A stretch of DNA of 64,000 bases. Source: a phage. This document shows positions 1-64,000 of the stretch, piece by piece. A program made the position numbers and the translations under genes. Below the pieces are notes generated by a model. It was not told the origin of the DNA and did no database searches. It saw only the letters and a program-made list of their open reading frames with translations. Position 1 is the first letter of the stretch; every line of letters starts with the position of its first letter. The stretch is from the NCBI GenBank assembly GCA_012813795.1, contig GCA_012813795.1_4087.1; one strand, written 5' to 3'.

Positions 1-1287
<1,287 letters not shown>

Positions 1288-1319
1288 CTATAGGGACACC
1301 ATACGGTATCCCTCTCCAG

Positions 1320-2805
<1,486 letters not shown>

Positions 2806-2900
2806 TTATCGGTGATGGATGTTACCATTCTGGATGCCATGAAAATCCATTTTTCGTGTTTTTCGTTAATAATTATAGCACATATAAATGTCTCTTCCCA

Positions 2901-2979
2901 TAATTGATAAATAATAGCATATAATCAAGGAAAGAAAATCACTTATTATGTGGGTGCTTTTAAATAATTGATAAATAAT
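2901..2979 (+). repeat. two exact copies of TAATTGATAAATAAT (2901-2915, 2965-2979) upstream of gene 3023
   Basis: read directly; contains the GATAAATAAT late-promoter-like core. Confidence 0.8.
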
Positions 2980-3022
2980 CTTAAGCAGGAGAGTCCTGCA
3001 CAAAATTGACAAGGAGATTTTT

Positions 3023-3622
3023 ATGAGTCTTAATTCTTTTAACCGTAACTATGGTATGTCTGCTAACTCCCGTGAGTACTGGGGTGGTGATAATGGTTTT
3101 GTAACCATCGTTGTTGATCTACCAGCAGATGTTGAAGTTGGTGCTACCAAAGTAACTTCCGATGGTTCTGAACTACAAGATGAAGCACTACAAACTGCGA
3201 TCACTAACGCACAATACAACCAATTCATGCTAACCCAACTACTACAACAACGTGCTGTTCTAGTTACTACTTCTGTACTAGCTCTTGACACTGACGTAGT
3301 AATCCCAGCGGATTTCAAAACTGTTGGCGGTAACGTAGTTGCTTTCGGTACTTCTGGTGCTGATGTTGCTGGCGGTGCTGGTTCTGTTGCACTAACCTTC
3401 ATCTGCGAACGTCAAGACGTTTTCGCTAAACAAGATGTTCGTCCAGGTGCTGCTTACTCTGTTCCAGTTGATCCAACTGTTGAACTAGCTAAAGTAATCG
3501 CTCAAGCTAAATTCTTCCGTACTAAATCTTTCGTAGATGTTACTACTGATGGTGTTGGTGATGCTGAAGCTGCTAAAGCTGTAGCTATTAAAGTTCGTGC
3601 TGCTCTACCAGTTCAACTATAA
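3023..3622 (+). CDS. hypothetical abundant late protein (paralog of 3638..4330)
   Basis: extreme codon bias (CTA, CGT, GGT, ACT, GTT), AAGGAG RBS, shares QQRAVLVTTS and TF(I/L)xER motifs with its neighbour. Confidence 0.8.
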   Translation: MSLNSFNRNYGMSANSREYWGGDNGFVTIVVDLPADVEVGATKVTSDGSELQDEALQTAITNAQYNQFMLTQLLQQRAVLVTTSVLALDTDVVIPADFKTVGGNVVAFGTSGADVAGGAGSVALTFICERQDVFAKQDVRPGAAYSVPVDPTVELAKVIAQAKFFRTKSFVDVTTDGVGDAEAAKAVAIKVRAALPVQL

Positions 3623-3637
3623 TATAAGGAGATTAAC

Positions 3638-4330
3638 ATGTCTAATATTAATACTTCTTTTGAACGAATTAACGGTTATTCTTTTGACAAAATTCTAGGT
3701 TATTTCTGTGGTACTAACGCCCTAGCTTCTATCGCTGTTAGTAAACTAGGTGACGTTAACGTGCGTGTTACTGGTGCAGTTGGTTCTTTTGCTGGTCTAC
3801 AACGTTTTCTAAACACTGATATTCCTGAAGTTATTACCGAATATCTAAATGACAAAGGTATCATCCGTATCGACGGTACTCCATTCGAAGTTGCCACTGT
3901 TGAAGCTGATTACAATGCTTCCTACGCTGCTCAAACTAACGTTAAACGTCTAGTTGATGTTGTTCAACAACGTGCAGTTGTTCTAAGTACTTCTGAAATC
4001 GGTGGTAATGATGCTTCCGCTCCACTAGCAGTCGAAGGTTTCACTAACGCAGTTGATGGTGTACTAAGTGTTGGTACTGTTGATATTGCAAGTGCTTCTG
4101 TTGTTACTTTCCTAGTTGAGCGTGCGAACGTATTTGACAAAGACCTCGTATCTTTCCAAGGCGTTCCAAGTACTGAAATCGAAGAAGGTCGCCTACTTAT
4201 CGACGATCTAACTGGTATCCCAATGCTTGCAAAAGATGGCGTTACTGAAGTCTTCCTAAAATCCCAAGCTGCTGATGCTGCTGGTGATTTCGGTATCAAG
4301 ATGTTCAAATCTATCCCAGCAATGGTTTAA
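3638..4330 (+). CDS. hypothetical abundant late protein (paralog of 3023..3622)
   Basis: same codon bias; shared motifs QQRAVVLSTS and TFLVERANVFDKD; followed by a terminator. Confidence 0.8.
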   Translation: MSNINTSFERINGYSFDKILGYFCGTNALASIAVSKLGDVNVRVTGAVGSFAGLQRFLNTDIPEVITEYLNDKGIIRIDGTPFEVATVEADYNASYAAQTNVKRLVDVVQQRAVVLSTSEIGGNDASAPLAVEGFTNAVDGVLSVGTVDIASASVVTFLVERANVFDKDLVSFQGVPSTEIEEGRLLIDDLTGIPMLAKDGVTEVFLKSQAADAAGDFGIKMFKSIPAMV

Positions 4331-4342
4331 TAAATTAATACA

Positions 4343-4376
4343 AGAAAAGGAGAACATATTGTTCTCCTTTTTTTTA
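4343..4376. terminator. bidirectional rho-independent terminator
   Basis: GGAGAAC-atatt-GTTCTCC hairpin flanked by an A-run and a T-run. Confidence 0.7.
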
Positions 4377-5123
4377 TTTGTATGATTTGAAACCTTCAGG
4401 TAAACCAGGTAGATTCTCTAACCCTGCGTTCGCACTCACTAGCTTTGCATCTTCGTTATCACTATAATCATCAGTAGCTAATTTGCGACCCAAATCACGA
4501 ACAAAGTTATCAATAATCTCTTCTTCATCCGTTCCTGGGTGACCTTCGGCTTTTAATTTCTTCCAAAAGTATTCATTGTAATCAAATACAAATTCTACTT
4601 CGTTTGTATCAGGATTCAAAATTACATCCAAATCAATCCAAGGCTCTTTACGTAATGTATAGATTTCCTTTGAATACTCTTGTTGTGTAATTTCATCATA
4701 CTTATACGCATACTCAATGGCTTTCAATCGTTTATCATCACCTTCAGGCATTAACTCGATTACTTCCATATCATACTCTTTTTGAGTAATAGTATCAGTA
4801 CTTAACTTTGCGTCAAGTACTTTTAAATCGTACTCTTCACGTGTAATCTTAGAGTACTTTAATTCGACAGCCGCCTGTTCAATTAGATATTTTAGTGTAT
4901 CTACAACACCATATTTCTTTTTAATATCCAATTGTGCAACATCAACTTCATATTCAGTAAGATATGTTAGTTCTGCAACTTTCAAATCTGCTTCATAATC
5001 GTCATTATAATAGTATGCTTTAGCAATCTCTTTCGCTTTACCAGAAAGTCCCCAATGGGCGGGGACCATCCAGAAAGGTAATAACCTTTTCTTAGCCATT
5101 TTTCTTTCCAAAGATTTCTTCAA
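4374..5123 (-). CDS. hypothetical protein with three SHOCT-like ITxxEY repeats
   Basis: repeats ITREEYDLKV / ITQKEYDMEV / ITQQEYSKEI; true start may be the internal Met at about 5099. Confidence 0.5.
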   Translation of the reverse strand: MKKSLERKMAKKRLLPFWMVPAHWGLSGKAKEIAKAYYYNDDYEADLKVAELTYLTEYEVDVAQLDIKKKYGVVDTLKYLIEQAAVELKYSKITREEYDLKVLDAKLSTDTITQKEYDMEVIELMPEGDDKRLKAIEYAYKYDEITQQEYSKEIYTLRKEPWIDLDVILNPDTNEVEFVFDYNEYFWKKLKAEGHPGTDEEEIIDNFVRDLGRKLATDDYSDNEDAKLVSANAGLENLPGLPEGFKSYK

Positions 5124-5391
5124 TTTTCATTACATAGTATGTATCTTCACCACCACCAAGATCTTCAGTCAGGGGGGTGTTCAGAGAAGAACGACCAAAA
5201 ACAACCATATCACCCTCACGAATGTTATGTTCAGCGATTTGACCATTTGGTAGTACTTTACCTTCACCAACAGAAATAACCATACCAACACATGGAGGCT
5301 CTACATTACCGAGGATAATACCACCAGTACTTTTGTTTTGTGCTTCAATCTGACGAACAAGAACATAATCGTTAATCATTTTTAGTTTCAT
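5092..5391 (-). CDS. GroES-like co-chaperonin (Cpn10; functional analog of T4 gp31)
   Basis: MKLKMINDYVLVRQ...KSTGGIIL...VISVGEGKVLPNGQ...IREGDMVVF aligns along E. coli GroES; GGAGG RBS 9 nt upstream of the ATG at 5391. Confidence 0.8.
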   Translation of the reverse strand: MKLKMINDYVLVRQIEAQNKSTGGIILGNVEPPCVGMVISVGEGKVLPNGQIAEHNIREGDMVVFGRSSLNTPLTEDLGGGEDTYYVMKIEEIFGKKNG

Positions 5392-5392
5392 A

Positions 5393-5599
5393 TTAGTAAC
5401 CTCCAGTGTTTGCAAACCATTTACCACGGAAATAAAGATTAGCCCCTTTATCACCTGGAGTGAACAATTCCAATTTCATGGTTTTTTCACCATTACAAAT
5501 AGGACAATCGTGTGGTTCTTCACGATTTGCGATTTTTACAATTTTATCCATACTGTGTTTACAGTCTTCTTTTTCACAACGATATGTATATAGTGGCAT
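5393..5599 (-). CDS. small zinc-ribbon protein
   Basis: CxxxxC...CPIC; start refined to the internal ATG at 5599 (AAGGAAG RBS) because the hairpin at 5631-5648 lies upstream of it. Confidence 0.5.
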   Translation of the reverse strand: MPLYTYRCEKEDCKHSMDKIVKIANREEPHDCPICNGEKTMKLELFTPGDKGANLYFRGKWFANTGGY

Positions 5600-5620
5600 T
5601 TTATATCTTCCTTTACTTTT

Positions 5621-5648
5621 AAAACCAAAAGGGGAACTCCAGTTCCCC
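5621..5648 (-). terminator. rho-independent terminator after the clamp gene
   Basis: GGGGAAC-tcca-GTTCCCC hairpin followed on the minus strand by TTTTGGTTTT. Confidence 0.6.
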
Positions 5649-5658
5649 TGTACTTTTA

Positions 5659-6390
5659 TTAACAACCAGTTACATAGATTTTGTATACTGCGATACCAGT
5701 ATCTAATGTAACGTTCATCATACCAGTCTTGGTTAAACCAAGTGTTACTGATTCTGCATTAGATACACGAGCTAATGCTTGAAGAACACGGTCAATGTTA
5801 TAACCAAAGCCCAAACCTAATTCACCTTCAGTTTTAGAGAAAGCTAGAGCACCAACGTGGTTACTCTTGTTCTTCTCACCAACGTGGAAGTGAAGGGTGT
5901 CACCTTCAGTGTATGGGGTAACTAGTGAACTGAAAGATTTAAACACACCAGAGAAACTCTTTAGTTCCTGAACTTTAGCTGCACTAGGTGTAACCTGTAC
6001 GTCATATGGTTGTTCAGTAAAACGTGGTTGTGGTGGAATTAGTTTTTCAGCTTGTACCATAAAGGTAGTGCTTGCTTCTTCAGATTTGAATGCTAGGCTT
6101 TTAACAACACCATCTTTCAAATTAGAAGTGATAGTAGTACCTTCAGTACTGTAAGTCTTTAGGGACATTAGACCTTGTAGAAGACCCAAGTTACCTAGAC
6201 CAAAACGACCTTGAACTTCAGGAACGTCTTCTTTAGTGTATGCACGCATAACCAAAGTGCGGTCATCGGTATATGCTTCCATGTAAACGCGTTGACCTTC
6301 GCCACGGTCTTCACTGCTGATTGCGATACAAGAAAAATCAATACCGCTAGTGGTGTTAACTAGGTCACGTAGTACATTGCGTAGATCCAT
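5659..6390 (-). CDS. 45: sliding clamp (T4 gp45-like)
   Basis: N-terminus and RFGLGNLGLLQGLMSL resemble T4 gp45 (IYDLNGFLGILSL); GGAG RBS before the ATG at 6390; near the DNA polymerase. Confidence 0.55.
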   Translation of the reverse strand: MDLRNVLRDLVNTTSGIDFSCIAISSEDRGEGQRVYMEAYTDDRTLVMRAYTKEDVPEVQGRFGLGNLGLLQGLMSLKTYSTEGTTITSNLKDGVVKSLAFKSEEASTTFMVQAEKLIPPQPRFTEQPYDVQVTPSAAKVQELKSFSGVFKSFSSLVTPYTEGDTLHFHVGEKNKSNHVGALAFSKTEGELGLGFGYNIDRVLQALARVSNAESVTLGLTKTGMMNVTLDTGIAVYKIYVTGC

Positions 6391-6483
6391 TATATATTCT
6401 CCGTTTATTGTTTTATTCGTTAATGTCAAGTCTATGACAAGCACCATTATATCTCGTTAACAGTGCTTGTCTCAATTATTTTA

Positions 6484-6798
6484 TCAGAATTTTGTATCCC
6501 ACTTACGTAGGTACGCTAAGTTATCAGTGAAGCTTCCAAGACCAATGTTGTGTTTTTCTCTGAAGTTTTTTAAGTTATCAAGCGACCAATTACTATCGTC
6601 AATAAAAACAACATTACGTTTTTTCTGTAATGTATAGACGTCCACAATTTCACCATCAATATCAACTGAACCAGTACGGGTAAAACCCGCACCTTTCAGA
6701 ACTTCTTCATCATCATTACTATATGCTAGTACTGAGTTGATAACATTATTACCTTCCAGTACTTCACCAATACGTTTGTAAACATTACTCATGGTCAT
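6484..6798 (-). CDS. hypothetical protein
   Basis: ORF between polymerase and clamp. Confidence 0.45.
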   Translation of the reverse strand: MTMSNVYKRIGEVLEGNNVINSVLAYSNDDEEVLKGAGFTRTGSVDIDGEIVDVYTLQKKRNVVFIDDSNWSLDNLKNFREKHNIGLGSFTDNLAYLRKWDTKF

Positions 6799-6940
6799 CC
6801 CCCTGAGTAGTAGCCCACTTCACATATACTTCCCATGCCGAATTCAAATCGTCTTCAGTAATTTCAAGTTCTGCGTTTGAATATACATCATATACTTCAT
6901 TGTAGCTTAGTTCTACTTCATCATTTACTAATTTAGTCAT
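6785..6940 (-). CDS. small hypothetical protein
   Basis: ATG at 6940 with AAGGAT RBS just after the polymerase stop; the longer listed ORF overlaps the polymerase 3' end. Confidence 0.35.
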   Translation of the reverse strand: MTKLVNDEVELSYNEVYDVYSNAELEITEDDLNSAWEVYVKWATTQGDDHE

Positions 6941-6950
6941 AATATTATCC

Positions 6951-9900
6951 TTACCAAGAGAAGAAACCATTGTTAACTGCTGCTGTACTTTTCTCATGAA
7001 TACCAATATCCATATCGAGAATACCAAAGATGTTTTCTAATTTCTTAGTTAAAACTATCTCTTCCATTTTCTCACTATCAAACGGTAATTCTAAGAACCA
7101 TTCCGGTAGATACTCTACACAGTCAATTGGATATCCTACAGCTTTAATTCCCATTGGGTTATCTTTTAGATTACACACGATAACTTTTGTACCATCAGTA
7201 ACTTCTGGTACTGACTTGTCATCATACACTTCACGTAGACGGTTCCATTGAATACCTGCCAATACGTGTCCTACTTTACACTTACCAGTAGTGTTATATT
7301 CCGCTTCCAGATTAGTGTAGTTCTTAACTGTTCGCGGAGAACCTTTCTCGTGTACTGGAATGTCTTTAAATACCGCTTTAAAGTCACGTACACGCTGTTT
7401 TAGTTCTTCCTCTGACTCCCCTACCAGTAGGGCGATTAGAGTCTCTTCTAGGAAGTTCTGGATGTATTTTGGCGTATCTGAACGTTTAATCTCAAGACCC
7501 ATTGCCTTGATTTCACCAGGTTTACCATCAACATCTTTACGGAAACCATCTTCCCAGTACTTCAGAATTGCATAACGTTTCTTCTTCAGGAACAATCCAC
7601 GAGAACCTACCATCTCAAGGTCAGCACCTACAATCTTACCTTTCTCAATTCCAGTGTTGAACATCTGATGCATAAAAGATGGGAAGGACTCACCAACTTC
7701 ATCACCAATTTTAATGTACATATCAACAATTTCTTCTTTAGATAGATTGTACGGAATACCTTGTTCTTTCAAGTAATGGGTTACACTGAAGTATACGGAG
7801 TCAGTATCACCATAAATTACAGAACCACCCTGGTGATTGTAAACACCAGTTGTAATTTCATTGATACGACTCGCCATGTGTTTAGTCATAGAACGACCAG
7901 TTAAGGTAACAGACTGACCCAAACGCTTATCAAAGAAACGTGAACCTTTGTTCAATAGTGCACCATATAGACTGTTTAGAAGAATCTTACGAATCTGCTG
8001 GTTCTGTTTCCAGAATGCACTTTGTTGTTTGAAATATGCTTTATCTTCTTTAGAACAGAAAATTCTTCCGTCTTTTAGTTCTAAACCATTTTCAACAATT
8101 AGTTTAGCTACATCTTCCCATTGACCTTTACCAATTGCAATACGCAATAGATAAACAGGATCATTTTCATGTAAGTTGGTGCGGAACATTGTACCAGGAG
8201 TATAGTTGGATAGAAGTGGTTCTACTTTCTCATAACCATTAAATTCCCAACCATCACTATACATGTGTTTGTAATCAATTACCATCTTTTGTTGTGCTTT
8301 ACGTTCAGAATACCATTGAGTTAGAATGTCTGGAATTACACCATACTTAGACTTGTCAAATAGTGTTCCGTTAGCACTTAGAACAATAGTACTGTCCTCG
8401 GCAAAGATTATATCATACAACTCTTTACCTGTTGCCTGGAAAGAACTTCCATCTTCCAAATCAACAATGATTGTTTGATCTGATTTCTCATGAACCATTG
8501 TAAACTCAACAGCAGCAAACAAACCATGCCATGCAGCAGTCCAGTCTGGTTCGAACGATTTAGATTTTGATTTGGCCTTTTGCTCTTGAATTTTTGCAGC
8601 AAGATACGCATCAGTGTAATCCTGACGAAGTTGCCCAAGAATGCATTCAGTACTCATACCTAATGTACGAAGTACAGTTGGATACAGTGAGTTAAAGTCA
8701 GTACATCCCAAATCACTCACCAAACCTAGTACTGGATCTTGTACCCATGCACCAGCAGCTTTAGCACTAATTTTCTCATCTGCTTCATCATCTTCATCTT
8801 CATATGATTCTGTTTCATAATCAACTTCAAAATCATCTTTAGGTGCTTTGTTGAATACCACTTCACCACGACTATGTGCAAGGTTAATAATTGCAGTATC
8901 AATCAGAGCTACCGAACCCATTGTAGTACTAATTAGTACACACTCTTTATGAGCAAGACGGTTGTGCAGGTTGATAAAGTCACATACAGCATCAATTTTC
9001 TTCAGAAGAATACTATCCTGTTTAGAATAACGCAAGAATGTAATGTAATCTTCACGATATAGTTTATCCAAAGAACCTTCATAAGATACTTTATTCTCTT
9101 TAGTTACTTTCTCTGCAATGTAATCTAGTTTATATGATTGTTCAACTTGACCAGCATGTTTCTTATAAAGAGCAAGATAATCTAAGTGAACACGTCCAAC
9201 TAAATCATAGGTTACTACAGTTTTACCAAAGTTATCTGCTTCACGAGCATTAGGTTTCTTATTCCACAAGCACCAACGAGCAGTGGTTGCTTCATTGAAG
9301 ATTTTCTTTGTGCGGTTAATCATGTATGGAATATCAAAGAACTCACTATTCCACCCTGATAATACATCAGAATCATCAATAAGACTAAAGAATTCCATAA
9401 ACATTTCTTTTTCATCCGTATAAAGGATGACAGTACTGTTAGGATCATTTGTCTCTTCGTTCAAACGTCGAACAATGTCTTGTGCTTCGTAAATTTCCAT
9501 GTCAACTGGTGGTAGTGTTAAAACATAATCCTTACCAGTCCATGATTGATACAAAGAAATTGCTGTTACTCGGTTGAACGGATCTGATGGTGGTGCATAA
9601 CCAAACTTCTTATGGAAGTCGGTTTCGATATCGAAGAATGCAATATTAAGGTCAGGTGAACCATTACCCATGTATTCCTTCGCTAACGTTTTAAATGTAA
9701 TGTTACAGTCACTTTCAAAAATACGTAGACCTTCACTTTTGTGTTGTTCTACACTTTTGTTCATTTGAGCCTGTGAAGAAAACTCAAGATGTTGTGCCAT
9801 TGTACCATATACAGTTTTGTGTGTACCTAATGGTGATTCTACATAATACTCAAATACTGGCTCCAGTTCACGGAGAATACGCTTCCCGTTTTTACGTTCA

Positions 9901-9956
9901 ACTACGTGAAGAATATCACCAGTACGTTTACGTTCCATATAAGCATCGATATACAT
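6951..9956 (-). CDS. 43: DNA polymerase, family B (T4 gp43-like)
   Basis: DFNSLYPT (motif A), KILLNSLYGAL (motif B), VIYGDTDSVYF (motif C); AAGGA RBS. Confidence 0.95.
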   Translation of the reverse strand: MYIDAYMERKRTGDILHVVERKNGKRILRELEPVFEYYVESPLGTHKTVYGTMAQHLEFSSQAQMNKSVEQHKSEGLRIFESDCNITFKTLAKEYMGNGSPDLNIAFFDIETDFHKKFGYAPPSDPFNRVTAISLYQSWTGKDYVLTLPPVDMEIYEAQDIVRRLNEETNDPNSTVILYTDEKEMFMEFFSLIDDSDVLSGWNSEFFDIPYMINRTKKIFNEATTARWCLWNKKPNAREADNFGKTVVTYDLVGRVHLDYLALYKKHAGQVEQSYKLDYIAEKVTKENKVSYEGSLDKLYREDYITFLRYSKQDSILLKKIDAVCDFINLHNRLAHKECVLISTTMGSVALIDTAIINLAHSRGEVVFNKAPKDDFEVDYETESYEDEDDEADEKISAKAAGAWVQDPVLGLVSDLGCTDFNSLYPTVLRTLGMSTECILGQLRQDYTDAYLAAKIQEQKAKSKSKSFEPDWTAAWHGLFAAVEFTMVHEKSDQTIIVDLEDGSSFQATGKELYDIIFAEDSTIVLSANGTLFDKSKYGVIPDILTQWYSERKAQQKMVIDYKHMYSDGWEFNGYEKVEPLLSNYTPGTMFRTNLHENDPVYLLRIAIGKGQWEDVAKLIVENGLELKDGRIFCSKEDKAYFKQQSAFWKQNQQIRKILLNSLYGALLNKGSRFFDKRLGQSVTLTGRSMTKHMASRINEITTGVYNHQGGSVIYGDTDSVYFSVTHYLKEQGIPYNLSKEEIVDMYIKIGDEVGESFPSFMHQMFNTGIEKGKIVGADLEMVGSRGLFLKKKRYAILKYWEDGFRKDVDGKPGEIKAMGLEIKRSDTPKYIQNFLEETLIALLVGESEEELKQRVRDFKAVFKDIPVHEKGSPRTVKNYTNLEAEYNTTGKCKVGHVLAGIQWNRLREVYDDKSVPEVTDGTKVIVCNLKDNPMGIKAVGYPIDCVEYLPEWFLELPFDSEKMEEIVLTKKLENIFGILDMDIGIHEKSTAAVNNGFFSW

Positions 9957-9985
9957 CTATTGTATTCCTTTACATTGTATTAAGT

Positions 9986-10013
9986 TAAAATAAAAGCCCC
10001 CAACATTGGAGGC
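9986..10013 (-). terminator. rho-independent terminator upstream of the polymerase gene
   Basis: GCCTCC-aatgtt-GGGGGC hairpin then TTTTATTTT on the minus strand. Confidence 0.55.
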
Positions 10014-10042
10014 TCATAAATTTTTAAAGTGTTCAGTACTGA

Positions 10043-10345
10043 TTAATAATCATCAGCTTGTGGTAGATTATTAGTTACGCTTAGGATAGTTTCGATGTTG
10101 TCTAGTTTGTTTTGCTTATCAAAGTAATCACCTTTGTAAATGCGTTGTGCAGCTTGTTTGATATCGGATGCATCAATACCTAGCTCATCAGAAAGAGAGT
10201 TGATGAAATCAGTATAGGAAGCTTTGGTATCATCAATAAAGGTTAGCTGTACCACTGCATTGTTTAGACCATCACTTAGACGTTTACGTTGTTCGTCGTT
10301 TAGGTCACGAATTTCTACTTTTGCTTCTTTTTTAGACTTAGCCAT
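10043..10345 (-). CDS. hypothetical protein
   Basis: ATG at 10345 with GGAGAT RBS; followed by a terminator. Confidence 0.5.
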   Translation of the reverse strand: MAKSKKEAKVEIRDLNDEQRKRLSDGLNNAVVQLTFIDDTKASYTDFINSLSDELGIDASDIKQAAQRIYKGDYFDKQNKLDNIETILSVTNNLPQADDY

Positions 10346-10444
10346 TGTTTTATCTCCATGTGTTAATGAAAAAAATAGACACTCCACAATGTTCCTCGTG
10401 GAATGTCTCTATTATATCAGTACTTCTCAATGTGTCCCAAATTT

Positions 10445-10900
10445 TTAAAGAAGGTTTAAAACTTCTTTAAGATCAGCGATTAGCTTCTCGTACTCAGCAG
10501 CTTCTTCAGTACTCAACATATCGAATTCTTTCTTCATGTCCAGTACTTTTTTGCGTTCACTCAAAAGATTGAATACTTGTTGTGCAGATAGTTGGCGTGG
10601 TGGTCTTTCGGAGAAAGTGCCGTTAACTTCGTTGTAAATTTTACCAACTAGTTCAGATTTATCCCCTGTATATTCAATTTCATATACACTATCATCTAAT
10701 GGACAGAGCATAGTAACATCATACGATGCACTAGTTACCATACCATTTTTATCTACTGTTATTTTTAATGTATCTTCTGAAAATAATTTATGTGAATCAT
10801 ACCAATCCATTCCACACTCAGAAATATAATATGCAATATTCATTCCTTTCAATTCAGGTTCATTACCTTCATATTTTTTAAAGTTTTTTAAAGTTATCAT
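10445..10900 (-). CDS. putative tail fiber assembly protein / chaperone
   Basis: about 150-aa ORF immediately downstream of a tail fiber gene; by position only. Confidence 0.35.
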   Translation of the reverse strand: MITLKNFKKYEGNEPELKGMNIAYYISECGMDWYDSHKLFSEDTLKITVDKNGMVTSASYDVTMLCPLDDSVYEIEYTGDKSELVGKIYNEVNGTFSERPPRQLSAQQVFNLLSERKKVLDMKKEFDMLSTEEAAEYEKLIADLKEVLNLL

Positions 10901-10903
10901 ATA

Positions 10904-12514
10904 TCACCCATCAATAGTTTTCCATGAACCATTAACTAAAATTTGCAAATATTTATAGTATACACCACCAATGTTATCAGCAGAGTTTTTACCAACATCC
11001 TGCACAATTATACCACTAAGCATTGCACCAGATGGACAGATGAAAGTCCAAGATATTTCGTTGTGGCCTGGATTAAATAATTTTTGCTCAATATAGCGGG
11101 CATCTTGTACTGAACCGGTAGTGATTGTTACATTACCATTACCATCTGCCCATGCACCATTAACTGTTCTCACGATAGGTTTACCACCAACAGATGCGGA
11201 ATTGGCATTAACTGTTAATGAACCTGGAATATACAAAGAACCACCACTGTTAACTGTTACAGCACCACCACCAGCACGAAGTCTTAGTTCATTACCTTGG
11301 AAGTATACTGCGGCACGTTCACCACCACTAGCGTTCTGGAAGAATAAGTACAAATCACCACCACCACGAATACCAGCACGGTTAGCAATGTATAATTCAC
11401 CAGACATTGTATCACCAGTTTTACGAACAAAACGATCATTTGCAGTATTTTCGCTCATCGCAACTGATGGTTCGGAAATGTTATACAAAATTGCAGTGTT
11501 AAAGTGTGGTACGTCAATACCTGTTACTGTATGGTTATGGGTAATTGTACGTGCGTTCGCATCATCATAAATTGGTTGTGAAGTTGATAATGCAGTTGCT
11601 GCATTGTTACCATCTACACTAAATTCCATACGGGCATTCTTATCACCAAAGATTGCTGGACCACGATAGCCTCTACCATCATTCCATGCTCTACCACTAA
11701 TGAAAACAGCATCATCTGCATCACTACCGTTAGTACCTAGCATTTTACCAGTTCCATGAATATGGTCTGGAATAGTGAAAGTACTCGGTGTTAATGAACC
11801 ACCACCTGCAATAATTGCGTCAGTTTTGGTTATACCACTAGTGGTGATACTTCTTAAATATCCATCACGGTTCAAGTTTGGTACTTGTTTGGTTATTGTA
11901 CCATTAGCACCTTGCCACTGCCACCACATACCATCAGCAAAACACCAACCATCGGATGTTTTCCACGGTTTAGCTTGGGAGCCGTCACGACCACTCTGTC
12001 CACCAGTACTACCCGACATTTGTTCACGTATACTAGCAACGGTTTGTCCAGATGTCAAGCTATAATGCATAATACATCCAGGTTTAGCACTCGTGTACAA
12101 ACCATTAGCACCTTGAATTGATGAAGGTGTTGGGAATATAATATTCAATGTAGTTCCGCTAATAGAAGCAGTTGGAATTGATGACATTGAATAGGTTACT
12201 CTATCAACCTTAGTTCCAAGTATAGAATTGATATCCTGAATCTGTTGTTCAATTGGTGCAACTACATCGGCAGCACTTAACATTTCAATCCAGTTAGTAC
12301 CATCATGATACTTCAAAGTAAGAGTGTTTTTGTCAAATACTATCGCCCCTGCTTCACCAACAGGTAAATCCTGAACAGGTAGTATTACCGATGAAGAATT
12401 CATTCTAATTGGTCGAGGATTAGTTGGTGTACCACCTAGTACTATTAGATTCAATGAACCATTTTCCGCAGTACTGGTTACAGTATTCTGTGGATGATTA
12501 AAACTTATGCTCAT
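10904..12514 (-). CDS. tail fiber protein (gp12/gp37-like distal region with HxH motifs)
   Basis: Gly/Ser/Thr/Asn-rich; IPDHIHGTG and THNHTV motifs as in T-even fiber tips. Confidence 0.7.
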   Translation of the reverse strand: MSISFNHPQNTVTSTAENGSLNLIVLGGTPTNPRPIRMNSSSVILPVQDLPVGEAGAIVFDKNTLTLKYHDGTNWIEMLSAADVVAPIEQQIQDINSILGTKVDRVTYSMSSIPTASISGTTLNIIFPTPSSIQGANGLYTSAKPGCIMHYSLTSGQTVASIREQMSGSTGGQSGRDGSQAKPWKTSDGWCFADGMWWQWQGANGTITKQVPNLNRDGYLRSITTSGITKTDAIIAGGGSLTPSTFTIPDHIHGTGKMLGTNGSDADDAVFISGRAWNDGRGYRGPAIFGDKNARMEFSVDGNNAATALSTSQPIYDDANARTITHNHTVTGIDVPHFNTAILYNISEPSVAMSENTANDRFVRKTGDTMSGELYIANRAGIRGGGDLYLFFQNASGGERAAVYFQGNELRLRAGGGAVTVNSGGSLYIPGSLTVNANSASVGGKPIVRTVNGAWADGNGNVTITTGSVQDARYIEQKLFNPGHNEISWTFICPSGAMLSGIIVQDVGKNSADNIGGVYYKYLQILVNGSWKTIDG

Positions 12515-12554
12515 GTAAAAATCCTTTTTTGTTTAATATATATCATATTTATAT

Positions 12555-12863
12555 CTATAGTAAATCATTTTCCATATCATCCAATACGGAATCAATAATA
12601 TTTGCAGCTAACTTTTTAGGCATCTTGAACCATTCAGAGTTAGGTTGCCTTGTTGCATTCATTTGCTTTAATCTCTTATGCACTTCCTTTTCTGCTGTTC
12701 GTGCATCGTCAAACATAACCTGATGGTATACCTCAAAATCCCTGAATGGTGAAGCAGTCTGGTAAACACCTAAACGCTCTTTCATCTCTGATTTTGTAGT
12801 GAAGCCTATCTTTACATATTCAGGCCATGCACTATTAGTGATTACATAACATATTTGTGACAT
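12555..12863 (-). CDS. T5orf172 (MUG113)-like domain protein
   Basis: CYVITN...YVKIGFT...EWF pattern typical of the GIY-YIG-related T5orf172 domain. Confidence 0.6.
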   Translation of the reverse strand: MSQICYVITNSAWPEYVKIGFTTKSEMKERLGVYQTASPFRDFEVYHQVMFDDARTAEKEVHKRLKQMNATRQPNSEWFKMPKKLAANIIDSVLDDMENDLL

Positions 12864-12893
12864 AGATATCTCCTAGTATGGAGATATTTATTA

Positions 12894-13244
12894 TTAACTA
12901 ATTCTGAAGTTTACACCCGCATCTATCAGGCGTTGAAATGGATTTTGAGGATCAAACTCGGATGGGGTTTTAGGAGTGTTCAGTACTGGAGCATCAGCAT
13001 GTAACTTCGACATGCGTTCTTTGTATTTGTCAATATATTCTTCATACAACATGTCTTCTGAATCAGTACTCAATATATCTTCTATAAAATGATCAGTACT
13101 GTAATCCAGACGATCATCATTGTAATACAACGTCTCCGTAGCCTCATCATAACCCACCAACGTTCCATAAGGAACATTGATCTCAATTTTTGAGTACTGA
13201 CTCTTTAAGTACTCTTCTTTTTTAAAAATGTATACAGTTAACAT
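12894..13244 (-). CDS. hypothetical protein
   Basis: ORF within the endonuclease-like island. Confidence 0.4.
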   Translation of the reverse strand: MLTVYIFKKEEYLKSQYSKIEINVPYGTLVGYDEATETLYYNDDRLDYSTDHFIEDILSTDSEDMLYEEYIDKYKERMSKLHADAPVLNTPKTPSEFDPQNPFQRLIDAGVNFRIS

Positions 13245-13268
13245 AGTGAAAGCTTCCCTGCTTAGTGT

Positions 13269-14381
13269 TTATTCAAATGTATTTACAATCTCCAGTACTG
13301 TTTCAAGATACTTAGCATCAAAAGTTTCTGTGAATCCTGATGGCAACTCTTCAGTACTTACTACACCACTATCAATGTATTGTTTCAAAAACTTTTCCAG
13401 TACTAATGGTTTATGTCCATCTTCAAAGTAACGTTCTACCAGTACAGTGTGTTTAAAATCAGAATGACGACTTTGCTCATTTACACGGCGTTTCATATCG
13501 CCAGTGATTCCATACTTGTACACTGTCTTATCTTTATTAGTTAGTTTTTGAACATAGAAATATCCAGGTTTTGATGGCTGATATCCGTATTCACCACAAC
13601 CAGGACATCCCCTACCAGCAATGTGGGATTTTGGTGACTGTTGAAATATGCCATGTGTAGGACACGTTATTTTTACTGGAACAATACTACTTTCATACTC
13701 TACCGTACTGTAATCATACTTGTGACCATGAACTAGTTTTGCTTCAGAAATAAATTGTTCTGTTGTTCTTCCACCTTTACCAGAACATACACCACAACCT
13801 GATTTACCAAGTATCAATGTTTTTGGATCAACTTCCCAATCATGTTTCCCTTCATTACAATGTACTGTTACTTTAGTTGCTCTGTTAACATACTTTGTTT
13901 TTGAGAAACTAAGTTTATCACCATAGTTACGTTTGACAATTTTTATAAATTCGTCATTTGTATGCACAGTATTAATATTACAAACGTTACACCCAGCACC
14001 AGTTAATAACTTGTTCGGTGTTATGTCAAAATACCCACCATGTTCAGTACAGAATATTGAAACTTTAGTTTTTGCATTTACATAATTCAATTTATCAAAT
14101 TTAAATTTGTCAGCACCAAATTTTTTTTCAACTTTAGAAATGAAATCATCATTGTTTGAACGCTGTGACATGTTACTGTAACAATTTGAACATGTACATG
14201 AAATATGACGAATCGCTGATTTTGTATTTTCAATACCACATTTATTACATTTTAATGTAGTTTTACTTGATTTAAAAATCATTGAATCAAAATCAAACTC
14301 ACCATACATTCCGTATTTTTTAATCATATTTTCTTTAAAGTTTTTAATTAACATTTTATTCATCTCGGTGATTGTCTTCAA
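13269..14381 (-). CDS. homing-endonuclease-like protein: four tandem zinc-ribbon modules plus a C-terminal GIY-YIG/T5orf172-like domain
   Basis: repeats ...CxxHGxF...LxGxGCxxC x4; C-terminal GYFYV...YKYGIT...R..E. Confidence 0.6.
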   Translation of the reverse strand: MKTITEMNKMLIKNFKENMIKKYGMYGEFDFDSMIFKSSKTTLKCNKCGIENTKSAIRHISCTCSNCYSNMSQRSNNDDFISKVEKKFGADKFKFDKLNYVNAKTKVSIFCTEHGGYFDITPNKLLTGAGCNVCNINTVHTNDEFIKIVKRNYGDKLSFSKTKYVNRATKVTVHCNEGKHDWEVDPKTLILGKSGCGVCSGKGGRTTEQFISEAKLVHGHKYDYSTVEYESSIVPVKITCPTHGIFQQSPKSHIAGRGCPGCGEYGYQPSKPGYFYVQKLTNKDKTVYKYGITGDMKRRVNEQSRHSDFKHTVLVERYFEDGHKPLVLEKFLKQYIDSGVVSTEELPSGFTETFDAKYLETVLEIVNTFE

Positions 14382-14420
14382 TGTGATAATTATATATAAT
14401 TAAATTTACCATGTCAAGCT

Positions 14421-14454
14421 TTTTTGTAAAAGAAAAGGGACTCCGAAGAGTCCC
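14421..14454 (-). terminator. terminator after the major capsid gene (UUCG tetraloop)
   Basis: GGGACTC-ttcg-GAGTCCC on the minus strand followed by TTTTCTTTT. Confidence 0.7.
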
Positions 14455-14477
14455 TAGTATATTTAAATTCTTTGTTA

Positions 14478-15653
14478 TTACATGAAAGTAACGTTTTTGA
14501 TAGCGATTTTGCTGTAGTAGTCAGCAGCATTACCCAAACTTGAAGTTGAGTCAGTGAGTTGCACGTAGCCATAGCGTGTTAAAAATGTCGTGACCAATTC
14601 TCCAGTGTTAGGGTCCATTACAGTACCAGAAGCCATTAGTGGGATGTATGGGCAATAGAATACACCAGCATCAGTTTCTGCATTACCTTTATAACCAATT
14701 AGAATATCTTCTACATCTGAGGCGTAAGTATCGACAAATATACGCATGGTGCTGTTTAGAGTACCAACGAATTTAACGTTAGTTGGTGCTTCAAAAGTAC
14801 CTTCAGTAGTACGTGCAAAGCTGGAAGTAGTTGCAGACTGTAGAATGGTTAGAGCAGTTGGGGAAACAACAGCCCAGTTCGCAGCACCACGTTTGGTACG
14901 ACGAGCAACTTCGTTCGCTTGACGGTTGATTAGGGTAGCTAGAGCAGCGTGCTCATCACCTACGAAGGTTGCAACGCCAGTAACTTTAGATTGGTCATAA
15001 GTTACAGCAGCAGCACCAGGTAGTGCACGTAGACGGCTTAGTAGCTCTTGGTCGATTTCAACGGTAACTTCTTGAGCGATAGCAGCCATTAGTTCAGCTT
15101 CAACGTCGATACCATGTTGAGATTGTGCATCTTGTGCAGATTCAACAGTCCAACGTGCAGATAGACGACGAGATTTCGCTTCAACAGTTTCACGTAGGAT
15201 ACGGATGTTAACGCGACGACCCATAGTACCTTCTAGTTGGCTAGTAGGAGCAGCTTGTGGGTTACTGTTGTCAGAGTTTAGCTCACCAGTGTAAGATTTA
15301 GCAATCTTGAATGGAGATAGCATTTCTTCGCCAGCTACAACACCTGGTGCGTTGTCAGCGTATTGAACACGTAGAGTGTGGATTTGACCAACTGGGCCAG
15401 TCATTGGTTGAACACCGATGATTTCGTTAGCGATAACGGTTGGCATTACACGACGCATAATTGGTAGAATCACTTTGTTTAGAGTAGCGATGTTACCAGC
15501 AGAAGTTGCACCAGAGGTTGCAGATTCTTGTAGCATAACTTTGCGATGGTTATCAAGTACGGTTTCCATTACAGATTTACGAGTACCTTGAAGACCTTCA
15601 ACTAGTTTCTCTTTAACTGCTACCCATTTGGATTCATTTAGTAGTTGTGACAT
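14478..15653 (-). CDS. 23: major capsid protein (T4 gp23-like)
   Basis: IGVQPM, VEAKSRRL, GYKGNAETDAGVFYCPY align to T4 gp23; strong CTA/CGT/GGT bias. Confidence 0.9.
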   Translation of the reverse strand: MSQLLNESKWVAVKEKLVEGLQGTRKSVMETVLDNHRKVMLQESATSGATSAGNIATLNKVILPIMRRVMPTVIANEIIGVQPMTGPVGQIHTLRVQYADNAPGVVAGEEMLSPFKIAKSYTGELNSDNSNPQAAPTSQLEGTMGRRVNIRILRETVEAKSRRLSARWTVESAQDAQSQHGIDVEAELMAAIAQEVTVEIDQELLSRLRALPGAAAVTYDQSKVTGVATFVGDEHAALATLINRQANEVARRTKRGAANWAVVSPTALTILQSATTSSFARTTEGTFEAPTNVKFVGTLNSTMRIFVDTYASDVEDILIGYKGNAETDAGVFYCPYIPLMASGTVMDPNTGELVTTFLTRYGYVQLTDSTSSLGNAADYYSKIAIKNVTFM

Positions 15654-15682
15654 TATATTATCTCCTTAAAGATGTTATATTC

Positions 15683-15718
15683 GTTTTTCAGTATGTTATT
15701 ATTTATGGTACTGAAAAA
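15683..15718 (-). promoter_or_regulatory. late-promoter-like CATAAATAAT plus flanking inverted repeat upstream of the capsid gene
   Basis: minus strand TTTTTTCAGTACCATAAATAATAACATACTGAAAAA; about 45 nt before the ATG. Confidence 0.4.
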
Positions 15719-15745
15719 ATTGATTATTAAAATGCTTTAAAATGT

Positions 15746-16864
15746 TTATTTTTTATTGATACCAGAAAGAACGTCGAGTTCTTTTAGGAATGCCATATCG
15801 TCAGCGGTCATTTCTTCGCTTTCAACAATAGCCTGACGGTTGCCAGTGATTACTTTACCTTCTGCTAGGGTTGTTTTCTTCGCTGAAGGTTGAACTGCTT
15901 GACGAGTGGTAGCAGATTCATTTACTTTAGTACCGTTAAGTACAGACTTATGGTACTTGCTGAAATCTTCTTTAAGCTTTTCTGTTGGAGAAGCAGCTAG
16001 AAGGGATTCCATAATTTGTTTTTGTTGACTAGTCAAAGGCTTAACCAATTCAGACATAATCGCATTGCGTGCCTGTGTATCTTCCATGATACGTAGTTTT
16101 GATTGAACTTCTTTAACTGCGTTAACAGATTCATTTAGTTCTTGTTTAACTTGAGCAATCTCATCTTCTTTAGATTTGATTGATTCAGTCAAAGAACGAA
16201 GTAGTGAATTCTCATTAAATTGTTTGGTATTAAATTCTTGAGCAAATGCTTCAAAGATTTTACGACCGAACATATTTTGTTTAGCTTCAGCAAGATCTTG
16301 TTTCAAAGCGTAAAGATTTTTCTGAGTGGTTTCTGCAATATATTTAGCAGCACTTTCAGAGGTACGTTTGATAAAGTTATTACGTGCTTCTGCAATTTGA
16401 CGAGAACCTTCAGCAAGTAGTTTTACACGAGCTTCTACTAGTTGACGTTTTTCGCTGTGGAATTCTTTTAGTTCTTCAGCTAGGATACCGTTAGAGAAAT
16501 TAACGAATTTACCGAGGCTTTCTTGAACTAGTTTACGTTCGTTACGCATTTGTTTAACTTCTTCAGCTAGTACTGAATTAGCGAATTCAGAGAAGTTACC
16601 AAGAGTTTTACGGAGGGTAACGCGGTCTTCAACGAGACGTTTTTTCTCGTCATATACTGCACCCATTTCTTCAGCGATAACTTGAGTAACCATAGTGTTA
16701 AGACCTTCTGTTAGTTCAGCTAGGTCTTGTTTATAACGGCCTTTCATTTCTTCACGCATTTCAGCGGCTAGTGTGTTCTTTTCTTCATTCCATGCTTCCT
16801 GAATTAGCTGTTTTGCTTCATCAGAAAGAGATGATTCTTTTAGAAGCTTTTCTAATTTAGACAT
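15746..16864 (-). CDS. 22: prohead core scaffold protein (gp22-like)
   Basis: charged coiled-coil-like protein between protease and capsid genes; TATAAATA upstream. Confidence 0.65.
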   Translation of the reverse strand: MSKLEKLLKESSLSDEAKQLIQEAWNEEKNTLAAEMREEMKGRYKQDLAELTEGLNTMVTQVIAEEMGAVYDEKKRLVEDRVTLRKTLGNFSEFANSVLAEEVKQMRNERKLVQESLGKFVNFSNGILAEELKEFHSEKRQLVEARVKLLAEGSRQIAEARNNFIKRTSESAAKYIAETTQKNLYALKQDLAEAKQNMFGRKIFEAFAQEFNTKQFNENSLLRSLTESIKSKEDEIAQVKQELNESVNAVKEVQSKLRIMEDTQARNAIMSELVKPLTSQQKQIMESLLAASPTEKLKEDFSKYHKSVLNGTKVNESATTRQAVQPSAKKTTLAEGKVITGNRQAIVESEEMTADDMAFLKELDVLSGINKK

Positions 16865-16913
16865 TCTGTTCTCTCCTTTAAGTACTGAAATATCTGTACT
16901 TCAAATATACAAA

Positions 16914-16921
16914 TATTTATA
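16914..16921 (-). promoter_or_regulatory. T4-type late promoter TATAAATA upstream of the scaffold gene
   Basis: exact TATAAATA on the minus strand about 50 nt upstream of the start at 16864. Confidence 0.45.
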
Positions 16922-16932
16922 ATTTTAAAATG

Positions 16933-17553
16933 TTAACCTTTTAATTTCTTGAAAAAATCATAAATTTCAGAATCTAGTTTATTTACTGATTTAGATTCTG
17001 CGATTTTTTTAGGTCCATTGCAAGGTGAGCCGTACTTACTCATCAAAGACTCAAATACCGCTGTTGGGTACGCTTCGGGAGCACTAGGTTGAGCAACAAT
17101 ATCAATTGTGATAATTTCGAAATCAGAAACTATTCCATTATAATCAACGTTACCGGAACCACGAGAACTTACACCAAGTTTTACACCTGCTTCGAGCATT
17201 TTACGAATATTTTGACCATGTGCAGTATCAAGTAATTTGATTTCTGCCATCCCATTAGAACCTTCCATCCAGACTTTAGTAATCATTGCTGCTACACGGT
17301 CAAGGTTAATAGTCAAAGTTTCAGGGTGGTCACATTCTACTAGAATGCTTTCGCCTTTAGCCAAACGTTGAGCCATATTATTAACAGCTTTAGCAATTTC
17401 GGCTAAAGGGTAAATTCTTTCGTTCAAATTACGCTGGTCAGCTTGAATTGCGATACCACGAAGATAGCAATCGCGACCTCCCAGCCCATTTTCACGATGT
17501 TCCATAACAATTTGTGAATCATTGAATGAAGACCATTCACGAATCATACTCAT
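16933..17553 (-). CDS. 21: prohead core protease (gp21-like)
   Basis: size and position; VECDHPE motif; synteny portal-core-protease-scaffold-capsid. Confidence 0.7.
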   Translation of the reverse strand: MSMIREWSSFNDSQIVMEHRENGLGGRDCYLRGIAIQADQRNLNERIYPLAEIAKAVNNMAQRLAKGESILVECDHPETLTINLDRVAAMITKVWMEGSNGMAEIKLLDTAHGQNIRKMLEAGVKLGVSSRGSGNVDYNGIVSDFEIITIDIVAQPSAPEAYPTAVFESLMSKYGSPCNGPKKIAESKSVNKLDSEIYDFFKKLKG

Positions 17554-17583
17554 AATGATCTCCTTTCTTTGTTTTATTTATTA

Positions 17584-18426
17584 TTAGAATTTTGGTTGTG
17601 ATTTTGGTAGTGGGGAACGAGACTTAGAAGAACCAGTGGTTACTTTCTTAACGTCTTTCATTACGCCTTTGCCGCTATCCATAACATTATTCATGTCGTC
17701 TGGTACAGTGTGAGATTCAGTGTCTACGCCATCAAATTTGTCATCAACTACTGGAGTTGAGCTTTTAGCGATTTTTACTGGAGCTACGCCTTGTACTGGA
17801 GATTTAGCTTGGGAAGCGACTGGGGATTTAGTATTTGCACCAGCTTTTTCTTTCTTATCAACATCAGCAACTGCTTTTAGTTTGAAAGACTCACCAACTT
17901 TTTCATCACCGAATTGAACATCAGCAAAATCATCACCGCCGTCTTCGGAACCAACTTCTAGATCAACTTCTTCTTCGCCACCTACTGGTTCTTCAGCGTC
18001 TAGGTCAACTTCACCTTCGCCGGAGATTTCATCAAACATTTGTTGTAGGCCACGGAAAGCATCTTGAATGGAAGCCCATTGGTCTTCGGAAGGGACTTCT
18101 TCACCTTCTGCACCAACTTCACCTTCAGAATCTTCTTCACCAGCTTGGAATTCGATATCATCTTCAGCACTCTTGTCTTCTTCACCAAGAGAATATTCGA
18201 TTTGACTATTAAGACCAGCATCTGGGGAAACGTCGAAGTCTTCTTCTAGTTTCTCTTCTTTGTCGTCTTCATCGCAGCATTCTTCGTCGTCCATGCTTTC
18301 TTCTAGTTCTTTGTTAATTTCTTGTGCTTGTTCAACAAAGTACTTACGCATTTTTTTATCAGCTACATCTTGCTCGCCGTTAGCAAAAGCTTCGATTGCT
18401 TCTTGTAGTAGTTTTAAATTAGCCAT
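17584..18426 (-). CDS. acidic prohead core / internal head protein
   Basis: Asp/Glu-rich; ATG at 18426 with GGAGGA RBS; late-promoter-like motif upstream. Confidence 0.55.
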   Translation of the reverse strand: MANLKLLQEAIEAFANGEQDVADKKMRKYFVEQAQEINKELEESMDDEECCDEDDKEEKLEEDFDVSPDAGLNSQIEYSLGEEDKSAEDDIEFQAGEEDSEGEVGAEGEEVPSEDQWASIQDAFRGLQQMFDEISGEGEVDLDAEEPVGGEEEVDLEVGSEDGGDDFADVQFGDEKVGESFKLKAVADVDKKEKAGANTKSPVASQAKSPVQGVAPVKIAKSSTPVVDDKFDGVDTESHTVPDDMNNVMDSGKGVMKDVKKVTTGSSKSRSPLPKSQPKF

Positions 18427-18460
18427 TATATCCTCCAAAGATATATTTAATTCCTATAAA

Positions 18461-18490
18461 GTATGATATTATTTAGTACTGAAAAAATTC
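18461..18490 (-). promoter_or_regulatory. late-promoter-like CTAAATAAT with conserved flank upstream of the core protein gene
   Basis: minus strand TTTTTTCAGTACTAAATAATATCATACTT, near-identical to the element upstream of the capsid gene. Confidence 0.4.
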
Positions 18491-18530
18491 GTCATTTTTA
18501 AAAGCTTAAAAAATAGCGATTTTTAAGGTA

Positions 18531-18818
18531 TTACATCATTCCGGCATTCGCATCGGGTGCTGGTGCTGGAGCATAAACAACAGCGACTACATTATTTCTA
18601 CGCTGTTCTTCATTTGCTTTAAATTCTCTGTACTTACGCAAATTGTTAAGTACTTGCAATGTGAGTTTGGGTTTTCTGGAATCCGTAATTTTATATACGG
18701 TCTGATCATCTTCAGGGTCGTACATAGAATCAGAATTCGATTCAAAGATATCCTTTAACATGCTATCTCCTTGCATTAATATGAAGGGAATTTTTACGTT
18801 CCCTTCATTTATATACAT
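18531..18818 (-). CDS. small head-associated protein (gp67/68 position)
   Basis: position between portal and core genes only. Confidence 0.4.
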   Translation of the reverse strand: MYINEGNVKIPFILMQGDSMLKDIFESNSDSMYDPEDDQTVYKITDSRKPKLTLQVLNNLRKYREFKANEEQRRNNVVAVVYAPAPAPDANAGMM

Positions 18819-18830
18819 TGTTATTTATTA

Positions 18831-20558
18831 TTAAAAAGATTCACCTAAATTATTAGGGTCAAAAGAGCCATTTCCTTGCTGATTTTGGTATTCAGCGTCC
18901 GCACTTTCAAGATTACCTTCTGCATCCAATCCTAGGTCCATACCAGGGTCATTAGGGGAGTCGATACCAACTGACTGTAATCCAGCAACATCTTCTTGAT
19001 GTGGTGCATTAGAATCTTGTGGATTCTCTTGTAGCCATAGCTGTTCGTTTTTAACAATATCTTTCTGGGAGAAGCCCATTTTTTCAAGGATAGTTTGTTT
19101 AGCCATATATGGTAATTCATTAAGTGGCATATAAGTATTAATGAGTTTCGCATCCAATTCTGCCTTACGATACGAAGCTAAGTTAATTGGTGGATTCATA
19201 ATAACTTCAAAAGAAGAAGTACTAATGTTATATCCGCTTTTTACCATGAAACGCTTAAATTCAGCATCGAAAATTTTTGCTACTAGACGCTGATAACGCA
19301 TACATTGGTTATTAAAACGTAATTCACTTGCCATTGCTTGAGTTGCACCATCACCGAATAGTGATACACCACCGTCATCTGGGCCTTGTGGAAGGTAAGA
19401 TGCAGGTATTTGCAATCCGCGAATTAGTTTATTGTTGAAATATCTCAAGTCATCAATCTGACCCAAGTTATCGCCGCCAGGTAGTGTTTGAACATCTGAA
19501 CCACGACCTTCTGAAGTTTGTGGGAAGAAGTAGTCTTCCAGAATACTTAGTGGGTTATATGCTGCATCCATCAATGAAGTACTACCACCTTTATTAGAAG
19601 GTATACGTCTTTGGTGGATTTCATTTTTAAAGCGTTCAACATAGGCCATTGCTTGGTGAGTTTGCATATCCCCAACATCAATTTTGAATACACGGCGTTC
19701 TGGAGCACGTTGTACACGATAGATAATAATACTATCTTCAAGAAGTTCTTTTTGTTTGTAGACTTTAAAGACATCTTCTAGTATACTTGTACCGAAAGGC
19801 CAAACTCCATCTTGTCCTGTATTTAGTGACAGATGAATTACGTGTTCTGCACCGACTGGTAGGATATCCATACGACCACTGGTATTAAATGGATCGGAAC
19901 TATTACCTTGGTTGGTAAAGCCGGATGCACCACCTGCTGCAACTTGACCACCACCACCTAATGTATTAGGTACTGCACCTGGGTATGAAGCTTTATCGAA
20001 ACCAATTTGAAGGTTACTAAAAACTTTATCTTTAAGGTTAAGAGATACATCTCTTATGTAGTATATTACTGGAGTTTTTCCGGTTGCTTCGTTAACAAAA
20101 ACCTGTTCGACATTTTTTGGGTTCACCCAATACCAGTCGAATGTTTCGGGATCACGAATAAAGAACTGGTCACCGTACTTAAGTAGTCCGCGAACAATTT
20201 CATACATTCTTGTTTTGAAATCATTCTGTTCGGTCCATGCATCTAAGCGATCTTCAATAGTGGTTACTTCCGTATCACCAATATTATCTTTATATTTAAT
20301 TTTATATGGTAGACCAAAATCTTCAGTACTCTGTGTACAAAAGTCAGCAATAATGTTTAGTGCCGTTCTGATTTCTGGGTCTTGATCCATCTGGTCGTAT
20401 TGACTGTAACGGTCAGTACGGTTTGCTAATCCATTATAAACCACCGGAAGGTAGGAAGCAAAATTAGTTTTGCTCCCAGTGGATTTATTACTATTGGATT
20501 GCTGGGGTACGATCGATAATTTTGATCTTCCCATAGTCATGTGACGTTTCCAACTCAT
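18831..20558 (-). CDS. 20: portal protein (T4 gp20-like)
   Basis: IIYRVQRAPERRVFKIDVGDM aligns to T4 gp20 ([21 protein letters not shown]). Confidence 0.85.
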   Translation of the reverse strand: MSWKRHMTMGRSKLSIVPQQSNSNKSTGSKTNFASYLPVVYNGLANRTDRYSQYDQMDQDPEIRTALNIIADFCTQSTEDFGLPYKIKYKDNIGDTEVTTIEDRLDAWTEQNDFKTRMYEIVRGLLKYGDQFFIRDPETFDWYWVNPKNVEQVFVNEATGKTPVIYYIRDVSLNLKDKVFSNLQIGFDKASYPGAVPNTLGGGGQVAAGGASGFTNQGNSSDPFNTSGRMDILPVGAEHVIHLSLNTGQDGVWPFGTSILEDVFKVYKQKELLEDSIIIYRVQRAPERRVFKIDVGDMQTHQAMAYVERFKNEIHQRRIPSNKGGSTSLMDAAYNPLSILEDYFFPQTSEGRGSDVQTLPGGDNLGQIDDLRYFNNKLIRGLQIPASYLPQGPDDGGVSLFGDGATQAMASELRFNNQCMRYQRLVAKIFDAEFKRFMVKSGYNISTSSFEVIMNPPINLASYRKAELDAKLINTYMPLNELPYMAKQTILEKMGFSQKDIVKNEQLWLQENPQDSNAPHQEDVAGLQSVGIDSPNDPGMDLGLDAEGNLESADAEYQNQQGNGSFDPNNLGESF

Positions 20559-20573
20559 TATATTATTAATCCT

Positions 20574-22745
20574 TTAACTATTGCGTTCACCTTGTGTATT
20601 TTCAGAAATTGTTCTTAAGTAATTATTTGTCTGATTTGTTGCTGCGAGTGATTGTTCACTCATTTCTGCTAGACGTTTAAAAATTTCTTTGATCTCTTCT
20701 GAACTCATGTCATTATTTATAGTTCCGTTTTGAGGCGTTACCAGAGATTTTATATCACGATCTGGTTCTGGTGGGAATGGTGCTTCACCAGGTTTCCATG
20801 CGGATTTATCATAATGTTTACGAGTTAATTCCATCATAGGTGGTGTATTTGGCATTACTGTAGTCTGGGCGTTTTTAGGTGGTTCATAGCCCAAGACTCG
20901 ATATGCATTATCTACGTTAAATGGTCTAGGTGGTGTATATAATTTAGAAGATTTCCATTTTTGGAAGTCAAGTGTTTTTTCTTCTACAAATTTTGTGAAA
21001 TCGTCTACTGAATTACCAATAGAATCCCAGAAAGATGTAGCTTTCTCTTCTATTTTCTTTTTAGGTTCTTCTTGTTTTTCAGATTTATCATCTGAACCAA
21101 ACCATCCTTTTACTTTATCCCATAACTTTCCAGGTAAATCCATGAGATTCTTCATGAAGTCATCGAATGCTTTTGAAACTTGAGTATATGTGTCCCCAAA
21201 TATGTCAGAACCCAATCCCTCAAGCCATAATACAAATTCTTCACCAATACGGTCAACATAAGAAACCGCATCCTTGAATATTGGAACTAACCCAAATCCA
21301 TCTTTAGCCAATTCCCAAATAAATCCCCATGCACTATCGGTACGATCTGCAATTGCTGTCAAATAATCAACAACATTATTTTGAACATCAGCATACATTT
21401 TATTGAATGGAGCAACAAATTCAGTACTGACCCATCTGTTCAATCTATCAGTAAATTCTGCGATTTTATCTGCTGGTCGATTTTTGTCAGCATTAATTGC
21501 AGCTTCCATATCTAACATTTGCTTAGCAAATGCGGCAGCGGTGAAGTTTTGACTTCGTTGCATATCTTCCATATCTTTTTCAACGCGTTTTCTGTTTTTC
21601 TTCACCCACTGATATTGTGCTTCACGTATAGCTTTTGCATCGGTTACACCAGACTTAACCATGTTCTCACCAAGGTCAGCGAATTCGCTAATCATTGGAG
21701 ATAATAAATCATCAGGAACACCACCAATTGATATTCTGTGGCTAATCAATCTTAGGAAATCAGTACCCATATCCCCCATACCACCTGCCGCTTCGGTAAG
21801 TGCTTTAGTGGTTAATGTTGCGGTTTCTTCTGATAGTCCCACCCAGTTGTTTAGTGTAGTTTTTAGTATTCTTGCATCAAATGATTTATCAAGTGATTGT
21901 GTCTTTTTAAGTAATTCATCAATTGACATACCCATTGTCTTACTAAAAGTAGACATAGTTTTAATTAACTCTTGGGTACTTTGTGCTTGGTTTATATTCC
22001 TTACTAGTTCTGCACCACCAAATTGTTTTTGAATTTTGATGTTACGTGCTGCTAAATCTGATAAAGTTTTTTGTGACATACCATATAGGCCAAGTTTATC
22101 TTGGGCATTTTGAACTACACCTAACAATTTACCAAATTCCTTAACGCCATCTCCATACGAACCATCCAATTGTGCAATAACATCACTATGAGTTGATATT
22201 ACTTCACTGAATAGATCCATAGACATTAACGCTGAACCTGAACCTTTTAGCAAAGAGCCATAACCTTCAGCAAGAGAAACACCCGCACTGTTGACTCTGT
22301 TGTACATTTCAAGCTGGGCGTTCATTACGTTATATACTGCCATCCCTACATCAGCAACCATTTTAAATGCTGATGCTGCCATTCCTACAGGACCAGGGAT
22401 CATAGAAAGAGAGCCAGCTACGGATGATGCACTCATACCCATTGAGTTAATGACAGTACTGACATTCGCTGAAGTACTCATCATTGTTTTACCAACGTTT
22501 GTCATTTCACTGGACATTACTCTGAACATTTTACCCATAGAGGATGAATTACCACGAGAACCGCGTCCACCACCACTTGGTCCAGATGAATCGCCAGGTG
22601 ATGGGTTACCACCACCATTATTTTTCTTTTTATCATTCTTTAAACTTTCTGCTAACAATTCACGTATAGCTGAAAGACCATCTACGGTATCATTAGATTT
22701 ATTCACTATCTGTTGTAGTAAGTAATCACTGTTGTTTACAGCCAT
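20574..22745 (-). CDS. tape-measure-like / internal virion protein
   Basis: Gly/Ser-rich N-terminus followed by a Met/Ala/Ser-rich hydrophobic region; 723 aa; AGGA RBS. Confidence 0.45.
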   Translation of the reverse strand: MAVNNSDYLLQQIVNKSNDTVDGLSAIRELLAESLKNDKKKNNGGGNPSPGDSSGPSGGGRGSRGNSSSMGKMFRVMSSEMTNVGKTMMSTSANVSTVINSMGMSASSVAGSLSMIPGPVGMAASAFKMVADVGMAVYNVMNAQLEMYNRVNSAGVSLAEGYGSLLKGSGSALMSMDLFSEVISTHSDVIAQLDGSYGDGVKEFGKLLGVVQNAQDKLGLYGMSQKTLSDLAARNIKIQKQFGGAELVRNINQAQSTQELIKTMSTFSKTMGMSIDELLKKTQSLDKSFDARILKTTLNNWVGLSEETATLTTKALTEAAGGMGDMGTDFLRLISHRISIGGVPDDLLSPMISEFADLGENMVKSGVTDAKAIREAQYQWVKKNRKRVEKDMEDMQRSQNFTAAAFAKQMLDMEAAINADKNRPADKIAEFTDRLNRWVSTEFVAPFNKMYADVQNNVVDYLTAIADRTDSAWGFIWELAKDGFGLVPIFKDAVSYVDRIGEEFVLWLEGLGSDIFGDTYTQVSKAFDDFMKNLMDLPGKLWDKVKGWFGSDDKSEKQEEPKKKIEEKATSFWDSIGNSVDDFTKFVEEKTLDFQKWKSSKLYTPPRPFNVDNAYRVLGYEPPKNAQTTVMPNTPPMMELTRKHYDKSAWKPGEAPFPPEPDRDIKSLVTPQNGTINNDMSSEEIKEIFKRLAEMSEQSLAATNQTNNYLRTISENTQGERNS

Positions 22746-22776
22746 ATAATAATTCCTACATTAAGTTTATATAGGA

Positions 22777-22785
22777 ATATTTATG
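22777..22785 (-). promoter_or_regulatory. late-promoter-like CATAAATAT upstream of the tape-measure-like gene
   Basis: about 32 nt upstream of the start at 22745, inside a 7-bp inverted repeat ATTCCTA/TAGGAAT. Confidence 0.3.
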
Positions 22786-22795
22786 AAATGCAATG

Positions 22796-22845
22796 CATAA
22801 AAAAAGCCCACATGGATATTAACCATATGGGCTTTGATTTTATTT
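22796..22845 (-). terminator. terminator-like hairpin upstream of the tape-measure-like gene
   Basis: 10-bp imperfect stem (GCCCACATGG / CCATATGGGC) with flanking A- and T-runs. Confidence 0.5.
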
Positions 22846-22852
22846 AATTATT

Positions 22853-23395
22853 TTAGTATCGTGGTTCCAGTACTGCACTATAGGTTCGTTTTGGTGAACC
22901 GTCACTAACATTTTTATTACTGAATATGATAGAGTTTGTTTCTCTATTAACATACAATGTACCTTCAAGTTTTACTGTCTTTTGAACACCGCCGACAGTA
23001 TAAGTGAAGTCGTTAATGTTGTAATAAACATCATATCCAGATGCAGTACTTCCAATATAACTCCATGATTCATATGTCTGACCCATCAGTACTTCATCAC
23101 CGTTAACAGTGAATTGGATGAATGTCCATTTTAAATGTTCCTCGTTAGGATCTTCGTTATACAGTTTACCTTTGTAGCTAACAATTTGTGTTGGTAATTC
23201 ACGTTTAGTTAACTGCTCTTTGTACTCTGATTCTTTAGTTGTGGATGTTTCGCTTTTCGGAACAATCATACCGATTACTAACATAACAACCATAAAGATA
23301 CCAAAGGCTTGGAACAAACGTTTGATTGTTGTCTTTATCATAAAATATTCCTCTTGGGTGATTTTGAAGTTTTGAACATACATAAATACTTTCAT
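22853..23395 (-). CDS. putative membrane-anchored protein
   Basis: N-terminal hydrophobic segment FGIFMVVMLVIGMIV. Confidence 0.4.
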   Translation of the reverse strand: MKVFMYVQNFKITQEEYFMIKTTIKRLFQAFGIFMVVMLVIGMIVPKSETSTTKESEYKEQLTKRELPTQIVSYKGKLYNEDPNEEHLKWTFIQFTVNGDEVLMGQTYESWSYIGSTASGYDVYYNINDFTYTVGGVQKTVKLEGTLYVNRETNSIIFSNKNVSDGSPKRTYSAVLEPRY

Positions 23396-23400
23396 AATTA

Positions 23401-24288
23401 TTGCATGGAGAAAGTATTATGTCAATGAACCCGTTAGCAAAATACACAAAAATCGAAGAAATTAGTACTAAACTCGTCACTAACAACATTTTCCAGTACA
23501 AAGATGGTGTATTGGGGAGCAAAGGCATTAAATGTGGTGTCTGTGCTCGTAGTGCTCGTGACGAAATGATGCTCAATACACCTGATATGTTACTCAATGG
23601 TAGTGCAGTGTCATCTGTTATCGAAAACTGTGTACCAAACATTCTAAACGCAGAAGAGCTTTATGTCAATGACGTTGAGCAAATTCTTATTGCTATCAAG
23701 TTAGCATCCAAAGAAACCAGTTATGATATCAATGTCGTATGTCCATCCTGTTCAAAAGAAGGGCGTTTTGAACGTGACCTTTCTTATCTATTGGAAACGG
23801 CTGAATCTTTTACTGAAATTCCGAGTATTGATCTTATTAATGGTTTATCTCTCCAGTTTAGACCACTTACTTGGAAAGAATATTCAGAGTTTTCTCAACG
23901 TATGTTAGCTGAACAACAAAAAACTAAGTATCTTGAGAGTACTATTGATATTTCAGAAGATGATAAAATTAAAATGTTTTCTGAAGTATTTGAAAACATG
24001 GCACAACTAAACTTTGATATGATTGCTGGAGTTATTGATAAAGTAATTACTCCTGATGGTGATGAAGTATCAGATAAGAAATTCATAAGTGAATGGTTAG
24101 GTACTCAATCAAAAGAAGTGATCAAGCAAATCAGAGAGAAAATGGATGAAGTACTAGAAATTGGTGTATCACATACTATGGAAGTTGAATGTATTGAATG
24201 TCAGCATCAATGGGAACTTACTGGATTAAAGTATGACCCTACTCATTTTTTCGATCTCAGCTTCTCTTCTCAAACCCAGAAGAAATAA
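23401..24288 (+). CDS. zinc-finger protein (three CxxC pairs); possible C-terminal extension via -1 frameshift to 24466
   Basis: CGVC, CPSC, CIEC; T_TTT_TTC heptamer at 24246-24252; the -1 frame stays open for 63 codons beyond the 0-frame stop. Confidence 0.6.
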   Translation: MHGESIMSMNPLAKYTKIEEISTKLVTNNIFQYKDGVLGSKGIKCGVCARSARDEMMLNTPDMLLNGSAVSSVIENCVPNILNAEELYVNDVEQILIAIKLASKETSYDINVVCPSCSKEGRFERDLSYLLETAESFTEIPSIDLINGLSLQFRPLTWKEYSEFSQRMLAEQQKTKYLESTIDISEDDKIKMFSEVFENMAQLNFDMIAGVIDKVITPDGDEVSDKKFISEWLGTQSKEVIKQIREKMDEVLEIGVSHTMEVECIECQHQWELTGLKYDPTHFFDLSFSSQTQKK

Positions 24289-24478
24289 AAGAACTTCTGG
24301 ATGATATGGAGTTGAATAAATCAGATATTAAAAATGCCCTTATGGATGCTGCTGTTTATGTAGATAATGTCGATTATGCAACTCTACTTAATATGCCAGT
24401 AAATGACAGAGATATGCTTATTAAGGCATACAATAAGAAAGTAAAGAAGATGAACGAGAAGCACTAATACTCATAAGA

Positions 24479-24510
24479 AGCCAGCACATTGTTGCTGGTT
24501 TTTTTGTTTT
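24479..24510 (+). terminator. rho-independent terminator after the 23401 gene
   Basis: CCAGCA-cattgt-TGCTGG followed by a long T-run. Confidence 0.7.
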
Positions 24511-25361
24511 TGTTTTTTGGGTTTTTACTTACAAAGTAGATGAAAGAAATTATGATCTTAAAAGATTTATTCTTGAAGGAATTCATTTGATTTATATTGA
24601 ACTCATCTAACTCATTTCATTCGTTAGCTGAAGAATATTCGTTAACTACGTTAACTCATATTCATTTTAATATAATTATAAAGAACTTTAAATGATTTAA
24701 TACTTGACGGGATTTGTTGAGGATATTTCATCCCCCCGCAGGGGAATGAAGATAATAAAAAAGAGACAATTAAGTCTCTGTTTCTTGACGCTGATGGCAT
24801 CGGTATTATTGTATTGCGAATTTCTTAAAATTTAAACGTAATTATATTGTAAAAATATTAAGAACGAAAGCGGGTTGCTCTGTTTCTCTCTATCGCAGTC
24901 ATGTGCAACGGTCGTCAGTCTTAAACATCCTGACACTCACCTGAAAGTCTATACAATCAAACTTCAGGCTGTTTAATGAAATGAATCATCAAACTCCCTT
25001 AGCAAATCTGGTAAGGTGCGATCCTTATACATCTATCGAGGAACTCTCTGTATGCTTATCGGAGTTCTTTATTGAGCCGTGTCGCCGTGAGGGGTTCATA
25101 ATATGCCCACATCTAACGGGTTTCTTTTGCTCATCGCACTGTTGAACTGCTCATCTACCCTCTACATTTTCGAGTGGATTAGGTTCTAATTTATATGCAT
25201 TTCTGCATTCAACAGGATTGTCAGTACTACATAAAACATTATAGCACGCAATTTAAAAGTGTCTCAAAATATCTAATCTTTTTTATAAAAAAGTACTTAA
25301 AAATTTCTTAGGAATGTATTTCATAAATATTTCATAAACTAACTTAGATCTAAGGCACATT

Positions 25362-25853
25362 ATGAAACGAAGACTTAAAGATAGTAAGGAAGCTGCTACG
25401 TACAGAAATGAATTATTAAAAAAGCAAAAAGGTATTGATCCTATAATCAAAGAACCGATTAAGAAACCAGTACTCGACCACTATCACTTCGAAAACCAGC
25501 ATTGTAGAGAAGTTCTACAAAATGAGGTTAACGCATGGGAAGGTAAGGTGCAGAACTCTTTCAATCGATACTTGCGTCATTTAACTGATAAACCTCTTCA
25601 TGAAGTACTAAGAAATCTGGCAGATTATCTTGAAAAGAACAATAATATTCCACCAGAAGAGCAAGTGATTCATCACACGGCATTAACTGTGGATGTTAAT
25701 AAGTTTAAAAGGCTCCCAGCAACGCAGCAAAACGCGATTCTGGAAGGGTTAGGAGTTGTCCCTGGTAGCAACACTACTGCTCGTGTAAAACAGGCTAGGA
25801 AGCTTATTAAGGACGGCAAATTAAACATGTTAGATATAAAAAAAGGGAGCTAA
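25362..25853 (+). CDS. endonuclease VII (gp49)-like His-Me finger protein lacking the zinc-binding cysteines
   Basis: LDHYHFE...NEVNAWEGKVQNSFNRYL resembles T4 endo VII (LDHDHE...CNLCNAAEGQMKHKFNR). Confidence 0.45.
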   Translation: MKRRLKDSKEAATYRNELLKKQKGIDPIIKEPIKKPVLDHYHFENQHCREVLQNEVNAWEGKVQNSFNRYLRHLTDKPLHEVLRNLADYLEKNNNIPPEEQVIHHTALTVDVNKFKRLPATQQNAILEGLGVVPGSNTTARVKQARKLIKDGKLNMLDIKKGS

Positions 25854-25873
25854 GGCTCCCTTTATTCATTATA

Positions 25874-28021
25874 TTAGAAAATATCATCAAGAGTAGCATA
25901 TTCAACAGTACTGAAACCGTCTTCTTTAACAACTTTAAGGATTTTTTCTGTTTTAGATAGTAATTCTTCTCTGTGAGATATTGCATATACGTTTTTACCA
26001 CGTACAGCAGCCATATCCTGGAAGATTGACCATACTCTTAGAACACCACTTGAATCAAGACCCTGATCTATCATCTCATCTATGATAAGAATATTAATAC
26101 TTTGATATAATGATTCATAAGTATCGCGGAAAGCACATGATAATGCAATATTAACACGTGTTCGTTCCCCACGACTCAATTGTTTGTAGTCAAAGTACTG
26201 TCCACTCTTCTCAATCTCAACACTAAGGTCATTCAAGAAGACCACATTGTGTTCTGAACCACACATATCAATATAGTACTGCAATCTGGAGTTCAAATAT
26301 GAGATATTTTGTTCAATGATACGTTTACGAACATAACTATCCTTATTGAGCAATAGTTTAACTAAGAAATCTTGGTGATTAGCCAATTTTTCAAGGTTAT
26401 TGAAGTCAGTATAATCAATAGGAACCAACGAATCGGTTGTTAAAGTATTAATCTGACTAATAAACGTATTAGTTGTGTTCATTTCGCGTTCAAGTTGTTG
26501 AGTAAGTGAGTTAAATGTCATTTCTAACTCTTTAACTTCTGATTTATTCAACGCATCTGGAACTTCCTTTACTTCTAATGCATCAAGAGCCTCATAAGAA
26601 GACATTAGTTCATCACGGTAGATGTTAATTTGTTCTTCCTCACTCTTTTTAATAAGTTCTTGTAGCTTATGGTCATGCATTTGGGCTTCGGTAAGGGTAT
26701 TATAGAAAGTTACAGGTTTAGGGGGCATATCAAATATCTCAATTGCATTGATTTCATCTGATAGTGTTGCAATTTCCAACTCAACCTTACTTATATTTTC
26801 TCTGATTAGACGAATAGTATCATTAATCTTATCTTTTATACCATTACCATGCTCATTATGCTCCAACTCTGATAAACAAAGTGGACATTTACTATCCTCA
26901 ACTGATTTTAATTTCTCTTCTTCTGCTGTAAGAGATTTAATATGAGCATTCAACGAAAGATTTAGTGAATTTAGTTTCTGTGTTTTGAAATTCTTTTGCA
27001 ACTGATTATCTTTTAAGATAGATTCTAGTTGTTTCCACAGTTCCATTTCTTCATGGTTTTTTAATTCAGATTCAATATCAATAGTTTTTAATTTATCGAT
27101 ACTATGCTGAATAATATTTTTATTAGTGGCTAGTTCTCTATCGTACTGATCATATTTCACTGCAAGTTCTTGAACTCTACGTTCGAGTTGTAAACGTTTA
27201 GAGATGTGTAGAAGTGCTTCTTCTTTCTCTTCAGCAGCAGCATATAAATCAGAAAATACAAAAGTACTGTATTCTTCCAATTCACTTTTTAGTTTTTGCA
27301 CTCTATTAGCCTTATCAATTTCAAACTTATTAGCCTGTTCCTGTAAGGTTTCAATGCTGCGTTGAATGCGTTCATTACTTGCTGCAACTGTTTCAATTTT
27401 AAACTTCTCTTGGTCAGCTAAACGTTTTGACTCTTTGTTCATATCCTTTAACAGTTCAGCTTTCTCTGTTAATTGGGTAATACCTAATAGCTCTTCAATC
27501 ATATCACGTTGTTTCTGTGAAGAAAGAGCAAGGAAAGGTTCAACGTTAGCATTCAGTACTACAATGTGCTCAAAAAGTAATTGAGAGATTCCTAGAATTT
27601 CATTTAGATCTTCTTGTGTATCTTTCTTTTCACCTCTTGATTCATCGAGAACTTTATTGTCCTGACCAAGAGTGATGAAATTGAAATATGTGGGACTACG
27701 CCCACGCTCAACAAGGTATTGTATACCGTCTTTCTCGAACTCAACGGTAACTTCACAATTTTTAGCATTTGTTTTATTAACTAAGTTTGGAATTTTAATA
27801 TCGTTACCAATACTTTTTCCAAATAGTCCAAAAACAAGACCTTGAATAATTGCACTTTTACCTACACCGTTACGACGACCAGAACTATCACCACCTTCAA
27901 TGACAGCATCATTGTTTTGACCGAGTACTAAAGATATGTCAGCACCATTTAAATCAATAACTTGTGGTGCATTACCAAAGGAAAAGAAATTCCTCATTGT
28001 TATACGTGTAATGTTTAACAT
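25874..28021 (-). CDS. 46: recombination nuclease ATPase subunit (SbcC/Rad50-like, T4 gp46)
   Basis: N-terminal Walker A RRNGVGKS; long coiled-coil middle; adjacent to gp47. Confidence 0.85.
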   Translation of the reverse strand: MLNITRITMRNFFSFGNAPQVIDLNGADISLVLGQNNDAVIEGGDSSGRRNGVGKSAIIQGLVFGLFGKSIGNDIKIPNLVNKTNAKNCEVTVEFEKDGIQYLVERGRSPTYFNFITLGQDNKVLDESRGEKKDTQEDLNEILGISQLLFEHIVVLNANVEPFLALSSQKQRDMIEELLGITQLTEKAELLKDMNKESKRLADQEKFKIETVAASNERIQRSIETLQEQANKFEIDKANRVQKLKSELEEYSTFVFSDLYAAAEEKEEALLHISKRLQLERRVQELAVKYDQYDRELATNKNIIQHSIDKLKTIDIESELKNHEEMELWKQLESILKDNQLQKNFKTQKLNSLNLSLNAHIKSLTAEEEKLKSVEDSKCPLCLSELEHNEHGNGIKDKINDTIRLIRENISKVELEIATLSDEINAIEIFDMPPKPVTFYNTLTEAQMHDHKLQELIKKSEEEQINIYRDELMSSYEALDALEVKEVPDALNKSEVKELEMTFNSLTQQLEREMNTTNTFISQINTLTTDSLVPIDYTDFNNLEKLANHQDFLVKLLLNKDSYVRKRIIEQNISYLNSRLQYYIDMCGSEHNVVFLNDLSVEIEKSGQYFDYKQLSRGERTRVNIALSCAFRDTYESLYQSINILIIDEMIDQGLDSSGVLRVWSIFQDMAAVRGKNVYAISHREELLSKTEKILKVVKEDGFSTVEYATLDDIF

Positions 28022-28030
28022 CCGTGTCCC

Positions 28031-29062
28031 TTATAATGATCTATAGATTTGTATTAGTAGATTCTTGTCGAACATTGGAGAATCAATTTCCATGATTTGT
28101 TGTAAAACTATCTCATCAACTGATTCAGTACTTTCAAAGTGTTCACCTTCTTCCAAAAGTTCTTTGATACTTTGTTTACTTGTAACAACGTTAAACTCAC
28201 GAATATTATAAAGTTTAGTAAAAGTATCACGAATAAAACTAATCTCATCAGTTGTGATTGGAATATCAACCTGAACTTTCGAGATAGAGTTATCTTGTAA
28301 GTAATAACTTGGATCAGTTAGTAGCTCTGACAAAGTAAATGTTCTGTATTTCGGTGCAGCATCCCATGATTTGAATGTTGGTTCTGAACCGTGTTCAAGA
28401 ATCATAACACCTCTAGCATCATCCCATGTGTCTGAGAAGTTATGAGGGAAACAGTTACCAGTATAAATTACACGAGTTCCTTTAGATGTGAGTTTGGACT
28501 GTCGTTTATGGAAATGCCCACTAAAAACATACTCACAACCACCAAAAGAACCTTCAGTCTCTTTACCATGATCTGGCATTTCTACCATTTTGTTAAGCAA
28601 ATATCCAGGCAATTCAAGATGACCAAATACATATTTGCTTTGTAATTTAGGTAGCATTTTGTATTCATCTTCAATCATAAATGGGATGAAAGTACAATCA
28701 TCAATTGTTGTAATTTCATTAATGAACTCGATGTTTTCATAAACTTGTGCCATATTAATACTTGTAATATCGCGTTTGTTTTTATGATACATGTCATGGT
28801 TCCCAACTAAGAAGTAAACTTTATCAAAGTTGTCATTTAGTAATTGGAGAATTTGTAAACCATAGTTTAATGTTTGAATATTAATGTTGCTGCGGTTATG
28901 GAAGTAATCTCCCATAAACACACATACTTTAATACCTTTCTTTTTGGCTTCATCAATCATAAATTTAATGAAGTTCAAACAATCTTCGTTGTGCTGCTTA
29001 CTGTTATTCTTTAATCCTAAATGAATATCAGTGAATGTAATTGCTTTATCAAATAGTGCCAT
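28031..29062 (-). CDS. 47: recombination nuclease subunit (SbcD/Mre11-like, T4 gp47)
   Basis: phosphoesterase motifs DIHLG, GDYFH, GNHD; start refined to the ATG at 29062. Confidence 0.85.
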   Translation of the reverse strand: MALFDKAITFTDIHLGLKNNSKQHNEDCLNFIKFMIDEAKKKGIKVCVFMGDYFHNRSNINIQTLNYGLQILQLLNDNFDKVYFLVGNHDMYHKNKRDITSINMAQVYENIEFINEITTIDDCTFIPFMIEDEYKMLPKLQSKYVFGHLELPGYLLNKMVEMPDHGKETEGSFGGCEYVFSGHFHKRQSKLTSKGTRVIYTGNCFPHNFSDTWDDARGVMILEHGSEPTFKSWDAAPKYRTFTLSELLTDPSYYLQDNSISKVQVDIPITTDEISFIRDTFTKLYNIREFNVVTSKQSIKELLEEGEHFESTESVDEIVLQQIMEIDSPMFDKNLLIQIYRSL

Positions 29063-29888
29063 CGTCATTTTTCCTTTCAATCATATTCATTTCGATTTCA
29101 ATCTGTCTTGTATGTGATGGTGTAAAACCATGCATCTCAAGAAGGTCGTCGCGAATGTTACGTACATTCTTCTCACTGTTCAAAATAGAACGGAAGCTAT
29201 TGTTAACGAATGACGTATAGTATGAGAAAGGATTTAGTTGGACAGCAGGTTTATCTTTCTTATACAAGATACTCTCTTTGAAGAGAAGTGCATTTTTAAC
29301 TAATTGTATTCTAGCATCACCCATCATTTCATCCAAATACGTATAATTTCTGTAGTTAGATTTGTGAGAGATCTCTTCGGCTAGTTTAATGAACATTTTA
29401 CCGAGTTCATTTGTGATTTTACCATGTGTTAAGTAGAAATCGCCATCTTCCAAGTCGCCTTTCCAATGTGAACGAACAACTTCATACAGAATACCTTCAT
29501 TATCAACGATATAATGTTTAAATGGTTCAAAATTCACTCGTGTATCTGGTGGAATGTGCTCATCAGTGATAACTCTAATCACCACTTCATCCAGTGGTAC
29601 ATCATTTACGAATAGACCGTGCTCATCAGCATATTCCTTTGCTTTCTTAGCACTCATATTCTCTTTTTCGCGAACACTATCAAGCATTTCATTATTCAAA
29701 CGTTTGATTCGTGCTGCTTTTGCCTTTTCAAGTAATTCTTCTGTGATTTCAGACTCATGAAACACAATATAATCATACATACCATAACTTTTATCCAAAA
29801 GCCAGCAGTATGATATCTTACTTTTATGTATTTCACGTAATAAGTCTGCGTTATTCAGATACTTCTTACGCTTCGGCTTGTTTATCAT
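29049..29888 (-). CDS. 55: late-transcription sigma factor (gp55-like) with insertion
   Basis: YLNNADLLREI and NPFSYYTSFVNNSFRSIL resemble T4 gp55; 55-47-46 order as in T4; GGAGAG RBS. Confidence 0.5.
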   Translation of the reverse strand: MINKPKRKKYLNNADLLREIHKSKISYCWLLDKSYGMYDYIVFHESEITEELLEKAKAARIKRLNNEMLDSVREKENMSAKKAKEYADEHGLFVNDVPLDEVVIRVITDEHIPPDTRVNFEPFKHYIVDNEGILYEVVRSHWKGDLEDGDFYLTHGKITNELGKMFIKLAEEISHKSNYRNYTYLDEMMGDARIQLVKNALLFKESILYKKDKPAVQLNPFSYYTSFVNNSFRSILNSEKNVRNIRDDLLEMHGFTPSHTRQIEIEMNMIERKNDDGTI

Positions 29889-29972
29889 TGTAACTCTCCA
29901 TGTAATGACCAATAGGCACAATCCGTGTGCCATCGCTAATATTATAGCACTAAAATCAGCTTTGTCCCACCT

Positions 29973-29980
29973 ATAAATAC
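29973..29980 (+). promoter_or_regulatory. T4-type late promoter TATAAATA for the baseplate operon
   Basis: exact TATAAATA about 33 nt upstream of the ATG at 30013. Confidence 0.45.
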
Positions 29981-30012
29981 TTCAAATGTTTCCTTGTAAT
30001 GGAGTAACACAA

Positions 30013-30744
30013 ATGATTGATCGTCGAATCCGACTAAGACCTAAAGCCGCTGGTGCTAACTATGTGTATGGGGATTTTGGTGACGGAGCCAACCCAACAC
30101 TACTATCGTTTTTGCGTCCAACCAATGGTTTGGTATGGACCGTAACGCCCACAATCACAGAACAAAGAAGTATTCAGTATGAAACACAGTCTCCTGTGCA
30201 TTCAAATAGTAACTATAACAACTATAAAAATACAAGTAATACTATTTTCACGATACAAGGTGAATTTTATGCAAATACTGCTGCTGAAGCTCTATACACT
30301 TTAGCATGTATGCATTTTATTCGCTCTGTATCATTGATGGATTTTGGTAGAAAAGCTGCATCAGCTAATAACCCCGATTTAGCTGTTCCTGGTGCACCAC
30401 CACCAATCCTATTACTAAGTGGGTATGGTCGTTATACATATAATGATATTCCTGTAGTAATGAAATCATATAATTTTACCTATCCAAATGATGTTTCTTA
30501 TATTCAAGTACCATTGGATAGTAGTAACAGTACTTTTAATTTGTCCGATATGGATAGTAGACAATTTTTTGAACAATTAAGAAGTTCTGGGTACATGAAT
30601 CCACAAGATGAAGTGTGGGTTCCACAAAAGATATCGGTAACTATTCAATTAGAAGAGCAACCAACATCAGAATTTATGACTAAGAAGTTTAATCTTAACG
30701 CATTTAAGCGTGGTGATATGCTTCGCAATGGAGGATTCATTTAA
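30013..30744 (+). CDS. putative baseplate protein
   Basis: first gene of the baseplate operon; TATAAATA at 29973-29980; GGAG RBS. Confidence 0.45.
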   Translation: MIDRRIRLRPKAAGANYVYGDFGDGANPTLLSFLRPTNGLVWTVTPTITEQRSIQYETQSPVHSNSNYNNYKNTSNTIFTIQGEFYANTAAEALYTLACMHFIRSVSLMDFGRKAASANNPDLAVPGAPPPILLLSGYGRYTYNDIPVVMKSYNFTYPNDVSYIQVPLDSSNSTFNLSDMDSRQFFEQLRSSGYMNPQDEVWVPQKISVTIQLEEQPTSEFMTKKFNLNAFKRGDMLRNGGFI

Positions 30745-31058
30745 TGTCAAACTATAGTCAATATTCACCTTATGCAAAAGTTAAACAAACATGGTATCTG
30801 GATTATAACTTACCTCGTGACATAATTCCAGCAGATACTGATGATTTTTATGAAATACCTGCAAAGTACAACCACCAACCGTGGCGTTTAGCGTATGAAA
30901 TGTATGGCAATGAGCGTTTGTATTACGTATTTGCATTACTTAACCCTGATTTATTGGGTGAAGACCCTATTTACAACTTTCAAACTGGAATAACTATTAG
31001 AATACCTTCAAGTCAACGCATTCAAGCATACCTGAATGGTACACGCAGTGTAGGTTAA
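30744..31058 (+). CDS. 53: baseplate wedge protein with LysM-like fold (gp53-like)
   Basis: LAYEMYGNERLYYVFALLNPDLL resembles T4 gp53 (LANAIYGNPQLYWVLLMCND). Confidence 0.5.
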   Translation: MSNYSQYSPYAKVKQTWYLDYNLPRDIIPADTDDFYEIPAKYNHQPWRLAYEMYGNERLYYVFALLNPDLLGEDPIYNFQTGITIRIPSSQRIQAYLNGTRSVG

Positions 31059-31069
31059 TGGAGTAACAC

Positions 31070-33220
31070 ATGGATACTAAAATTGGACTAGACCCTAGTC
31101 AGAGTAACAAATATGGTGCTAAAGTAAGTAATGTACAATCAAAACCAATCCAAAGCACACATACTGATAGAATTTATGACGATAAAAAGATTTCTGATTT
31201 TATTATTGACAATGAAAATGTTTTATTAAAATACAATTCAGCAACGTGGCACTTTACCTTGTTTGCCTTAGATAAAGATGACTTTAAGATGTTCTGGGAA
31301 AATCCAGATGCTGAAGTCCAACGTTATGTAATCACTGAAAGTGGCGTTACTGGTAAGTATAATATCACAAATGTTCAGATGACGCAAGCTGGACCGTCAA
31401 CACCTGGTATGACAACTAACTATACATTTAATACTGCTTCAATAAGTATGTCAGAAAACAATAGTATGAGTTTTTATGATGAGTTGATATCATTAAGTAA
31501 TAAACTTCGTTATCATAAATTTATGGATTTACCATTAATACTTGAACTCAAGTTTATTGGATACAATGAAGATGGCGTGCCACAAGTTATACCAAATACA
31601 ACAAAACGTTGGTCTGTTAAGATTAATAACGTTAAAGCAAGTGCTAGTGCAACTGGTAGTACAATGTTATATACCATTAACTTAGTACACAATCGTGCCG
31701 CTTTAGTCGATAACATTGAATGGACATTAAAAGAAACATTCTCATGCACTGCTGCACAATTTGGTACATTTTGTTATGACTTAGAAGATAAGTTAAATGA
31801 AATGTCAGAACAACAGTATGGTTATTTGTGTATGAAATTTCCAGAACTTGCAGATGGTAAATTTTTTGAATTTAAAGTTGCACCTGAACTAGCTGATATG
31901 TTCATAAACTATGATTCTAAACAAATGACTGAAGTAACTTCAACAAAAAATGGTTCACAGGGTTCTAAAAACTTTTCATGGAATCCAAGTACACCAATAT
32001 CAAGAATAATTGATGATGTTATCGATGCATGTACCGTTCGTGAAGGTGACAGTACTAGCGTTCGTCAATTTGTTAATATAATCCCACTTAAACAATATGT
32101 TGGTTTTGATAATTTACGTAACACATCAGTATATAAAGTTATTTTTAATATTGTTCGTTTTCGTATTGGTGATGTTGTCCATGAATCCGATTTACAGCCA
32201 GAAAACTTTAACTTCGAGACATTCCTAGAAAACTCTGAACGTTATCTTGACCCTAGAGATAATGAAGAAAAGTTAAGAATGAAAATATACAATTATCAAT
32301 TCAGTGGATTGAATAATGAAATATTAGATTTGGATATGAATTTCGACCAACAATTTTATGTAGCTACTACACGTAACCCAGGCCCAATACAAGACCAAGG
32401 TAACAGAAGTGGTACACATGCATCACAAGAATTGACCATACAAGGGGTTCAATATAGTAACCCGTTGGATGCTTGGAATAAAACTAGTGATATAAGAAAA
32501 GCACGAAGTAAAGGTGAAATTATAACACAAGCCCAAACAGCTTTACTTAATGAAATAGATGAGCAATTAAAAAATGCAATGGGTGTGGGTAATCAAGCAG
32601 AACAAGATGCTTATATGAATTATAAAGTTCATGTCCTTCCTGAATACATTGAAGATTATCGTAGTGTATATGAAGAAAATGATATGGGTGCTGATGGTAT
32701 TGGCGACCGTAGAGGTGAAATATTCACTATACCAACTGAAGCAACAAATAACCATACAACCTTATCAGCATCTGATAACGATAATAGCAGTACATATGAA
32801 ATGGACAGACGTAAAATACGCGACAACTATTATAACCGTCCATTTATGTGTAAGTTGGATATGCGTGTTATTGGTGACCCATATTGGTTGGGATGGGGTG
32901 ATCATGCATATCTTCAATATTTGGATATGTTGGTGAATGGTGAAGCATTATATATAAATCCAGAGGATTTCAAATATGCAAATTATATTTCAACCGAAGC
33001 ATATTTGTTATTGAAATTGCAACCTGTAGTTTCAATTAATGATAATACTGGTATTTTGGATATAACCACACCAACTACATTCAACGAAACAATCTATCGC
33101 GTAAACAAAATAATTCATGATTTTGGTACAAACGGCACTTTCACACAACAAATTCAAGGTGCTATTGTCGCTCGTGCACTTAAACGTAAAGATAGTATAA
33201 TAAACCCAGGTGGTGAGTAA
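31070..33220 (+). CDS. putative baseplate hub protein (gp27-like by position)
   Basis: large ORF immediately upstream of the gp5-like spike, overlapping TAATG junction. Confidence 0.35.
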   Translation: MDTKIGLDPSQSNKYGAKVSNVQSKPIQSTHTDRIYDDKKISDFIIDNENVLLKYNSATWHFTLFALDKDDFKMFWENPDAEVQRYVITESGVTGKYNITNVQMTQAGPSTPGMTTNYTFNTASISMSENNSMSFYDELISLSNKLRYHKFMDLPLILELKFIGYNEDGVPQVIPNTTKRWSVKINNVKASASATGSTMLYTINLVHNRAALVDNIEWTLKETFSCTAAQFGTFCYDLEDKLNEMSEQQYGYLCMKFPELADGKFFEFKVAPELADMFINYDSKQMTEVTSTKNGSQGSKNFSWNPSTPISRIIDDVIDACTVREGDSTSVRQFVNIIPLKQYVGFDNLRNTSVYKVIFNIVRFRIGDVVHESDLQPENFNFETFLENSERYLDPRDNEEKLRMKIYNYQFSGLNNEILDLDMNFDQQFYVATTRNPGPIQDQGNRSGTHASQELTIQGVQYSNPLDAWNKTSDIRKARSKGEIITQAQTALLNEIDEQLKNAMGVGNQAEQDAYMNYKVHVLPEYIEDYRSVYEENDMGADGIGDRRGEIFTIPTEATNNHTTLSASDNDNSSTYEMDRRKIRDNYYNRPFMCKLDMRVIGDPYWLGWGDHAYLQYLDMLVNGEALYINPEDFKYANYISTEAYLLLKLQPVVSINDNTGILDITTPTTFNETIYRVNKIIHDFGTNGTFTQQIQGAIVARALKRKDSIINPGGE

Positions 33221-35883
33221 TGGCAGATACAAGTAAAAAGTTTGCAAAGGAACAGTTGGGTCGTTTTGACCCATCTTATCCACAATTAGCAACCGTTATG
33301 GATAACCGAGATCCTACGAAATCTGGTAAGCTAAAAGTATGGATACAAGGTTCACAAAGTGATAAAAACTCTAAAGATTCATGGATTGAAGCTTCATATA
33401 TGGCCCCGTTTGCTGGTAAAACCCCAGGAATACCAAGTGCAGATAGTTATGGACAGTATCCAAAAGGTTATGGTTTTTGGGCCGTACCACCAGATGTGGG
33501 ATGTACAGTTGTTGTTATTTTTGCACAAGCACGTACATTCCAAGCTTACTGGATTGGGTGTGTTTATGACCAGCGTATGAATACGATGGTTCCTGGTATG
33601 GCAACTGCTGATACAAATTACAATGGCACAGATATGCCATTACCAGTAACTGACTATGATCGTAACACAATCACAACTGACATGCAAGACAAATATATTA
33701 ACGTTCCTGCTGTTGAAGGATTGAAAAAACAAAACTTATTATACGATGATGAAGCAGGTGTTGCAAACCGCAGCAGTACTCGTCAAACAACCAGTACTGT
33801 ATATGGTATGAGTACACCTCGTGGTAATAGTTTTATTCTTGATGATGGATATACAGAAGAAGAATTGACCAAGCCAACATGGGATCAAGACCCTGATGGA
33901 TACCAAGACACACAATTTAACAACCCAGTTAATGACACTCGTGTTGGTTCCCGAAAGAATGAAGGTATTGTTATTAAAACACGTAGTGGTGCACAACTTC
34001 TTATTTCTGAAACCACTGGTAATGTTTTATTAATTAACCGTGATGGTACGGCTCGTATTAAATTCACTGGCGATGGTGATATTGAAATGCACTGTGATAA
34101 AAACATAAACATTCGTGCAGGTCAAGATATTAACATGGTTGCAGGTCGTTCTTATAATATTGAAAGTGGGCAAGACTTCAATACTCGTGTTGGTGGAAAT
34201 ACCAAACTGGAATTGGTCGGTAATTTGGATGCTAAGGTCAATGGTCAGGTTGTAATTAATTCTGGTGCTGATCTTCGTTTGGTTACTGGTGCTTCATTAC
34301 GTCTTCAAAGTGGTAGCAGTACTGATATTACGGCTGGCTCAACAGCATCTGTTAAAGGTTCATCCTCTGCAAACGTTATTGGTGGCTCATCCGTTAACAT
34401 TAGTGGTGGTGGTCAAAACCTAACAGTTGATAGTGCTGGTAACAGTGGTAGTGCTGCATTCATGGCTCCTGATTTTAAAACACCATCAGTGGGTCTTAAT
34501 GATCACATTCATATGATTGCTAACTGGAAAGATGCAGAAAACCACGGTGATAGAGTTGATCCTGGTATAAGTGGTGGTGGTCAAGGTAGTACAACATCTC
34601 CAGTTGAGCCACAACCAGCAAATGATGTTCAACCTACACTTGCAGAGCAACAAGAAACAGACGCAATTCAATTTGTAAATTATGCCCCAGAGACAAGTGA
34701 AGTTCAAACACAAGATTTAATGGCGGCTGAACCAGGAATGACTGGTTATTCGCAGACATTTGAAGGTTTGCATATGCTTATGCCATGTAGCGGTACTATT
34801 CGCCAGAATGGTTATTGGGGTAAGGGTGTAACGACCGAGAATGGAACCAAGCGTGATAGTAGTGGATGGGAAATTCAAGCCCGTGGAAGTGTGGTTGCAC
34901 CAGATGGTGGGATTGTTGGTATCAGTGGTGATGCTCTTATTATTGAACATAAATCTGGTTATAAATCTGTTTTCTATGGTTTAACTTCTGACCTATTCAA
35001 TAAAGATGTTGTTGAAAAAGGACAAGTAATAGGAACTGCTAATGGTATATTACGATTTGAAATAAGAGTTCGCTCATCTAATATCTATGGTTTTAGTGGT
35101 TCAGTTGATCCTGGATTATTCTACACAACTGTAACTGGTCAGGGTTCTGCTGCGGCGAACAAAACATTAATTGGTGGTCAACCATCAACACAAAATAACC
35201 CTAAAGATGTGGTAAGACCATCTGCTGATAGTGATGAATTAGTAATATCAACTCGAATCCGAACAATTGGAACTGGATATTCACAACGTGGTTCACGACA
35301 TGTTCCGCGTCGTAGGGAACGTAAACCTCGAAATGCAGGAACTGCACCAAAAGCAGAACAAAATTATAACGTAGGTAATGTTGATAAAACAGCAGTTGGG
35401 TGGAAAGTTGCCCCAGGTGATTCACAGTTTGTATCTGAACTTAAAGAACATGAAGGTACGATCCAATATCAAACTGCACTTGGATATTTCAGAAATGGAA
35501 AATTCTGGCGTTATATTGATAGTCGTGGTTTTCCTACAATTGGATATGGACATCTTATTGATGGTGGTGAAGATTTCTCTGGTGGTATAACTGAAGCAGA
35601 AGCTGATGCAATGCTAGTACGAGACAGTACTCAAGCAATCAATGATGCAAAATCAATATATGCTGCATGGGATTTAAAAACACCAGTTATTGCTCAACAA
35701 GTACTATGTCAAATGGTATTCCAAATGGGCAAATACAAAGTACAAAAATTCAAGGGTATGCTTGGGTGTTTAGCTAAAGGTGATTATCGTGGTGCTGCTG
35801 CTCATATTCGAAGTTCCGCTTGGTATCGTCAAACAACTCGTCGTGCTGAGTTAATGGCACGTAGAATTGAGGCATGTCAATAA
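33220..35883 (+). CDS. 5: baseplate central spike (gp5-like): N-terminal OB region, beta-helix repeats, degenerate LytM-like domain, C-terminal lysozyme
   Basis: KLKVWIQG N-terminus; G-rich repeats; M23-like pattern without catalytic His; C-terminal TIGYGHL...VFQMGK...SAWYRQTTRRAE lysozyme. Confidence 0.75.
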   Translation: MADTSKKFAKEQLGRFDPSYPQLATVMDNRDPTKSGKLKVWIQGSQSDKNSKDSWIEASYMAPFAGKTPGIPSADSYGQYPKGYGFWAVPPDVGCTVVVIFAQARTFQAYWIGCVYDQRMNTMVPGMATADTNYNGTDMPLPVTDYDRNTITTDMQDKYINVPAVEGLKKQNLLYDDEAGVANRSSTRQTTSTVYGMSTPRGNSFILDDGYTEEELTKPTWDQDPDGYQDTQFNNPVNDTRVGSRKNEGIVIKTRSGAQLLISETTGNVLLINRDGTARIKFTGDGDIEMHCDKNINIRAGQDINMVAGRSYNIESGQDFNTRVGGNTKLELVGNLDAKVNGQVVINSGADLRLVTGASLRLQSGSSTDITAGSTASVKGSSSANVIGGSSVNISGGGQNLTVDSAGNSGSAAFMAPDFKTPSVGLNDHIHMIANWKDAENHGDRVDPGISGGGQGSTTSPVEPQPANDVQPTLAEQQETDAIQFVNYAPETSEVQTQDLMAAEPGMTGYSQTFEGLHMLMPCSGTIRQNGYWGKGVTTENGTKRDSSGWEIQARGSVVAPDGGIVGISGDALIIEHKSGYKSVFYGLTSDLFNKDVVEKGQVIGTANGILRFEIRVRSSNIYGFSGSVDPGLFYTTVTGQGSAAANKTLIGGQPSTQNNPKDVVRPSADSDELVISTRIRTIGTGYSQRGSRHVPRRRERKPRNAGTAPKAEQNYNVGNVDKTAVGWKVAPGDSQFVSELKEHEGTIQYQTALGYFRNGKFWRYIDSRGFPTIGYGHLIDGGEDFSGGITEAEADAMLVRDSTQAINDAKSIYAAWDLKTPVIAQQVLCQMVFQMGKYKVQKFKGMLGCLAKGDYRGAAAHIRSSAWYRQTTRRAELMARRIEACQ

Positions 35884-35917
35884 ATATTTTATCCAATAAA
35901 TATTATAGGAGAAGTAT

Positions 35918-36406
35918 ATGAGTAAATGGGAAATTAAACCTGATGATGCACAGTATTTGAAAGAAATTAAAGAGTTTGAAGGTACTATTGCTTTCCAAAC
36001 TAAATTAGGTTATTTCAAGAATGGTAAATTCAGAGTTTATAAAGATAGCCTAGGACTAGATACCATTGGTTACGGTCACTTAGTACTAAAAGGTGAAAAT
36101 TTCAGTGCAGGGCTAACTGAAGCAGAAGCAGAAGCACTACTTCAAAAAGATTCCCTAAATGCATACAGAGAAGCTAACGAGATTTATGATCAATTCGGTA
36201 TGTCTGCACCAATTCAGGTACAACGTGTACTTTGGATGATGATATTCCAAATGGGTAAATCTCGTGTATTGAACTTTAAGAAAGCGATGGCAGCATTGGG
36301 TTGTGGTGATTATAAAACCGCTGGCAAAGAAATGCGTGATTCCGCTTGGTATCGTCAAACAACTTCTCGTGCTGAAAAAATGGCAAGGATTGTTGAATCC
36401 GTATAA
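35918..36406 (+). CDS. e: lysozyme (T4 e-like, GH24)
   Basis: EFEG...YKDSLGLDTIGYGHL...MIFQMGKSRV...SAWYRQTTSRAEKMA aligns to T4 lysozyme. Confidence 0.9.
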   Translation: MSKWEIKPDDAQYLKEIKEFEGTIAFQTKLGYFKNGKFRVYKDSLGLDTIGYGHLVLKGENFSAGLTEAEAEALLQKDSLNAYREANEIYDQFGMSAPIQVQRVLWMMIFQMGKSRVLNFKKAMAALGCGDYKTAGKEMRDSAWYRQTTSRAEKMARIVESV

Positions 36407-36419
36407 ATGAGGAAAGTCT

Positions 36420-36815
36420 ATGGCAATAGTTTTTAAAGGTTTCTCTACTCCTGTTGTGGGTAAAACACAAACTCTGTATGATGCTGAGTTGGTGAGACAG
36501 GATTTGATGAACCACTTCAATACAAAGAAAGGTGAAAGAGCATTTGATGCTGATTATGGTTTCATTGCTTGGGATTTGATTTTTGAACTTGATGGTTATA
36601 ATACAAAAAATCTTTTAGAAGCTGACGCTCGTAGAATTATTTCATTAGACCCACGTTTGAATTTAAAAAATCTAACAGTTAGTAATGTTGAATATGGTTA
36701 TCGTTTGGACATAATTTTAGAGTATGTAATGCTTGATAAATTAGAACAACTTACTATAGTATTCGATGCCAGAAGTAATAATAGGATGGCAACGTTTACA
36801 ACATCTAAATTATAA
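36420..36815 (+). CDS. 25: baseplate wedge protein gp25-like (gpW family)
   Basis: 131 aa; KGERAFDADYGF resembles T4 gp25 KGSRPFDPEFGC; followed by a terminator. Confidence 0.7.
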   Translation: MAIVFKGFSTPVVGKTQTLYDAELVRQDLMNHFNTKKGERAFDADYGFIAWDLIFELDGYNTKNLLEADARRIISLDPRLNLKNLTVSNVEYGYRLDIILEYVMLDKLEQLTIVFDARSNNRMATFTTSKL

Positions 36816-36822
36816 TTTACTA

Positions 36823-36848
36823 AGCACTCTTCGGAGTGCTTTTCTTTT
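36823..36848 (+). terminator. terminator after gp25 (UUCG tetraloop)
   Basis: AGCACTC-ttcg-GAGTGCT followed by TTTTCTTTT. Confidence 0.7.
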
Positions 36849-36849
36849 G

Positions 36850-36885
36850 GATAAATATTTCTATATAAAATTTCAGTACTGACCC
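36850..36885 (+). promoter_or_regulatory. late-promoter-like GATAAATAT / TATATAAAA followed by TTTCAGTACT upstream of gp6
   Basis: motifs read directly upstream of the gene starting at 36915. Confidence 0.35.
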
Positions 36886-36914
36886 AGTACTTTATTGGCT
36901 TAAAGGATTAATAA

Positions 36915-39900
36915 ATGTCACAACAAAAAAGACAATCTAATTTATACGCGGGGGAAGACTGGACCCAGGTATATGAAAGTTTCTATAAAATCAATCTGAC
37001 AGCTTATGACTTCGACACTATACGTCAAAGTATGATTGATTATTTGCGTCAAACATATCCTGATTCATTCAATGACTGGATTGAGAATGACCAGTTTATC
37101 TTCATTTTAGATACTATTGCAATGCTAGGACAAAACTTAGCGTTTCGTATGGATTTAAACACGCGTGAAAACTTCCTAGATACTGCTAGTCGTCGTGCAT
37201 CTGTGCTTAAATTAGCTAAAATGATCTCCTATTCACCTCGTCGTGCATATCCAGGGCGAGCAACAGCAAAACTAACTGAAATTAAAACGAACCAAGACGT
37301 TCGCAACAGCTATAACGAATCACTTAAAGATAAAATTATCCGTTGGAATGACCCAATGGACTCTAACTGGTATGAGAACTTTATTCTGGTAATGAATAGT
37401 GCATTTGTCAGTACTAACCAGTTTGGTAACCCAGTAAAACGTTTGGATATTAATGGTGTATCTCGTCATTTATATAGAATGAACACTTTACCTATGTCTG
37501 CACCTAATTTACCATTCACGGCTACTGTAAATGGTGAATCCATGACATTTGAGGTCGTAAACCCTGATATTAACGTTATTGGTGTTGATGAAAGACACCC
37601 TGAGCCACAAGAACAGAAATATATTGTGTATCAGAATGATGGTAATGGTTTTAGTTCACCTAATACCGGATTCTTTGTTTATTTTATTCAAGGAACATTG
37701 CAATATCAGGATTTCCAGTACGATGTTAGACAAGAAAACCGTATTCAGGATATTAACGTAGATAATATTAACGAAACTGACGTATGGGTACAGGAAATCA
37801 CAGAAGATGGCATAGTTCGCACTAAATGGACTAAGGTTCCATCAATGGAAAGTATTGCATATAACACAGTAACACGTCAACTTAAAACAATTTATGCTGT
37901 AACTACCCGTGACCGTGACCAAATCAGTATTAAGTTCCCTGATTCACGTAGTGGTGTTGTTCCGCGTGGAACATATCGTGTTTGGTATCGTGTAAGTAAT
38001 GGTGAAACATACAATATCAAAACTGCTGACATTCAAAACAAAAGTGTTAAGTACATTTACAGAACTAAATCACAATCTAACTATGAAAATAGTACATTAG
38101 ATATTAAATTTAGTTTACAATTTGAATCCGACCGTGCACAAAGTGCCGAAACCCTTGAACAAATAAAAGCTCGTGCACCACAAATGTATTATACTCAAAA
38201 CCGTTTTGTGAATGGTGAAGATTATAACATTGCACCATTGAGTCAAGGCAACGCAGTACTGAAATCTAAGGCGATTAACAGGATTTATAGTGGACAATCA
38301 AGATTTATTGATATAAATGACCCAACAGGTAAGTATCAGAACACCGATGTGTTTAGTGATGATGGTGCAATGTACAAAAATGTCACCAAATACAATAAAT
38401 CTGTAAATTTACCAAGTACTAAATCTAATTCTAGTATTGTTATTGATGATATTCAACCATTAATTGGTGAAAATGCTGTTATTCAGAAGTATCAAGCATA
38501 TCCACAGAATACAGTACGTGTTGAATTACAACAAAACTGGGTTCCATCATATAGTTCAAGCTATGCAACTAACACTTATGGTCGTATTGTTGGGGCAACT
38601 GGTACAATTTATGGTGATTATAAAGTTGGTACATTGATTAAATTTGGTAGTAGCTCAAATAATATCGTATGGGCTAGTATTGTTAATGTGTTACCAAACG
38701 GTTTTTATGTTCTAAGTACACCAATTTCTTCCTCAATGCAGATCCAAGAGTATATTAGTCCATATAGAACTCGTTTCAACACTGTTGAAGTTCAAAATAT
38801 AGCTGCAATGTTAGATAAGAAAACAAACTTCATTCTAATTTATGATATTGTATCCACTGCATGGGTTCCTTTGGAGATTACAACTACTAGTGATACTATA
38901 ACATACAATGGTTCGTTGGTGCAGGTGATGGTTAACATCCAATATACTGCTGAAACATGGGAATTTGATTCCAACGGTGTTGAATATGTCTTTGTTGGTG
39001 GTGAAAAAGTTCGTTTTTACTTTGTAAGCTCTAAGAAAATCACTGATATTAGTTCTGGTTCAGTGCAAAGTGATAAAATTGAGATTCTTTCATCGAACTC
39101 TACTAGTACTAGTAACGTAGGTCTAACCAATAACATTGATTTCCAGATTCTGGATACAATAAAACAAGAAAATGGTTATTTGGATGGTTCCAGAGTTGTA
39201 ATTACATCTGAAAGTATGGATAGTAATGGTATTCCATTAAATCCTAACCAATTTCAATCTATCGTCCCTGATTGGACTGGTGAAGATTCTAGAAAGTATG
39301 GTGGTATCTTGGTATTCCAACAAAATGAAGATTTCACTATTTCTTCATTGCCATTACCAAATTCATCCTTCACTATAATGGATTCAACATGGAATTATAC
39401 AATGGATCAGGCATTAGCTGAAACTAATGCGTATAAGAGACAGGAATTCATTCGTAATAATGAAATTCGTTCAACTACATTGAGTGAAGTATATAGTAAA
39501 GGTACGGGTTTTATTATTGCATTCCAATACGAAGGACAATATTACTTCATAGAACAAACCGTTGGTAATAACAATGACCGTTTGGGTGTTCTAATTCAGA
39601 ATATGACTGAAGTTACTGATCCAAGTGCTGCTACACCAGAAACTGCATTCTATCGTTGTATTAAAAACATGGGTACAAGTGTTGACACTAATAAAAAGCT
39701 TAATTATTATGGTTATAAGGATATTACATCTGAACTTACTATAAAAACTAATGCTAGAACGTCCATTAACTTTCACTGGAAACACTATGCACCAGATGAT
39801 AACCGAATCGACCCAAGCAGAACCAACTTAATTGATATGTATGTTTTAACAAACTCATATAAGACTGAAGTTGATATTTGGTTGAAGAATGGTGCTAAGG

Positions 39901-40379
39901 GTGATATGCCGAAACCACCAACCTCTGTTGAATTACAAGATATCTTCAAAGATGTTGAGAAGAAAACAGTAATTAGTGATAGTTTGATATGGCATAGTGC
40001 TGAATACTTACCATTGTTTGGTAATAGTGCTGCACCGGATTATAAAGCTGATTTCAAAGTAGTGAAATTACCGAATAGTACAATGAGTGATGACGAAATT
40101 CGACAAAGTATAGTTTCATTAACTAACCAGTACTTTGCAGTTGAGAACTGGGATTTTGGAGAAAGCTTTTATTATACTGATTTGTGTACATACCTTCATA
40201 CACAACTTGGTAGACATATTAGTACTGTCGTAATTGTAGCTCAAAATCCTAATTCTAAGTTTGGTTCATTGTTCGAGATACCTTCTAGACCTGACCAAAT
40301 ATTCATTAGTACTGCAACAGTTGATAACGTACAAATCGTTAACTCTCTTGCGAAAAGTAATATTAATATTGGTTTTTAA
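36915..40379 (+). CDS. 6: baseplate wedge protein, gp6 / baseplate J-like, enlarged (1154 aa)
   Basis: N-terminal region resembles T4 gp6; position after gp25. Confidence 0.65.
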   Translation: MSQQKRQSNLYAGEDWTQVYESFYKINLTAYDFDTIRQSMIDYLRQTYPDSFNDWIENDQFIFILDTIAMLGQNLAFRMDLNTRENFLDTASRRASVLKLAKMISYSPRRAYPGRATAKLTEIKTNQDVRNSYNESLKDKIIRWNDPMDSNWYENFILVMNSAFVSTNQFGNPVKRLDINGVSRHLYRMNTLPMSAPNLPFTATVNGESMTFEVVNPDINVIGVDERHPEPQEQKYIVYQNDGNGFSSPNTGFFVYFIQGTLQYQDFQYDVRQENRIQDINVDNINETDVWVQEITEDGIVRTKWTKVPSMESIAYNTVTRQLKTIYAVTTRDRDQISIKFPDSRSGVVPRGTYRVWYRVSNGETYNIKTADIQNKSVKYIYRTKSQSNYENSTLDIKFSLQFESDRAQSAETLEQIKARAPQMYYTQNRFVNGEDYNIAPLSQGNAVLKSKAINRIYSGQSRFIDINDPTGKYQNTDVFSDDGAMYKNVTKYNKSVNLPSTKSNSSIVIDDIQPLIGENAVIQKYQAYPQNTVRVELQQNWVPSYSSSYATNTYGRIVGATGTIYGDYKVGTLIKFGSSSNNIVWASIVNVLPNGFYVLSTPISSSMQIQEYISPYRTRFNTVEVQNIAAMLDKKTNFILIYDIVSTAWVPLEITTTSDTITYNGSLVQVMVNIQYTAETWEFDSNGVEYVFVGGEKVRFYFVSSKKITDISSGSVQSDKIEILSSNSTSTSNVGLTNNIDFQILDTIKQENGYLDGSRVVITSESMDSNGIPLNPNQFQSIVPDWTGEDSRKYGGILVFQQNEDFTISSLPLPNSSFTIMDSTWNYTMDQALAETNAYKRQEFIRNNEIRSTTLSEVYSKGTGFIIAFQYEGQYYFIEQTVGNNNDRLGVLIQNMTEVTDPSAATPETAFYRCIKNMGTSVDTNKKLNYYGYKDITSELTIKTNARTSINFHWKHYAPDDNRIDPSRTNLIDMYVLTNSYKTEVDIWLKNGAKGDMPKPPTSVELQDIFKDVEKKTVISDSLIWHSAEYLPLFGNSAAPDYKADFKVVKLPNSTMSDDEIRQSIVSLTNQYFAVENWDFGESFYYTDLCTYLHTQLGRHISTVVIVAQNPNSKFGSLFEIPSRPDQIFISTATVDNVQIVNSLAKSNINIGF

Positions 40380-40386
40380 TAAAATC

Positions 40387-40413
40387 GTGGCGGCCTTCGG
40401 GTCGCCTTTTTTA
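40387..40413 (+). terminator. terminator after the gp6-like gene (UUCG tetraloop)
   Basis: GGCGGCC-ttcg-GGTCGCC followed by TTTTTT. Confidence 0.7.
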
Positions 40414-40416
40414 TAG

Positions 40417-40426
40417 CATAAATAAA
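40417..40426 (+). promoter_or_regulatory. late-promoter-like CATAAATAAA upstream of the giant gene
   Basis: about 35 nt upstream of the ATG at 40461. Confidence 0.3.
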
Positions 40427-40460
40427 TCAAATGAATGAACGAATTTATGGAGTCCTATAC

Positions 40461-43400
40461 ATGACTAATAATTTTAAGTTTCTACCAACTAAAACGGCAG
40501 AAGCAGTACAACAGAAGCTTTTCATTAAAAGATTACCTGAATGGATGCAAGGCTTAGAAGACATTCAAAAGGTTAGTGATGATGTAATTCAACAATGGTT
40601 CAATCCAGCGGATAATGAAATCGTTGATGGATATATTGGTGATATGGGTTCTCCTGCTGCATCTGCTAAGATTTTCCTTGACGAATCAACCGTTGAACGT
40701 CAGCTATATCAATTATCAACAGCATATGTGTCTCGTAATGATGACACAAGCATTCGTTCGCTTCAATTTTATGATGATTTGGTTGGCTACATGGAACACT
40801 ATGGCACGTTAACTTCAAACGAGAGCCGTCTATTTTCTGGTAAGTTCTATTCTTGGACACCACCAATTAACCCAAACAAAATGACCAACTATAGTTCTTA
40901 TTTGTGGGATAGTAAAAATAGTTTTGGTATCACATCACCTGACTTTATTGTTATGGAACGTGGTGCTGATAACGGTAACACTTGGTCACTACAGAACTTT
41001 TGGTATACTATTGGACAAACCCTAGAAGATGGTACAGTACTAACTGCTGACATGACGCAGGATACTCGTTTTATTCGTGCACAAGCACCAATCATCGAAT
41101 ATAATAAAAACATCGAATTAATCAACTACGGAACAAATTTCCGTGGTATTGTTGACCTATTCTCTGATACAGTTAAACCAGAAGATATCGTTCAAAAGGA
41201 CGTTAACGATGGTATTCGTATCGATGGTATCATTCCACAAGATGGTATGCGTATTCTATTCACCAGTATCGGTAACGTTGGTGAAAACAACCGCATTTAT
41301 AAAGTTTTTATAAAGAAAATGCAAGATGGTTCTCGTACCTATGGTTTGGCACTAGATCCTGACGAGGAATCAGAAGAACGCCCAAGTGGTGAACCCCATA
41401 ACGGTGATGTAATTTTGGTGCGTGATGGTAATGTATATAAAAATACATCCATGTACTGGAATGGTGTTGATTGGGTTAGAGCACAAACCAAATCTGGTAT
41501 CAACGTGTTCCCACAATTCCAATTGTATGACCGTGATGGTTTCAAATTAAACGACACTACTATGTATCCATCAAGTAATTTCGTTGGATCATCACTATTT
41601 GGTTTCAAAATTAACTATAATTATGGCACTGATAAAGTATACGGTTATAATATTGAATTAGGTAATTATAATTACTACATGTACGAAAACTTTCTTCAAA
41701 GTGTTCGTTATACATATGATCATTTGGGTGTTGAAACAGAAATTTCTGGATTATATTACTATAATGTAGTTGGTAAAGATAATGAACTTCACCTTAAGAC
41801 CGATTGGGTTCGCTCAAAGGAAGATTCAAAACAATTTGTTAAACAAACACCACAAATCGAACATACTGATATGTATCGTGTATTCAATACTGTATTTGAA
41901 ATGGAAAACTTCAAAACTCCATTAGAAGGTATGTATGCATATGTCATTGAAGTTGATCGTACCTATCAATATTACAAAGAAGAACGTCAAACCTATATGG
42001 ATTGGCATGTAATTAGTGGTGAAGGTATTCAAAGTGAACGTTTCAATCGCACATTTGAATTAGCCCAGAAAATTATTGATGGTAAGAGTACTGAAATCAT
42101 TGAAATTCAAGTTGATGGTGTGGATGTAACCGATTATACACGTCATGTATATAATAACAAGGTTCAAAGCATCACTTTAGGGGAAGACGTTACTCTTAAA
42201 GATGAATCAGTAATTCAAATTAGAACATATAGCAGTACGGAAGTACCAAATAAAGAGTTGGGTGCATATGAAATCCCAATTAACTTACAAAATAACCCAT
42301 ACAACGATAATATTCTTTATATCAACCAAAGTAATTTTACATTACATTTTAAAGATATCATTCAAAAGAATATTACCAGTGGTTCAGTTGATGATTTCAA
42401 TGACTACGAAGAGCGTTTGTCTAAAGGTTTAGTAGATAACTCTGTAGGTACTAAGATTATCCAAAACGAAGCATCTATGCTACCGTTAATGGCACATTCT
42501 GCAAATGAAGACATTGACCTATTTGAATCTGTATTGTTTATGCAATCAGAGTACTTTCGTTTTGTAAACAAGTTCAATACACAAATGATTCGTTTGTATA
42601 ATGAGAACCCAGCAAACTTCTTAGCTAATAATGCTTCTAATATTGTTGATGAAATTCTAACAATTATTAATATGGGTCATGATAATACATTCCCATTCTA
42701 TTATGACAACGTGGCAAGTACTTCTGGTTTCATTCGTGCTTTTGTACCACCAACTCCACAGTTCTTAGGTATTTTAAAAGCTCACGTTCCAGAAAAAGCA
42801 ACATTTTTGAATGCTGGTAGTAAGCAAAGCTGCTATAACATCAGCCATACTGGTGCAATCACCAAAGCATACCGTGTAATTAACGGTGTTGATAAAATGG
42901 ATGACGTTATATATGAATTAGAAAATCGAATCTTCAATAGTATTGATGTTATTTTCAAAGATGAAGATTACCAACCTAAGCTAGATGCTTCTGACCTTTT
43001 CCCTACTCCGTATTTTAGAGATACAGAGTATAATGATGAAGAGAAGAAGAACTTACTACTACGTGGTTACATTAACTTCATCGCAACCAATGGTATCAGT
43101 AACAGTTCGCATGATTATGATCCAAATAACTGGATGACTTGGAATTATACTGGAACTTATTACATTGTTAATGGTCAACAAACACAAATACCAGCACGTG
43201 GTTCATGGCGAGCAATCTACACTGACCAATTTGGTACATATCGCCCAGCAACCCATCCGTGGGAAATGTTTGGATTCTCCCAACGTCCGGTTTGGTGGAA
43301 CCAAGAGTACGAACCAACAGCAGTTCAAGTTGGTGAACGCGACAGTGATGTTGTTTATGTATATGAGGCATTGGTTCTCAACGAACAAGGTAACATGGTC

Positions 43401-46400
43401 CCTAGTGGGTTGTGGGATGTTGGTAATGAGAAAGGTGATAGCTCAACTGGAACTATCTTATTTGGTGCACGTAAAGGCCAATATGACAAGTATAAACGTT
43501 TTGGTACACAACCATTCAAGATCACCAAAACAGGCAAGCAGACTGCTTCTGGTGTTGATATTTGCGTTATTGAGTACATTGCACCTGAAGTATTAGGTCT
43601 TGTTTATGGTAGTTTGAATCATCGTGCTGAACCTTGGACCTATGGTGACATGGGTGACATGGAATTCACATACATGAACACCTCAATGTTCGCATATGAT
43701 GAATTAATGTTGTTATTCAAAGCTAAACCTGCACAATTCACCAACTATTTCTGGAATACTCGAAATAATACATTAAAAACTGTATCTGGTAACGAACCAC
43801 AGTTTTTATATGGTGATACTCGTTTACGTTTGAACTTTAACAGTGATACAATAGTACATGGTGAGAATAGCACTCGTGTTATTGGTTATCAAATGATTGT
43901 TAGTAACTATTTGATGTATCAAAACAAAAACATCACTACTAAGTACGGTGAAGTTGTTCGTTCTTCTCATATTAATGTTGGTCATAAACTAGGTGGATTC
44001 ACTAAAGCTGACCAATTAACATTTACGTCAGAAGCAACTGGTCTAATTTCACAAGAAAACCAATCTATCGGGTTAGTTCGTTCTAATAATATTAGAAATG
44101 AGCAAATGAGTGCAATTAAAATTACTTGGACTGGTAGTGCTTACCAAATTGATGGTTATGATTTAGTTTCTGCAACATTCAATTATAAATTGCCTGTTAA
44201 AAACGGTCATAAAGTAACTTTGAAAGTTGATAATCGTAATGTTGTTCATTATAATGAGTGGAAAAATGATGCATCAATCCCTTACGGAACTTTGATGAAT
44301 ACATTCCAAGAAGTTTACACATTTATTTGTGGTTATGGTGAGTATCTCAAACAACATGGTTGGATTTTTGAAGAAGTTGATGAATCTGGTATCCAACAGG
44401 ACTGGAATACAATTGCAAAAGACTTTTTAATCTGGAGTCAACAACAATTGAGTACTGGTGAATTCATTTCATGTACTCCATCTGCAATTAAAGCCAAATT
44501 TGGTACAGATTTTGGTTCAGTACAGTCAATTACACAAAATAGTGGTGGTGTTTGGTCACTATTAGATGATTCAAACCAAGGTATCCGTCAATTTGAGATT
44601 GAAACATCTCGTATTGGTAATATATTCACGGTGAGAACTACTGAAGAATCAAATAAACGCATGGCACTTATTCGTTTAAGTATCAGTTCATATGAACATG
44701 CTGTTATTTTTGATGATCAGACTATTTTCGGTGACTATATCTACGAACCAACCTATGGTGCAGTTCAAGAATTGATTAAATTGTATGGATATATCACTGG
44801 TTCATGGTCTGGTCGCTTACAAGCTCCTGGATTTATCATCCTAGAAGCTGGAACATTACCATCATTTGAAACATTGGTATCAAATTTCCAACAGTATTAT
44901 GATAATGAAACTCCAGTTAGTGATGTTCAATTGAATGAACTATCAAATCACTTAATTGGTTATCAGTCTCGCGATTACTTACAACGTATGATCACCAACG
45001 AGCCTGGTAGAATTGATTTCTATAAAGGTTTCATCCACGATAAAGGTACTAACCAAGTACTAGAAAAAGTACTACGTGTATCTAAATCATATAATACTGA
45101 TGAGTATAAAGCATTACAAGAATGGGCATTCCGAGTTGGTTCTTATGGTAACATTGATGGGGTTAAAAATCTTCAATTTAAACTAATTAATAATGAGTTT
45201 AAACAACAACCACAAATGATTTCGTTTGACCGCTATGCTGATAAGGTAGAGTCAGAGAATGAGATCGTATATTATGGTGAAATTGGTGAAGATTCACGCT
45301 GGATTAGTCGTCCTAAAGGTAAATTCTCATTACCTATGCGTAGTGGAAGAAGTGAGAACATCCAATTACCTAATATTGGCCCAGTAACCTTAGATGAAAT
45401 TGATTATACCACATTGAATTATGAAACGGCTAATCAAGATCGCATTAGTTACACGAATAACTTTGGCAAAATACCAACATCTGTTTGGATGTTCCAAGAT
45501 ATTAATAACGAATGGAATATATATGATTTGGTAGACACTGGTATTACAATGGTTTCCATTACACCAATAGAGAATAGCGACCCATATGCTGAGCAATATT
45601 GTAAAGTACTATTGTCTGATGACATCCCACTAATGGATGGTGATTATTACTATTTCGTTGATGAAACAAACTTTATGCCTGACGCACTACGTGAAGAAGG
45701 TCAATATTACACTTCTGGACTAAATCCAAAAGTTATGGTTGTGCCATTTGACACTTCTATCACTATTGACTTCTCAACTGTAGAATCAGCACCACGTTTG
45801 TATCGTTATGTTAGTAGATTCAGCACTCAACAAGAACGTGATGATTATATTGCTAAAAAATACAGTTACAGTGCACCTGAAAGTACTTTGTTTGACCGTC
45901 CTACTACGTATGATGAAAGAACAAACATCACTGCATTGTATTTGAATGTGTTTGACCCAATCAATGGTGTTATTCCTGGTGTAGCAATGCAAGATGTTGA
46001 TTTCATCTCCCCTGTTGATCCAGCACAATATAGCAGTAATGGTGAACTATTACAAGCATGGGGTGCTGAAAAGGTAGGTAAGGTATGGTGGAACACTAGT
46101 ACTGCATTCTATCTGGATTATACCCGTCCAATCTTTGATGAGGATGGAAACGTTGATGTAAAAGCAACTAATGAATATAAGCGTTATAATTGGGGTAAAT
46201 TATTACCACACAGTGTTATTGATGTTCTAGAATGGGTTAGTTCACCAGTAGAACCATACAACTGGGAAAAATATTGTGCAGAACAAGCCAATAAAAATAA
46301 AAACAACACCATGTATCTCCCAAGTGGGGTTGCGATGGATGATAACTATAGTTCATCTATGGAATATGATCCAATCACCGATACATATGTAGTTCGTTAT

Positions 46401-49400
46401 TATTTCTGGGTTCGTAATACAATTTATGTTCCACCAATGACTACTCGTAGTAAGTCTTGTACTGATATTGCACGTATTATTCAAGATCCAACACAATTGA
46501 ATGTTCCTTGGTTTGCACCTATTAACGAAAATAGTTTCATTCTAAGTAATATGCAATTTGAAGTTAATGATGATACAAGCATTTTGACAATTTCATATAG
46601 AAATGACAATATTGAAGTCCTGAAGCATGACCAATATCAACTTTGTAAAGAAGGTGATAGTTATGACTTTAACCCAGATATTTGGAATTCTCTATGGAAC
46701 TCACTAATTGGTCAAGAAACTACTTCAACTGGTGTTGTAAATGAAATAGTTTATCCTAAAGTTGAAACTGGTTTGGGTTCTAATAAAACTTGGTTCCAGA
46801 ATGTTATTGAAGCTCGTCGTGCGTTTGTTGAGAGTGCTAATAACTTTTACCGTTCACATAACATCACAACTAACAGTGTTGTTATGAATGATGTCTTTAA
46901 TGTTAAAACATTAAAAATGAACCCGAATGATATTACATTCCGTGTTCTATCATTTAACAATGAATTGGTAATTGCACCAGAAGACAACCGCTTCAAAGAG
47001 AATGATGCAGTATTTGTAAGTTCCATTGGAACATTACCAGCACCATTATCTTCAAGTTCTGTATATTTTGTTCACATTGATCCAAATGGATACATTCAAT
47101 TGATGAACAGTCCAAGCACAGTTGGTAGTACTGTCACAATCACTCTAGAAAATAGAGGCGAAGGTCAACACAAGATGATTAAACAAGCTGACTTCATTGA
47201 ATCACTTGGTACATCGTTGGATATGACACAGTACTGGAATCTAGCTGATTGGTACGATACTGGATACGATAGTAACACTGAATATACACAAGAAGTTAGT
47301 TTAGATGACGCAAACACTAAAAATTACCAAATTGGTGATATTATCCGTGTAACTGATAGTGATGGCGTTTGGACATTATACATCAAGACTGCATCTCGCA
47401 ATAATGTATACTGGAGAGCTATTGGACGTGAGAATAGTACTGTTGAATTGAATTCAATGTTATATTCTAGTTACAATGTTTATAATGATGATGGTTCTTT
47501 GAATTCTCATGAGGTTAACGTTCGTAATGCGTTAGCGTTGTTGAAAAATTCATTCGATTTATATCAAAGTAATATTGTATTTGATATGGTTAAGTACGTG
47601 CACACTGAACAAAGTGTTGTTGATTGGGTATTCAAAACCTCCTATATCTATATCGTAGGTTTGGAGCAATCACTAGTACAGAACTACTCAAATGACAACT
47701 TGATTAATCAAATTGTTGAGTACTTCGAGGAAGTTAAACCATACAGAACCAAAATCCGTTCTCAAATCGAACAGAAAACTTCTGATGATGATTTGATTAA
47801 TGGTATTAGTAATGACCTTGACCCAGATGGCTATATTTTAGTTGATGGTGTGTGGGTTAAGACTGAAAAAGACATTTGGGATTTAGAATATGCACAATTC
47901 AATGATGTAACTCAACGTTGGGAAAAGATTGGTTCACTACCAAGTGACTTTATCACACCTAATAGACGATTCCAAGAAATAGACGTTATTATGCATTATG
48001 ATAATATTCAATGTGAACAGTATGATAGTAATTATACAATTGATGAGTTGAAATCAACCAATAGTAAGTATCAATCCAACGAGGCTGATGTAGGTAATAA
48101 TTATGAATTACAGAGATATGTTTATACATTCCCTGAATATGATAATAATACCTTAATTTCACAAATTGGTATTGAAATGACTACCAAATATTCAGATTTG
48201 GATATTAGTAATGGTGTTATTAAAGGAATTGATGCATGGTATAAAGCACATTCAACTGATATCGCATCAACTGACCAATTTACTACTGATTTGGAGCAGG
48301 TAACTGCTGATACAAACAATAGTAATATTTTAGAAGATGTTAAAAAATATATTCAATATAATACATTAGCAACTCGTGTGAAAATGTTTAATAATATATC
48401 TGATGATATGGTTTCTAATGAGATTGGTTGTCCGTTTAAGGGTACAAACTATAATGATAATCCTAATACTCGCCTCCCATTCGGGTTTAGTGCAAGTAGT
48501 GATTATAACTATGGTTATTTTGAGATTAGTATTGAACTATATGAAAAATATGTCGATATGATCAAGAAAAATCACCCAGAGTTTACAAACGAAGACCAAA
48601 TTCGTAACATTCTTGAAATAGAATATGGTGTTTATTGCTACAAGTATGATACCACATTAAATGACCGTTATTATTCTGATACCGTTCATGTTTTATCTGC
48701 TATGCGACAAACATTTAATAAGAATATTCTAGATCATTATTATGTTGCTAGAGAAATCTTAAGTAATCGTTCAGTTGAGAAGTATGCTTTTGTTATGATG
48801 CCAAGAAAGTATGTGTATGTTGTGAATGCGGCGGGTGAATATCTACCGATTCCTGAAAGTTACAGCATATCTGATTTCATGGAAGACTTGTTCATAACAA
48901 CCGGAGAATCAGTTGTATTGGCTGAAATTGATTTAAATGATTTACCACAAGACCAGAATAATCCTATGTATTCTGCATACATTGAAGTACTGGAAAGTAT
49001 TAATACCGCGAAATATTTCAATGATATGAACGCATTCGATAACTTGGCATTGGAATCACAAACCAAGTCCATTAAATGGGAAGTTAAAGATAGTGAGATT
49101 GATCCTTATATCATCGACATTTCTGAACTAAACCCATCAGGAAGAACAATGGCACAATTGCGTTTCACTGTTGATGGTTATGGTTTCGATGAAGTTGCTC
49201 AAGAGCAATTAAAAGACACGAGTAGATTCCAAATTGAGGGTATGATCGTACAGAACCCTTACAATATGTCAGAAGCAATTGTAAGTATTCCATCATATGA
49301 TATTGTCATCGAGAATATGGGTAAAGATGTGTTTAAAGATTCAGAAAAATACTTCTTCCCAATTTCAGAAATTAAAACAATTACTGAAATCAAGGTTCAT

Positions 49401-50438
49401 GATGAAGGATTGAAAAATGGTGATAAGGTTGTGATTTTCACACCAGATGGTGAAGATTATGTACGATTCCAAGATGGTGAATGGGTAACTATACTAAGTG
49501 CTAGTAAAATCCAAACCTCCAAAAAACCAAAACTGTACACTGTGCGTGTATTGGGTAACGGAAACGTTGAGTTGGTTGATGGTAACGGTGTTGCATTGAT
49601 GTTTGATAGTGTAACTAAGCGTGAAAGTAATGAGCGTTTTTATACATTATCAATGAACTTAGTTAGAATCCGCACTTTCCAAGACCCTGAGTTTGATGAC
49701 AATGGCCTTAAACTATATGAAAATAATCGTCATTATAGTATACATGCATTGAACTATGAAGTATTCTATGACGAAACATTATATGGTGGTAAATTCAATG
49801 ATGGTATCACATCTGATGAGATTGATTTGTGGTTAGTTTCCAATGAGATTTTTGAAGTTGATGGTATTACAATTGATAATGGTTATAATCAACCAATCAC
49901 TGGTAAAGGTGTTCTAGGTGAACTAGTACGAGCTAAAATGACTGATGGTATTGAAATCACTGTATTTGAATACGATGTTGATGTTATTCAACCAGTACTA
50001 AGTTATGATCGCGTGTGGCAGTATGCACAACCAGTGGTCAATAACACGTTCATCAAAGAGGTAGGATGTAATGTTATTAACATTACAACTGTTGAAGATG
50101 AGGCAATCACTTATGTTGCTAAACCTCGTTCAATAAGCCCATATATCATTACTGATTCAGTACTGTCAGGTGCTGCGGCACAGAATGATGATATTATTGT
50201 GGTTGGATATGAGAAGGTTCAGGTAAGAAATACTGATCGTCTATTACGTGGTGTCATGTATAGTGCGGAGCATAATTTCACAAAAGGAACTTCTTATAGC
50301 TTCAATGGATTGAACTTAGGAAGCATTGATAAGTTTACTCAATATCAAAACTTCTATCCACCAATTCCATTAGAGACATTCAGAAATGGATTGTCAATTA
50401 CTGGAACCGATATCGAAAAACTTTTGAATATTCAATAA
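40461..50438 (+). CDS. giant virion structural protein (about 3325 aa) at the gp7 position
   Basis: single uninterrupted frame; GGAG RBS before the ATG at 40461 (first in-frame ATG at 40431 lacks an RBS); terminators on both sides. Confidence 0.8.
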   Translation: MTNNFKFLPTKTAEAVQQKLFIKRLPEWMQGLEDIQKVSDDVIQQWFNPADNEIVDGYIGDMGSPAASAKIFLDESTVERQLYQLSTAYVSRNDDTSIRSLQFYDDLVGYMEHYGTLTSNESRLFSGKFYSWTPPINPNKMTNYSSYLWDSKNSFGITSPDFIVMERGADNGNTWSLQNFWYTIGQTLEDGTVLTADMTQDTRFIRAQAPIIEYNKNIELINYGTNFRGIVDLFSDTVKPEDIVQKDVNDGIRIDGIIPQDGMRILFTSIGNVGENNRIYKVFIKKMQDGSRTYGLALDPDEESEERPSGEPHNGDVILVRDGNVYKNTSMYWNGVDWVRAQTKSGINVFPQFQLYDRDGFKLNDTTMYPSSNFVGSSLFGFKINYNYGTDKVYGYNIELGNYNYYMYENFLQSVRYTYDHLGVETEISGLYYYNVVGKDNELHLKTDWVRSKEDSKQFVKQTPQIEHTDMYRVFNTVFEMENFKTPLEGMYAYVIEVDRTYQYYKEERQTYMDWHVISGEGIQSERFNRTFELAQKIIDGKSTEIIEIQVDGVDVTDYTRHVYNNKVQSITLGEDVTLKDESVIQIRTYSSTEVPNKELGAYEIPINLQNNPYNDNILYINQSNFTLHFKDIIQKNITSGSVDDFNDYEERLSKGLVDNSVGTKIIQNEASMLPLMAHSANEDIDLFESVLFMQSEYFRFVNKFNTQMIRLYNENPANFLANNASNIVDEILTIINMGHDNTFPFYYDNVASTSGFIRAFVPPTPQFLGILKAHVPEKATFLNAGSKQSCYNISHTGAITKAYRVINGVDKMDDVIYELENRIFNSIDVIFKDEDYQPKLDASDLFPTPYFRDTEYNDEEKKNLLLRGYINFIATNGISNSSHDYDPNNWMTWNYTGTYYIVNGQQTQIPARGSWRAIYTDQFGTYRPATHPWEMFGFSQRPVWWNQEYEPTAVQVGERDSDVVYVYEALVLNEQGNMVPSGLWDVGNEKGDSSTGTILFGARKGQYDKYKRFGTQPFKITKTGKQTASGVDICVIEYIAPEVLGLVYGSLNHRAEPWTYGDMGDMEFTYMNTSMFAYDELMLLFKAKPAQFTNYFWNTRNNTLKTVSGNEPQFLYGDTRLRLNFNSDTIVHGENSTRVIGYQMIVSNYLMYQNKNITTKYGEVVRSSHINVGHKLGGFTKADQLTFTSEATGLISQENQSIGLVRSNNIRNEQMSAIKITWTGSAYQIDGYDLVSATFNYKLPVKNGHKVTLKVDNRNVVHYNEWKNDASIPYGTLMNTFQEVYTFICGYGEYLKQHGWIFEEVDESGIQQDWNTIAKDFLIWSQQQLSTGEFISCTPSAIKAKFGTDFGSVQSITQNSGGVWSLLDDSNQGIRQFEIETSRIGNIFTVRTTEESNKRMALIRLSISSYEHAVIFDDQTIFGDYIYEPTYGAVQELIKLYGYITGSWSGRLQAPGFIILEAGTLPSFETLVSNFQQYYDNETPVSDVQLNELSNHLIGYQSRDYLQRMITNEPGRIDFYKGFIHDKGTNQVLEKVLRVSKSYNTDEYKALQEWAFRVGSYGNIDGVKNLQFKLINNEFKQQPQMISFDRYADKVESENEIVYYGEIGEDSRWISRPKGKFSLPMRSGRSENIQLPNIGPVTLDEIDYTTLNYETANQDRISYTNNFGKIPTSVWMFQDINNEWNIYDLVDTGITMVSITPIENSDPYAEQYCKVLLSDDIPLMDGDYYYFVDETNFMPDALREEGQYYTSGLNPKVMVVPFDTSITIDFSTVESAPRLYRYVSRFSTQQERDDYIAKKYSYSAPESTLFDRPTTYDERTNITALYLNVFDPINGVIPGVAMQDVDFISPVDPAQYSSNGELLQAWGAEKVGKVWWNTSTAFYLDYTRPIFDEDGNVDVKATNEYKRYNWGKLLPHSVIDVLEWVSSPVEPYNWEKYCAEQANKNKNNTMYLPSGVAMDDNYSSSMEYDPITDTYVVRYYFWVRNTIYVPPMTTRSKSCTDIARIIQDPTQLNVPWFAPINENSFILSNMQFEVNDDTSILTISYRNDNIEVLKHDQYQLCKEGDSYDFNPDIWNSLWNSLIGQETTSTGVVNEIVYPKVETGLGSNKTWFQNVIEARRAFVESANNFYRSHNITTNSVVMNDVFNVKTLKMNPNDITFRVLSFNNELVIAPEDNRFKENDAVFVSSIGTLPAPLSSSSVYFVHIDPNGYIQLMNSPSTVGSTVTITLENRGEGQHKMIKQADFIESLGTSLDMTQYWNLADWYDTGYDSNTEYTQEVSLDDANTKNYQIGDIIRVTDSDGVWTLYIKTASRNNVYWRAIGRENSTVELNSMLYSSYNVYNDDGSLNSHEVNVRNALALLKNSFDLYQSNIVFDMVKYVHTEQSVVDWVFKTSYIYIVGLEQSLVQNYSNDNLINQIVEYFEEVKPYRTKIRSQIEQKTSDDDLINGISNDLDPDGYILVDGVWVKTEKDIWDLEYAQFNDVTQRWEKIGSLPSDFITPNRRFQEIDVIMHYDNIQCEQYDSNYTIDELKSTNSKYQSNEADVGNNYELQRYVYTFPEYDNNTLISQIGIEMTTKYSDLDISNGVIKGIDAWYKAHSTDIASTDQFTTDLEQVTADTNNSNILEDVKKYIQYNTLATRVKMFNNISDDMVSNEIGCPFKGTNYNDNPNTRLPFGFSASSDYNYGYFEISIELYEKYVDMIKKNHPEFTNEDQIRNILEIEYGVYCYKYDTTLNDRYYSDTVHVLSAMRQTFNKNILDHYYVAREILSNRSVEKYAFVMMPRKYVYVVNAAGEYLPIPESYSISDFMEDLFITTGESVVLAEIDLNDLPQDQNNPMYSAYIEVLESINTAKYFNDMNAFDNLALESQTKSIKWEVKDSEIDPYIIDISELNPSGRTMAQLRFTVDGYGFDEVAQEQLKDTSRFQIEGMIVQNPYNMSEAIVSIPSYDIVIENMGKDVFKDSEKYFFPISEIKTITEIKVHDEGLKNGDKVVIFTPDGEDYVRFQDGEWVTILSASKIQTSKKPKLYTVRVLGNGNVELVDGNGVALMFDSVTKRESNERFYTLSMNLVRIRTFQDPEFDDNGLKLYENNRHYSIHALNYEVFYDETLYGGKFNDGITSDEIDLWLVSNEIFEVDGITIDNGYNQPITGKGVLGELVRAKMTDGIEITVFEYDVDVIQPVLSYDRVWQYAQPVVNNTFIKEVGCNVINITTVEDEAITYVAKPRSISPYIITDSVLSGAAAQNDDIIVVGYEKVQVRNTDRLLRGVMYSAEHNFTKGTSYSFNGLNLGSIDKFTQYQNFYPPIPLETFRNGLSITGTDIEKLLNIQ

Positions 50439-50439
50439 C

Positions 50440-50475
50440 AAAAAAGGAGAGCCAATGGCTCTCCTTTTCTTTTTC
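50440..50475. terminator. bidirectional terminator between the giant gene and clpA
   Basis: AAAAA-GGAGAGCC-aat-GGCTCTCC-TTTTCTTTTTCTT. Confidence 0.75.
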
Positions 50476-52761
50476 TTACACTACAGATGGGGTTTTAACT
50501 TGACGCTTTGGTTTGATAGCCAATTTGCCGTTAATTACATCAAATGTTACGTTTCCACCATTTACCAGAGAACCACACAGCATTTCTTTAGCCAGAGGAA
50601 CACGGATATTTTGTTCAATGGTACGTTTCATTGGACGTGCACCCATTCCAGGCTGAACACCATTTGCTTCTAACCATTCACGGGCCGCTTTAGTAATAGT
50701 TACTTTCACGCCACGTTCTTTGATTTGTTCATTTAGACCAGCCATGAACTTATCGATAACACTTTGGATAGCTTCACTAGATAGCTCATTGAACTTCACG
50801 ATACTATCGATACGGTTTAGGAATTCAGGTGGTAGGAAAGCTTTCACTGCTTTCTCTTGTGCAGTTTCACCACCACTTAAACCCAGACTGCGTTTGTTTG
50901 CATCTGCTGCACCTAGGTTGGTAGTCATAATAACTGTTACGTTGTTAAAGTAAACAGTTTTACCTTGAGAACCAGTTAGATGACCTTCATCCAGAACCTG
51001 TAGGAAGGTTAGCAGTACTTTAGGGTGAGCTTTCTCAATTTCGTCCAGAAGTAGGACAGCATTTGGGAATTGCTCAATCTTATCCAACAGTAGACCATTA
51101 CCAGTGTCATGACCAACATAACCTGGAGGTGAACCAATTAGTTTTGCAACGGTATGTTCTTGTGAAAATTCAGACATATCGAAGCGAATCAGTTCAGACC
51201 CCATTGCATCTGCTAGTGCTTTGGTAATTTCAGTTTTACCAGTACCAGATGGACCGACAAACATGAATGCACCTTGAACACTTGCTTTCTCACGCAGACC
51301 TGCACGGGCAACCATTACGTTATCTACCAATTTCTCAACTGCTTCTTCTTGACCGAATACACGGCTACGAAGTGCTGCTGGTAGTGACTTCATGCGTTCA
51401 GTTTCAGTACATGCCACTACGTTGATATCCAAGTTTGCAATTCCAGAAACAACTTCTTGAATTGTGCGTAGTGAAATTACGTTATCAGAATCATCACGTG
51501 AACGTTTCTTAGCTGCTGCTGCATCCATCAGGTCGATTGCTTTGTCTGGGAAGTGCTTGTTCTTCAGGAACTTATCACTCAAAGACACAATCGCATCCAT
51601 TGCTTCAGCACTGAAAGTTACGTTATGGAATTTCTCATAAGTACCTTGTAGACCATTTACAATCGCACGAGTTTCTTCAATTGTTGGCTCAACTACGTCA
51701 ATTTTCATGAAACGACGAGTTAGTGCACTATCTTTCTCGATATTTTTACGGTATTCATCGTAAGTAGTTGCACCGATTACACGAATCTCACCACGAGATA
51801 GTGCTGGTTTCAACATATTACTCATGTCCATTGAGCCGTTGCTTGCAGAACCTGCACCAACCATGATATGGATTTCATCGATGAACACGATTGTATTTTC
51901 ACGCTTCTTCAGTTCTTTGAGAAGATTATCAATACGCTCTTCGAATTCACCACGGTACTTAGTTCCAGCAGTTAGTGCACCAACGTTGAGAGACAAAATC
52001 TCAATGTTTTGTAGATGTTCTGGTACATTACCATCAACGATTGCTTGTGCTAAACCATCAACAATCTGAGTTTTACCAACACCAGCTTCACCAGTAAGAA
52101 TAGCATTCTTTTTAGTTTTACGTGCTAATGTTTCAATCAGTGCGTCCAGTTCTTTTTGACGCCCAATCATTGGGTCCAGTTTGCCATCTTTAGCCAACTG
52201 TGTTAGGTTGGTCGTGTAATCTTCAATTGATTTCTGTTTTGATGCAGGTTGTTGTTGAGCCACCTTTTTCTCCCCAGTAGGTTCATCAGCGATGCTTTGT
52301 AGGTTAATTTCAGAATCAAGAGATTCTACATATTTCTGAAGAGTACGGGCCGCTTCAGTGCGAGTTACACCCTCTTCCAACAATGCTGCTTCTAATGCAG
52401 TGTTTGGGAATGACAAACATTCAAACAGTACAAAGAATGCATCAATTGAGAAATCGTCACGTTTGAGTTGTTCGATGACAGATTTCTTAGATAGTTCTTG
52501 CATTACACGATTGACGATTAGTGTAGTGCGATTAACTTCTTCCCCCATAGTGCTGCGTGGTGCGTGTGGAACATTGGTATTTTTCAGATATTCAATCAAG
52601 CGATCACGCACTTTCGTTGCGTCAACGTTCATTGTCCCAAATACATCAATAATGCTATCCACTGTCAGCACTGTAGCACTGATGTGATCGATTGTCAAGA
52701 AAGTATGACCCATAGAGGTTGCAAGGTCGTCGCTGCTTTTGAATAGCTGTGTTAAATTCAT
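50476..52761 (-). CDS. clpA: ClpA-type AAA+ unfoldase (Clp N-domain plus two AAA modules)
   Basis: Walker A GEAGVGKT and GPSGTGKTE; Walker B IVFIDEIH and LLLDEIEKAH; LTAGTKYRGEFEER; GSPPGYVGH; IGL-like loop SLGL; GGAGAG RBS. Confidence 0.9.
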   Translation of the reverse strand: MNLTQLFKSSDDLATSMGHTFLTIDHISATVLTVDSIIDVFGTMNVDATKVRDRLIEYLKNTNVPHAPRSTMGEEVNRTTLIVNRVMQELSKKSVIEQLKRDDFSIDAFFVLFECLSFPNTALEAALLEEGVTRTEAARTLQKYVESLDSEINLQSIADEPTGEKKVAQQQPASKQKSIEDYTTNLTQLAKDGKLDPMIGRQKELDALIETLARKTKKNAILTGEAGVGKTQIVDGLAQAIVDGNVPEHLQNIEILSLNVGALTAGTKYRGEFEERIDNLLKELKKRENTIVFIDEIHIMVGAGSASNGSMDMSNMLKPALSRGEIRVIGATTYDEYRKNIEKDSALTRRFMKIDVVEPTIEETRAIVNGLQGTYEKFHNVTFSAEAMDAIVSLSDKFLKNKHFPDKAIDLMDAAAAKKRSRDDSDNVISLRTIQEVVSGIANLDINVVACTETERMKSLPAALRSRVFGQEEAVEKLVDNVMVARAGLREKASVQGAFMFVGPSGTGKTEITKALADAMGSELIRFDMSEFSQEHTVAKLIGSPPGYVGHDTGNGLLLDKIEQFPNAVLLLDEIEKAHPKVLLTFLQVLDEGHLTGSQGKTVYFNNVTVIMTTNLGAADANKRSLGLSGGETAQEKAVKAFLPPEFLNRIDSIVKFNELSSEAIQSVIDKFMAGLNEQIKERGVKVTITKAAREWLEANGVQPGMGARPMKRTIEQNIRVPLAKEMLCGSLVNGGNVTFDVINGKLAIKPKRQVKTPSVV

Positions 52762-52869
52762 GTTCTCTCCTATGTGATTCTTCTCACTGTCATTAAAATC
52801 ATTATATCACATTCTTTCAGTTTGTCTACCTAGTAAATACAGATATACCGATTTATTTTGGAGAACAAA

Positions 52870-54366
52870 ATGGCATACAGAATGTGGAAAAAAGGTAGAA
52901 CCAATGATTATAAATTCATAGATTCTGCCATTGCTGAACAATACAATATTGGTGGCGTAGACATGTGGCTTTATGCCTTTGTCGGTGCTAAACCATCAAC
53001 AACTCCTAACGACTATTCTTACGGTGGTGATTATATCACTGATGGTTCCGCTGCGTCAAGTATTGGTGACCTAATTTTTGGTGAAACCTCAAATCGTAGT
53101 TACAATCTAGAGGCTATCACACTTAGTTGTGTTTATCAAGTACAAGAAGCAACACCTGATTTAAAAATTCCTGGGTTGTTCTTTAACTTCAACACAATGG
53201 ACATTACAGTTCATTATAACACAATGATGCAGCGATTGGGAAGAAAAATTATGCCTGGTGATGTAATTGAACTTCCAAACCTTCGTGATTTCGATGTTGT
53301 TGGTAAAGATTCAGGTTTAAACCGTTTTTACGTAGTTCAGGACGGCTTTAGAACATCTGAAGGTTACTCTGCAACATGGCAACATCACATTTACAAAATT
53401 CGTGTCAAGCCTATTACCGATTCACCTGAGTACGCGGACTTACTTACTAATAATGATTATCCAGACAACCCAGATGACCCAAATAATGGTAATGGTAACA
53501 GTGGTTCTAATGGTTCTTCACCAAACAGCAGTTATGATAACGAAATGGATATCATGAACCGTATTATAATGCAAGCTGATGATGAAGTCCCTTATATCCA
53601 CTTCACAAATGAACATATATACGATGATAGACCAGATACAACCGATTTGTCAAAGTTTGTTCTTAATGGATATGACTTCCCAGAAGAACCAGCTAACAAA
53701 ATGTACTTCTTGAAGAAAACTTTACCAGTACTGAAAGAGAAAGTCAACAATTCATGGGAAAATGTTTCAGTACCATATGGAACAACGTTTCCACGTAAAC
53801 CATCTGATGGTGATTTCTTCTATAAAGAGAATGATTCAGATGTTACGGGATATTCCCTGTATCAATATGACAAATCTGTCAAAAAGTGGCTCAATTGTGA
53901 TGTAGAATACTCAACAGGTGATGTTCCACCTAAAAATGCTGAAGATTTTTACATTCAATATGAAAAACCAACAATGTACCAGTACTTAGATGGTACATGG
54001 CAAGTTCCACCAGATACACATGTTAACTTACCTTTCAGTTCTAACAGTGTATATGGTAACATAGACTCGCAACAAGATTCAAGACCTAAAATTCCACCTG
54101 CTCGCGGCACTGTGCAAGAAGGGGACACGTTCCCATCTGATCCTACTGATGGTGAATACTTCTATCGCACGGATTACAACCCTGTAACTCTTTGGGAATA
54201 CAGTGAAGTTAAAAAGTCTTGGGTAATCTTTGATTATGGTGGACGTAAACCGTGGGAAGGTGCTGATTTGGCCCTAACCGAGTTCGTTAACAGTCCTAAT
54301 CGTGTCCCATTACACGACGCGGCAAAACCAAACACTCTATACCGTGCAAAAGGGGATAAAGAATGA
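52870..54366 (+). CDS. hypothetical (probably virion) protein with internal DG(D/E)(F/Y)FY...VKK(S)W repeats
   Basis: ATG at 52870 with GGAG RBS; repeat copies around aa 316-350 and 433-466. Confidence 0.5.
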   Translation: MAYRMWKKGRTNDYKFIDSAIAEQYNIGGVDMWLYAFVGAKPSTTPNDYSYGGDYITDGSAASSIGDLIFGETSNRSYNLEAITLSCVYQVQEATPDLKIPGLFFNFNTMDITVHYNTMMQRLGRKIMPGDVIELPNLRDFDVVGKDSGLNRFYVVQDGFRTSEGYSATWQHHIYKIRVKPITDSPEYADLLTNNDYPDNPDDPNNGNGNSGSNGSSPNSSYDNEMDIMNRIIMQADDEVPYIHFTNEHIYDDRPDTTDLSKFVLNGYDFPEEPANKMYFLKKTLPVLKEKVNNSWENVSVPYGTTFPRKPSDGDFFYKENDSDVTGYSLYQYDKSVKKWLNCDVEYSTGDVPPKNAEDFYIQYEKPTMYQYLDGTWQVPPDTHVNLPFSSNSVYGNIDSQQDSRPKIPPARGTVQEGDTFPSDPTDGEYFYRTDYNPVTLWEYSEVKKSWVIFDYGGRKPWEGADLALTEFVNSPNRVPLHDAAKPNTLYRAKGDKE

Positions 54367-55706
54367 AAGTAGAATACTACTATGATGGTCAATTTCGTCG
54401 AGTACTGAAACATCTTATCAGGATCTTTGGTGGATTTCAAGTACAAAATGGTGTTGATGACGAAGGTAAACCAAGATATAAACAAGTTCCATGCAGATAT
54501 GCAGATATTTCACGTTTAGCAGCAGCAGTTATTAATGGTAATAGTGAAAACGTAATGCCAACTGCTCCTATTATGACTATTAGTGTGAATCAATTGAAAT
54601 TGGATCGTAAAAGTATCCGTTCAAATGCGAACGAAACTATTATTATGGGGACAAATAAGTCCCCTGCACCAAATGAATTCACTCCTGAGTTGGATAAGCA
54701 GTATAAAATAACAAGACATAACCCTGTCCCTTGGACATTTACATTTGATTTAAACATATGGGTTACACAACTGCAAACAAAAATGGAATTATATGAGCAA
54801 ATCAGTACATTGTTTGCTCCAAGTGTTCAATTGCAACTATCTGATAACCCATTAGACTGGACGGCACAAAGTGATGTAGAATTAATTGACTGTCAATTCA
54901 GTACTCGTGGATTTCCACAAGGAACTGATACTGAACTTGATATTATGGTTCTTACATTTGAAACAACTATATGGTTATCATTACCTGCTATCGTTGAAAA
55001 GCCAAAGCTTATACAACAGATAACAACTAATATAGAAAGTGGTCGTGATGAATTGGATTTTGAAATAGGAAACTATCAGGATATAATTACTGATGTATTC
55101 ACTCCTAAAAATTTATGCATCAAAGTTGAAGAAATAACAGAAGCATCGGATAAAAACGCAGATACTTATGTCCTTACATTGGTAAGTCAAAGTATGAGTG
55201 AGAGAACATCCAACGGTGGTATATATTCTTGGGAGAAATATATTCAGTACTTAGAGCCTGAATACAAAGATAAGAAACTCGGTATTAAATTCCAACAAGC
55301 AATCGAAGAAAGTAATCCTTTGCGTGGAACTATAATATCAATGGGACACGAAGATAAGGCAAACAAGATTGTTGTTCAATTGGATAGTAGTAATTATGTT
55401 GTTGATTACTCAATCATAGCGTTGATATCCAAAGATGCAGAATTGTATTCAGCTATACCTGAACAATATTATGTAAATAATAGTGCAAGAGATTTAATTT
55501 ACAAAGACACAGTTATTCCACCAAATTATTTGTTCAAAATAACAAATGAAGGTGCTGAACTAATTGAACCGTCTTCAGTACTTAATTATGTTTACAATCG
55601 TCAAGACAGTCACTATTATAGATACAATGAAAAATTCAAATGGCATAAGAGTATTATGTCGCAATACCGTCAGGGATATTGGAAGATATCATTCACTGAC
55701 AAATAA
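54363..55706 (+). CDS. hypothetical protein
   Basis: ATGA overlap with the upstream gene; GGGGA RBS. Confidence 0.5.
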   Translation: MKVEYYYDGQFRRVLKHLIRIFGGFQVQNGVDDEGKPRYKQVPCRYADISRLAAAVINGNSENVMPTAPIMTISVNQLKLDRKSIRSNANETIIMGTNKSPAPNEFTPELDKQYKITRHNPVPWTFTFDLNIWVTQLQTKMELYEQISTLFAPSVQLQLSDNPLDWTAQSDVELIDCQFSTRGFPQGTDTELDIMVLTFETTIWLSLPAIVEKPKLIQQITTNIESGRDELDFEIGNYQDIITDVFTPKNLCIKVEEITEASDKNADTYVLTLVSQSMSERTSNGGIYSWEKYIQYLEPEYKDKKLGIKFQQAIEESNPLRGTIISMGHEDKANKIVVQLDSSNYVVDYSIIALISKDAELYSAIPEQYYVNNSARDLIYKDTVIPPNYLFKITNEGAELIEPSSVLNYVYNRQDSHYYRYNEKFKWHKSIMSQYRQGYWKISFTDK

Positions 55707-55715
55707 GGAGGATGT

Positions 55716-56180
55716 ATGAATGAGGCAGTAGGAGCAATATTTTTATCTAAAAGTACTGGTCATATGATGCTCAATCTTAGATCTGAAAGCAGTACCTATT
55801 CAAACAACTGGGCTTTTGTTGGTGGAAAACTCGAATACAACGAATCCCCTTTGCAAGCTTTACATCGTGAAATACGAGAAGAATTGGGAGATTCGTTACC
55901 TGATATAATTGATATTATACCCTTTGATGTATTTTGTACAAAGAATGGTAAGTTCAAATATTATTCTTTCGTTGTTGTTGTTGAAAATGAGTTTGTTCCT
56001 ATTCTCAATAAGGAAAGCTCTGGATATGCTTGGGTTAAAATTGGCTCATGGCCTAAACCACTACACCCTGGAGCTAAAAACACTTTATTAAATGTTAATT
56101 TGATGAAAGATTTTTATTCTTTGTGGGAAAGTATAAACGCTGGTACGCAATTTGTCAACAGCCTACCATATAGATATTAA
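55716..56180 (+). CDS. Nudix hydrolase
   Basis: Nudix box GGKLEYNESPLQALHREIREELG; AAGGAGG RBS. Confidence 0.85.
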   Translation: MNEAVGAIFLSKSTGHMMLNLRSESSTYSNNWAFVGGKLEYNESPLQALHREIREELGDSLPDIIDIIPFDVFCTKNGKFKYYSFVVVVENEFVPILNKESSGYAWVKIGSWPKPLHPGAKNTLLNVNLMKDFYSLWESINAGTQFVNSLPYRY

Positions 56181-56210
56181 AAAAAGGAGCCAATGGCTCC
56201 TTTTTCTTTT
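56179..56210. terminator. bidirectional terminator between the Nudix gene and the minus-strand operon
   Basis: AAAAAAA-GGAGCC-aat-GGCTCC-TTTTTCTTTT. Confidence 0.75.
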
Positions 56211-56213
56211 GTA

Positions 56214-57311
56214 TTACACACCAATGATTGGAATACCAGTAATGTTAAGAAGTACTGAAGCCTGAAGCTTAACACTTTGCCCAGTTCCTAAACCAGATAT
56301 TGAACCATCTATACGGAAACCTAAATGTTTACCAGTATTAAGGGAATTTATAACCCATGCTTCATAATCTGTTTTTGTCATTCCACCGGGATTTGGAATT
56401 GTAGGATCTACTCCATTAACTACCATATTAACATCCCATGTAGGTTGTGAACTGGTAATAACATCTTTAATAACTTCTAAACTTGTAATTCGACGTGGGT
56501 CTGGAATCTCACTACATGGTATAGAACCTGGCACAAAAGCACCTTCGTTGTCAATGTAGAATTGACCTTTGATGATAAATGTCTTGGAGTTGAATGGCAA
56601 TGAAACAACTTCACCAGTACTATCCTGTACTTCGCGAATCATAATTTTCAAATCATAGAAATAGTTACTTCCGAATTGGAAAACACCATTACCATTACTA
56701 AAGGATGTCCAGTTATCTGGATCTACCTTAGAACCACCACCTAAGTTGAAATATGCAAGTGTCTTAGTACTTTCAGTTTGGGTAAATTCAATATATTTCT
56801 TACCTAAATCATAGTTTATATCCAAAAGTGATGAATATTCTTTGTTTTCAGGACGAGATGTTTGAATTTCACGCCATTCTTTATTTTTCATCAAAACACG
56901 GAGTGAATCGCCGTTATTTGTCAAAACCATACGACCCATCACACTACTTTCACCATCAGGAATGGTGTTGAATATAGTGATCATTGGAATTGATGCCCAA
57001 TCTGACTCTGATGCAGTATCTATCGGTTGGCGTGCGTTATCTACTAGAGAAATAAGTAGTTCACCAATGTTACCAGTGTTTTTATACCAAATTTGTCCCT
57101 TAACACTACCACGAGGTGCAGATGGCCCACTAAAATGCTCAACTAAGTGTAGGAAGTTCTCGTTCCATGCCTGACCATAACCAACTTTATTACGACCAAC
57201 TAAGTTAATTGGGACTGGGTTGGTCCCTGGTTGATTAGGACCAAGGATGACGTTGTTTGGAATGGAAGCATAAATGCTCCCATCACTGCGATATATAGTA
57301 TAATTATTCAT
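56214..57311 (-). CDS. putative baseplate / fiber-associated structural protein
   Basis: late operon on the minus strand; Gly/Asn/Ser-rich. Confidence 0.45.
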   Translation of the reverse strand: MNNYTIYRSDGSIYASIPNNVILGPNQPGTNPVPINLVGRNKVGYGQAWNENFLHLVEHFSGPSAPRGSVKGQIWYKNTGNIGELLISLVDNARQPIDTASESDWASIPMITIFNTIPDGESSVMGRMVLTNNGDSLRVLMKNKEWREIQTSRPENKEYSSLLDINYDLGKKYIEFTQTESTKTLAYFNLGGGSKVDPDNWTSFSNGNGVFQFGSNYFYDLKIMIREVQDSTGEVVSLPFNSKTFIIKGQFYIDNEGAFVPGSIPCSEIPDPRRITSLEVIKDVITSSQPTWDVNMVVNGVDPTIPNPGGMTKTDYEAWVINSLNTGKHLGFRIDGSISGLGTGQSVKLQASVLLNITGIPIIGV

Positions 57312-57321
57312 TTACCACTCC

Positions 57322-57936
57322 TTACTGTAGTTGTACACGAACAGTATATTTTATTTGTAAAACACGATTCGCACTTTTCTCTACTGGGTGGAAAATAATA
57401 TGAGATAACGGCATACCATTATCACCATCAGTATATAAACCCAATTCATCAAATACGTAAGTACCATCCATATTAGTACTGGAACTTGTATTCTGATCAA
57501 CTGGTTCACCTAGACCTAAAGTGCAAATACAGACGATATCGGTATATGCTTGGCCTGGAATGTGAACAGTTGTGATGTTATTATACTGTGAATCAATACT
57601 ACTTGAGATTCTAGGGTTTATTTTCTTCAAATATGTTTGTGAATATAGACCACCAAATGAGGTTACACGTGGTTTTTTATATGTTACACGACCAGTACTT
57701 AATACAACAGTACCACCGTTACCAAAACGCATTTCTGATATTGACCCAACTGGGATACCGGAACTATCTTGGTTGTATGCTAGTGCGTTAGCAATTGCAG
57801 TACTCATGTTTTCTGGGTGAATTGCGTTCGATTTATCGAGTACAATTTTTTCATTCGCAGGATCAGTAACGTCAGTAATTAGTACATGACCCTTAACGAA
57901 CAGTTTTGGTTGTTCTGTTTCTAATTTCATTTCCAA
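57322..57936 (-). CDS. putative structural protein
   Basis: same operon; by position only. Confidence 0.45.
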   Translation of the reverse strand: MEMKLETEQPKLFVKGHVLITDVTDPANEKIVLDKSNAIHPENMSTAIANALAYNQDSSGIPVGSISEMRFGNGGTVVLSTGRVTYKKPRVTSFGGLYSQTYLKKINPRISSSIDSQYNNITTVHIPGQAYTDIVCICTLGLGEPVDQNTSSSTNMDGTYVFDELGLYTDGDNGMPLSHIIFHPVEKSANRVLQIKYTVRVQLQ

Positions 57937-57939
57937 TCC

Positions 57940-58437
57940 TTAAAAGTTTATTAAAATTTCTTCAATTTTTCCAGCCATACTCTTTTGAACATCTGATGGA
58001 TTCTGACTGATGTAATTACGGTCAATACCAACTTTCAAATATGTAAAATTGCCTGTTAGCGTCTCTGCAAATGTCCCAGTTGTACCATGCTCAAGCATAC
58101 TATCACCATTATTTGGATTGTATATTCTGGTATCAGTAAATTCCAGATAATAATTACATGATTCTGTAAATTTAATTGGGAACCAATCATCATCGGTTGG
58201 ATTACTAGCTAATGTTGCCAAAACATAAATTCGTCCAATAAATTCACGTAATGTGAAGGAAATTGTATGTAGACCTGTAGTACTACCATAGTAACCACCA
58301 CTTGCCATTGGTAATGTCACTTCGTTCCAGTGATAATCGTCATTTGATGGATACCAACTATCAGAATCTGGAAAATCCTGAATAGCTCCATCTTTTCCTT
58401 TGCGTTTGAAAAGAAAATTCTTTGATCTTAAAGCCAT
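57940..58437 (-). CDS. hypothetical protein (first gene of the minus-strand late operon)
   Basis: ATAAATAAAT-like motif upstream on the minus strand. Confidence 0.45.
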   Translation of the reverse strand: MALRSKNFLFKRKGKDGAIQDFPDSDSWYPSNDDYHWNEVTLPMASGGYYGSTTGLHTISFTLREFIGRIYVLATLASNPTDDDWFPIKFTESCNYYLEFTDTRIYNPNNGDSMLEHGTTGTFAETLTGNFTYLKVGIDRNYISQNPSDVQKSMAGKIEEILINF

Positions 58438-58503
58438 TGTTAAGCCCTTTTGTGTAGTGAACTTTCATTTATTTATTATTGGTCTTCGTTGCTGCATTGA
58501 ACA

Positions 58504-58512
58504 GATAAATAT
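58504..58512 (+). promoter_or_regulatory. late-promoter-like GATAAATAT upstream of the collagen-like fiber gene
   Basis: about 35 nt upstream of the ATG at 58547. Confidence 0.3.
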
Positions 58513-58546
58513 TCCTATATGATAACAATTCATAAAGGGAATAATT

Positions 58547-59674
58547 ATGACAATTTCATTCAACAATGGGTCTGGCGGTTCATGTAACAATTCTGGTATT
58601 AAGAGTTTAGTAATTAACTCTGCTGGTCATTTGATTGTAACATTCGCTGATAATACAATACAAGATTTGGGTCTAGTCGTTGGACATGACGGTACTAATG
58701 GTAAAAATTTCTATCCTGATGATGTTGGTATGGAAATACCAGACGGTACATTTGCAGTTGATAAACCAGAAGGTTGGTGTTATTTAAGTCTAGCAAATGG
58801 AACTGCAAAACTATATTTTAAAACAAATGATGCTGGTGTAGAACCAAGTACTTGGAACACAGTAGAATTTGGTAAAGGTGATACTGGTGCACCAGGTAAA
58901 TCATTTAAAATTGATTCTTCTGGTCCTGTTTTTCCAACCACTGGTCTATTTGACCAATATACTTTCTATAATACTTCCGATGGTAAAGTGTATTTTTATA
59001 ATCAAAAAGCTGGTTCATGGAGTAATGGTATTGATTTCCGTGGTGAACAAGGTCCACGTGGTCGTTTCCATATTGACAGTGACGGTCCTGCTTTCCCAAG
59101 TATTGATAACTTACCAGAAGATTATTGCTTTTATAACACGACTGATGGAAAACTATATTACGTAGATATTAATAAGCAAACCACCCCTCCAACAAAAGAA
59201 TGGAGTGAAGGTATTGAGTTCCGTGGTAAAGATGGTGAACCTGGTCCAGAAGGTAAGCAAGGTGATACGGGTCAGAATGGTAAAGATTCAATTATCGTTG
59301 TAAACACGATTGATCATTCATGGACCAACGCAGTATTGGTAATCGGTACATGCCCAGCAGGTTATGTAGTAACTAATATTGAAGTTGATATCACCCAAGC
59401 TTATATTGACCCTGTAACTGAAATGCACATTCGTGTAGGTGGGGAAGCACAAGAAGATATCGGCGGTACTATTATTGCACCAGTTGATTATTTTGATATC
59501 AACCGTGCACTACGCTTTATCGTTAATGAAACAAACCATGAACCGTCAGCAGAAGATGAAATCATTGCTTGTGTTTTTAATGAATCAGTTAATAACAGTA
59601 ATTATGGTCAAATGAAAGTAATTTGTACTCTAGCATGGCAAGCACCAATCCAACCAATTGAAAACAACATCTAA
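58547..59674 (+). CDS. fiber / whisker-like protein with collagen-like G-X-Y triplet runs
   Basis: GKGDTGAPGK, GEQGPRGR, GKDGEPGPEGKQGDTGQNGKD; repeated FxIDSxGPxFP...YNTxDGKxY unit; GATAAATAT upstream. Confidence 0.7.
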   Translation: MTISFNNGSGGSCNNSGIKSLVINSAGHLIVTFADNTIQDLGLVVGHDGTNGKNFYPDDVGMEIPDGTFAVDKPEGWCYLSLANGTAKLYFKTNDAGVEPSTWNTVEFGKGDTGAPGKSFKIDSSGPVFPTTGLFDQYTFYNTSDGKVYFYNQKAGSWSNGIDFRGEQGPRGRFHIDSDGPAFPSIDNLPEDYCFYNTTDGKLYYVDINKQTTPPTKEWSEGIEFRGKDGEPGPEGKQGDTGQNGKDSIIVVNTIDHSWTNAVLVIGTCPAGYVVTNIEVDITQAYIDPVTEMHIRVGGEAQEDIGGTIIAPVDYFDINRALRFIVNETNHEPSAEDEIIACVFNESVNNSNYGQMKVICTLAWQAPIQPIENNI

Positions 59675-59687
59675 GGGGGATTGATTA

Positions 59688-60056
59688 ATGGCAGTTTTTT
59701 CTAACTTTGAAGGGACAATTTTACACAAACAATCTGGGGGTAAATATGTAGTAACAGTAGCTGGTGCATTCGTAGGAAAATATGAACAGCTTAAAGCAGC
59801 AGTAGTTGGTGCTAAAACTATTAGAACACATAACACTGCATGGGGTACAAACCAATATGCTAAAGCAGCAGGTACAAGAATTGTAATTCCTGGTGCTGGT
59901 GAAAATGGAACTGATCTCCACACTCATATAACACGAGCTACATACGTGGTCAACTCGGTATTTTGCATTGATATAGCAGACGAAATAAAAACTGCTTTCC
60001 CTGATGAGACTCCATTGTTAGCCGAATCCCCAATTACATACATTACACTTCCATAA
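59688..60056 (+). CDS. small fiber-associated protein sharing an N-terminal module with the next gene
   Basis: N-terminus MAVFSNFEGT matches MAVFSNLEGT of 60074..60976. Confidence 0.5.
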   Translation: MAVFSNFEGTILHKQSGGKYVVTVAGAFVGKYEQLKAAVVGAKTIRTHNTAWGTNQYAKAAGTRIVIPGAGENGTDLHTHITRATYVVNSVFCIDIADEIKTAFPDETPLLAESPITYITLP

Positions 60057-60073
60057 TAAGGAGATATTTCAAA

Positions 60074-60976
60074 ATGGCAGTTTTTTCTAATTTAGAAGGA
60101 ACTTTGAAGAAGAAATTTATTCTAGGTAAAAATGGTGCACAATTCACGACAAATGGTGATATTGTGCAAATCCAAGATTATTCTGGAACAAGACTTCTTC
60201 CAGTTTCTGCTGGTGACCCAACCGCAAACACACACCTAGTAACCTTAGCATATTTTAATGCTCATGGTGGTAGTGGTGCAAGTGGTATTTTGCGTGGTGA
60301 TATCGCTCCTGCTGATACACTAGGAACTGATGGTGATGTTTATTTTATGGTTGATGCAACCAACATCGTTCAAATATATATTAAAGACCTTGGGATTTGG
60401 AAACCATTTAATGGTGGTGGTCCAGTAACCGATAGTCCTTATGTAACTTCATTCTCGGTCCCTGTTGCAGCATTTGTTCTTATTCCTGGAACAGTCGATG
60501 AATATACATATACCATTCCTGAATCACAACATGACCGTGGTCGTGACATTTTAGTTCAAATGGAAGATACACCAACAGACGGTAATCCAAATATTCGTAG
60601 TGTGGTTAATTCCGAAATTACATTGTCTGGATTTGGGGATATTACAATTAAAATGCTTGGCCTCCCAGATGGTATTACTGAGGTTAAAGTTAATATTATA
60701 GGAGCAACCGCTATGACTACCCCATACGGAAAATTGATTAACAAAGCAGACTGGATTGCTGCTGCTGATAAATTCACTTACACTGTCACTGCTGATACAC
60801 ATAAACAAAGTCCTGATTCTTTGTACGTGGCAATCTATGGTAATGATGTACCTGGTTCAACAGCATCTGCACCGTTTGATTTGGTATTCGTTGATACACA
60901 AATTGATACAGATGGTAATGTTACTTTTGTATCTGATGAACAATTCAGTGGTAAGATTGTTATCGCTGGGAAATAA
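60074..60976 (+). CDS. putative tail fiber / receptor-binding protein
   Basis: conserved MAVFSNLEGT N-terminus with a divergent C-terminal region; AGGAGA RBS. Confidence 0.55.
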   Translation: MAVFSNLEGTLKKKFILGKNGAQFTTNGDIVQIQDYSGTRLLPVSAGDPTANTHLVTLAYFNAHGGSGASGILRGDIAPADTLGTDGDVYFMVDATNIVQIYIKDLGIWKPFNGGGPVTDSPYVTSFSVPVAAFVLIPGTVDEYTYTIPESQHDRGRDILVQMEDTPTDGNPNIRSVVNSEITLSGFGDITIKMLGLPDGITEVKVNIIGATAMTTPYGKLINKADWIAAADKFTYTVTADTHKQSPDSLYVAIYGNDVPGSTASAPFDLVFVDTQIDTDGNVTFVSDEQFSGKIVIAGK

Positions 60977-61090
60977 GATTTATGCCAGGTATGGTGTCTT
61001 AGTGCCTGGCTTTTTCATATATACAAATAAATAATTACATATTAACACAGTTAATAAGTATTTTAATTTTACCCAAATGGAGGGAAATGA

Positions 61091-64000
61091 ATGTACTCGA
61101 TAAAAACAGATCTAGCAGTAACTGGTAATACTAATGTTGGTAAAGAATTATCAGTTAAAGGTAATGCGGTCTTCGATAAAAACGTAACCATTAAGGGGAC
61201 CGTTAGTTTCGCTGATGCTACCTTCACTGCAATTACAGTAGATCAAGCAACAATCAACACAACACTCGATGTTACAGGCAAAGCGTCACTGAAGGGTGGA
61301 ATGGATGTACTTGGTAATACAGTTATTGGTAATACTACTGCTGGTTCCGATACAGCAACTATTAATTCCAATGCTACTTTTAATGGCACTTCTACTTTTG
61401 CCAAAGATATTACACAAACATCAGGAAAAGCAATTTTTCAAGATACCACCACTTCTGCATTAGAAGTTAATGGTACAACAACATTAAATGGTAACCTCAC
61501 TGCTGCGGCAGCAACCACTGCAAGCTTTGATAAATTAACAGCTAATGAAGCAACCATTGCAACTGTATCAGCAACTGATATTACTGCAACTGGTGCAACC
61601 GTTGAGAATCTAACTGTAACTGGTAAATTAGATGGTGATTTCACACTAGGTGATGTAAACACTGACAATTTAGTTGTTAATAAATTATCAACACTAAAAG
61701 GTGCAGTAACTCTAGAATCAAACATCATTGGTACTAATTCCGTAGCCAACCTTAAAGCTGTATCTTTAGGTTCTAACGCTGCGGATACAACTACCCGTGT
61801 TGGTTTTGCATATACAGCACCAGGTCTACGCCCAACTGTAATTCTACAAAACGAAGTGCAGTCCGAGTTAATGACCCCAGCAAATCTAACAGTACTTAAA
61901 ACTGCTACATTTGGTGATGTATCAGCAGCAACCAATGGTATTACCGCAAAAGGCTTGAACTTATTTGATTACCTAACTCTTTCTGGTAACTCAATTCAAG
62001 ATCCAAATACACCTATTCTACGTGTAACTAAAGGTAAAACACAATTAACTGACCTACAAGTTGATGGAACTACTAATATTACTGGTAAAACTACTGTTGG
62101 TGATTTGGATATTACTGGAACACTATCAGGTAACTTTGTACTAAGTGATATTACTGCGGATAATTTAGTTGTTGAAAAACTAACTACACTAAAAGGTGCA
62201 TTAAACCTAGAATCTAATATTGTTGGTTCAACTGCGAATGCTAATTTAAAATCTGTCACTTTAGGTGGAAACGTAGCAGACACGAATGCTAAAGTTAACT
62301 TTACATATACTGCTCCTGGTTTACGTCCAACTGTAATTCTACAAAACGAAGTACAGTCCGAATTAATGACCCCAGCAAATCTAACAGTACTTAAAACTGC
62401 TACATTTGGTGATGTATCTGCATCTACCTACGGTATTACAGCAAAAGGTTTGAACCTATTTGATTATTTGAAAATAACTGGTAATGCGGTACAAGATCCG
62501 AATACCTTAACTCTCGATGTTGGTGGTAAAGCACAATTCAAAGACGTTAATTTCACTGGTACAGTTACTGGTTTTGTTCCAGACATTTCTGGTCAAGATA
62601 TTACACCTAAAGATGTTATTGCTTCTGGTAATATTAGTGGTGTTAATCTAGATGCTTCTGGTACACTAACAGTTGGTGGGGATTCCGTTCTAAAAGGCAC
62701 AACTATAACTGATTTGACTGTTACTGGAACTACAACTGGTATTACACTAGCTGGTCAAGACATTACTCCTAAAGATGTAACTGCATCTGGTAATGTTAAA
62801 GGTGTTGACGTAACTGCATCTGGAAACCTAAAAGTTAACGGTACTACCACATTGGCTGGTAACACGGTAGTTGATGGTTTATTTGAAGTTGTTGGTCAAA
62901 CAACCACTGTTAAAGATTTAAACGTTACTGGTACACTATCTGGTGCTGCAATTAAAGCAAACGTTGATGGTCTAGACATTCTACCTAATTCTGTAACCAC
63001 AACTGAAGAAGTTGCAGTGGGGACTAATCTAAGTGTTGGTGGAAACGCACTCTTTAGTGGCTTGAAAGTTGAAGTTACTGGTAAAGTTACTGGTGTTGGT
63101 TCTGATGCATTAGAAACTGGTTCAATTGAATCTGACGGTACTATCACTGCCCCAAATATCACAGCAACTACTAAAGTGACCGCAGCTTCCGCACAAATTA
63201 CCGGAACCGGAACTGGTCTAAGTGTAGATCATAATGCATCAGTTGGTGGTGATTTGAATGTTACTGGAACTTTAACTGCTGGCGTTATTGACCTACACGA
63301 TGCAGAAGTAACTGTTAAAAAACTTAATGTATCTGAAAGTGCACATGTTGGTGGTGACCTAACAGTTGACGGTACAGTTGACCTAAGTGCAGCTATTGTA
63401 ACTGTTAAATCTCTAACTAGTACTGGTCCAGTAATTAGTAAGGATACTACTGGAACTAACATTTTACCAAAATTACAAAGTACTGATATTACTACAACTA
63501 ACAGTACAACTGGTACAGCAACAGTAACTACAGCAAATATTTCTACATTAAATGTTACTGGTGAAAGTACATTGGCTGCTGTTTCTGCTGTTTCTGTTAC
63601 CACTCCTACTATTGTGAATACCGATGGTATTAATTTAGAAAATGACACAATTGCACATGGTAACCTAACTGTTAAAGGTACATTTACCCCTGAAGGTGGA
63701 TTAGATTTAAGCCCAGTTGATATCAGTTCTAAATCATTAACAACAACTGAAGGTGCAACCATTGGTGGAAGCTTAACTGTTGATGGTGCAATTAATGCTG
63801 CTGCGGCAGATCTAACTGTTAAATCACTAACATCTTCTGGTGTTATCACTGTTACTGAAAATACTGAACCAAGTATTCTACCAAAACTAACAAGTACTGA
63901 AGCAACCGCTGGTAAATTGAATGTTACTGGTGATGCAACAGTCGGTGGTAAAGCGACCGTTTCTGGTGCACTTGAAGTTACTGGTGCTTCAACATTTGGT
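61091..64000 (+). CDS. long repetitive tail fiber protein, 3' end beyond the window
   Basis: frame open from the ATG at 61091 (GGAGGG RBS) to the window edge; TG-rich repeats; about 500-bp tandem duplication; absent from the ORF track because no stop is reached. Confidence 0.75.
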   Translation, partial: MYSIKTDLAVTGNTNVGKELSVKGNAVFDKNVTIKGTVSFADATFTAITVDQATINTTLDVTGKASLKGGMDVLGNTVIGNTTAGSDTATINSNATFNGTSTFAKDITQTSGKAIFQDTTTSALEVNGTTTLNGNLTAAAATTASFDKLTANEATIATVSATDITATGATVENLTVTGKLDGDFTLGDVNTDNLVVNKLSTLKGAVTLESNIIGTNSVANLKAVSLGSNAADTTTRVGFAYTAPGLRPTVILQNEVQSELMTPANLTVLKTATFGDVSAATNGITAKGLNLFDYLTLSGNSIQDPNTPILRVTKGKTQLTDLQVDGTTNITGKTTVGDLDITGTLSGNFVLSDITADNLVVEKLTTLKGALNLESNIVGSTANANLKSVTLGGNVADTNAKVNFTYTAPGLRPTVILQNEVQSELMTPANLTVLKTATFGDVSASTYGITAKGLNLFDYLKITGNAVQDPNTLTLDVGGKAQFKDVNFTGTVTGFVPDISGQDITPKDVIASGNISGVNLDASGTLTVGGDSVLKGTTITDLTVTGTTTGITLAGQDITPKDVTASGNVKGVDVTASGNLKVNGTTTLAGNTVVDGLFEVVGQTTTVKDLNVTGTLSGAAIKANVDGLDILPNSVTTTEEVAVGTNLSVGGNALFSGLKVEVTGKVTGVGSDALETGSIESDGTITAPNITATTKVTAASAQITGTGTGLSVDHNASVGGDLNVTGTLTAGVIDLHDAEVTVKKLNVSESAHVGGDLTVDGTVDLSAAIVTVKSLTSTGPVISKDTTGTNILPKLQSTDITTTNSTTGTATVTTANISTLNVTGESTLAAVSAVSVTTPTIVNTDGINLENDTIAHGNLTVKGTFTPEGGLDLSPVDISSKSLTTTEGATIGGSLTVDGAINAAAADLTVKSLTSSGVITVTENTEPSILPKLTSTEATAGKLNVTGDATVGGKATVSGALEVTGASTFG
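61600..62592 (+). repeat. tandem duplication (period about 496 bp) inside the long fiber gene
   Basis: near-identical about 140-bp cores at 61832-61972 and 62328-62467. Confidence 0.8.

Follow-up and report, generated by a model that had tools for sequence, protein, structure and literature searches.

A ClpA-type unfoldase gene of RaK2-like jumbo phages, placed against the strand of its virion neighbors, and its possible part in a phage-encoded ClpAP(S) protease

The stretch of phage DNA analyzed here, 64,000 nucleotides long and called the window, carries a gene for a ClpA-like AAA+ protein as the sole minus-strand gene amid plus-strand genes (Table 1). The neighbors match virion-protein families, namely phrog_10938 (a protein of 3335 aa), phrog_11591 and a gp15-like tail sheath stabilizer, and the paper on phage CBB reports that the CBB orthologues of these virion neighbors were detected by virion mass spectrometry. 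An earlier note on this DNA had described a lone opposite-strand ORF of 761 aa among virion genes, with its own ribosome-binding site (RBS), and had recognized in its product a member of the ClpA family with a Clp N-domain, two complete AAA+ modules and an IGL-like loop; all of these readings were borne out by the present analyses. Rfam and tRNA scans of the window gave no matches; a multi-copy structured element was noted beside the main analysis.

Table 1. Features of the ClpA-like gene and its flanks (positions in the window)
Feature	Position	Strand	Remarks
ClpA-like AAA+ unfoldase CDS	50476..52761	-	ORF, 761 aa, ATG start
Clp_N-like N-terminal domain, aa 1-150	52312..52761	-	aligned to ClpA N-domain (NCBIfam, PDB searches)
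Flexible N-domain-to-D1 linker, aa 151-185	52207..52311	-	pLDDT < 50 at residues 151-175
D1 AAA+ module	51442..52206	-	Pfam AAA + AAA_lid_9
D1 Walker A GEAGVGKT	52069-52092	-	
D1 pore loop KYRGEFE	51940-51960	-	
D1 Walker B IVFIDEIH	51868-51891	-	
D1 Arg fingers LTRRF	51709-51723	-	
D2 AAA+ module	50527..51399	-	Pfam AAA_2 + ClpB_D2-small
D2 Walker A GPSGTGKT	51232-51255	-	
D2 pore loop GSPPGYVGH	51109-51135	-	
D2 Walker B LLLDEIEKAH	51025-51054	-	
Putative ClpP-docking loop RSLGLSGG	50869..50892	-	aligned with E. coli ClpA K615-SIGL-IHQ
LGL tripeptide, aa 626-628	50878-50886	-	within RSLGLSGG loop
D2 Arg finger PEFLNRID	50806-50829	-	
D2 sensor 2 GARPMKR	50623-50643	-	
Ribosome-binding site AGGAGA	52766..52771	-	4 nt before ATG
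Predicted sigma-70-type promoter	52801..52828	-	consensus scan 11/12 with TG
Promoter -35 TAGACA	52823-52828	-	16-nt spacer to -10
Promoter extended -10 GTGA-TATAAT	-10 at 52801-52806	-	
Bidirectional intrinsic terminator hairpin	50442..50468	.	12-bp stem, 3-nt loop, T-runs on both strands

Among the NCBIfam models, ClpA (TIGR02639) scores best, at 761 bits, and covers residues 3-741 of the protein end to end. This score lies below the equivalog cut-off of the model (993.15 bits), as does that of NF008263 (654 bits against a cut-off of 1350): by profile score ClpA is the top family, yet the predicted protein is too divergent for the equivalog label. A phmmer search against the PDB aligned E. 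coli ClpA (1ksf, 9e-180) in one collinear stretch over residues 17-741 (725 versus 715 residues), whereas ClpB and ClpC were each split in two, because the window protein lacks an M-domain; the AF2 model (pLDDT 80.3) likewise contains no coiled-coil. Foldseek searches with this model placed ClpC and ClpA on top, in ClpAP and ClpCP complexes. ClpC of Firmicutes and Actinobacteria and ClpB/Hsp104 thus share the class-I Hsp100 architecture and are strong matches in both searches, but they carry an M-domain inserted in D1, and ClpB/Hsp104 is devoid of the ClpP-docking loop that the window protein has, so that a ClpB/Hsp104 disaggregase was rejected. The predicted product is therefore best described as a ClpA-type class-I Hsp100 protein, rather than ClpB, ClpC or ClpX. 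It also matches the phage family phrog_4871 almost over its whole length (E = 1e-302; residues 2-755 against positions 11-760 of the 764 in the profile).

Both AAA+ modules have their catalytic motifs intact: Walker A and B, arginine fingers, sensor 2 and the pore-loop tyrosines are all present in the motif alignment, with KYRGEFE and GSPPGYVGH aligned to Y259 and Y540 of ClpA. Judged by this motif content, the gene is real and intact, and its predicted product is a catalytically competent double-ring unfoldase. Residues of ATP binding and hydrolysis, arginine fingers and substrate threading are constant across the clade of orthologues, with invariant pore-loop aromatics except for a Y/F alternation in D1. 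The N-domain is the most variable folded part (mean entropy 1.60 bits versus ~0.8 in the AAA+ modules), and the linker that follows has the highest entropy among internal segments (2.03 bits). On its Pfam Clp_N score (E = 0.0013; 19.3 bits, just under the cut-off of 20.7) the N-domain assignment would fail; it rests on cumulative support, as the alignment to the NCBIfam ClpA model begins at residue 3, the AF2 model folds residues 3-148 into eight helices ahead of a disordered linker, and the orthologues have precomputed PF02861 (Clp_N) matches.

The window is ~96% identical in nucleotides to its closest sequenced relative, Escherichia phage A4, a ~355-kb RaK2-like jumbo phage of the genus Asteriusvirus, which makes the label 'T4-like' given by the earlier note imprecise. 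The window protein is 99.3% identical to A4_579, annotated as 'ClpA-like protein', and its amino acid identity is 85% to the 121Q-type protein, 74% to that of RaK2 and 60% to those of GAP32 and CBB. The members of phrog_4871 (A4_579, 121Q gp581, RaK2 ORF069, GAP32_229, CBB_235) represent the same gene: they share its length, synteny and promoter/terminator layout, and differ only in the docking tripeptide and in small sequence changes. Synteny is identical in A4, RaK2, GAP32 and CBB (four phages, three genera), and the gene was found in all relatives examined and in ~70 RaK2-like genomes; the alignments from 93 phage records span 80% or more of the protein. Given this synteny and breadth, the gene belongs to the vertically inherited core of RaK2-like jumbo phages and is not a recent insert. 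The claim that such a gene would be rare among related phages is contradicted by the same search, since it is common in the window's own clade. It is also already known at the annotation level, in GenBank, in PHROGs as a family of its own and in at least two papers, and its existence and family as such add little that is new. Neither Clp nor promoters come up in the RaK2 genome paper, and the main text of the PA5oct paper, where temporal and virion data were sought, does not mention Clp. Identical proteins labeled 'Escherichia coli' prompted a search of the complete E. coli RefSeq genomes, in which the gene had no match.

The signals around the gene are conserved as well. The extended -10 element (TGnTATAAT) is found 5' of the gene in A4, RaK2, GAP32 and CBB, and the RBS retains a GGAG core in A4, GAP32 and CBB and GGA in RaK2. 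In GAP32 and CBB, the promoter of the ClpA-like gene matches a class associated in the CBB paper with DNA-synthesis genes and distinct from the late motif, ATAAATA. The element upstream of the window gene probably functions as a promoter, which would be active ahead of the late phase. On the 3' side, the terminator hairpin lies between convergent stop codons (50438 and 50476) and is kept in RaK2, GAP32 and CBB with compensatory stem changes. The gene had been described as bracketed by bidirectional terminators, but this one is alone: its 5' side (52762-52857) is a divergent promoter region where no hairpin was found.

The putative docking loop lies at the base of D2 and is predicted to be flexible (pLDDT < 50 for residues 624-630 in the AF2 model). 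Its SLGL aligns exactly with S616-I617-G618-L619 of E. coli ClpA, which puts LGL at the very position of the ClpA IGL docking loop, and LGL fits the published consensus of ClpP-docking tripeptides, (L/I/V)-G-(F/L) (PMC8745299). Conservation among orthologues, which would be expected of a tripeptide held in a pocket, was not observed. The clade contains LGL, IGM, IGA, IGV, IGG, MNM, LGF, LGM, LGH, MGM, VGM, VGF and IGL, with LGL in the window and A4 and IGM, IGV or LGM in the other named RaK2-like relatives, and many members are off consensus (IGM, IGV, IGA, IGG, LGH, MNM). Variation is concentrated at the third residue (2.31 bits of entropy, 94th percentile within D2), while the glycine is conserved.

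Candidate partners are encoded by the same phages. A4_455 is a phage ClpP (Pfam CLP_protease, 7.7e-42; solved ClpPs, 1e-37), 70 records match it at 60% identity or more, from the same genera as the ClpA-like gene, and the Ser/His/Asp triad is intact in all eight phage ClpPs examined. A loss of ClpP from enterobacterial RaK2-like phages, entertained when tblastn with E. coli ClpP listed none among its top 60 rows, proved wrong, because A4_455 and its orthologues, though divergent, are genuine ClpPs. Their identity to E. coli ClpP is ~36%, and they have a C-terminal extension and a pocket remodeled by small or polar replacements (Y60 to T, V or S; F82 to S, Y, N or C; L114 to G). A comparison of loop and pocket across six phage lineages gave no clean pattern of covariation in what is too small a sample. 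A ClpS-like adaptor, A4_74 in A4, was recognized by a five-sequence profile that matches solved ClpS structures (2e-8), and each of the five has a Pfam ClpS match (best E = 7e-11). At 181 aa, this protein is extended at both termini and does not conserve the position of ClpS His66; the 72 records that match it all come from RaK2-like phages. The ClpP and ClpS-like genes lie outside the window; that the genome of the window also encodes them is inferred from its 96% nucleotide identity to A4.

The three genes occupy dispersed loci and form no operon. In 295 kb of A4, TAGACA-N12-GTGATATAAT, the arrangement also present before the window gene, precedes only the ClpA-like and ClpP genes, and in RaK2 both have TTGACA/extended -10 promoters on their 5' side. 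Promoter sharing does not extend to GAP32, where the ClpP gene abuts its upstream gene and has no promoter of its own. In the ESI-MS/MS table of CBB virions, CBB_233, 234, 236 and 237 are listed and the ClpA-like CBB_235 is absent; one peptide of ClpP was reported from CBB virion preparations, and a note in the PA5oct record states that ClpP was detected in virion preparations. ClpP and the ClpA-like protein of CBB could thus have separate roles.

On balance, we think it probable that the ClpA-like protein is the ATPase of a phage-encoded ClpAP(S) protease whose gene is part of the inherited core of RaK2-like phages. In the early/middle phase, host RNA polymerase would use the gene's own sigma-70-type extended -10 promoter, with a predicted start ~7 nt downstream of the TATAAT, and for this reason the gene would sit on the strand of the non-structural genes, opposite its late structural neighbors. 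The protein would form hexamers, into which substrates would enter via the N-domain, possibly delivered by the phage ClpS-like adaptor, to be threaded through the D1/D2 pore into the phage ClpP, on which the LGL loops may dock; these substrates might be host proteins, defense proteins or assembly factors of the phage. A more specific proposal, which we hold tentatively and regard as rather doubtful, is that the ClpA-ClpP-ClpS trio is private to the phage: docking would have drifted or co-evolved away from the pairing of IGF/L and hydrophobic pocket, insulating the trio from the Clp network of the host, and the divergent ClpS-like protein would select takeover or anti-defense substrates early. 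On this proposal, the departure would lie in the variable tripeptide, the remodeled pocket and the C-terminal extension of ClpP. If self-contained and equipped with a non-host docking interface, such a protease would be a natural orthogonal AAA+ protease, and a way into the question of how jumbo phages alter the host proteome or govern their own assembly. The literature searched contained no biochemical tests of any phage ClpA, ClpP or ClpS. The contrast of a relaxed tripeptide with invariant motor motifs, the remodeled ClpP pocket, the promoter variant that only the ClpA-like and ClpP genes share in A4 and the absence from CBB virions make the question of function directly testable.

Two other functions can be envisaged. 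A ClpA-like hexamer might remodel or unfold morphogenetic proteins of the phage, such as the 3335-aa neighbor, tail fibers or scaffolds, and deliver nothing to a peptidase, just as E. coli ClpA alone remodels RepA. The position inside the baseplate/tail module, kept in A4, RaK2, GAP32 and CBB, is in line with this, as are the relaxed third tripeptide position (IGG, IGA and MNM among the variants) and the other chaperone genes, a GroES in the window and, in A4, another GroES as well as a DnaJ zinc-finger-like protein. Distant homologues in Cassandra and Atu_ph07 also adjoin virion or tail-fiber genes, that of Atu_ph07 beside DnaJ, and Iyer et al. suggested a role as translocases or virion-assembly aids for the ClpA/ClpX of jumbo phages. 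We nevertheless consider this function unlikely. Unlike in ClpB, where it is deleted, the loop is retained at the ClpA length, with a hydrophobic residue in first place and a conserved glycine; the gene co-occurs steadily with a phage ClpP that is catalytically intact by its triad; in A4 the two have a promoter variant to themselves; and the promoter of the ClpA-like gene is outside the late class of structural genes. A pairing of ClpA with a giant structural protein that would reach the PA5oct-like phages was tried and rejected: the 3335-aa protein and the 2236-aa neighbor in Cassandra are non-homologous (E = 0.21), hence no such pair is conserved outside the RaK2-like clade.

The earlier note had suggested redirection of host ClpP, that is, a phage unfoldase that docks on it via LGL and turns proteolysis toward host or defense proteins. 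This idea is weakened, and we regard it as distinctly improbable: LGL is within the consensus, E. coli ClpP has a canonical pocket into which IGL and IGF loops fit, and an early/middle promoter would suit a takeover role, but the lineage encodes a ClpP and a ClpS-like protein of its own and the window protein is just ~40% identical to the host ClpA. Moreover, the tripeptides differ among phages of Escherichia, Klebsiella, Salmonella, Cronobacter and Erwinia (LGL, IGM, IGV, MNM, LGM, VGM). Enterobacterial ClpP is known as nearly invariant, so the loop does not seem to be constrained by the pocket of a host ClpP. The same note had likened the gene to an acquired cassette; a recent, host-derived moron, incidental to core phage biology, would agree with the opposite strand, the gene's own promoter, RBS and terminator, and its GC content (0.413 versus a window mean of 0.362). 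This origin is effectively refuted. GC peaks of like height occur elsewhere in the window, the terminator is on one flank only, and promoter and terminator have been conserved along with the gene's place in three genera. Identity to the cellular ClpAs tested is ~40% throughout, the host's included, which leaves no recent donor, and the protein bears clade-specific signatures (GPSGTGKT, RRFMK, GARPMKR). The hallmarks of a moron, namely patchy distribution, terminators on both sides and an identifiable donor, were thus not found.

Compared with E. coli ClpA, the unfoldase of ClpAP with its adaptor ClpS, the window protein has the same N-domain, D1/D2 motifs, pore tyrosines, absence of an M-domain, and docking loop length and position, with 46-48% identity over D1-D2 in structure-based alignments and ~40% overall. 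It differs in a very divergent N-domain (ClpA E23 is T), in a tripeptide that is LGL instead of IGL and varies among orthologues, and in its likely partner, the divergent phage ClpP. Full-length ClpA-type proteins are also encoded, together with ClpP and ClpS and near virion or tail genes, by PA5oct and Cassandra (Wroclawvirus), Agrobacterium phage Atu_ph07 and Sinorhizobium phage Phosso. At ~40% identity these are no closer to the window protein than cellular ClpAs are, and pairs drawn from the RaK2-like, PA5oct-like and Atu_ph07 proteins are all ~40-44% identical, again no closer than cellular ClpAs, of which the sampling was thin. Unlike the RaK2-like proteins, these more distant homologues have the canonical IGF and cellular-type GPTGxGKT and RRFQ/N motifs, and their genes are co-directional with their neighbors.

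At the DNA level the window region shares 96.4% identity with its closest sequenced relative, the Asteriusvirus A4 of Escherichia (ON286972, 355.5 kb), and 77 to 80% with 121Q/PBECO4-type phages. These relatives are RaK2-like jumbo myoviruses with only distant kinship to T4 (PMC5259590), and the 'T4-like' setting assumed in the earlier note is imprecise. The ClpA-like gene does lie on the minus strand between plus-strand genes of virion families, with a ribosome binding site of its own; it is convergent with the gene of a 3335-aa protein (stop at 50438) and divergent from that of a 502-aa protein. As for the bidirectional terminators said to bracket it, one is present at the 3' end, but the 5' side has none and holds a 96-nt divergent promoter region instead.

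Features of the ClpA-like locus and of the multi-copy element (window coordinates unless prefixed)
Feature	Position	Strand	Description
ClpA-like ORF	50476-52761	-	761 aa, ATG start
RBS AGGAGA		-	4 nt upstream of the ClpA-like ATG
ClpA-like promoter		-	TAGACA-16-TATAAT, GTGA directly upstream of the -10
Bidirectional terminator	50442-50468		12-bp hairpin, A/T runs on both sides, between convergent stops
3335-aa virion structural protein	40431-50438	+	phrog_10938, full-length match; directly convergent with ClpA-like gene
502-aa neighbour		+	phrog_11591 (virion-protein family)
447-aa neighbour			gp15-like tail sheath stabilizer family match
MutT/NUDIX hydrolase	55716-56180	+	phrog_1198, E = 2e-42; after the 447-aa gene
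Element paralogue	L008:27755-28365		A4 ~125.8-126.4 kb
Element paralogue	L007:16156-16649		A4 ~65.2-65.6 kb
Element orthologues			in L023 (CBB), L024 (Munch), L025 (pEa_SNUABM_50)

Far from being an acquired cassette that is rare among related phages, the gene belongs to an order common to A4, RaK2, GAP32 and CBB (three genera): baseplate wedge, structural protein of ~3330 aa, ClpA-like protein (opposite strand), structural protein, gp15-like protein, NUDIX hydrolase. With tblastn, 93 phage records covered at least 80% of the protein. It is ~40% identical to the ClpAs of E. coli, Legionella and others, the homologues of the jumbo phages Cassandra and Atu_ph07 being equally distant; identity between the E. 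coli and Legionella ClpAs is 65%. A recent donor is thus lacking. The 3' terminator is conserved, its stem changes being compensatory, and all five sequences compared keep an extended -10 promoter (TGnTATAAT) ahead of the gene. The NUDIX gene, co-directional inside the tail/baseplate block, also holds its place in A4, RaK2, GAP32 and CBB; its product is not among the CBB virion proteome entries. Proteins with full or 99% identity to the ClpA-like protein (P0001-P0005) occur on 351-359-kb contigs named 'Escherichia coli', one of them O157, which look like whole jumbo phage genomes within bacterial isolate assemblies; complete RefSeq E. coli genomes contain none.

The assignment to the ClpA type was borne out. 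The best NCBIfam model is ClpA (TIGR02639), residues 3-741 aligning with positions 5-733 of the model; the score of 761 bits falls short of the equivalog cut-off of 993 bits. The ClpB, ClpV, ClpK and ClpG models scored lower and aligned in two pieces. Likewise, the top PDB-sequence match, E. coli ClpA (9e-180), aligns collinearly throughout, whereas the alignments with ClpB and ClpC are each broken in two, and the protein therefore has no M-domain. Pfam domains are AAA, AAA_lid_9, AAA_2 and ClpB_D2-small, the PHROGs family 'ATP-dependent protease' (phrog_4871) matches at E = 1e-302, and the A4 orthologue (A4_579, 99.3% identical) is annotated 'ClpA-like protein'. In an AlphaFold model built on a 29-sequence alignment (mean pLDDT 80.3), an N-domain of eight helices is followed by a disordered linker (151-175) and two AAA+ modules, and residues 624-630 form a loop of low confidence. 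Foldseek matched it to ClpC and ClpA chains of ClpCP/ClpAP complexes (E down to 4e-63), with 46-48% identity to ClpA over D1-D2. When the protein was aligned with 29 homologues, Cassandra, Atu_ph07 and E. coli ClpA, the Walker A/B motifs, two pore loops, Arg fingers and sensor 2 were all found; these motifs are near-invariant among RaK2-like phages, which have signatures of their own (GPSGTGKT, RRFMK, NRID, GARPMKR).

The proposed docking loop, RSLGLSGG, aligns with KSIGLIHQ of E. coli ClpA, placing LGL (aa 626-628) on I617-G618-L619, the residues that insert into the ClpP hydrophobic pocket (bioRxiv 10.1101/820209), and LGL fits the published consensus (L/I/V)-G-(F/L) (PMC8745299). Among orthologues, however, the tripeptide varies: it is LGL in the window and A4, IGM in 121Q-type phages and JNE01, IGV in RaK2, LGM in GAP32, VGM in Erwinia phages, MGM in XbC2, VGF in XaC1, MNM in 7t3, and IGA, IGG, LGH, LGF or IGL in metagenomic relatives, while cellular ClpAs, Cassandra and Atu_ph07 have IGF or IGL. 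Entropy is 0.43 bits at the glycine and 2.31 bits at the third residue (94th percentile within D2).

Two partner genes were identified in 295 kb of A4. A4_455 (231 aa) is a ClpP (Pfam CLP_protease, 7.7e-42; solved ClpPs, 1e-37), separate from the capsid maturation protease A4_8 and sharing only ~36% identity with its E. coli counterpart. Its orthologues (at least 60% identity; 70 records) span the genera in which the ClpA-like gene is found. The Ser-His-Asp triad is complete in A4_455 and seven other phage ClpPs. The docking pocket keeps Y62, I90 (I/V), M92 (M/L) and L189 (I/L), but Y60 is changed to T/V/S, F82 to S/Y/N/C, F112 to L/F and L114 to G, and a conserved C-terminal extension of ~25 aa is added. 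A4_74 (181 aa) on its own matches ClpS weakly (Pfam 20.3 bits, cut-off 23; PDB E = 0.3); a profile of five sequences reaches 2e-8 against solved ClpS structures, with a Pfam ClpS match for each of the five (E = 7e-11 for the best). It has additional N- and C-terminal regions, and the site equivalent to His66 of E. coli ClpS is not conserved; its 72 records are all RaK2-like. Genes for ClpA, ClpP and a ClpS-like adaptor are thus all present in the lineage, each at a locus of its own; the last two lie outside the window and are inferred for its genome from A4. The deposited RaK2 ClpP gene (RaK2_00489) starts at 300100, within a good TTGACA-16-TGtTACAAT promoter (L027, RaK2 299930-300160), and its start was probably placed too far upstream, homology starting at ATG 300148. 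The window also encodes a GroES/Cpn10 co-chaperonin (5092-5391, minus strand; PF00166, E = 5e-16), and the A4 annotation includes another GroES (A4_86) as well as a zinc-finger-like protein of DnaJ type (A4_448, 75 aa); together with ClpA, ClpP and the ClpS-like protein, these make up a sizeable phage proteostasis toolkit.

The sequence TAGACA-N12-GTGATATAAT occurs exactly twice in the 295 kb of A4, both strands scanned: before clpP and before the clpA-like gene. All 16 occurrences of GTGATATAAT there are on the strand bearing most non-structural genes; the ClpA-like gene shares this strand, hence its 'opposite-strand' appearance. In RaK2, TTGACA/extended -10 promoters precede both genes. The ClpA-like promoter of GAP32 and CBB (TGGAACG ... 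TGTGCTATAAT) fits the 'divergent RpoD-like' class, tied in CBB to DNA-synthesis genes, late structural genes having ATAAATA (PMC5259590); in GAP32, clpP lacks its own promoter. CBB virion mass spectrometry detected the flanking CBB_233, 234, 236 and 237 with 12-21 peptides each (21 for CBB_236, orthologue of the 3335-aa protein), and the ClpA-like CBB_235 is absent from that list. Phage ClpP, unlike the ClpA-like protein, does appear in virion data: CBB_104 with one peptide (4.5% coverage), and PA5oct gp212 ('head maturation protease') through an 'ESI-MS/MS' note in its record. The extended -10 class of the A4 clpA-like and clpP promoters recurs as two TTGACA-N-GTGATATAAT copies in tandem (A4 153530-153650; L009 ~6530-6650) ahead of A4_560 ('ATPase') and A4_561 ('VWA domain-containing protein'), which may be another AAA+/VWA pair.

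The protein is most likely a ClpA-type hexameric unfoldase, made early or middle in infection and outside the virion, which would pass substrates to the ClpP that the phage itself encodes, perhaps aided by the ClpS-like adaptor. Support for the motor is good; for the ClpP partnership, which we infer from co-occurrence, the shared promoter and loop retention, the relaxed tripeptide and remodelled pocket are contrary evidence. Both would also be compatible with a ClpP-independent chaperone for tail or baseplate assembly, a role suggested by gene position and by Iyer et al. (PMC7824862), whose AAA+ chaperones for the jumbo phages of group 2.2 include ClpA. The 3335-aa protein has no detectable homology to the 2236-aa neighbour of Cassandra's ClpA homologue. 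Hijacking of host ClpP is the least favoured of the three readings, because the docking loop varies across these phages though ClpP is near-identical among their hosts, and because the phage carries its own ClpP.

The gene, its family and its conservation were already on record; our literature search found no functional study. What is added here is the variability of the docking tripeptide, the pocket changes and extension of phage ClpP, the promoter variant common to clpA-like and clpP in A4, and the explicit non-virion status of the ClpA-like protein in CBB.

Elsewhere in the window, from the GroES region to a non-coding stretch, the offset to A4 coordinates shifts by ~730 bp, implying an insertion in the window or a deletion in A4 within ~5.4-24.4 kb. 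This stretch of ~900 bp (24468-25361, core ~24855-25200; longest ORF at most 55 aa) carries a multi-copy element conserved at the nucleotide level over the whole RaK2-like clade (70 matching records; 68-72% identity even to GAP32, CBB and Erwinia phages), with 4-5 copies per genome, mostly without annotation. Invariant blocks alternate with indel-rich arms, and the plus strand has two conserved TTGACG motifs further upstream. An Rfam search gave no match even at E <= 1. Covariation strongly supports an RNA structure: of the 63 pairs predicted by RNAalifold, 19 show compensatory double changes; 94.1% of cells were paired versus 85.4 +/- 1.0 in shuffles (0/500), and the covariation score was 0.335 versus 0.05-0.09 in slid controls, the minus-strand fold likewise showing covariation. 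The element is a candidate for a new structured RNA family, and may be more novel than the ClpA-like gene itself.

Follow-up and report, generated by a model that had tools for sequence, protein, structure and literature searches.

The right end of the window (the whole stretch of 64,000 nt that was analysed) carries four forward-strand genes, numbered 1 to 4 here from left to right. Significant full-length profile matches to PHROG tail and fibre families were obtained for gene 1 (family 13565, E = 1e-197), gene 3 (10468, E = 4e-77) and gene 4 (4549, E = 2e-113), in agreement with the preliminary description, in which the region had been taken for a modular fibre cluster; it is a module for tail fibres and a tailspike. 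The fibre operon is flanked by three divergently transcribed open reading frames (56214..58437, reverse strand; 365, 204 and 165 aa), which are virion- or baseplate-associated (PHROG 14394, 11259 and 13657; E from 5e-209 to 3e-90) and whose order is identical in A4, 121Q, RaK2 and GAP32. Proteins identical to those of the window were found on a 357,761-bp contig in the assembly of an E. coli isolate, with which the phage genome was co-assembled. Asteriusvirus-like genomes have previously been described from E. coli assemblies (bioRxiv 10.1101/2025.05.06.652010). Phage A4 (ON286972.1) was 97.2-97.6% identical to the window by blastn on both sides of a junction in gene 2. The G-X-Y runs, the shared gene start and the duplication noted earlier at this locus were all confirmed to be real.

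Gene 1 (58547..59674, forward strand) encodes a tail protein of 375 aa, matched over its full length by phrog_13565 ('tail protein'). Four G-X-Y runs of 3, 3, 3 and 7 triplets were located at aa 46-54, 111-119, 166-174 and 227-247 (nt 58682-58708, 58877-58903, 59042-59068 and 59225-59287), the last being covered by a TRF row at 59224-59287. They alternate with three related units of 55-65 aa (B versus C, 44% identity, E = 1e-17; A versus C, 32%, E = 7e-6), with 65, 55 and 61 aa between starts, and a C-terminal domain of ~128 aa ends the protein. The alternation of such runs with a repeat of ~55 aa had thus been described correctly. No long uninterrupted G-X-Y stretch was seen in gene 1, and Pfam Collagen (PF01391) scored 15.5 bits, under the gathering cut-off of 27.2 bits, so 'collagen-like' is valid only loosely, in the sense of short G-X-Y runs. 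The product is probably trimeric. From size and gene order, it is probably the counterpart of the phAPEC6 virion protein gp253. Homologues reach out to RaK2 ORF062w and GAP32_222, and this conservation does not fit the variable role that had been suggested for gene 1.

Gene 2 (59688..60056, forward strand) encodes 122 aa. In alignments to seven orthologues, including the 723-aa A4 protein A4_571, it consists of residues 1-10 joined in frame to residues 612-723, the last 112 of the A4 protein. Its residues 11-122 differ from A4 residues 612-723 by one substitution, G to E (FPDGTP to FPDETP), private to the window. The match to phrog_6117 is partial and confined to positions 594-709 of 711. The Shine-Dalgarno sequence AAGGGGG is retained at 59674-59680. 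By blastn, window positions 52512-59719 correspond to 1-7207 of the A4 locus and window positions 59710-64000 to 9001-13291. A base-by-base view of these overlapping segments placed the junction at 59710..59719 (forward strand), where the 1803 nt (601 codons) that the window lacks by comparison with A4 are bounded on either side by a 10-nt microhomology, AAGG(G/A)ACAAT. In the 90%-identity cluster, which has nine members, gene 2 is intact at 723 aa in eight. Residues 104-722 of the intact A4 protein match phi92 gp150 (PDB 6E0V, E = 6e-216), and it is on homology to gp150 that the naming of the Asteriusvirus protein as a colanidase rests. The body of gene 2 in the relatives is 52% identical to Vequintavirinae colanidase tailspikes, whose N-terminus differs. 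The gp150-type C-terminal domain was found in window gene 2; the gp150-type beta-helix or enzymatic body (approximately residues 17-510 of 6E0V) is absent from it and present in the A4 orthologue.

Gene 3 (60074..60976, forward strand) encodes a conserved virion structural protein of 300 aa (phrog_10468). An N-terminal module (N-module) extends from aa 1 to ~109 (nt 60074-60400) and the C-terminal part is all-beta; the AF2 model had a pLDDT of 80. Gene 3 and A4 gene 2 are 39% identical over 106 aa (E = 3e-18), and M1, A2, F4, S5, N6, G9 and T10 are invariant in the module. The shared start of genes 2 and 3 belongs to a genuine module of ~106 aa conserved across RaK2-like jumbo phages; it is present with its invariant residues in gene 3, and by its first 10 residues only in window gene 2. 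The module is joined to no body (RaK2 ORF061w), to ~190 aa (gene 3), to a colanidase (A4 and 121Q gene 2) or to a Peptidase_S74-bearing body (P0038), and also lies within the 1226-aa P0051, where a sub-threshold BNR/Asp-box match was obtained; fusions to other bodies occur in metagenomic proteins. RaK2, GAP32, CBB and others have a single copy, whereas Asteriusvirus has two. Across the phage family, the module exchange proposed earlier is thus supported. Gene 3 itself, which had been presented as a variable cassette, is conserved over its full length across genera (71 homologues at 41-82% identity). Its first ~106 residues may act as a docking-type module. In phAPEC6 virion mass spectrometry, gp253 and gp256 are listed and the proteins mapped to genes 2 and 3 are missing from the list, so virion incorporation of N-module proteins is not established in phAPEC6. 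The gap that separates gene 3 from gene 4 holds a terminator-like hairpin (60984..61015, forward strand) with a 9-bp stem (GCCAGGUAU/GUGCCUGGC) followed by UUUUU (fold -15 kcal/mol; z = -1.9, weak). It was not called by a consensus terminator scanner because its loop is 9 nt long.

Gene 4 (61091..64000, forward strand) is the long fibre gene, of which the first 970 of ~1845 codons precede the window end (phrog_4549, 'tail fiber'; 97% nucleotide identity to A4_569, 1845 aa). The sole PDB sequence match was to the phiTE putative tail fibre (9CUY chain g, E = 9e-18), the Pfam scan gave just a sub-threshold Bactofilin match, and the single-sequence AF2 model (pLDDT 38) was unusable. The fibre nature of gene 4 is supported; orthology to T4 gp34, as in the GenBank label 'long tail fiber proximal subunit', is not. 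Self-comparison revealed a tandem duplication on the forward strand with a unit of exactly 495 nt: copy 1 at 61598..62092 (aa 170-334, core 61832-61972) and copy 2 at 62093..62587 (aa 335-499, core 62327-62467). The copies are 68% identical overall, for which reason the duplication was missed by TRF. The cores are identical at 130 of 141 nt, far beyond chance, and a 56-nt exact repeat lies at 61868-61923 in copy 1. The earlier account of a ~0.5-kb duplication with near-identical ~140-bp cores was accurate, except that the second core starts at 62327 and not at 62328. An older internal repeat of 54-56 aa (62543..62986, forward strand; aa 485-560 versus 541-632, 45% identity) has nucleotide cores at 62589-62674 and 62751-62836 (79%). 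A second, older tandem duplication of ~138 aa (63143..63994, forward strand; aa 685-830 versus 817-968, 46-47% identity) was absent from the preliminary description. The fibre shaft would thus have been built through repeated tandem duplication.

Taken together, the region is regarded as the ordinary, conserved gene module for fibres and tailspike in a lytic jumbo myophage that is A4-like (Asteriusvirus-related), with a probability of about 0.88 for the whole explanation, including the deletion and the repeat history that follow. The sole unusual feature of the cluster is that the gene for a capsule-degrading tailspike has been cut down to a stub of 122 codons by a clean deletion of 1.8 kb, which is in frame. 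In the relatives, gene 2 contains a paralogous copy of the N-module fused to a colanidase tailspike of the phi92 gp150 type. An in-frame deletion between the two 10-nt microhomologies, presumably by microhomology-mediated illegitimate recombination, took nearly all of the N-module and the whole beta-helix enzyme, and left a translatable stub of 122 aa made of the N-terminal decapeptide and the C-terminal domain. Since the enzymatic body is deleted, virions of this phage are predicted to be without colanic-acid depolymerase activity. The layout of the locus, its homologies, the direction and junction of the deletion, and the conservation and differing copy number of the repeat are direct observations, whereas the recombination mechanism, the loss of colanidase function, the docking role of the N-module and gene conversion are inferences.

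A fibre duplication with a period of 165 or 170 aa was also found in A4, 121Q, BF17, Turkey5, UE-S1 and JP4. Across the genomes compared, the right flanks of the units cluster by position and not by genome, which supports an ancient, genus-wide duplication that would be older than the genus. At synonymous codons of the core, copy-to-copy identity reaches 30/38 in A4 as in the window, compared with 12/28 to 18/31 for the remaining genomes, and the homogenised patches sit at different places in different lineages. Gene conversion has probably homogenised a patch of approximately 95-140 nt in the A4 lineage. Over the left part of the unit, however, the paralogues of the window are closer to each other than to their 121Q orthologues; such closeness would also be compatible with a later duplication that arose independently in the A4 lineage, instead of conversion. 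In JP4 (PQ330092.1), the fibre has three copies of the unit, and the middle one is chimeric, its left part being like copy 2 (92%) and its right part like copy 1 (93%). This is consistent with unequal crossing-over, which would have expanded the unit to three copies. Adjacent in-register copies kept in relatives, copy-number variants with chimeras and patchy excess synonymous identity were thus all observed, and the JP4 fibre bears out the proposal that the duplication is a substrate for recombination.

The near-identical 140-nt cores might instead be due solely to strong purifying selection on a conserved peptide, with no gene conversion, and the core peptide YTAPGxRPTVILQNExQSE...GITxxGLNxxDYL is indeed highly conserved in both copies in all genomes examined. 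Selection at the protein level, however, leaves the identity at synonymous sites unexplained: identical codons amount to ~45-58% in the other genomes and in orthologue comparisons, below the value for the window and A4, and the patches change place from lineage to lineage. This explanation was judged unlikely, and gene conversion on an ancient duplication was preferred. The sequence was assembled from short reads of a bacterial isolate, and the Logan contig ends at 61897, within the gene 4 repeat, which could suggest that the duplication or the gene 2 deletion is an assembly artefact. The Logan break nevertheless falls exactly where the 31-mers of the 56-nt exact repeat start, as expected of a real repeat; the two-copy structure recurs in the independently sequenced A4, 121Q, BF17, Turkey5 and UE-S1; and copies just 68% identical overall cannot result from an artefactual collapse or expansion. 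An artefactual duplication, the outcome that would have undone the earlier account, is thus excluded in practice. At the gene 2 junction, the microhomology of 10 nt with one mismatch is far under any assembler k-mer. In the independent Logan assembly of SRR2034070, the sequence through the junction is unbranched and matches that of the window at 100% identity, so that two assemblers agree, both on this one read set, in which a minority wild-type allele is possible. An artefact at either place was considered extremely improbable.

Genes 2 and 3 had also been proposed to be alternative, exchangeable receptor-binding cassettes that share a start and then diverge, in which case the 122-aa gene 2 would be a genuine small receptor-binding protein on a short N-terminal adaptor. 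The shared start holds: MAVFSN(F/L)EGT opens both genes, 27 of the first 30 nucleotides are identical, and in other phages the N-module is fused to various bodies. The divergence has another origin, since gene 2 departs from gene 3 after residue 10 because of the 1803-nt deletion. Residues 11-122 are collinear with the end of a 723-aa tailspike, the flanks are 97% identical DNA around a clean deletion junction, just 10 of ~106 module residues are left in gene 2, and gene 3 is conserved, not variable. The cassette reading is hardly tenable; by alignment, gene 2 is to be regarded as a deletion remnant of a colanidase tailspike. The gene is also disrupted elsewhere. JP4 has independently lost 1536 nt of the same tailspike gene, in frame and with microhomology at the junction, so that 201 aa are left, and disruptions were found in SD-6_S16 (16 nt), SD-1_S14 (32 nt), vB_Ec-M-J (+1 A) and JNE01 (+1 C). 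Within ~10 nt of one orthologous position, near codon 610, lie the right end of the window deletion and the left ends of the SD-6_S16 and SD-1_S14 deletions. These independent events, together with recovery of the phage from a bacterial isolate assembly, could indicate that colanidase loss is adaptive (carrier-state persistence or non-mucoid hosts), or that targeted breaks are repaired at a fragile site near codon 610. Against this, the single-base changes in vB_Ec-M-J and JNE01 may be sequencing errors, the SD-6_S16 and SD-1_S14 records are truncated and their gene 3 is split too, the gene is intact in eight other A4-like genomes (several from E. coli assemblies), and no secondary structure was found at the deletion breakpoints. 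The window and JP4 deletions could both be in frame by chance (1/9). Adaptive loss or a fragile site therefore appears doubtful as an explanation of the deletion. It is even more speculative that the Asteriusvirus-like colanidase gene is a recurrent target of inactivation with a breakpoint hotspot near codon 610, and that the in-frame stub, composed of the invariant docking decapeptide and the C-terminal domain, might still be produced and serve some function. Such a hotspot could stem from a site-specific DNA break repaired via microhomology, or instead from selection for depolymerase-less virions in persistent (carrier-state) association with E. coli.

The consequence for annotation is that a 'hypothetical protein' of 122 aa beside a fibre gene is here the scar of a deleted depolymerase tailspike, and automated prediction of host range or depolymerase for this phage would err in either direction. 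Judging from the two independent in-frame microhomology deletions in the window and JP4, the colanidase may be dispensable under some conditions, and survival may be limited to deletions confined within the gene. The fibre shaft, in which duplication, gene conversion and unequal crossing-over would be combined, illustrates one way in which jumbo-phage fibres alter in length. Current understanding is unchanged: the locus offers useful natural-variant material and a modestly interesting natural deletion mutant, and no new system.

Compared with A4, the window has the same gene order (A4_572 to A4_569) at 97% nucleotide identity. Gene 1 is of equal length, genes 1 and 3 each fall into one 90%-identity cluster with their A4 counterparts, and the A4 long fibre carries the same 2 x 165-aa duplication; the difference is A4_571, an intact 723-aa 'colanic acid-degrading protein' of which the window lacks 1803 nt. 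The C-terminal part of phi92 gp150 (approximately residues 513-623) corresponds to residues 11-122 of window gene 2, whereas the N-terminal ~85-105 residues of the Asteriusvirus protein are a RaK2-type adaptor not shared with phi92 or rV5-like phages. Of the JP4 protein, 153 residues remain at the N-terminus, with the module complete, and 48 at the C-terminus, against 10 and 112 in the window. Besides its three unit copies, the JP4 fibre has a further duplication of 112 aa; the duplicated unit itself is common to both phages. The tail module of RaK2 (ORF062w/ORF061w) and GAP32 (GAP32_222/221/220) is syntenic, with a gp15-like gene, a NUDIX gene, the three reverse genes, gene 1, an N-module protein and a long fibre, and conservation between the window and RaK2-like jumbo phages extends to the N-module and to the repeats in gene 1. 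RaK2 differs from the window in that its N-module forms a free-standing protein of 115 aa that is not followed by a long fibre. GAP32 has a single N-module gene, whereas Asteriusvirus has an additional N-module-colanidase gene between gene 1 and gene 3.

Fibre genes 1 to 4 lie on the plus strand. Gene 1 (58547-59674) encodes a 375-aa protein of a PHROG 'tail protein' family (E 1e-197), gene 3 (60074-60976) a 300-aa protein of a 'virion structural protein' family (E 4e-77), and gene 4 (PHROG 'tail fiber' family, E 2e-113), beginning at 61091, has 970 codons before the window ends. Gene 2 (59688-60056; 122 aa) matches only the last ~116 of the 711 positions of a PHROG 'colanic acid degradation' family. 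Genes 2 and 3 each have a Shine-Dalgarno sequence and a weak terminator-like hairpin separates genes 3 and 4. A consensus scan for promoters and terminators gave a signal no higher than that of shuffled sequences, and no compositional anomaly was found across the cluster.

Escherichia phage A4 (ON286972.1), a jumbo myophage of ~355 kb that is Asteriusvirus-like, aligned to the window at 97.2-97.6% identity. Between its genes 1 and 3, A4 has the gene A4_571 (2172 nt, 723 aa). The alignment runs to window position 59719 and restarts at 59710, the two segments overlapping in a 10-nt microhomology, AAGG(G/A)ACAAT. The window lacks exactly 1803 nt (601 codons), and the 122-aa product consists of residues 1-10 (MAVFSNFEGT) and 612-723 of the A4 protein. 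Residues 104-722 of the intact A4 protein match the phi92 gp150 colanidase tailspike (PDB 6E0V) with an E value of 6e-216, and residues 86-722 are 52% identical to Vequintavirinae 'colanidase tailspikes'. Gene 2 thus carries a natural in-frame deletion, specific to the window sequence, that should abolish the colanidase tailspike. DNA folding around the breakpoints gave no unusual structure.

Two other explanations of the short gene were considered. An assembler error was excluded, because the microhomology is far below any k-mer and because the same reads (SRR2034070), assembled independently by Logan, give a sequence that matches window 53688-61897 at 100% identity and runs through the junction unbranched. 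The opposite direction of change, with an ancestral 122-aa form and the 723-aa form produced by insertion, was rejected since the full-length collinear protein is found in every other lineage and in phi92. The length is 723 aa in 8 of the 9 members of the 90% cluster of gene 2, and 121Q, BF17, Turkey5 and UE-S1 all carry collinear 713-aa genes. The change is clearly a loss from a full-length gene.

Within the collections searched, the deletion allele is private to its E. coli assembly. The 29-mer spanning the junction was absent from IMG/VR and JGI metagenome contigs, no tailspike relatives were found in IMG/VR, and a homologous-protein search with the 122-aa remnant, a short query, returned no match. 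At codon 106 of gene 2 (60003-60005), Gly has changed to Glu (FPDGTP to FPDETP). None of the eight intact close relatives has this private substitution, which on its own is too little for inferring relaxed selection.

The colanidase gene is damaged in other phages as well. In JP4 (locus record L007, 4327-4932), an independent in-frame deletion of 1536 nt spares 153 residues at the N-terminus and 48 at the C-terminus; its junction lies at a GGTG-TGG-GAAA microhomology and its flanks are 99.4-99.5% identical to 121Q DNA. The gene is split by an additional A in an A7 run in vB_Ec-M-J and by an additional C in JNE01, both of which are perhaps sequencing errors. It is also split, out of frame, in the Salmonella phages SD-6_S16 (16 nt missing; L010, 3297) and SD-1_S14 (32 nt missing; L011, 3306), the records of which are truncated and of doubtful quality. 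Relative to the window deletion's right breakpoint (59710-59725), the latter two deletions begin no more than about 10 nt from the orthologous site, in a region where no DNA secondary structure was evident. This coincidence could reflect a fragile site or assembly artefacts of the truncated records. The recurrent deletions and clustered breakpoints merit a systematic survey as leads but are not yet findings.

In gene 4, the tandem duplication of about 0.5 kb with near-identical cores claimed in the preliminary description was recovered with a period of exactly 495 nt (165 aa), at 61598-62092 and 62093-62587. The copies are 68% identical overall and their cores are identical at 130 of 141 nt, including a 56-nt exact repeat. 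The Logan k=31 contig ends at 61897, the exact start of the 31-mers of this repeat, which is consistent with a real repeat resolvable by longer reads. Every Asteriusvirus-like fibre examined has two copies of the unit, except that JP4 has three; the period is 165 aa in the A4 lineage and 170 aa in the others. Compared between genomes, the right flanks of the units cluster by position (0.54 for win_1/121Q_1, the first copies of the window and 121Q, 0.61 for the second copies, win_2/121Q_2, and 0.39-0.44 for cross pairs), and the duplication is therefore older than the lineage split. The core peptide is conserved in every fibre examined. At synonymous codons, the narrow cores are identical at 30/38 positions in the window and A4 and at 12/28 to 18/31 in other genomes, which we read as a putative gene-conversion patch over an old duplication. 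Other lineages have homogenized patches at other places. The middle copy of JP4 is chimeric (left part 92% identical to copy 2 of 121Q, right part 93% to copy 1), the product expected from unequal crossing-over inside the core.

Besides this third, 170-aa copy, the JP4 fibre (L007, 5984-12373) contains a near-identical 112-aa tandem duplication near aa 1506; the extra repeats account for its size of 2129 aa versus 1841 aa in 121Q. Gene 4 of the window also holds older repeats of 54-56 aa (aa 485-632) and of ~138 aa (aa 685-968). The latter (63143-63994; 46-47% identity) was missing from the preliminary description, and a repeat with a 138-aa period is present at a similar fibre position in 121Q, UE-S1 and JP4, with a closer match (55-69 of 100 residues identical). 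Gene 4 diverges more between clades than the upstream genes do (65% nucleotide identity to 121Q versus 76%). In BF17 (L004, 11560 onward) and Turkey5 (L005, 11009 onward), gene 4 is shorter (~1630 aa) and another long fibre gene comes after it; within the genus, the locus varies in how many long fibre genes it contains. A single-sequence AF2 model of the duplicated region was unusable (pLDDT 38).

The alternation of G-X-Y runs with a repeated unit noted earlier in gene 1 was confirmed, with three related units between four runs (3, 3, 3 and 7 triplets). Identity is 44% for unit B against C (E 1e-17) and 32% for A against C (E 7e-6); the score against Pfam Collagen was under threshold. This architecture persists as far away as Klebsiella phage RaK2 and Cronobacter phage GAP32, which places gene 1 among the conserved rather than the variable components. 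Mass spectrometry of phAPEC6 virions detected gp253 and gp256, whose size and order match those of genes 1 and 4; the virion list is without gp254 and gp255, which on the same basis would correspond to the colanidase and gene 3 (PMC7247149). Gene 3 is annotated as a structural protein in 121Q. Upstream of the cluster, two very large ORFs (40431-50438, 3335 aa; 36915-40379, 1154 aa) probably correspond, judged by size, to the phAPEC6 virion proteins gp245 (382 kDa, hypothetical) and gp244 (131 kDa, baseplate wedge).

The window belongs to a lytic jumbo-phage contig of 357,761 bp in the assembly of an E. coli isolate, and this contig carries the exact proteins of genes 1-3 (locus tags ABV23_RS01875-01885; reads SRR2034070). 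Several more A4-like genomes, 351-359 kb in size, likewise lie inside E. coli assemblies, including O157. Asteriusvirus-like lytic genomes within E. coli assemblies have already been described, with 189 assembly-derived genomes reported (bioRxiv 10.1101/2025.05.06.652010). The locus had no match among the complete E. coli genomes of a local collection, and no tRNA was found in the 64-kb window. As a module, the cluster is already known, and so is its phage lineage; the colanidase deletion is the feature peculiar to the window sequence.

The common start of genes 2 and 3, MAVFSN(F/L)EGT (27 of 30 nucleotides identical), had been taken as the mark of a shared N-terminal module with exchangeable receptor-binding bodies. 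In A4, genes 2 and 3 share 39% identity across 106 residues (E 3e-18), and the window genes appear to diverge early because only the first ten residues of the module are left in gene 2. Gene 3 is conserved over its full length (41-82% identity) with invariant residues M1, A2, F4, S5, N6, G9 and T10. Its AF2 model is all-beta (pLDDT 80); Foldseek gave no PDB match at E<=0.001, and the BFVD matches were confined to orthologues and to viral proteins of a generic fibre or collagen-like type. The idea that the repeat unit of gene 1 is related to the latter half of the module was dropped (hhalign probability 0.3%). A homologous-protein search with the 115-aa module, a short query, returned three matches. 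In an exhaustive HMMER search, the module turned up by itself (99-115 aa) and as part of longer proteins: gene 3-like proteins (281-294 aa), the 723-aa colanidase, a 780-aa protein that ends in Peptidase_S74, and a 1226-aa protein whose BNR/Asp-box match stays below threshold. Since the module is borne by varied bodies across phages, the modular interpretation is right for the family, but it fails for gene 2 of the window, which is a deletion scar; all three underlying observations stand. The distribution of the module among proteins suggests a putative docking role. Asteriusvirus genomes have two copies and RaK2-like phages outside Asteriusvirus have one, which forms a 115-aa virion protein by itself in RaK2 and heads a 287-aa protein in GAP32.
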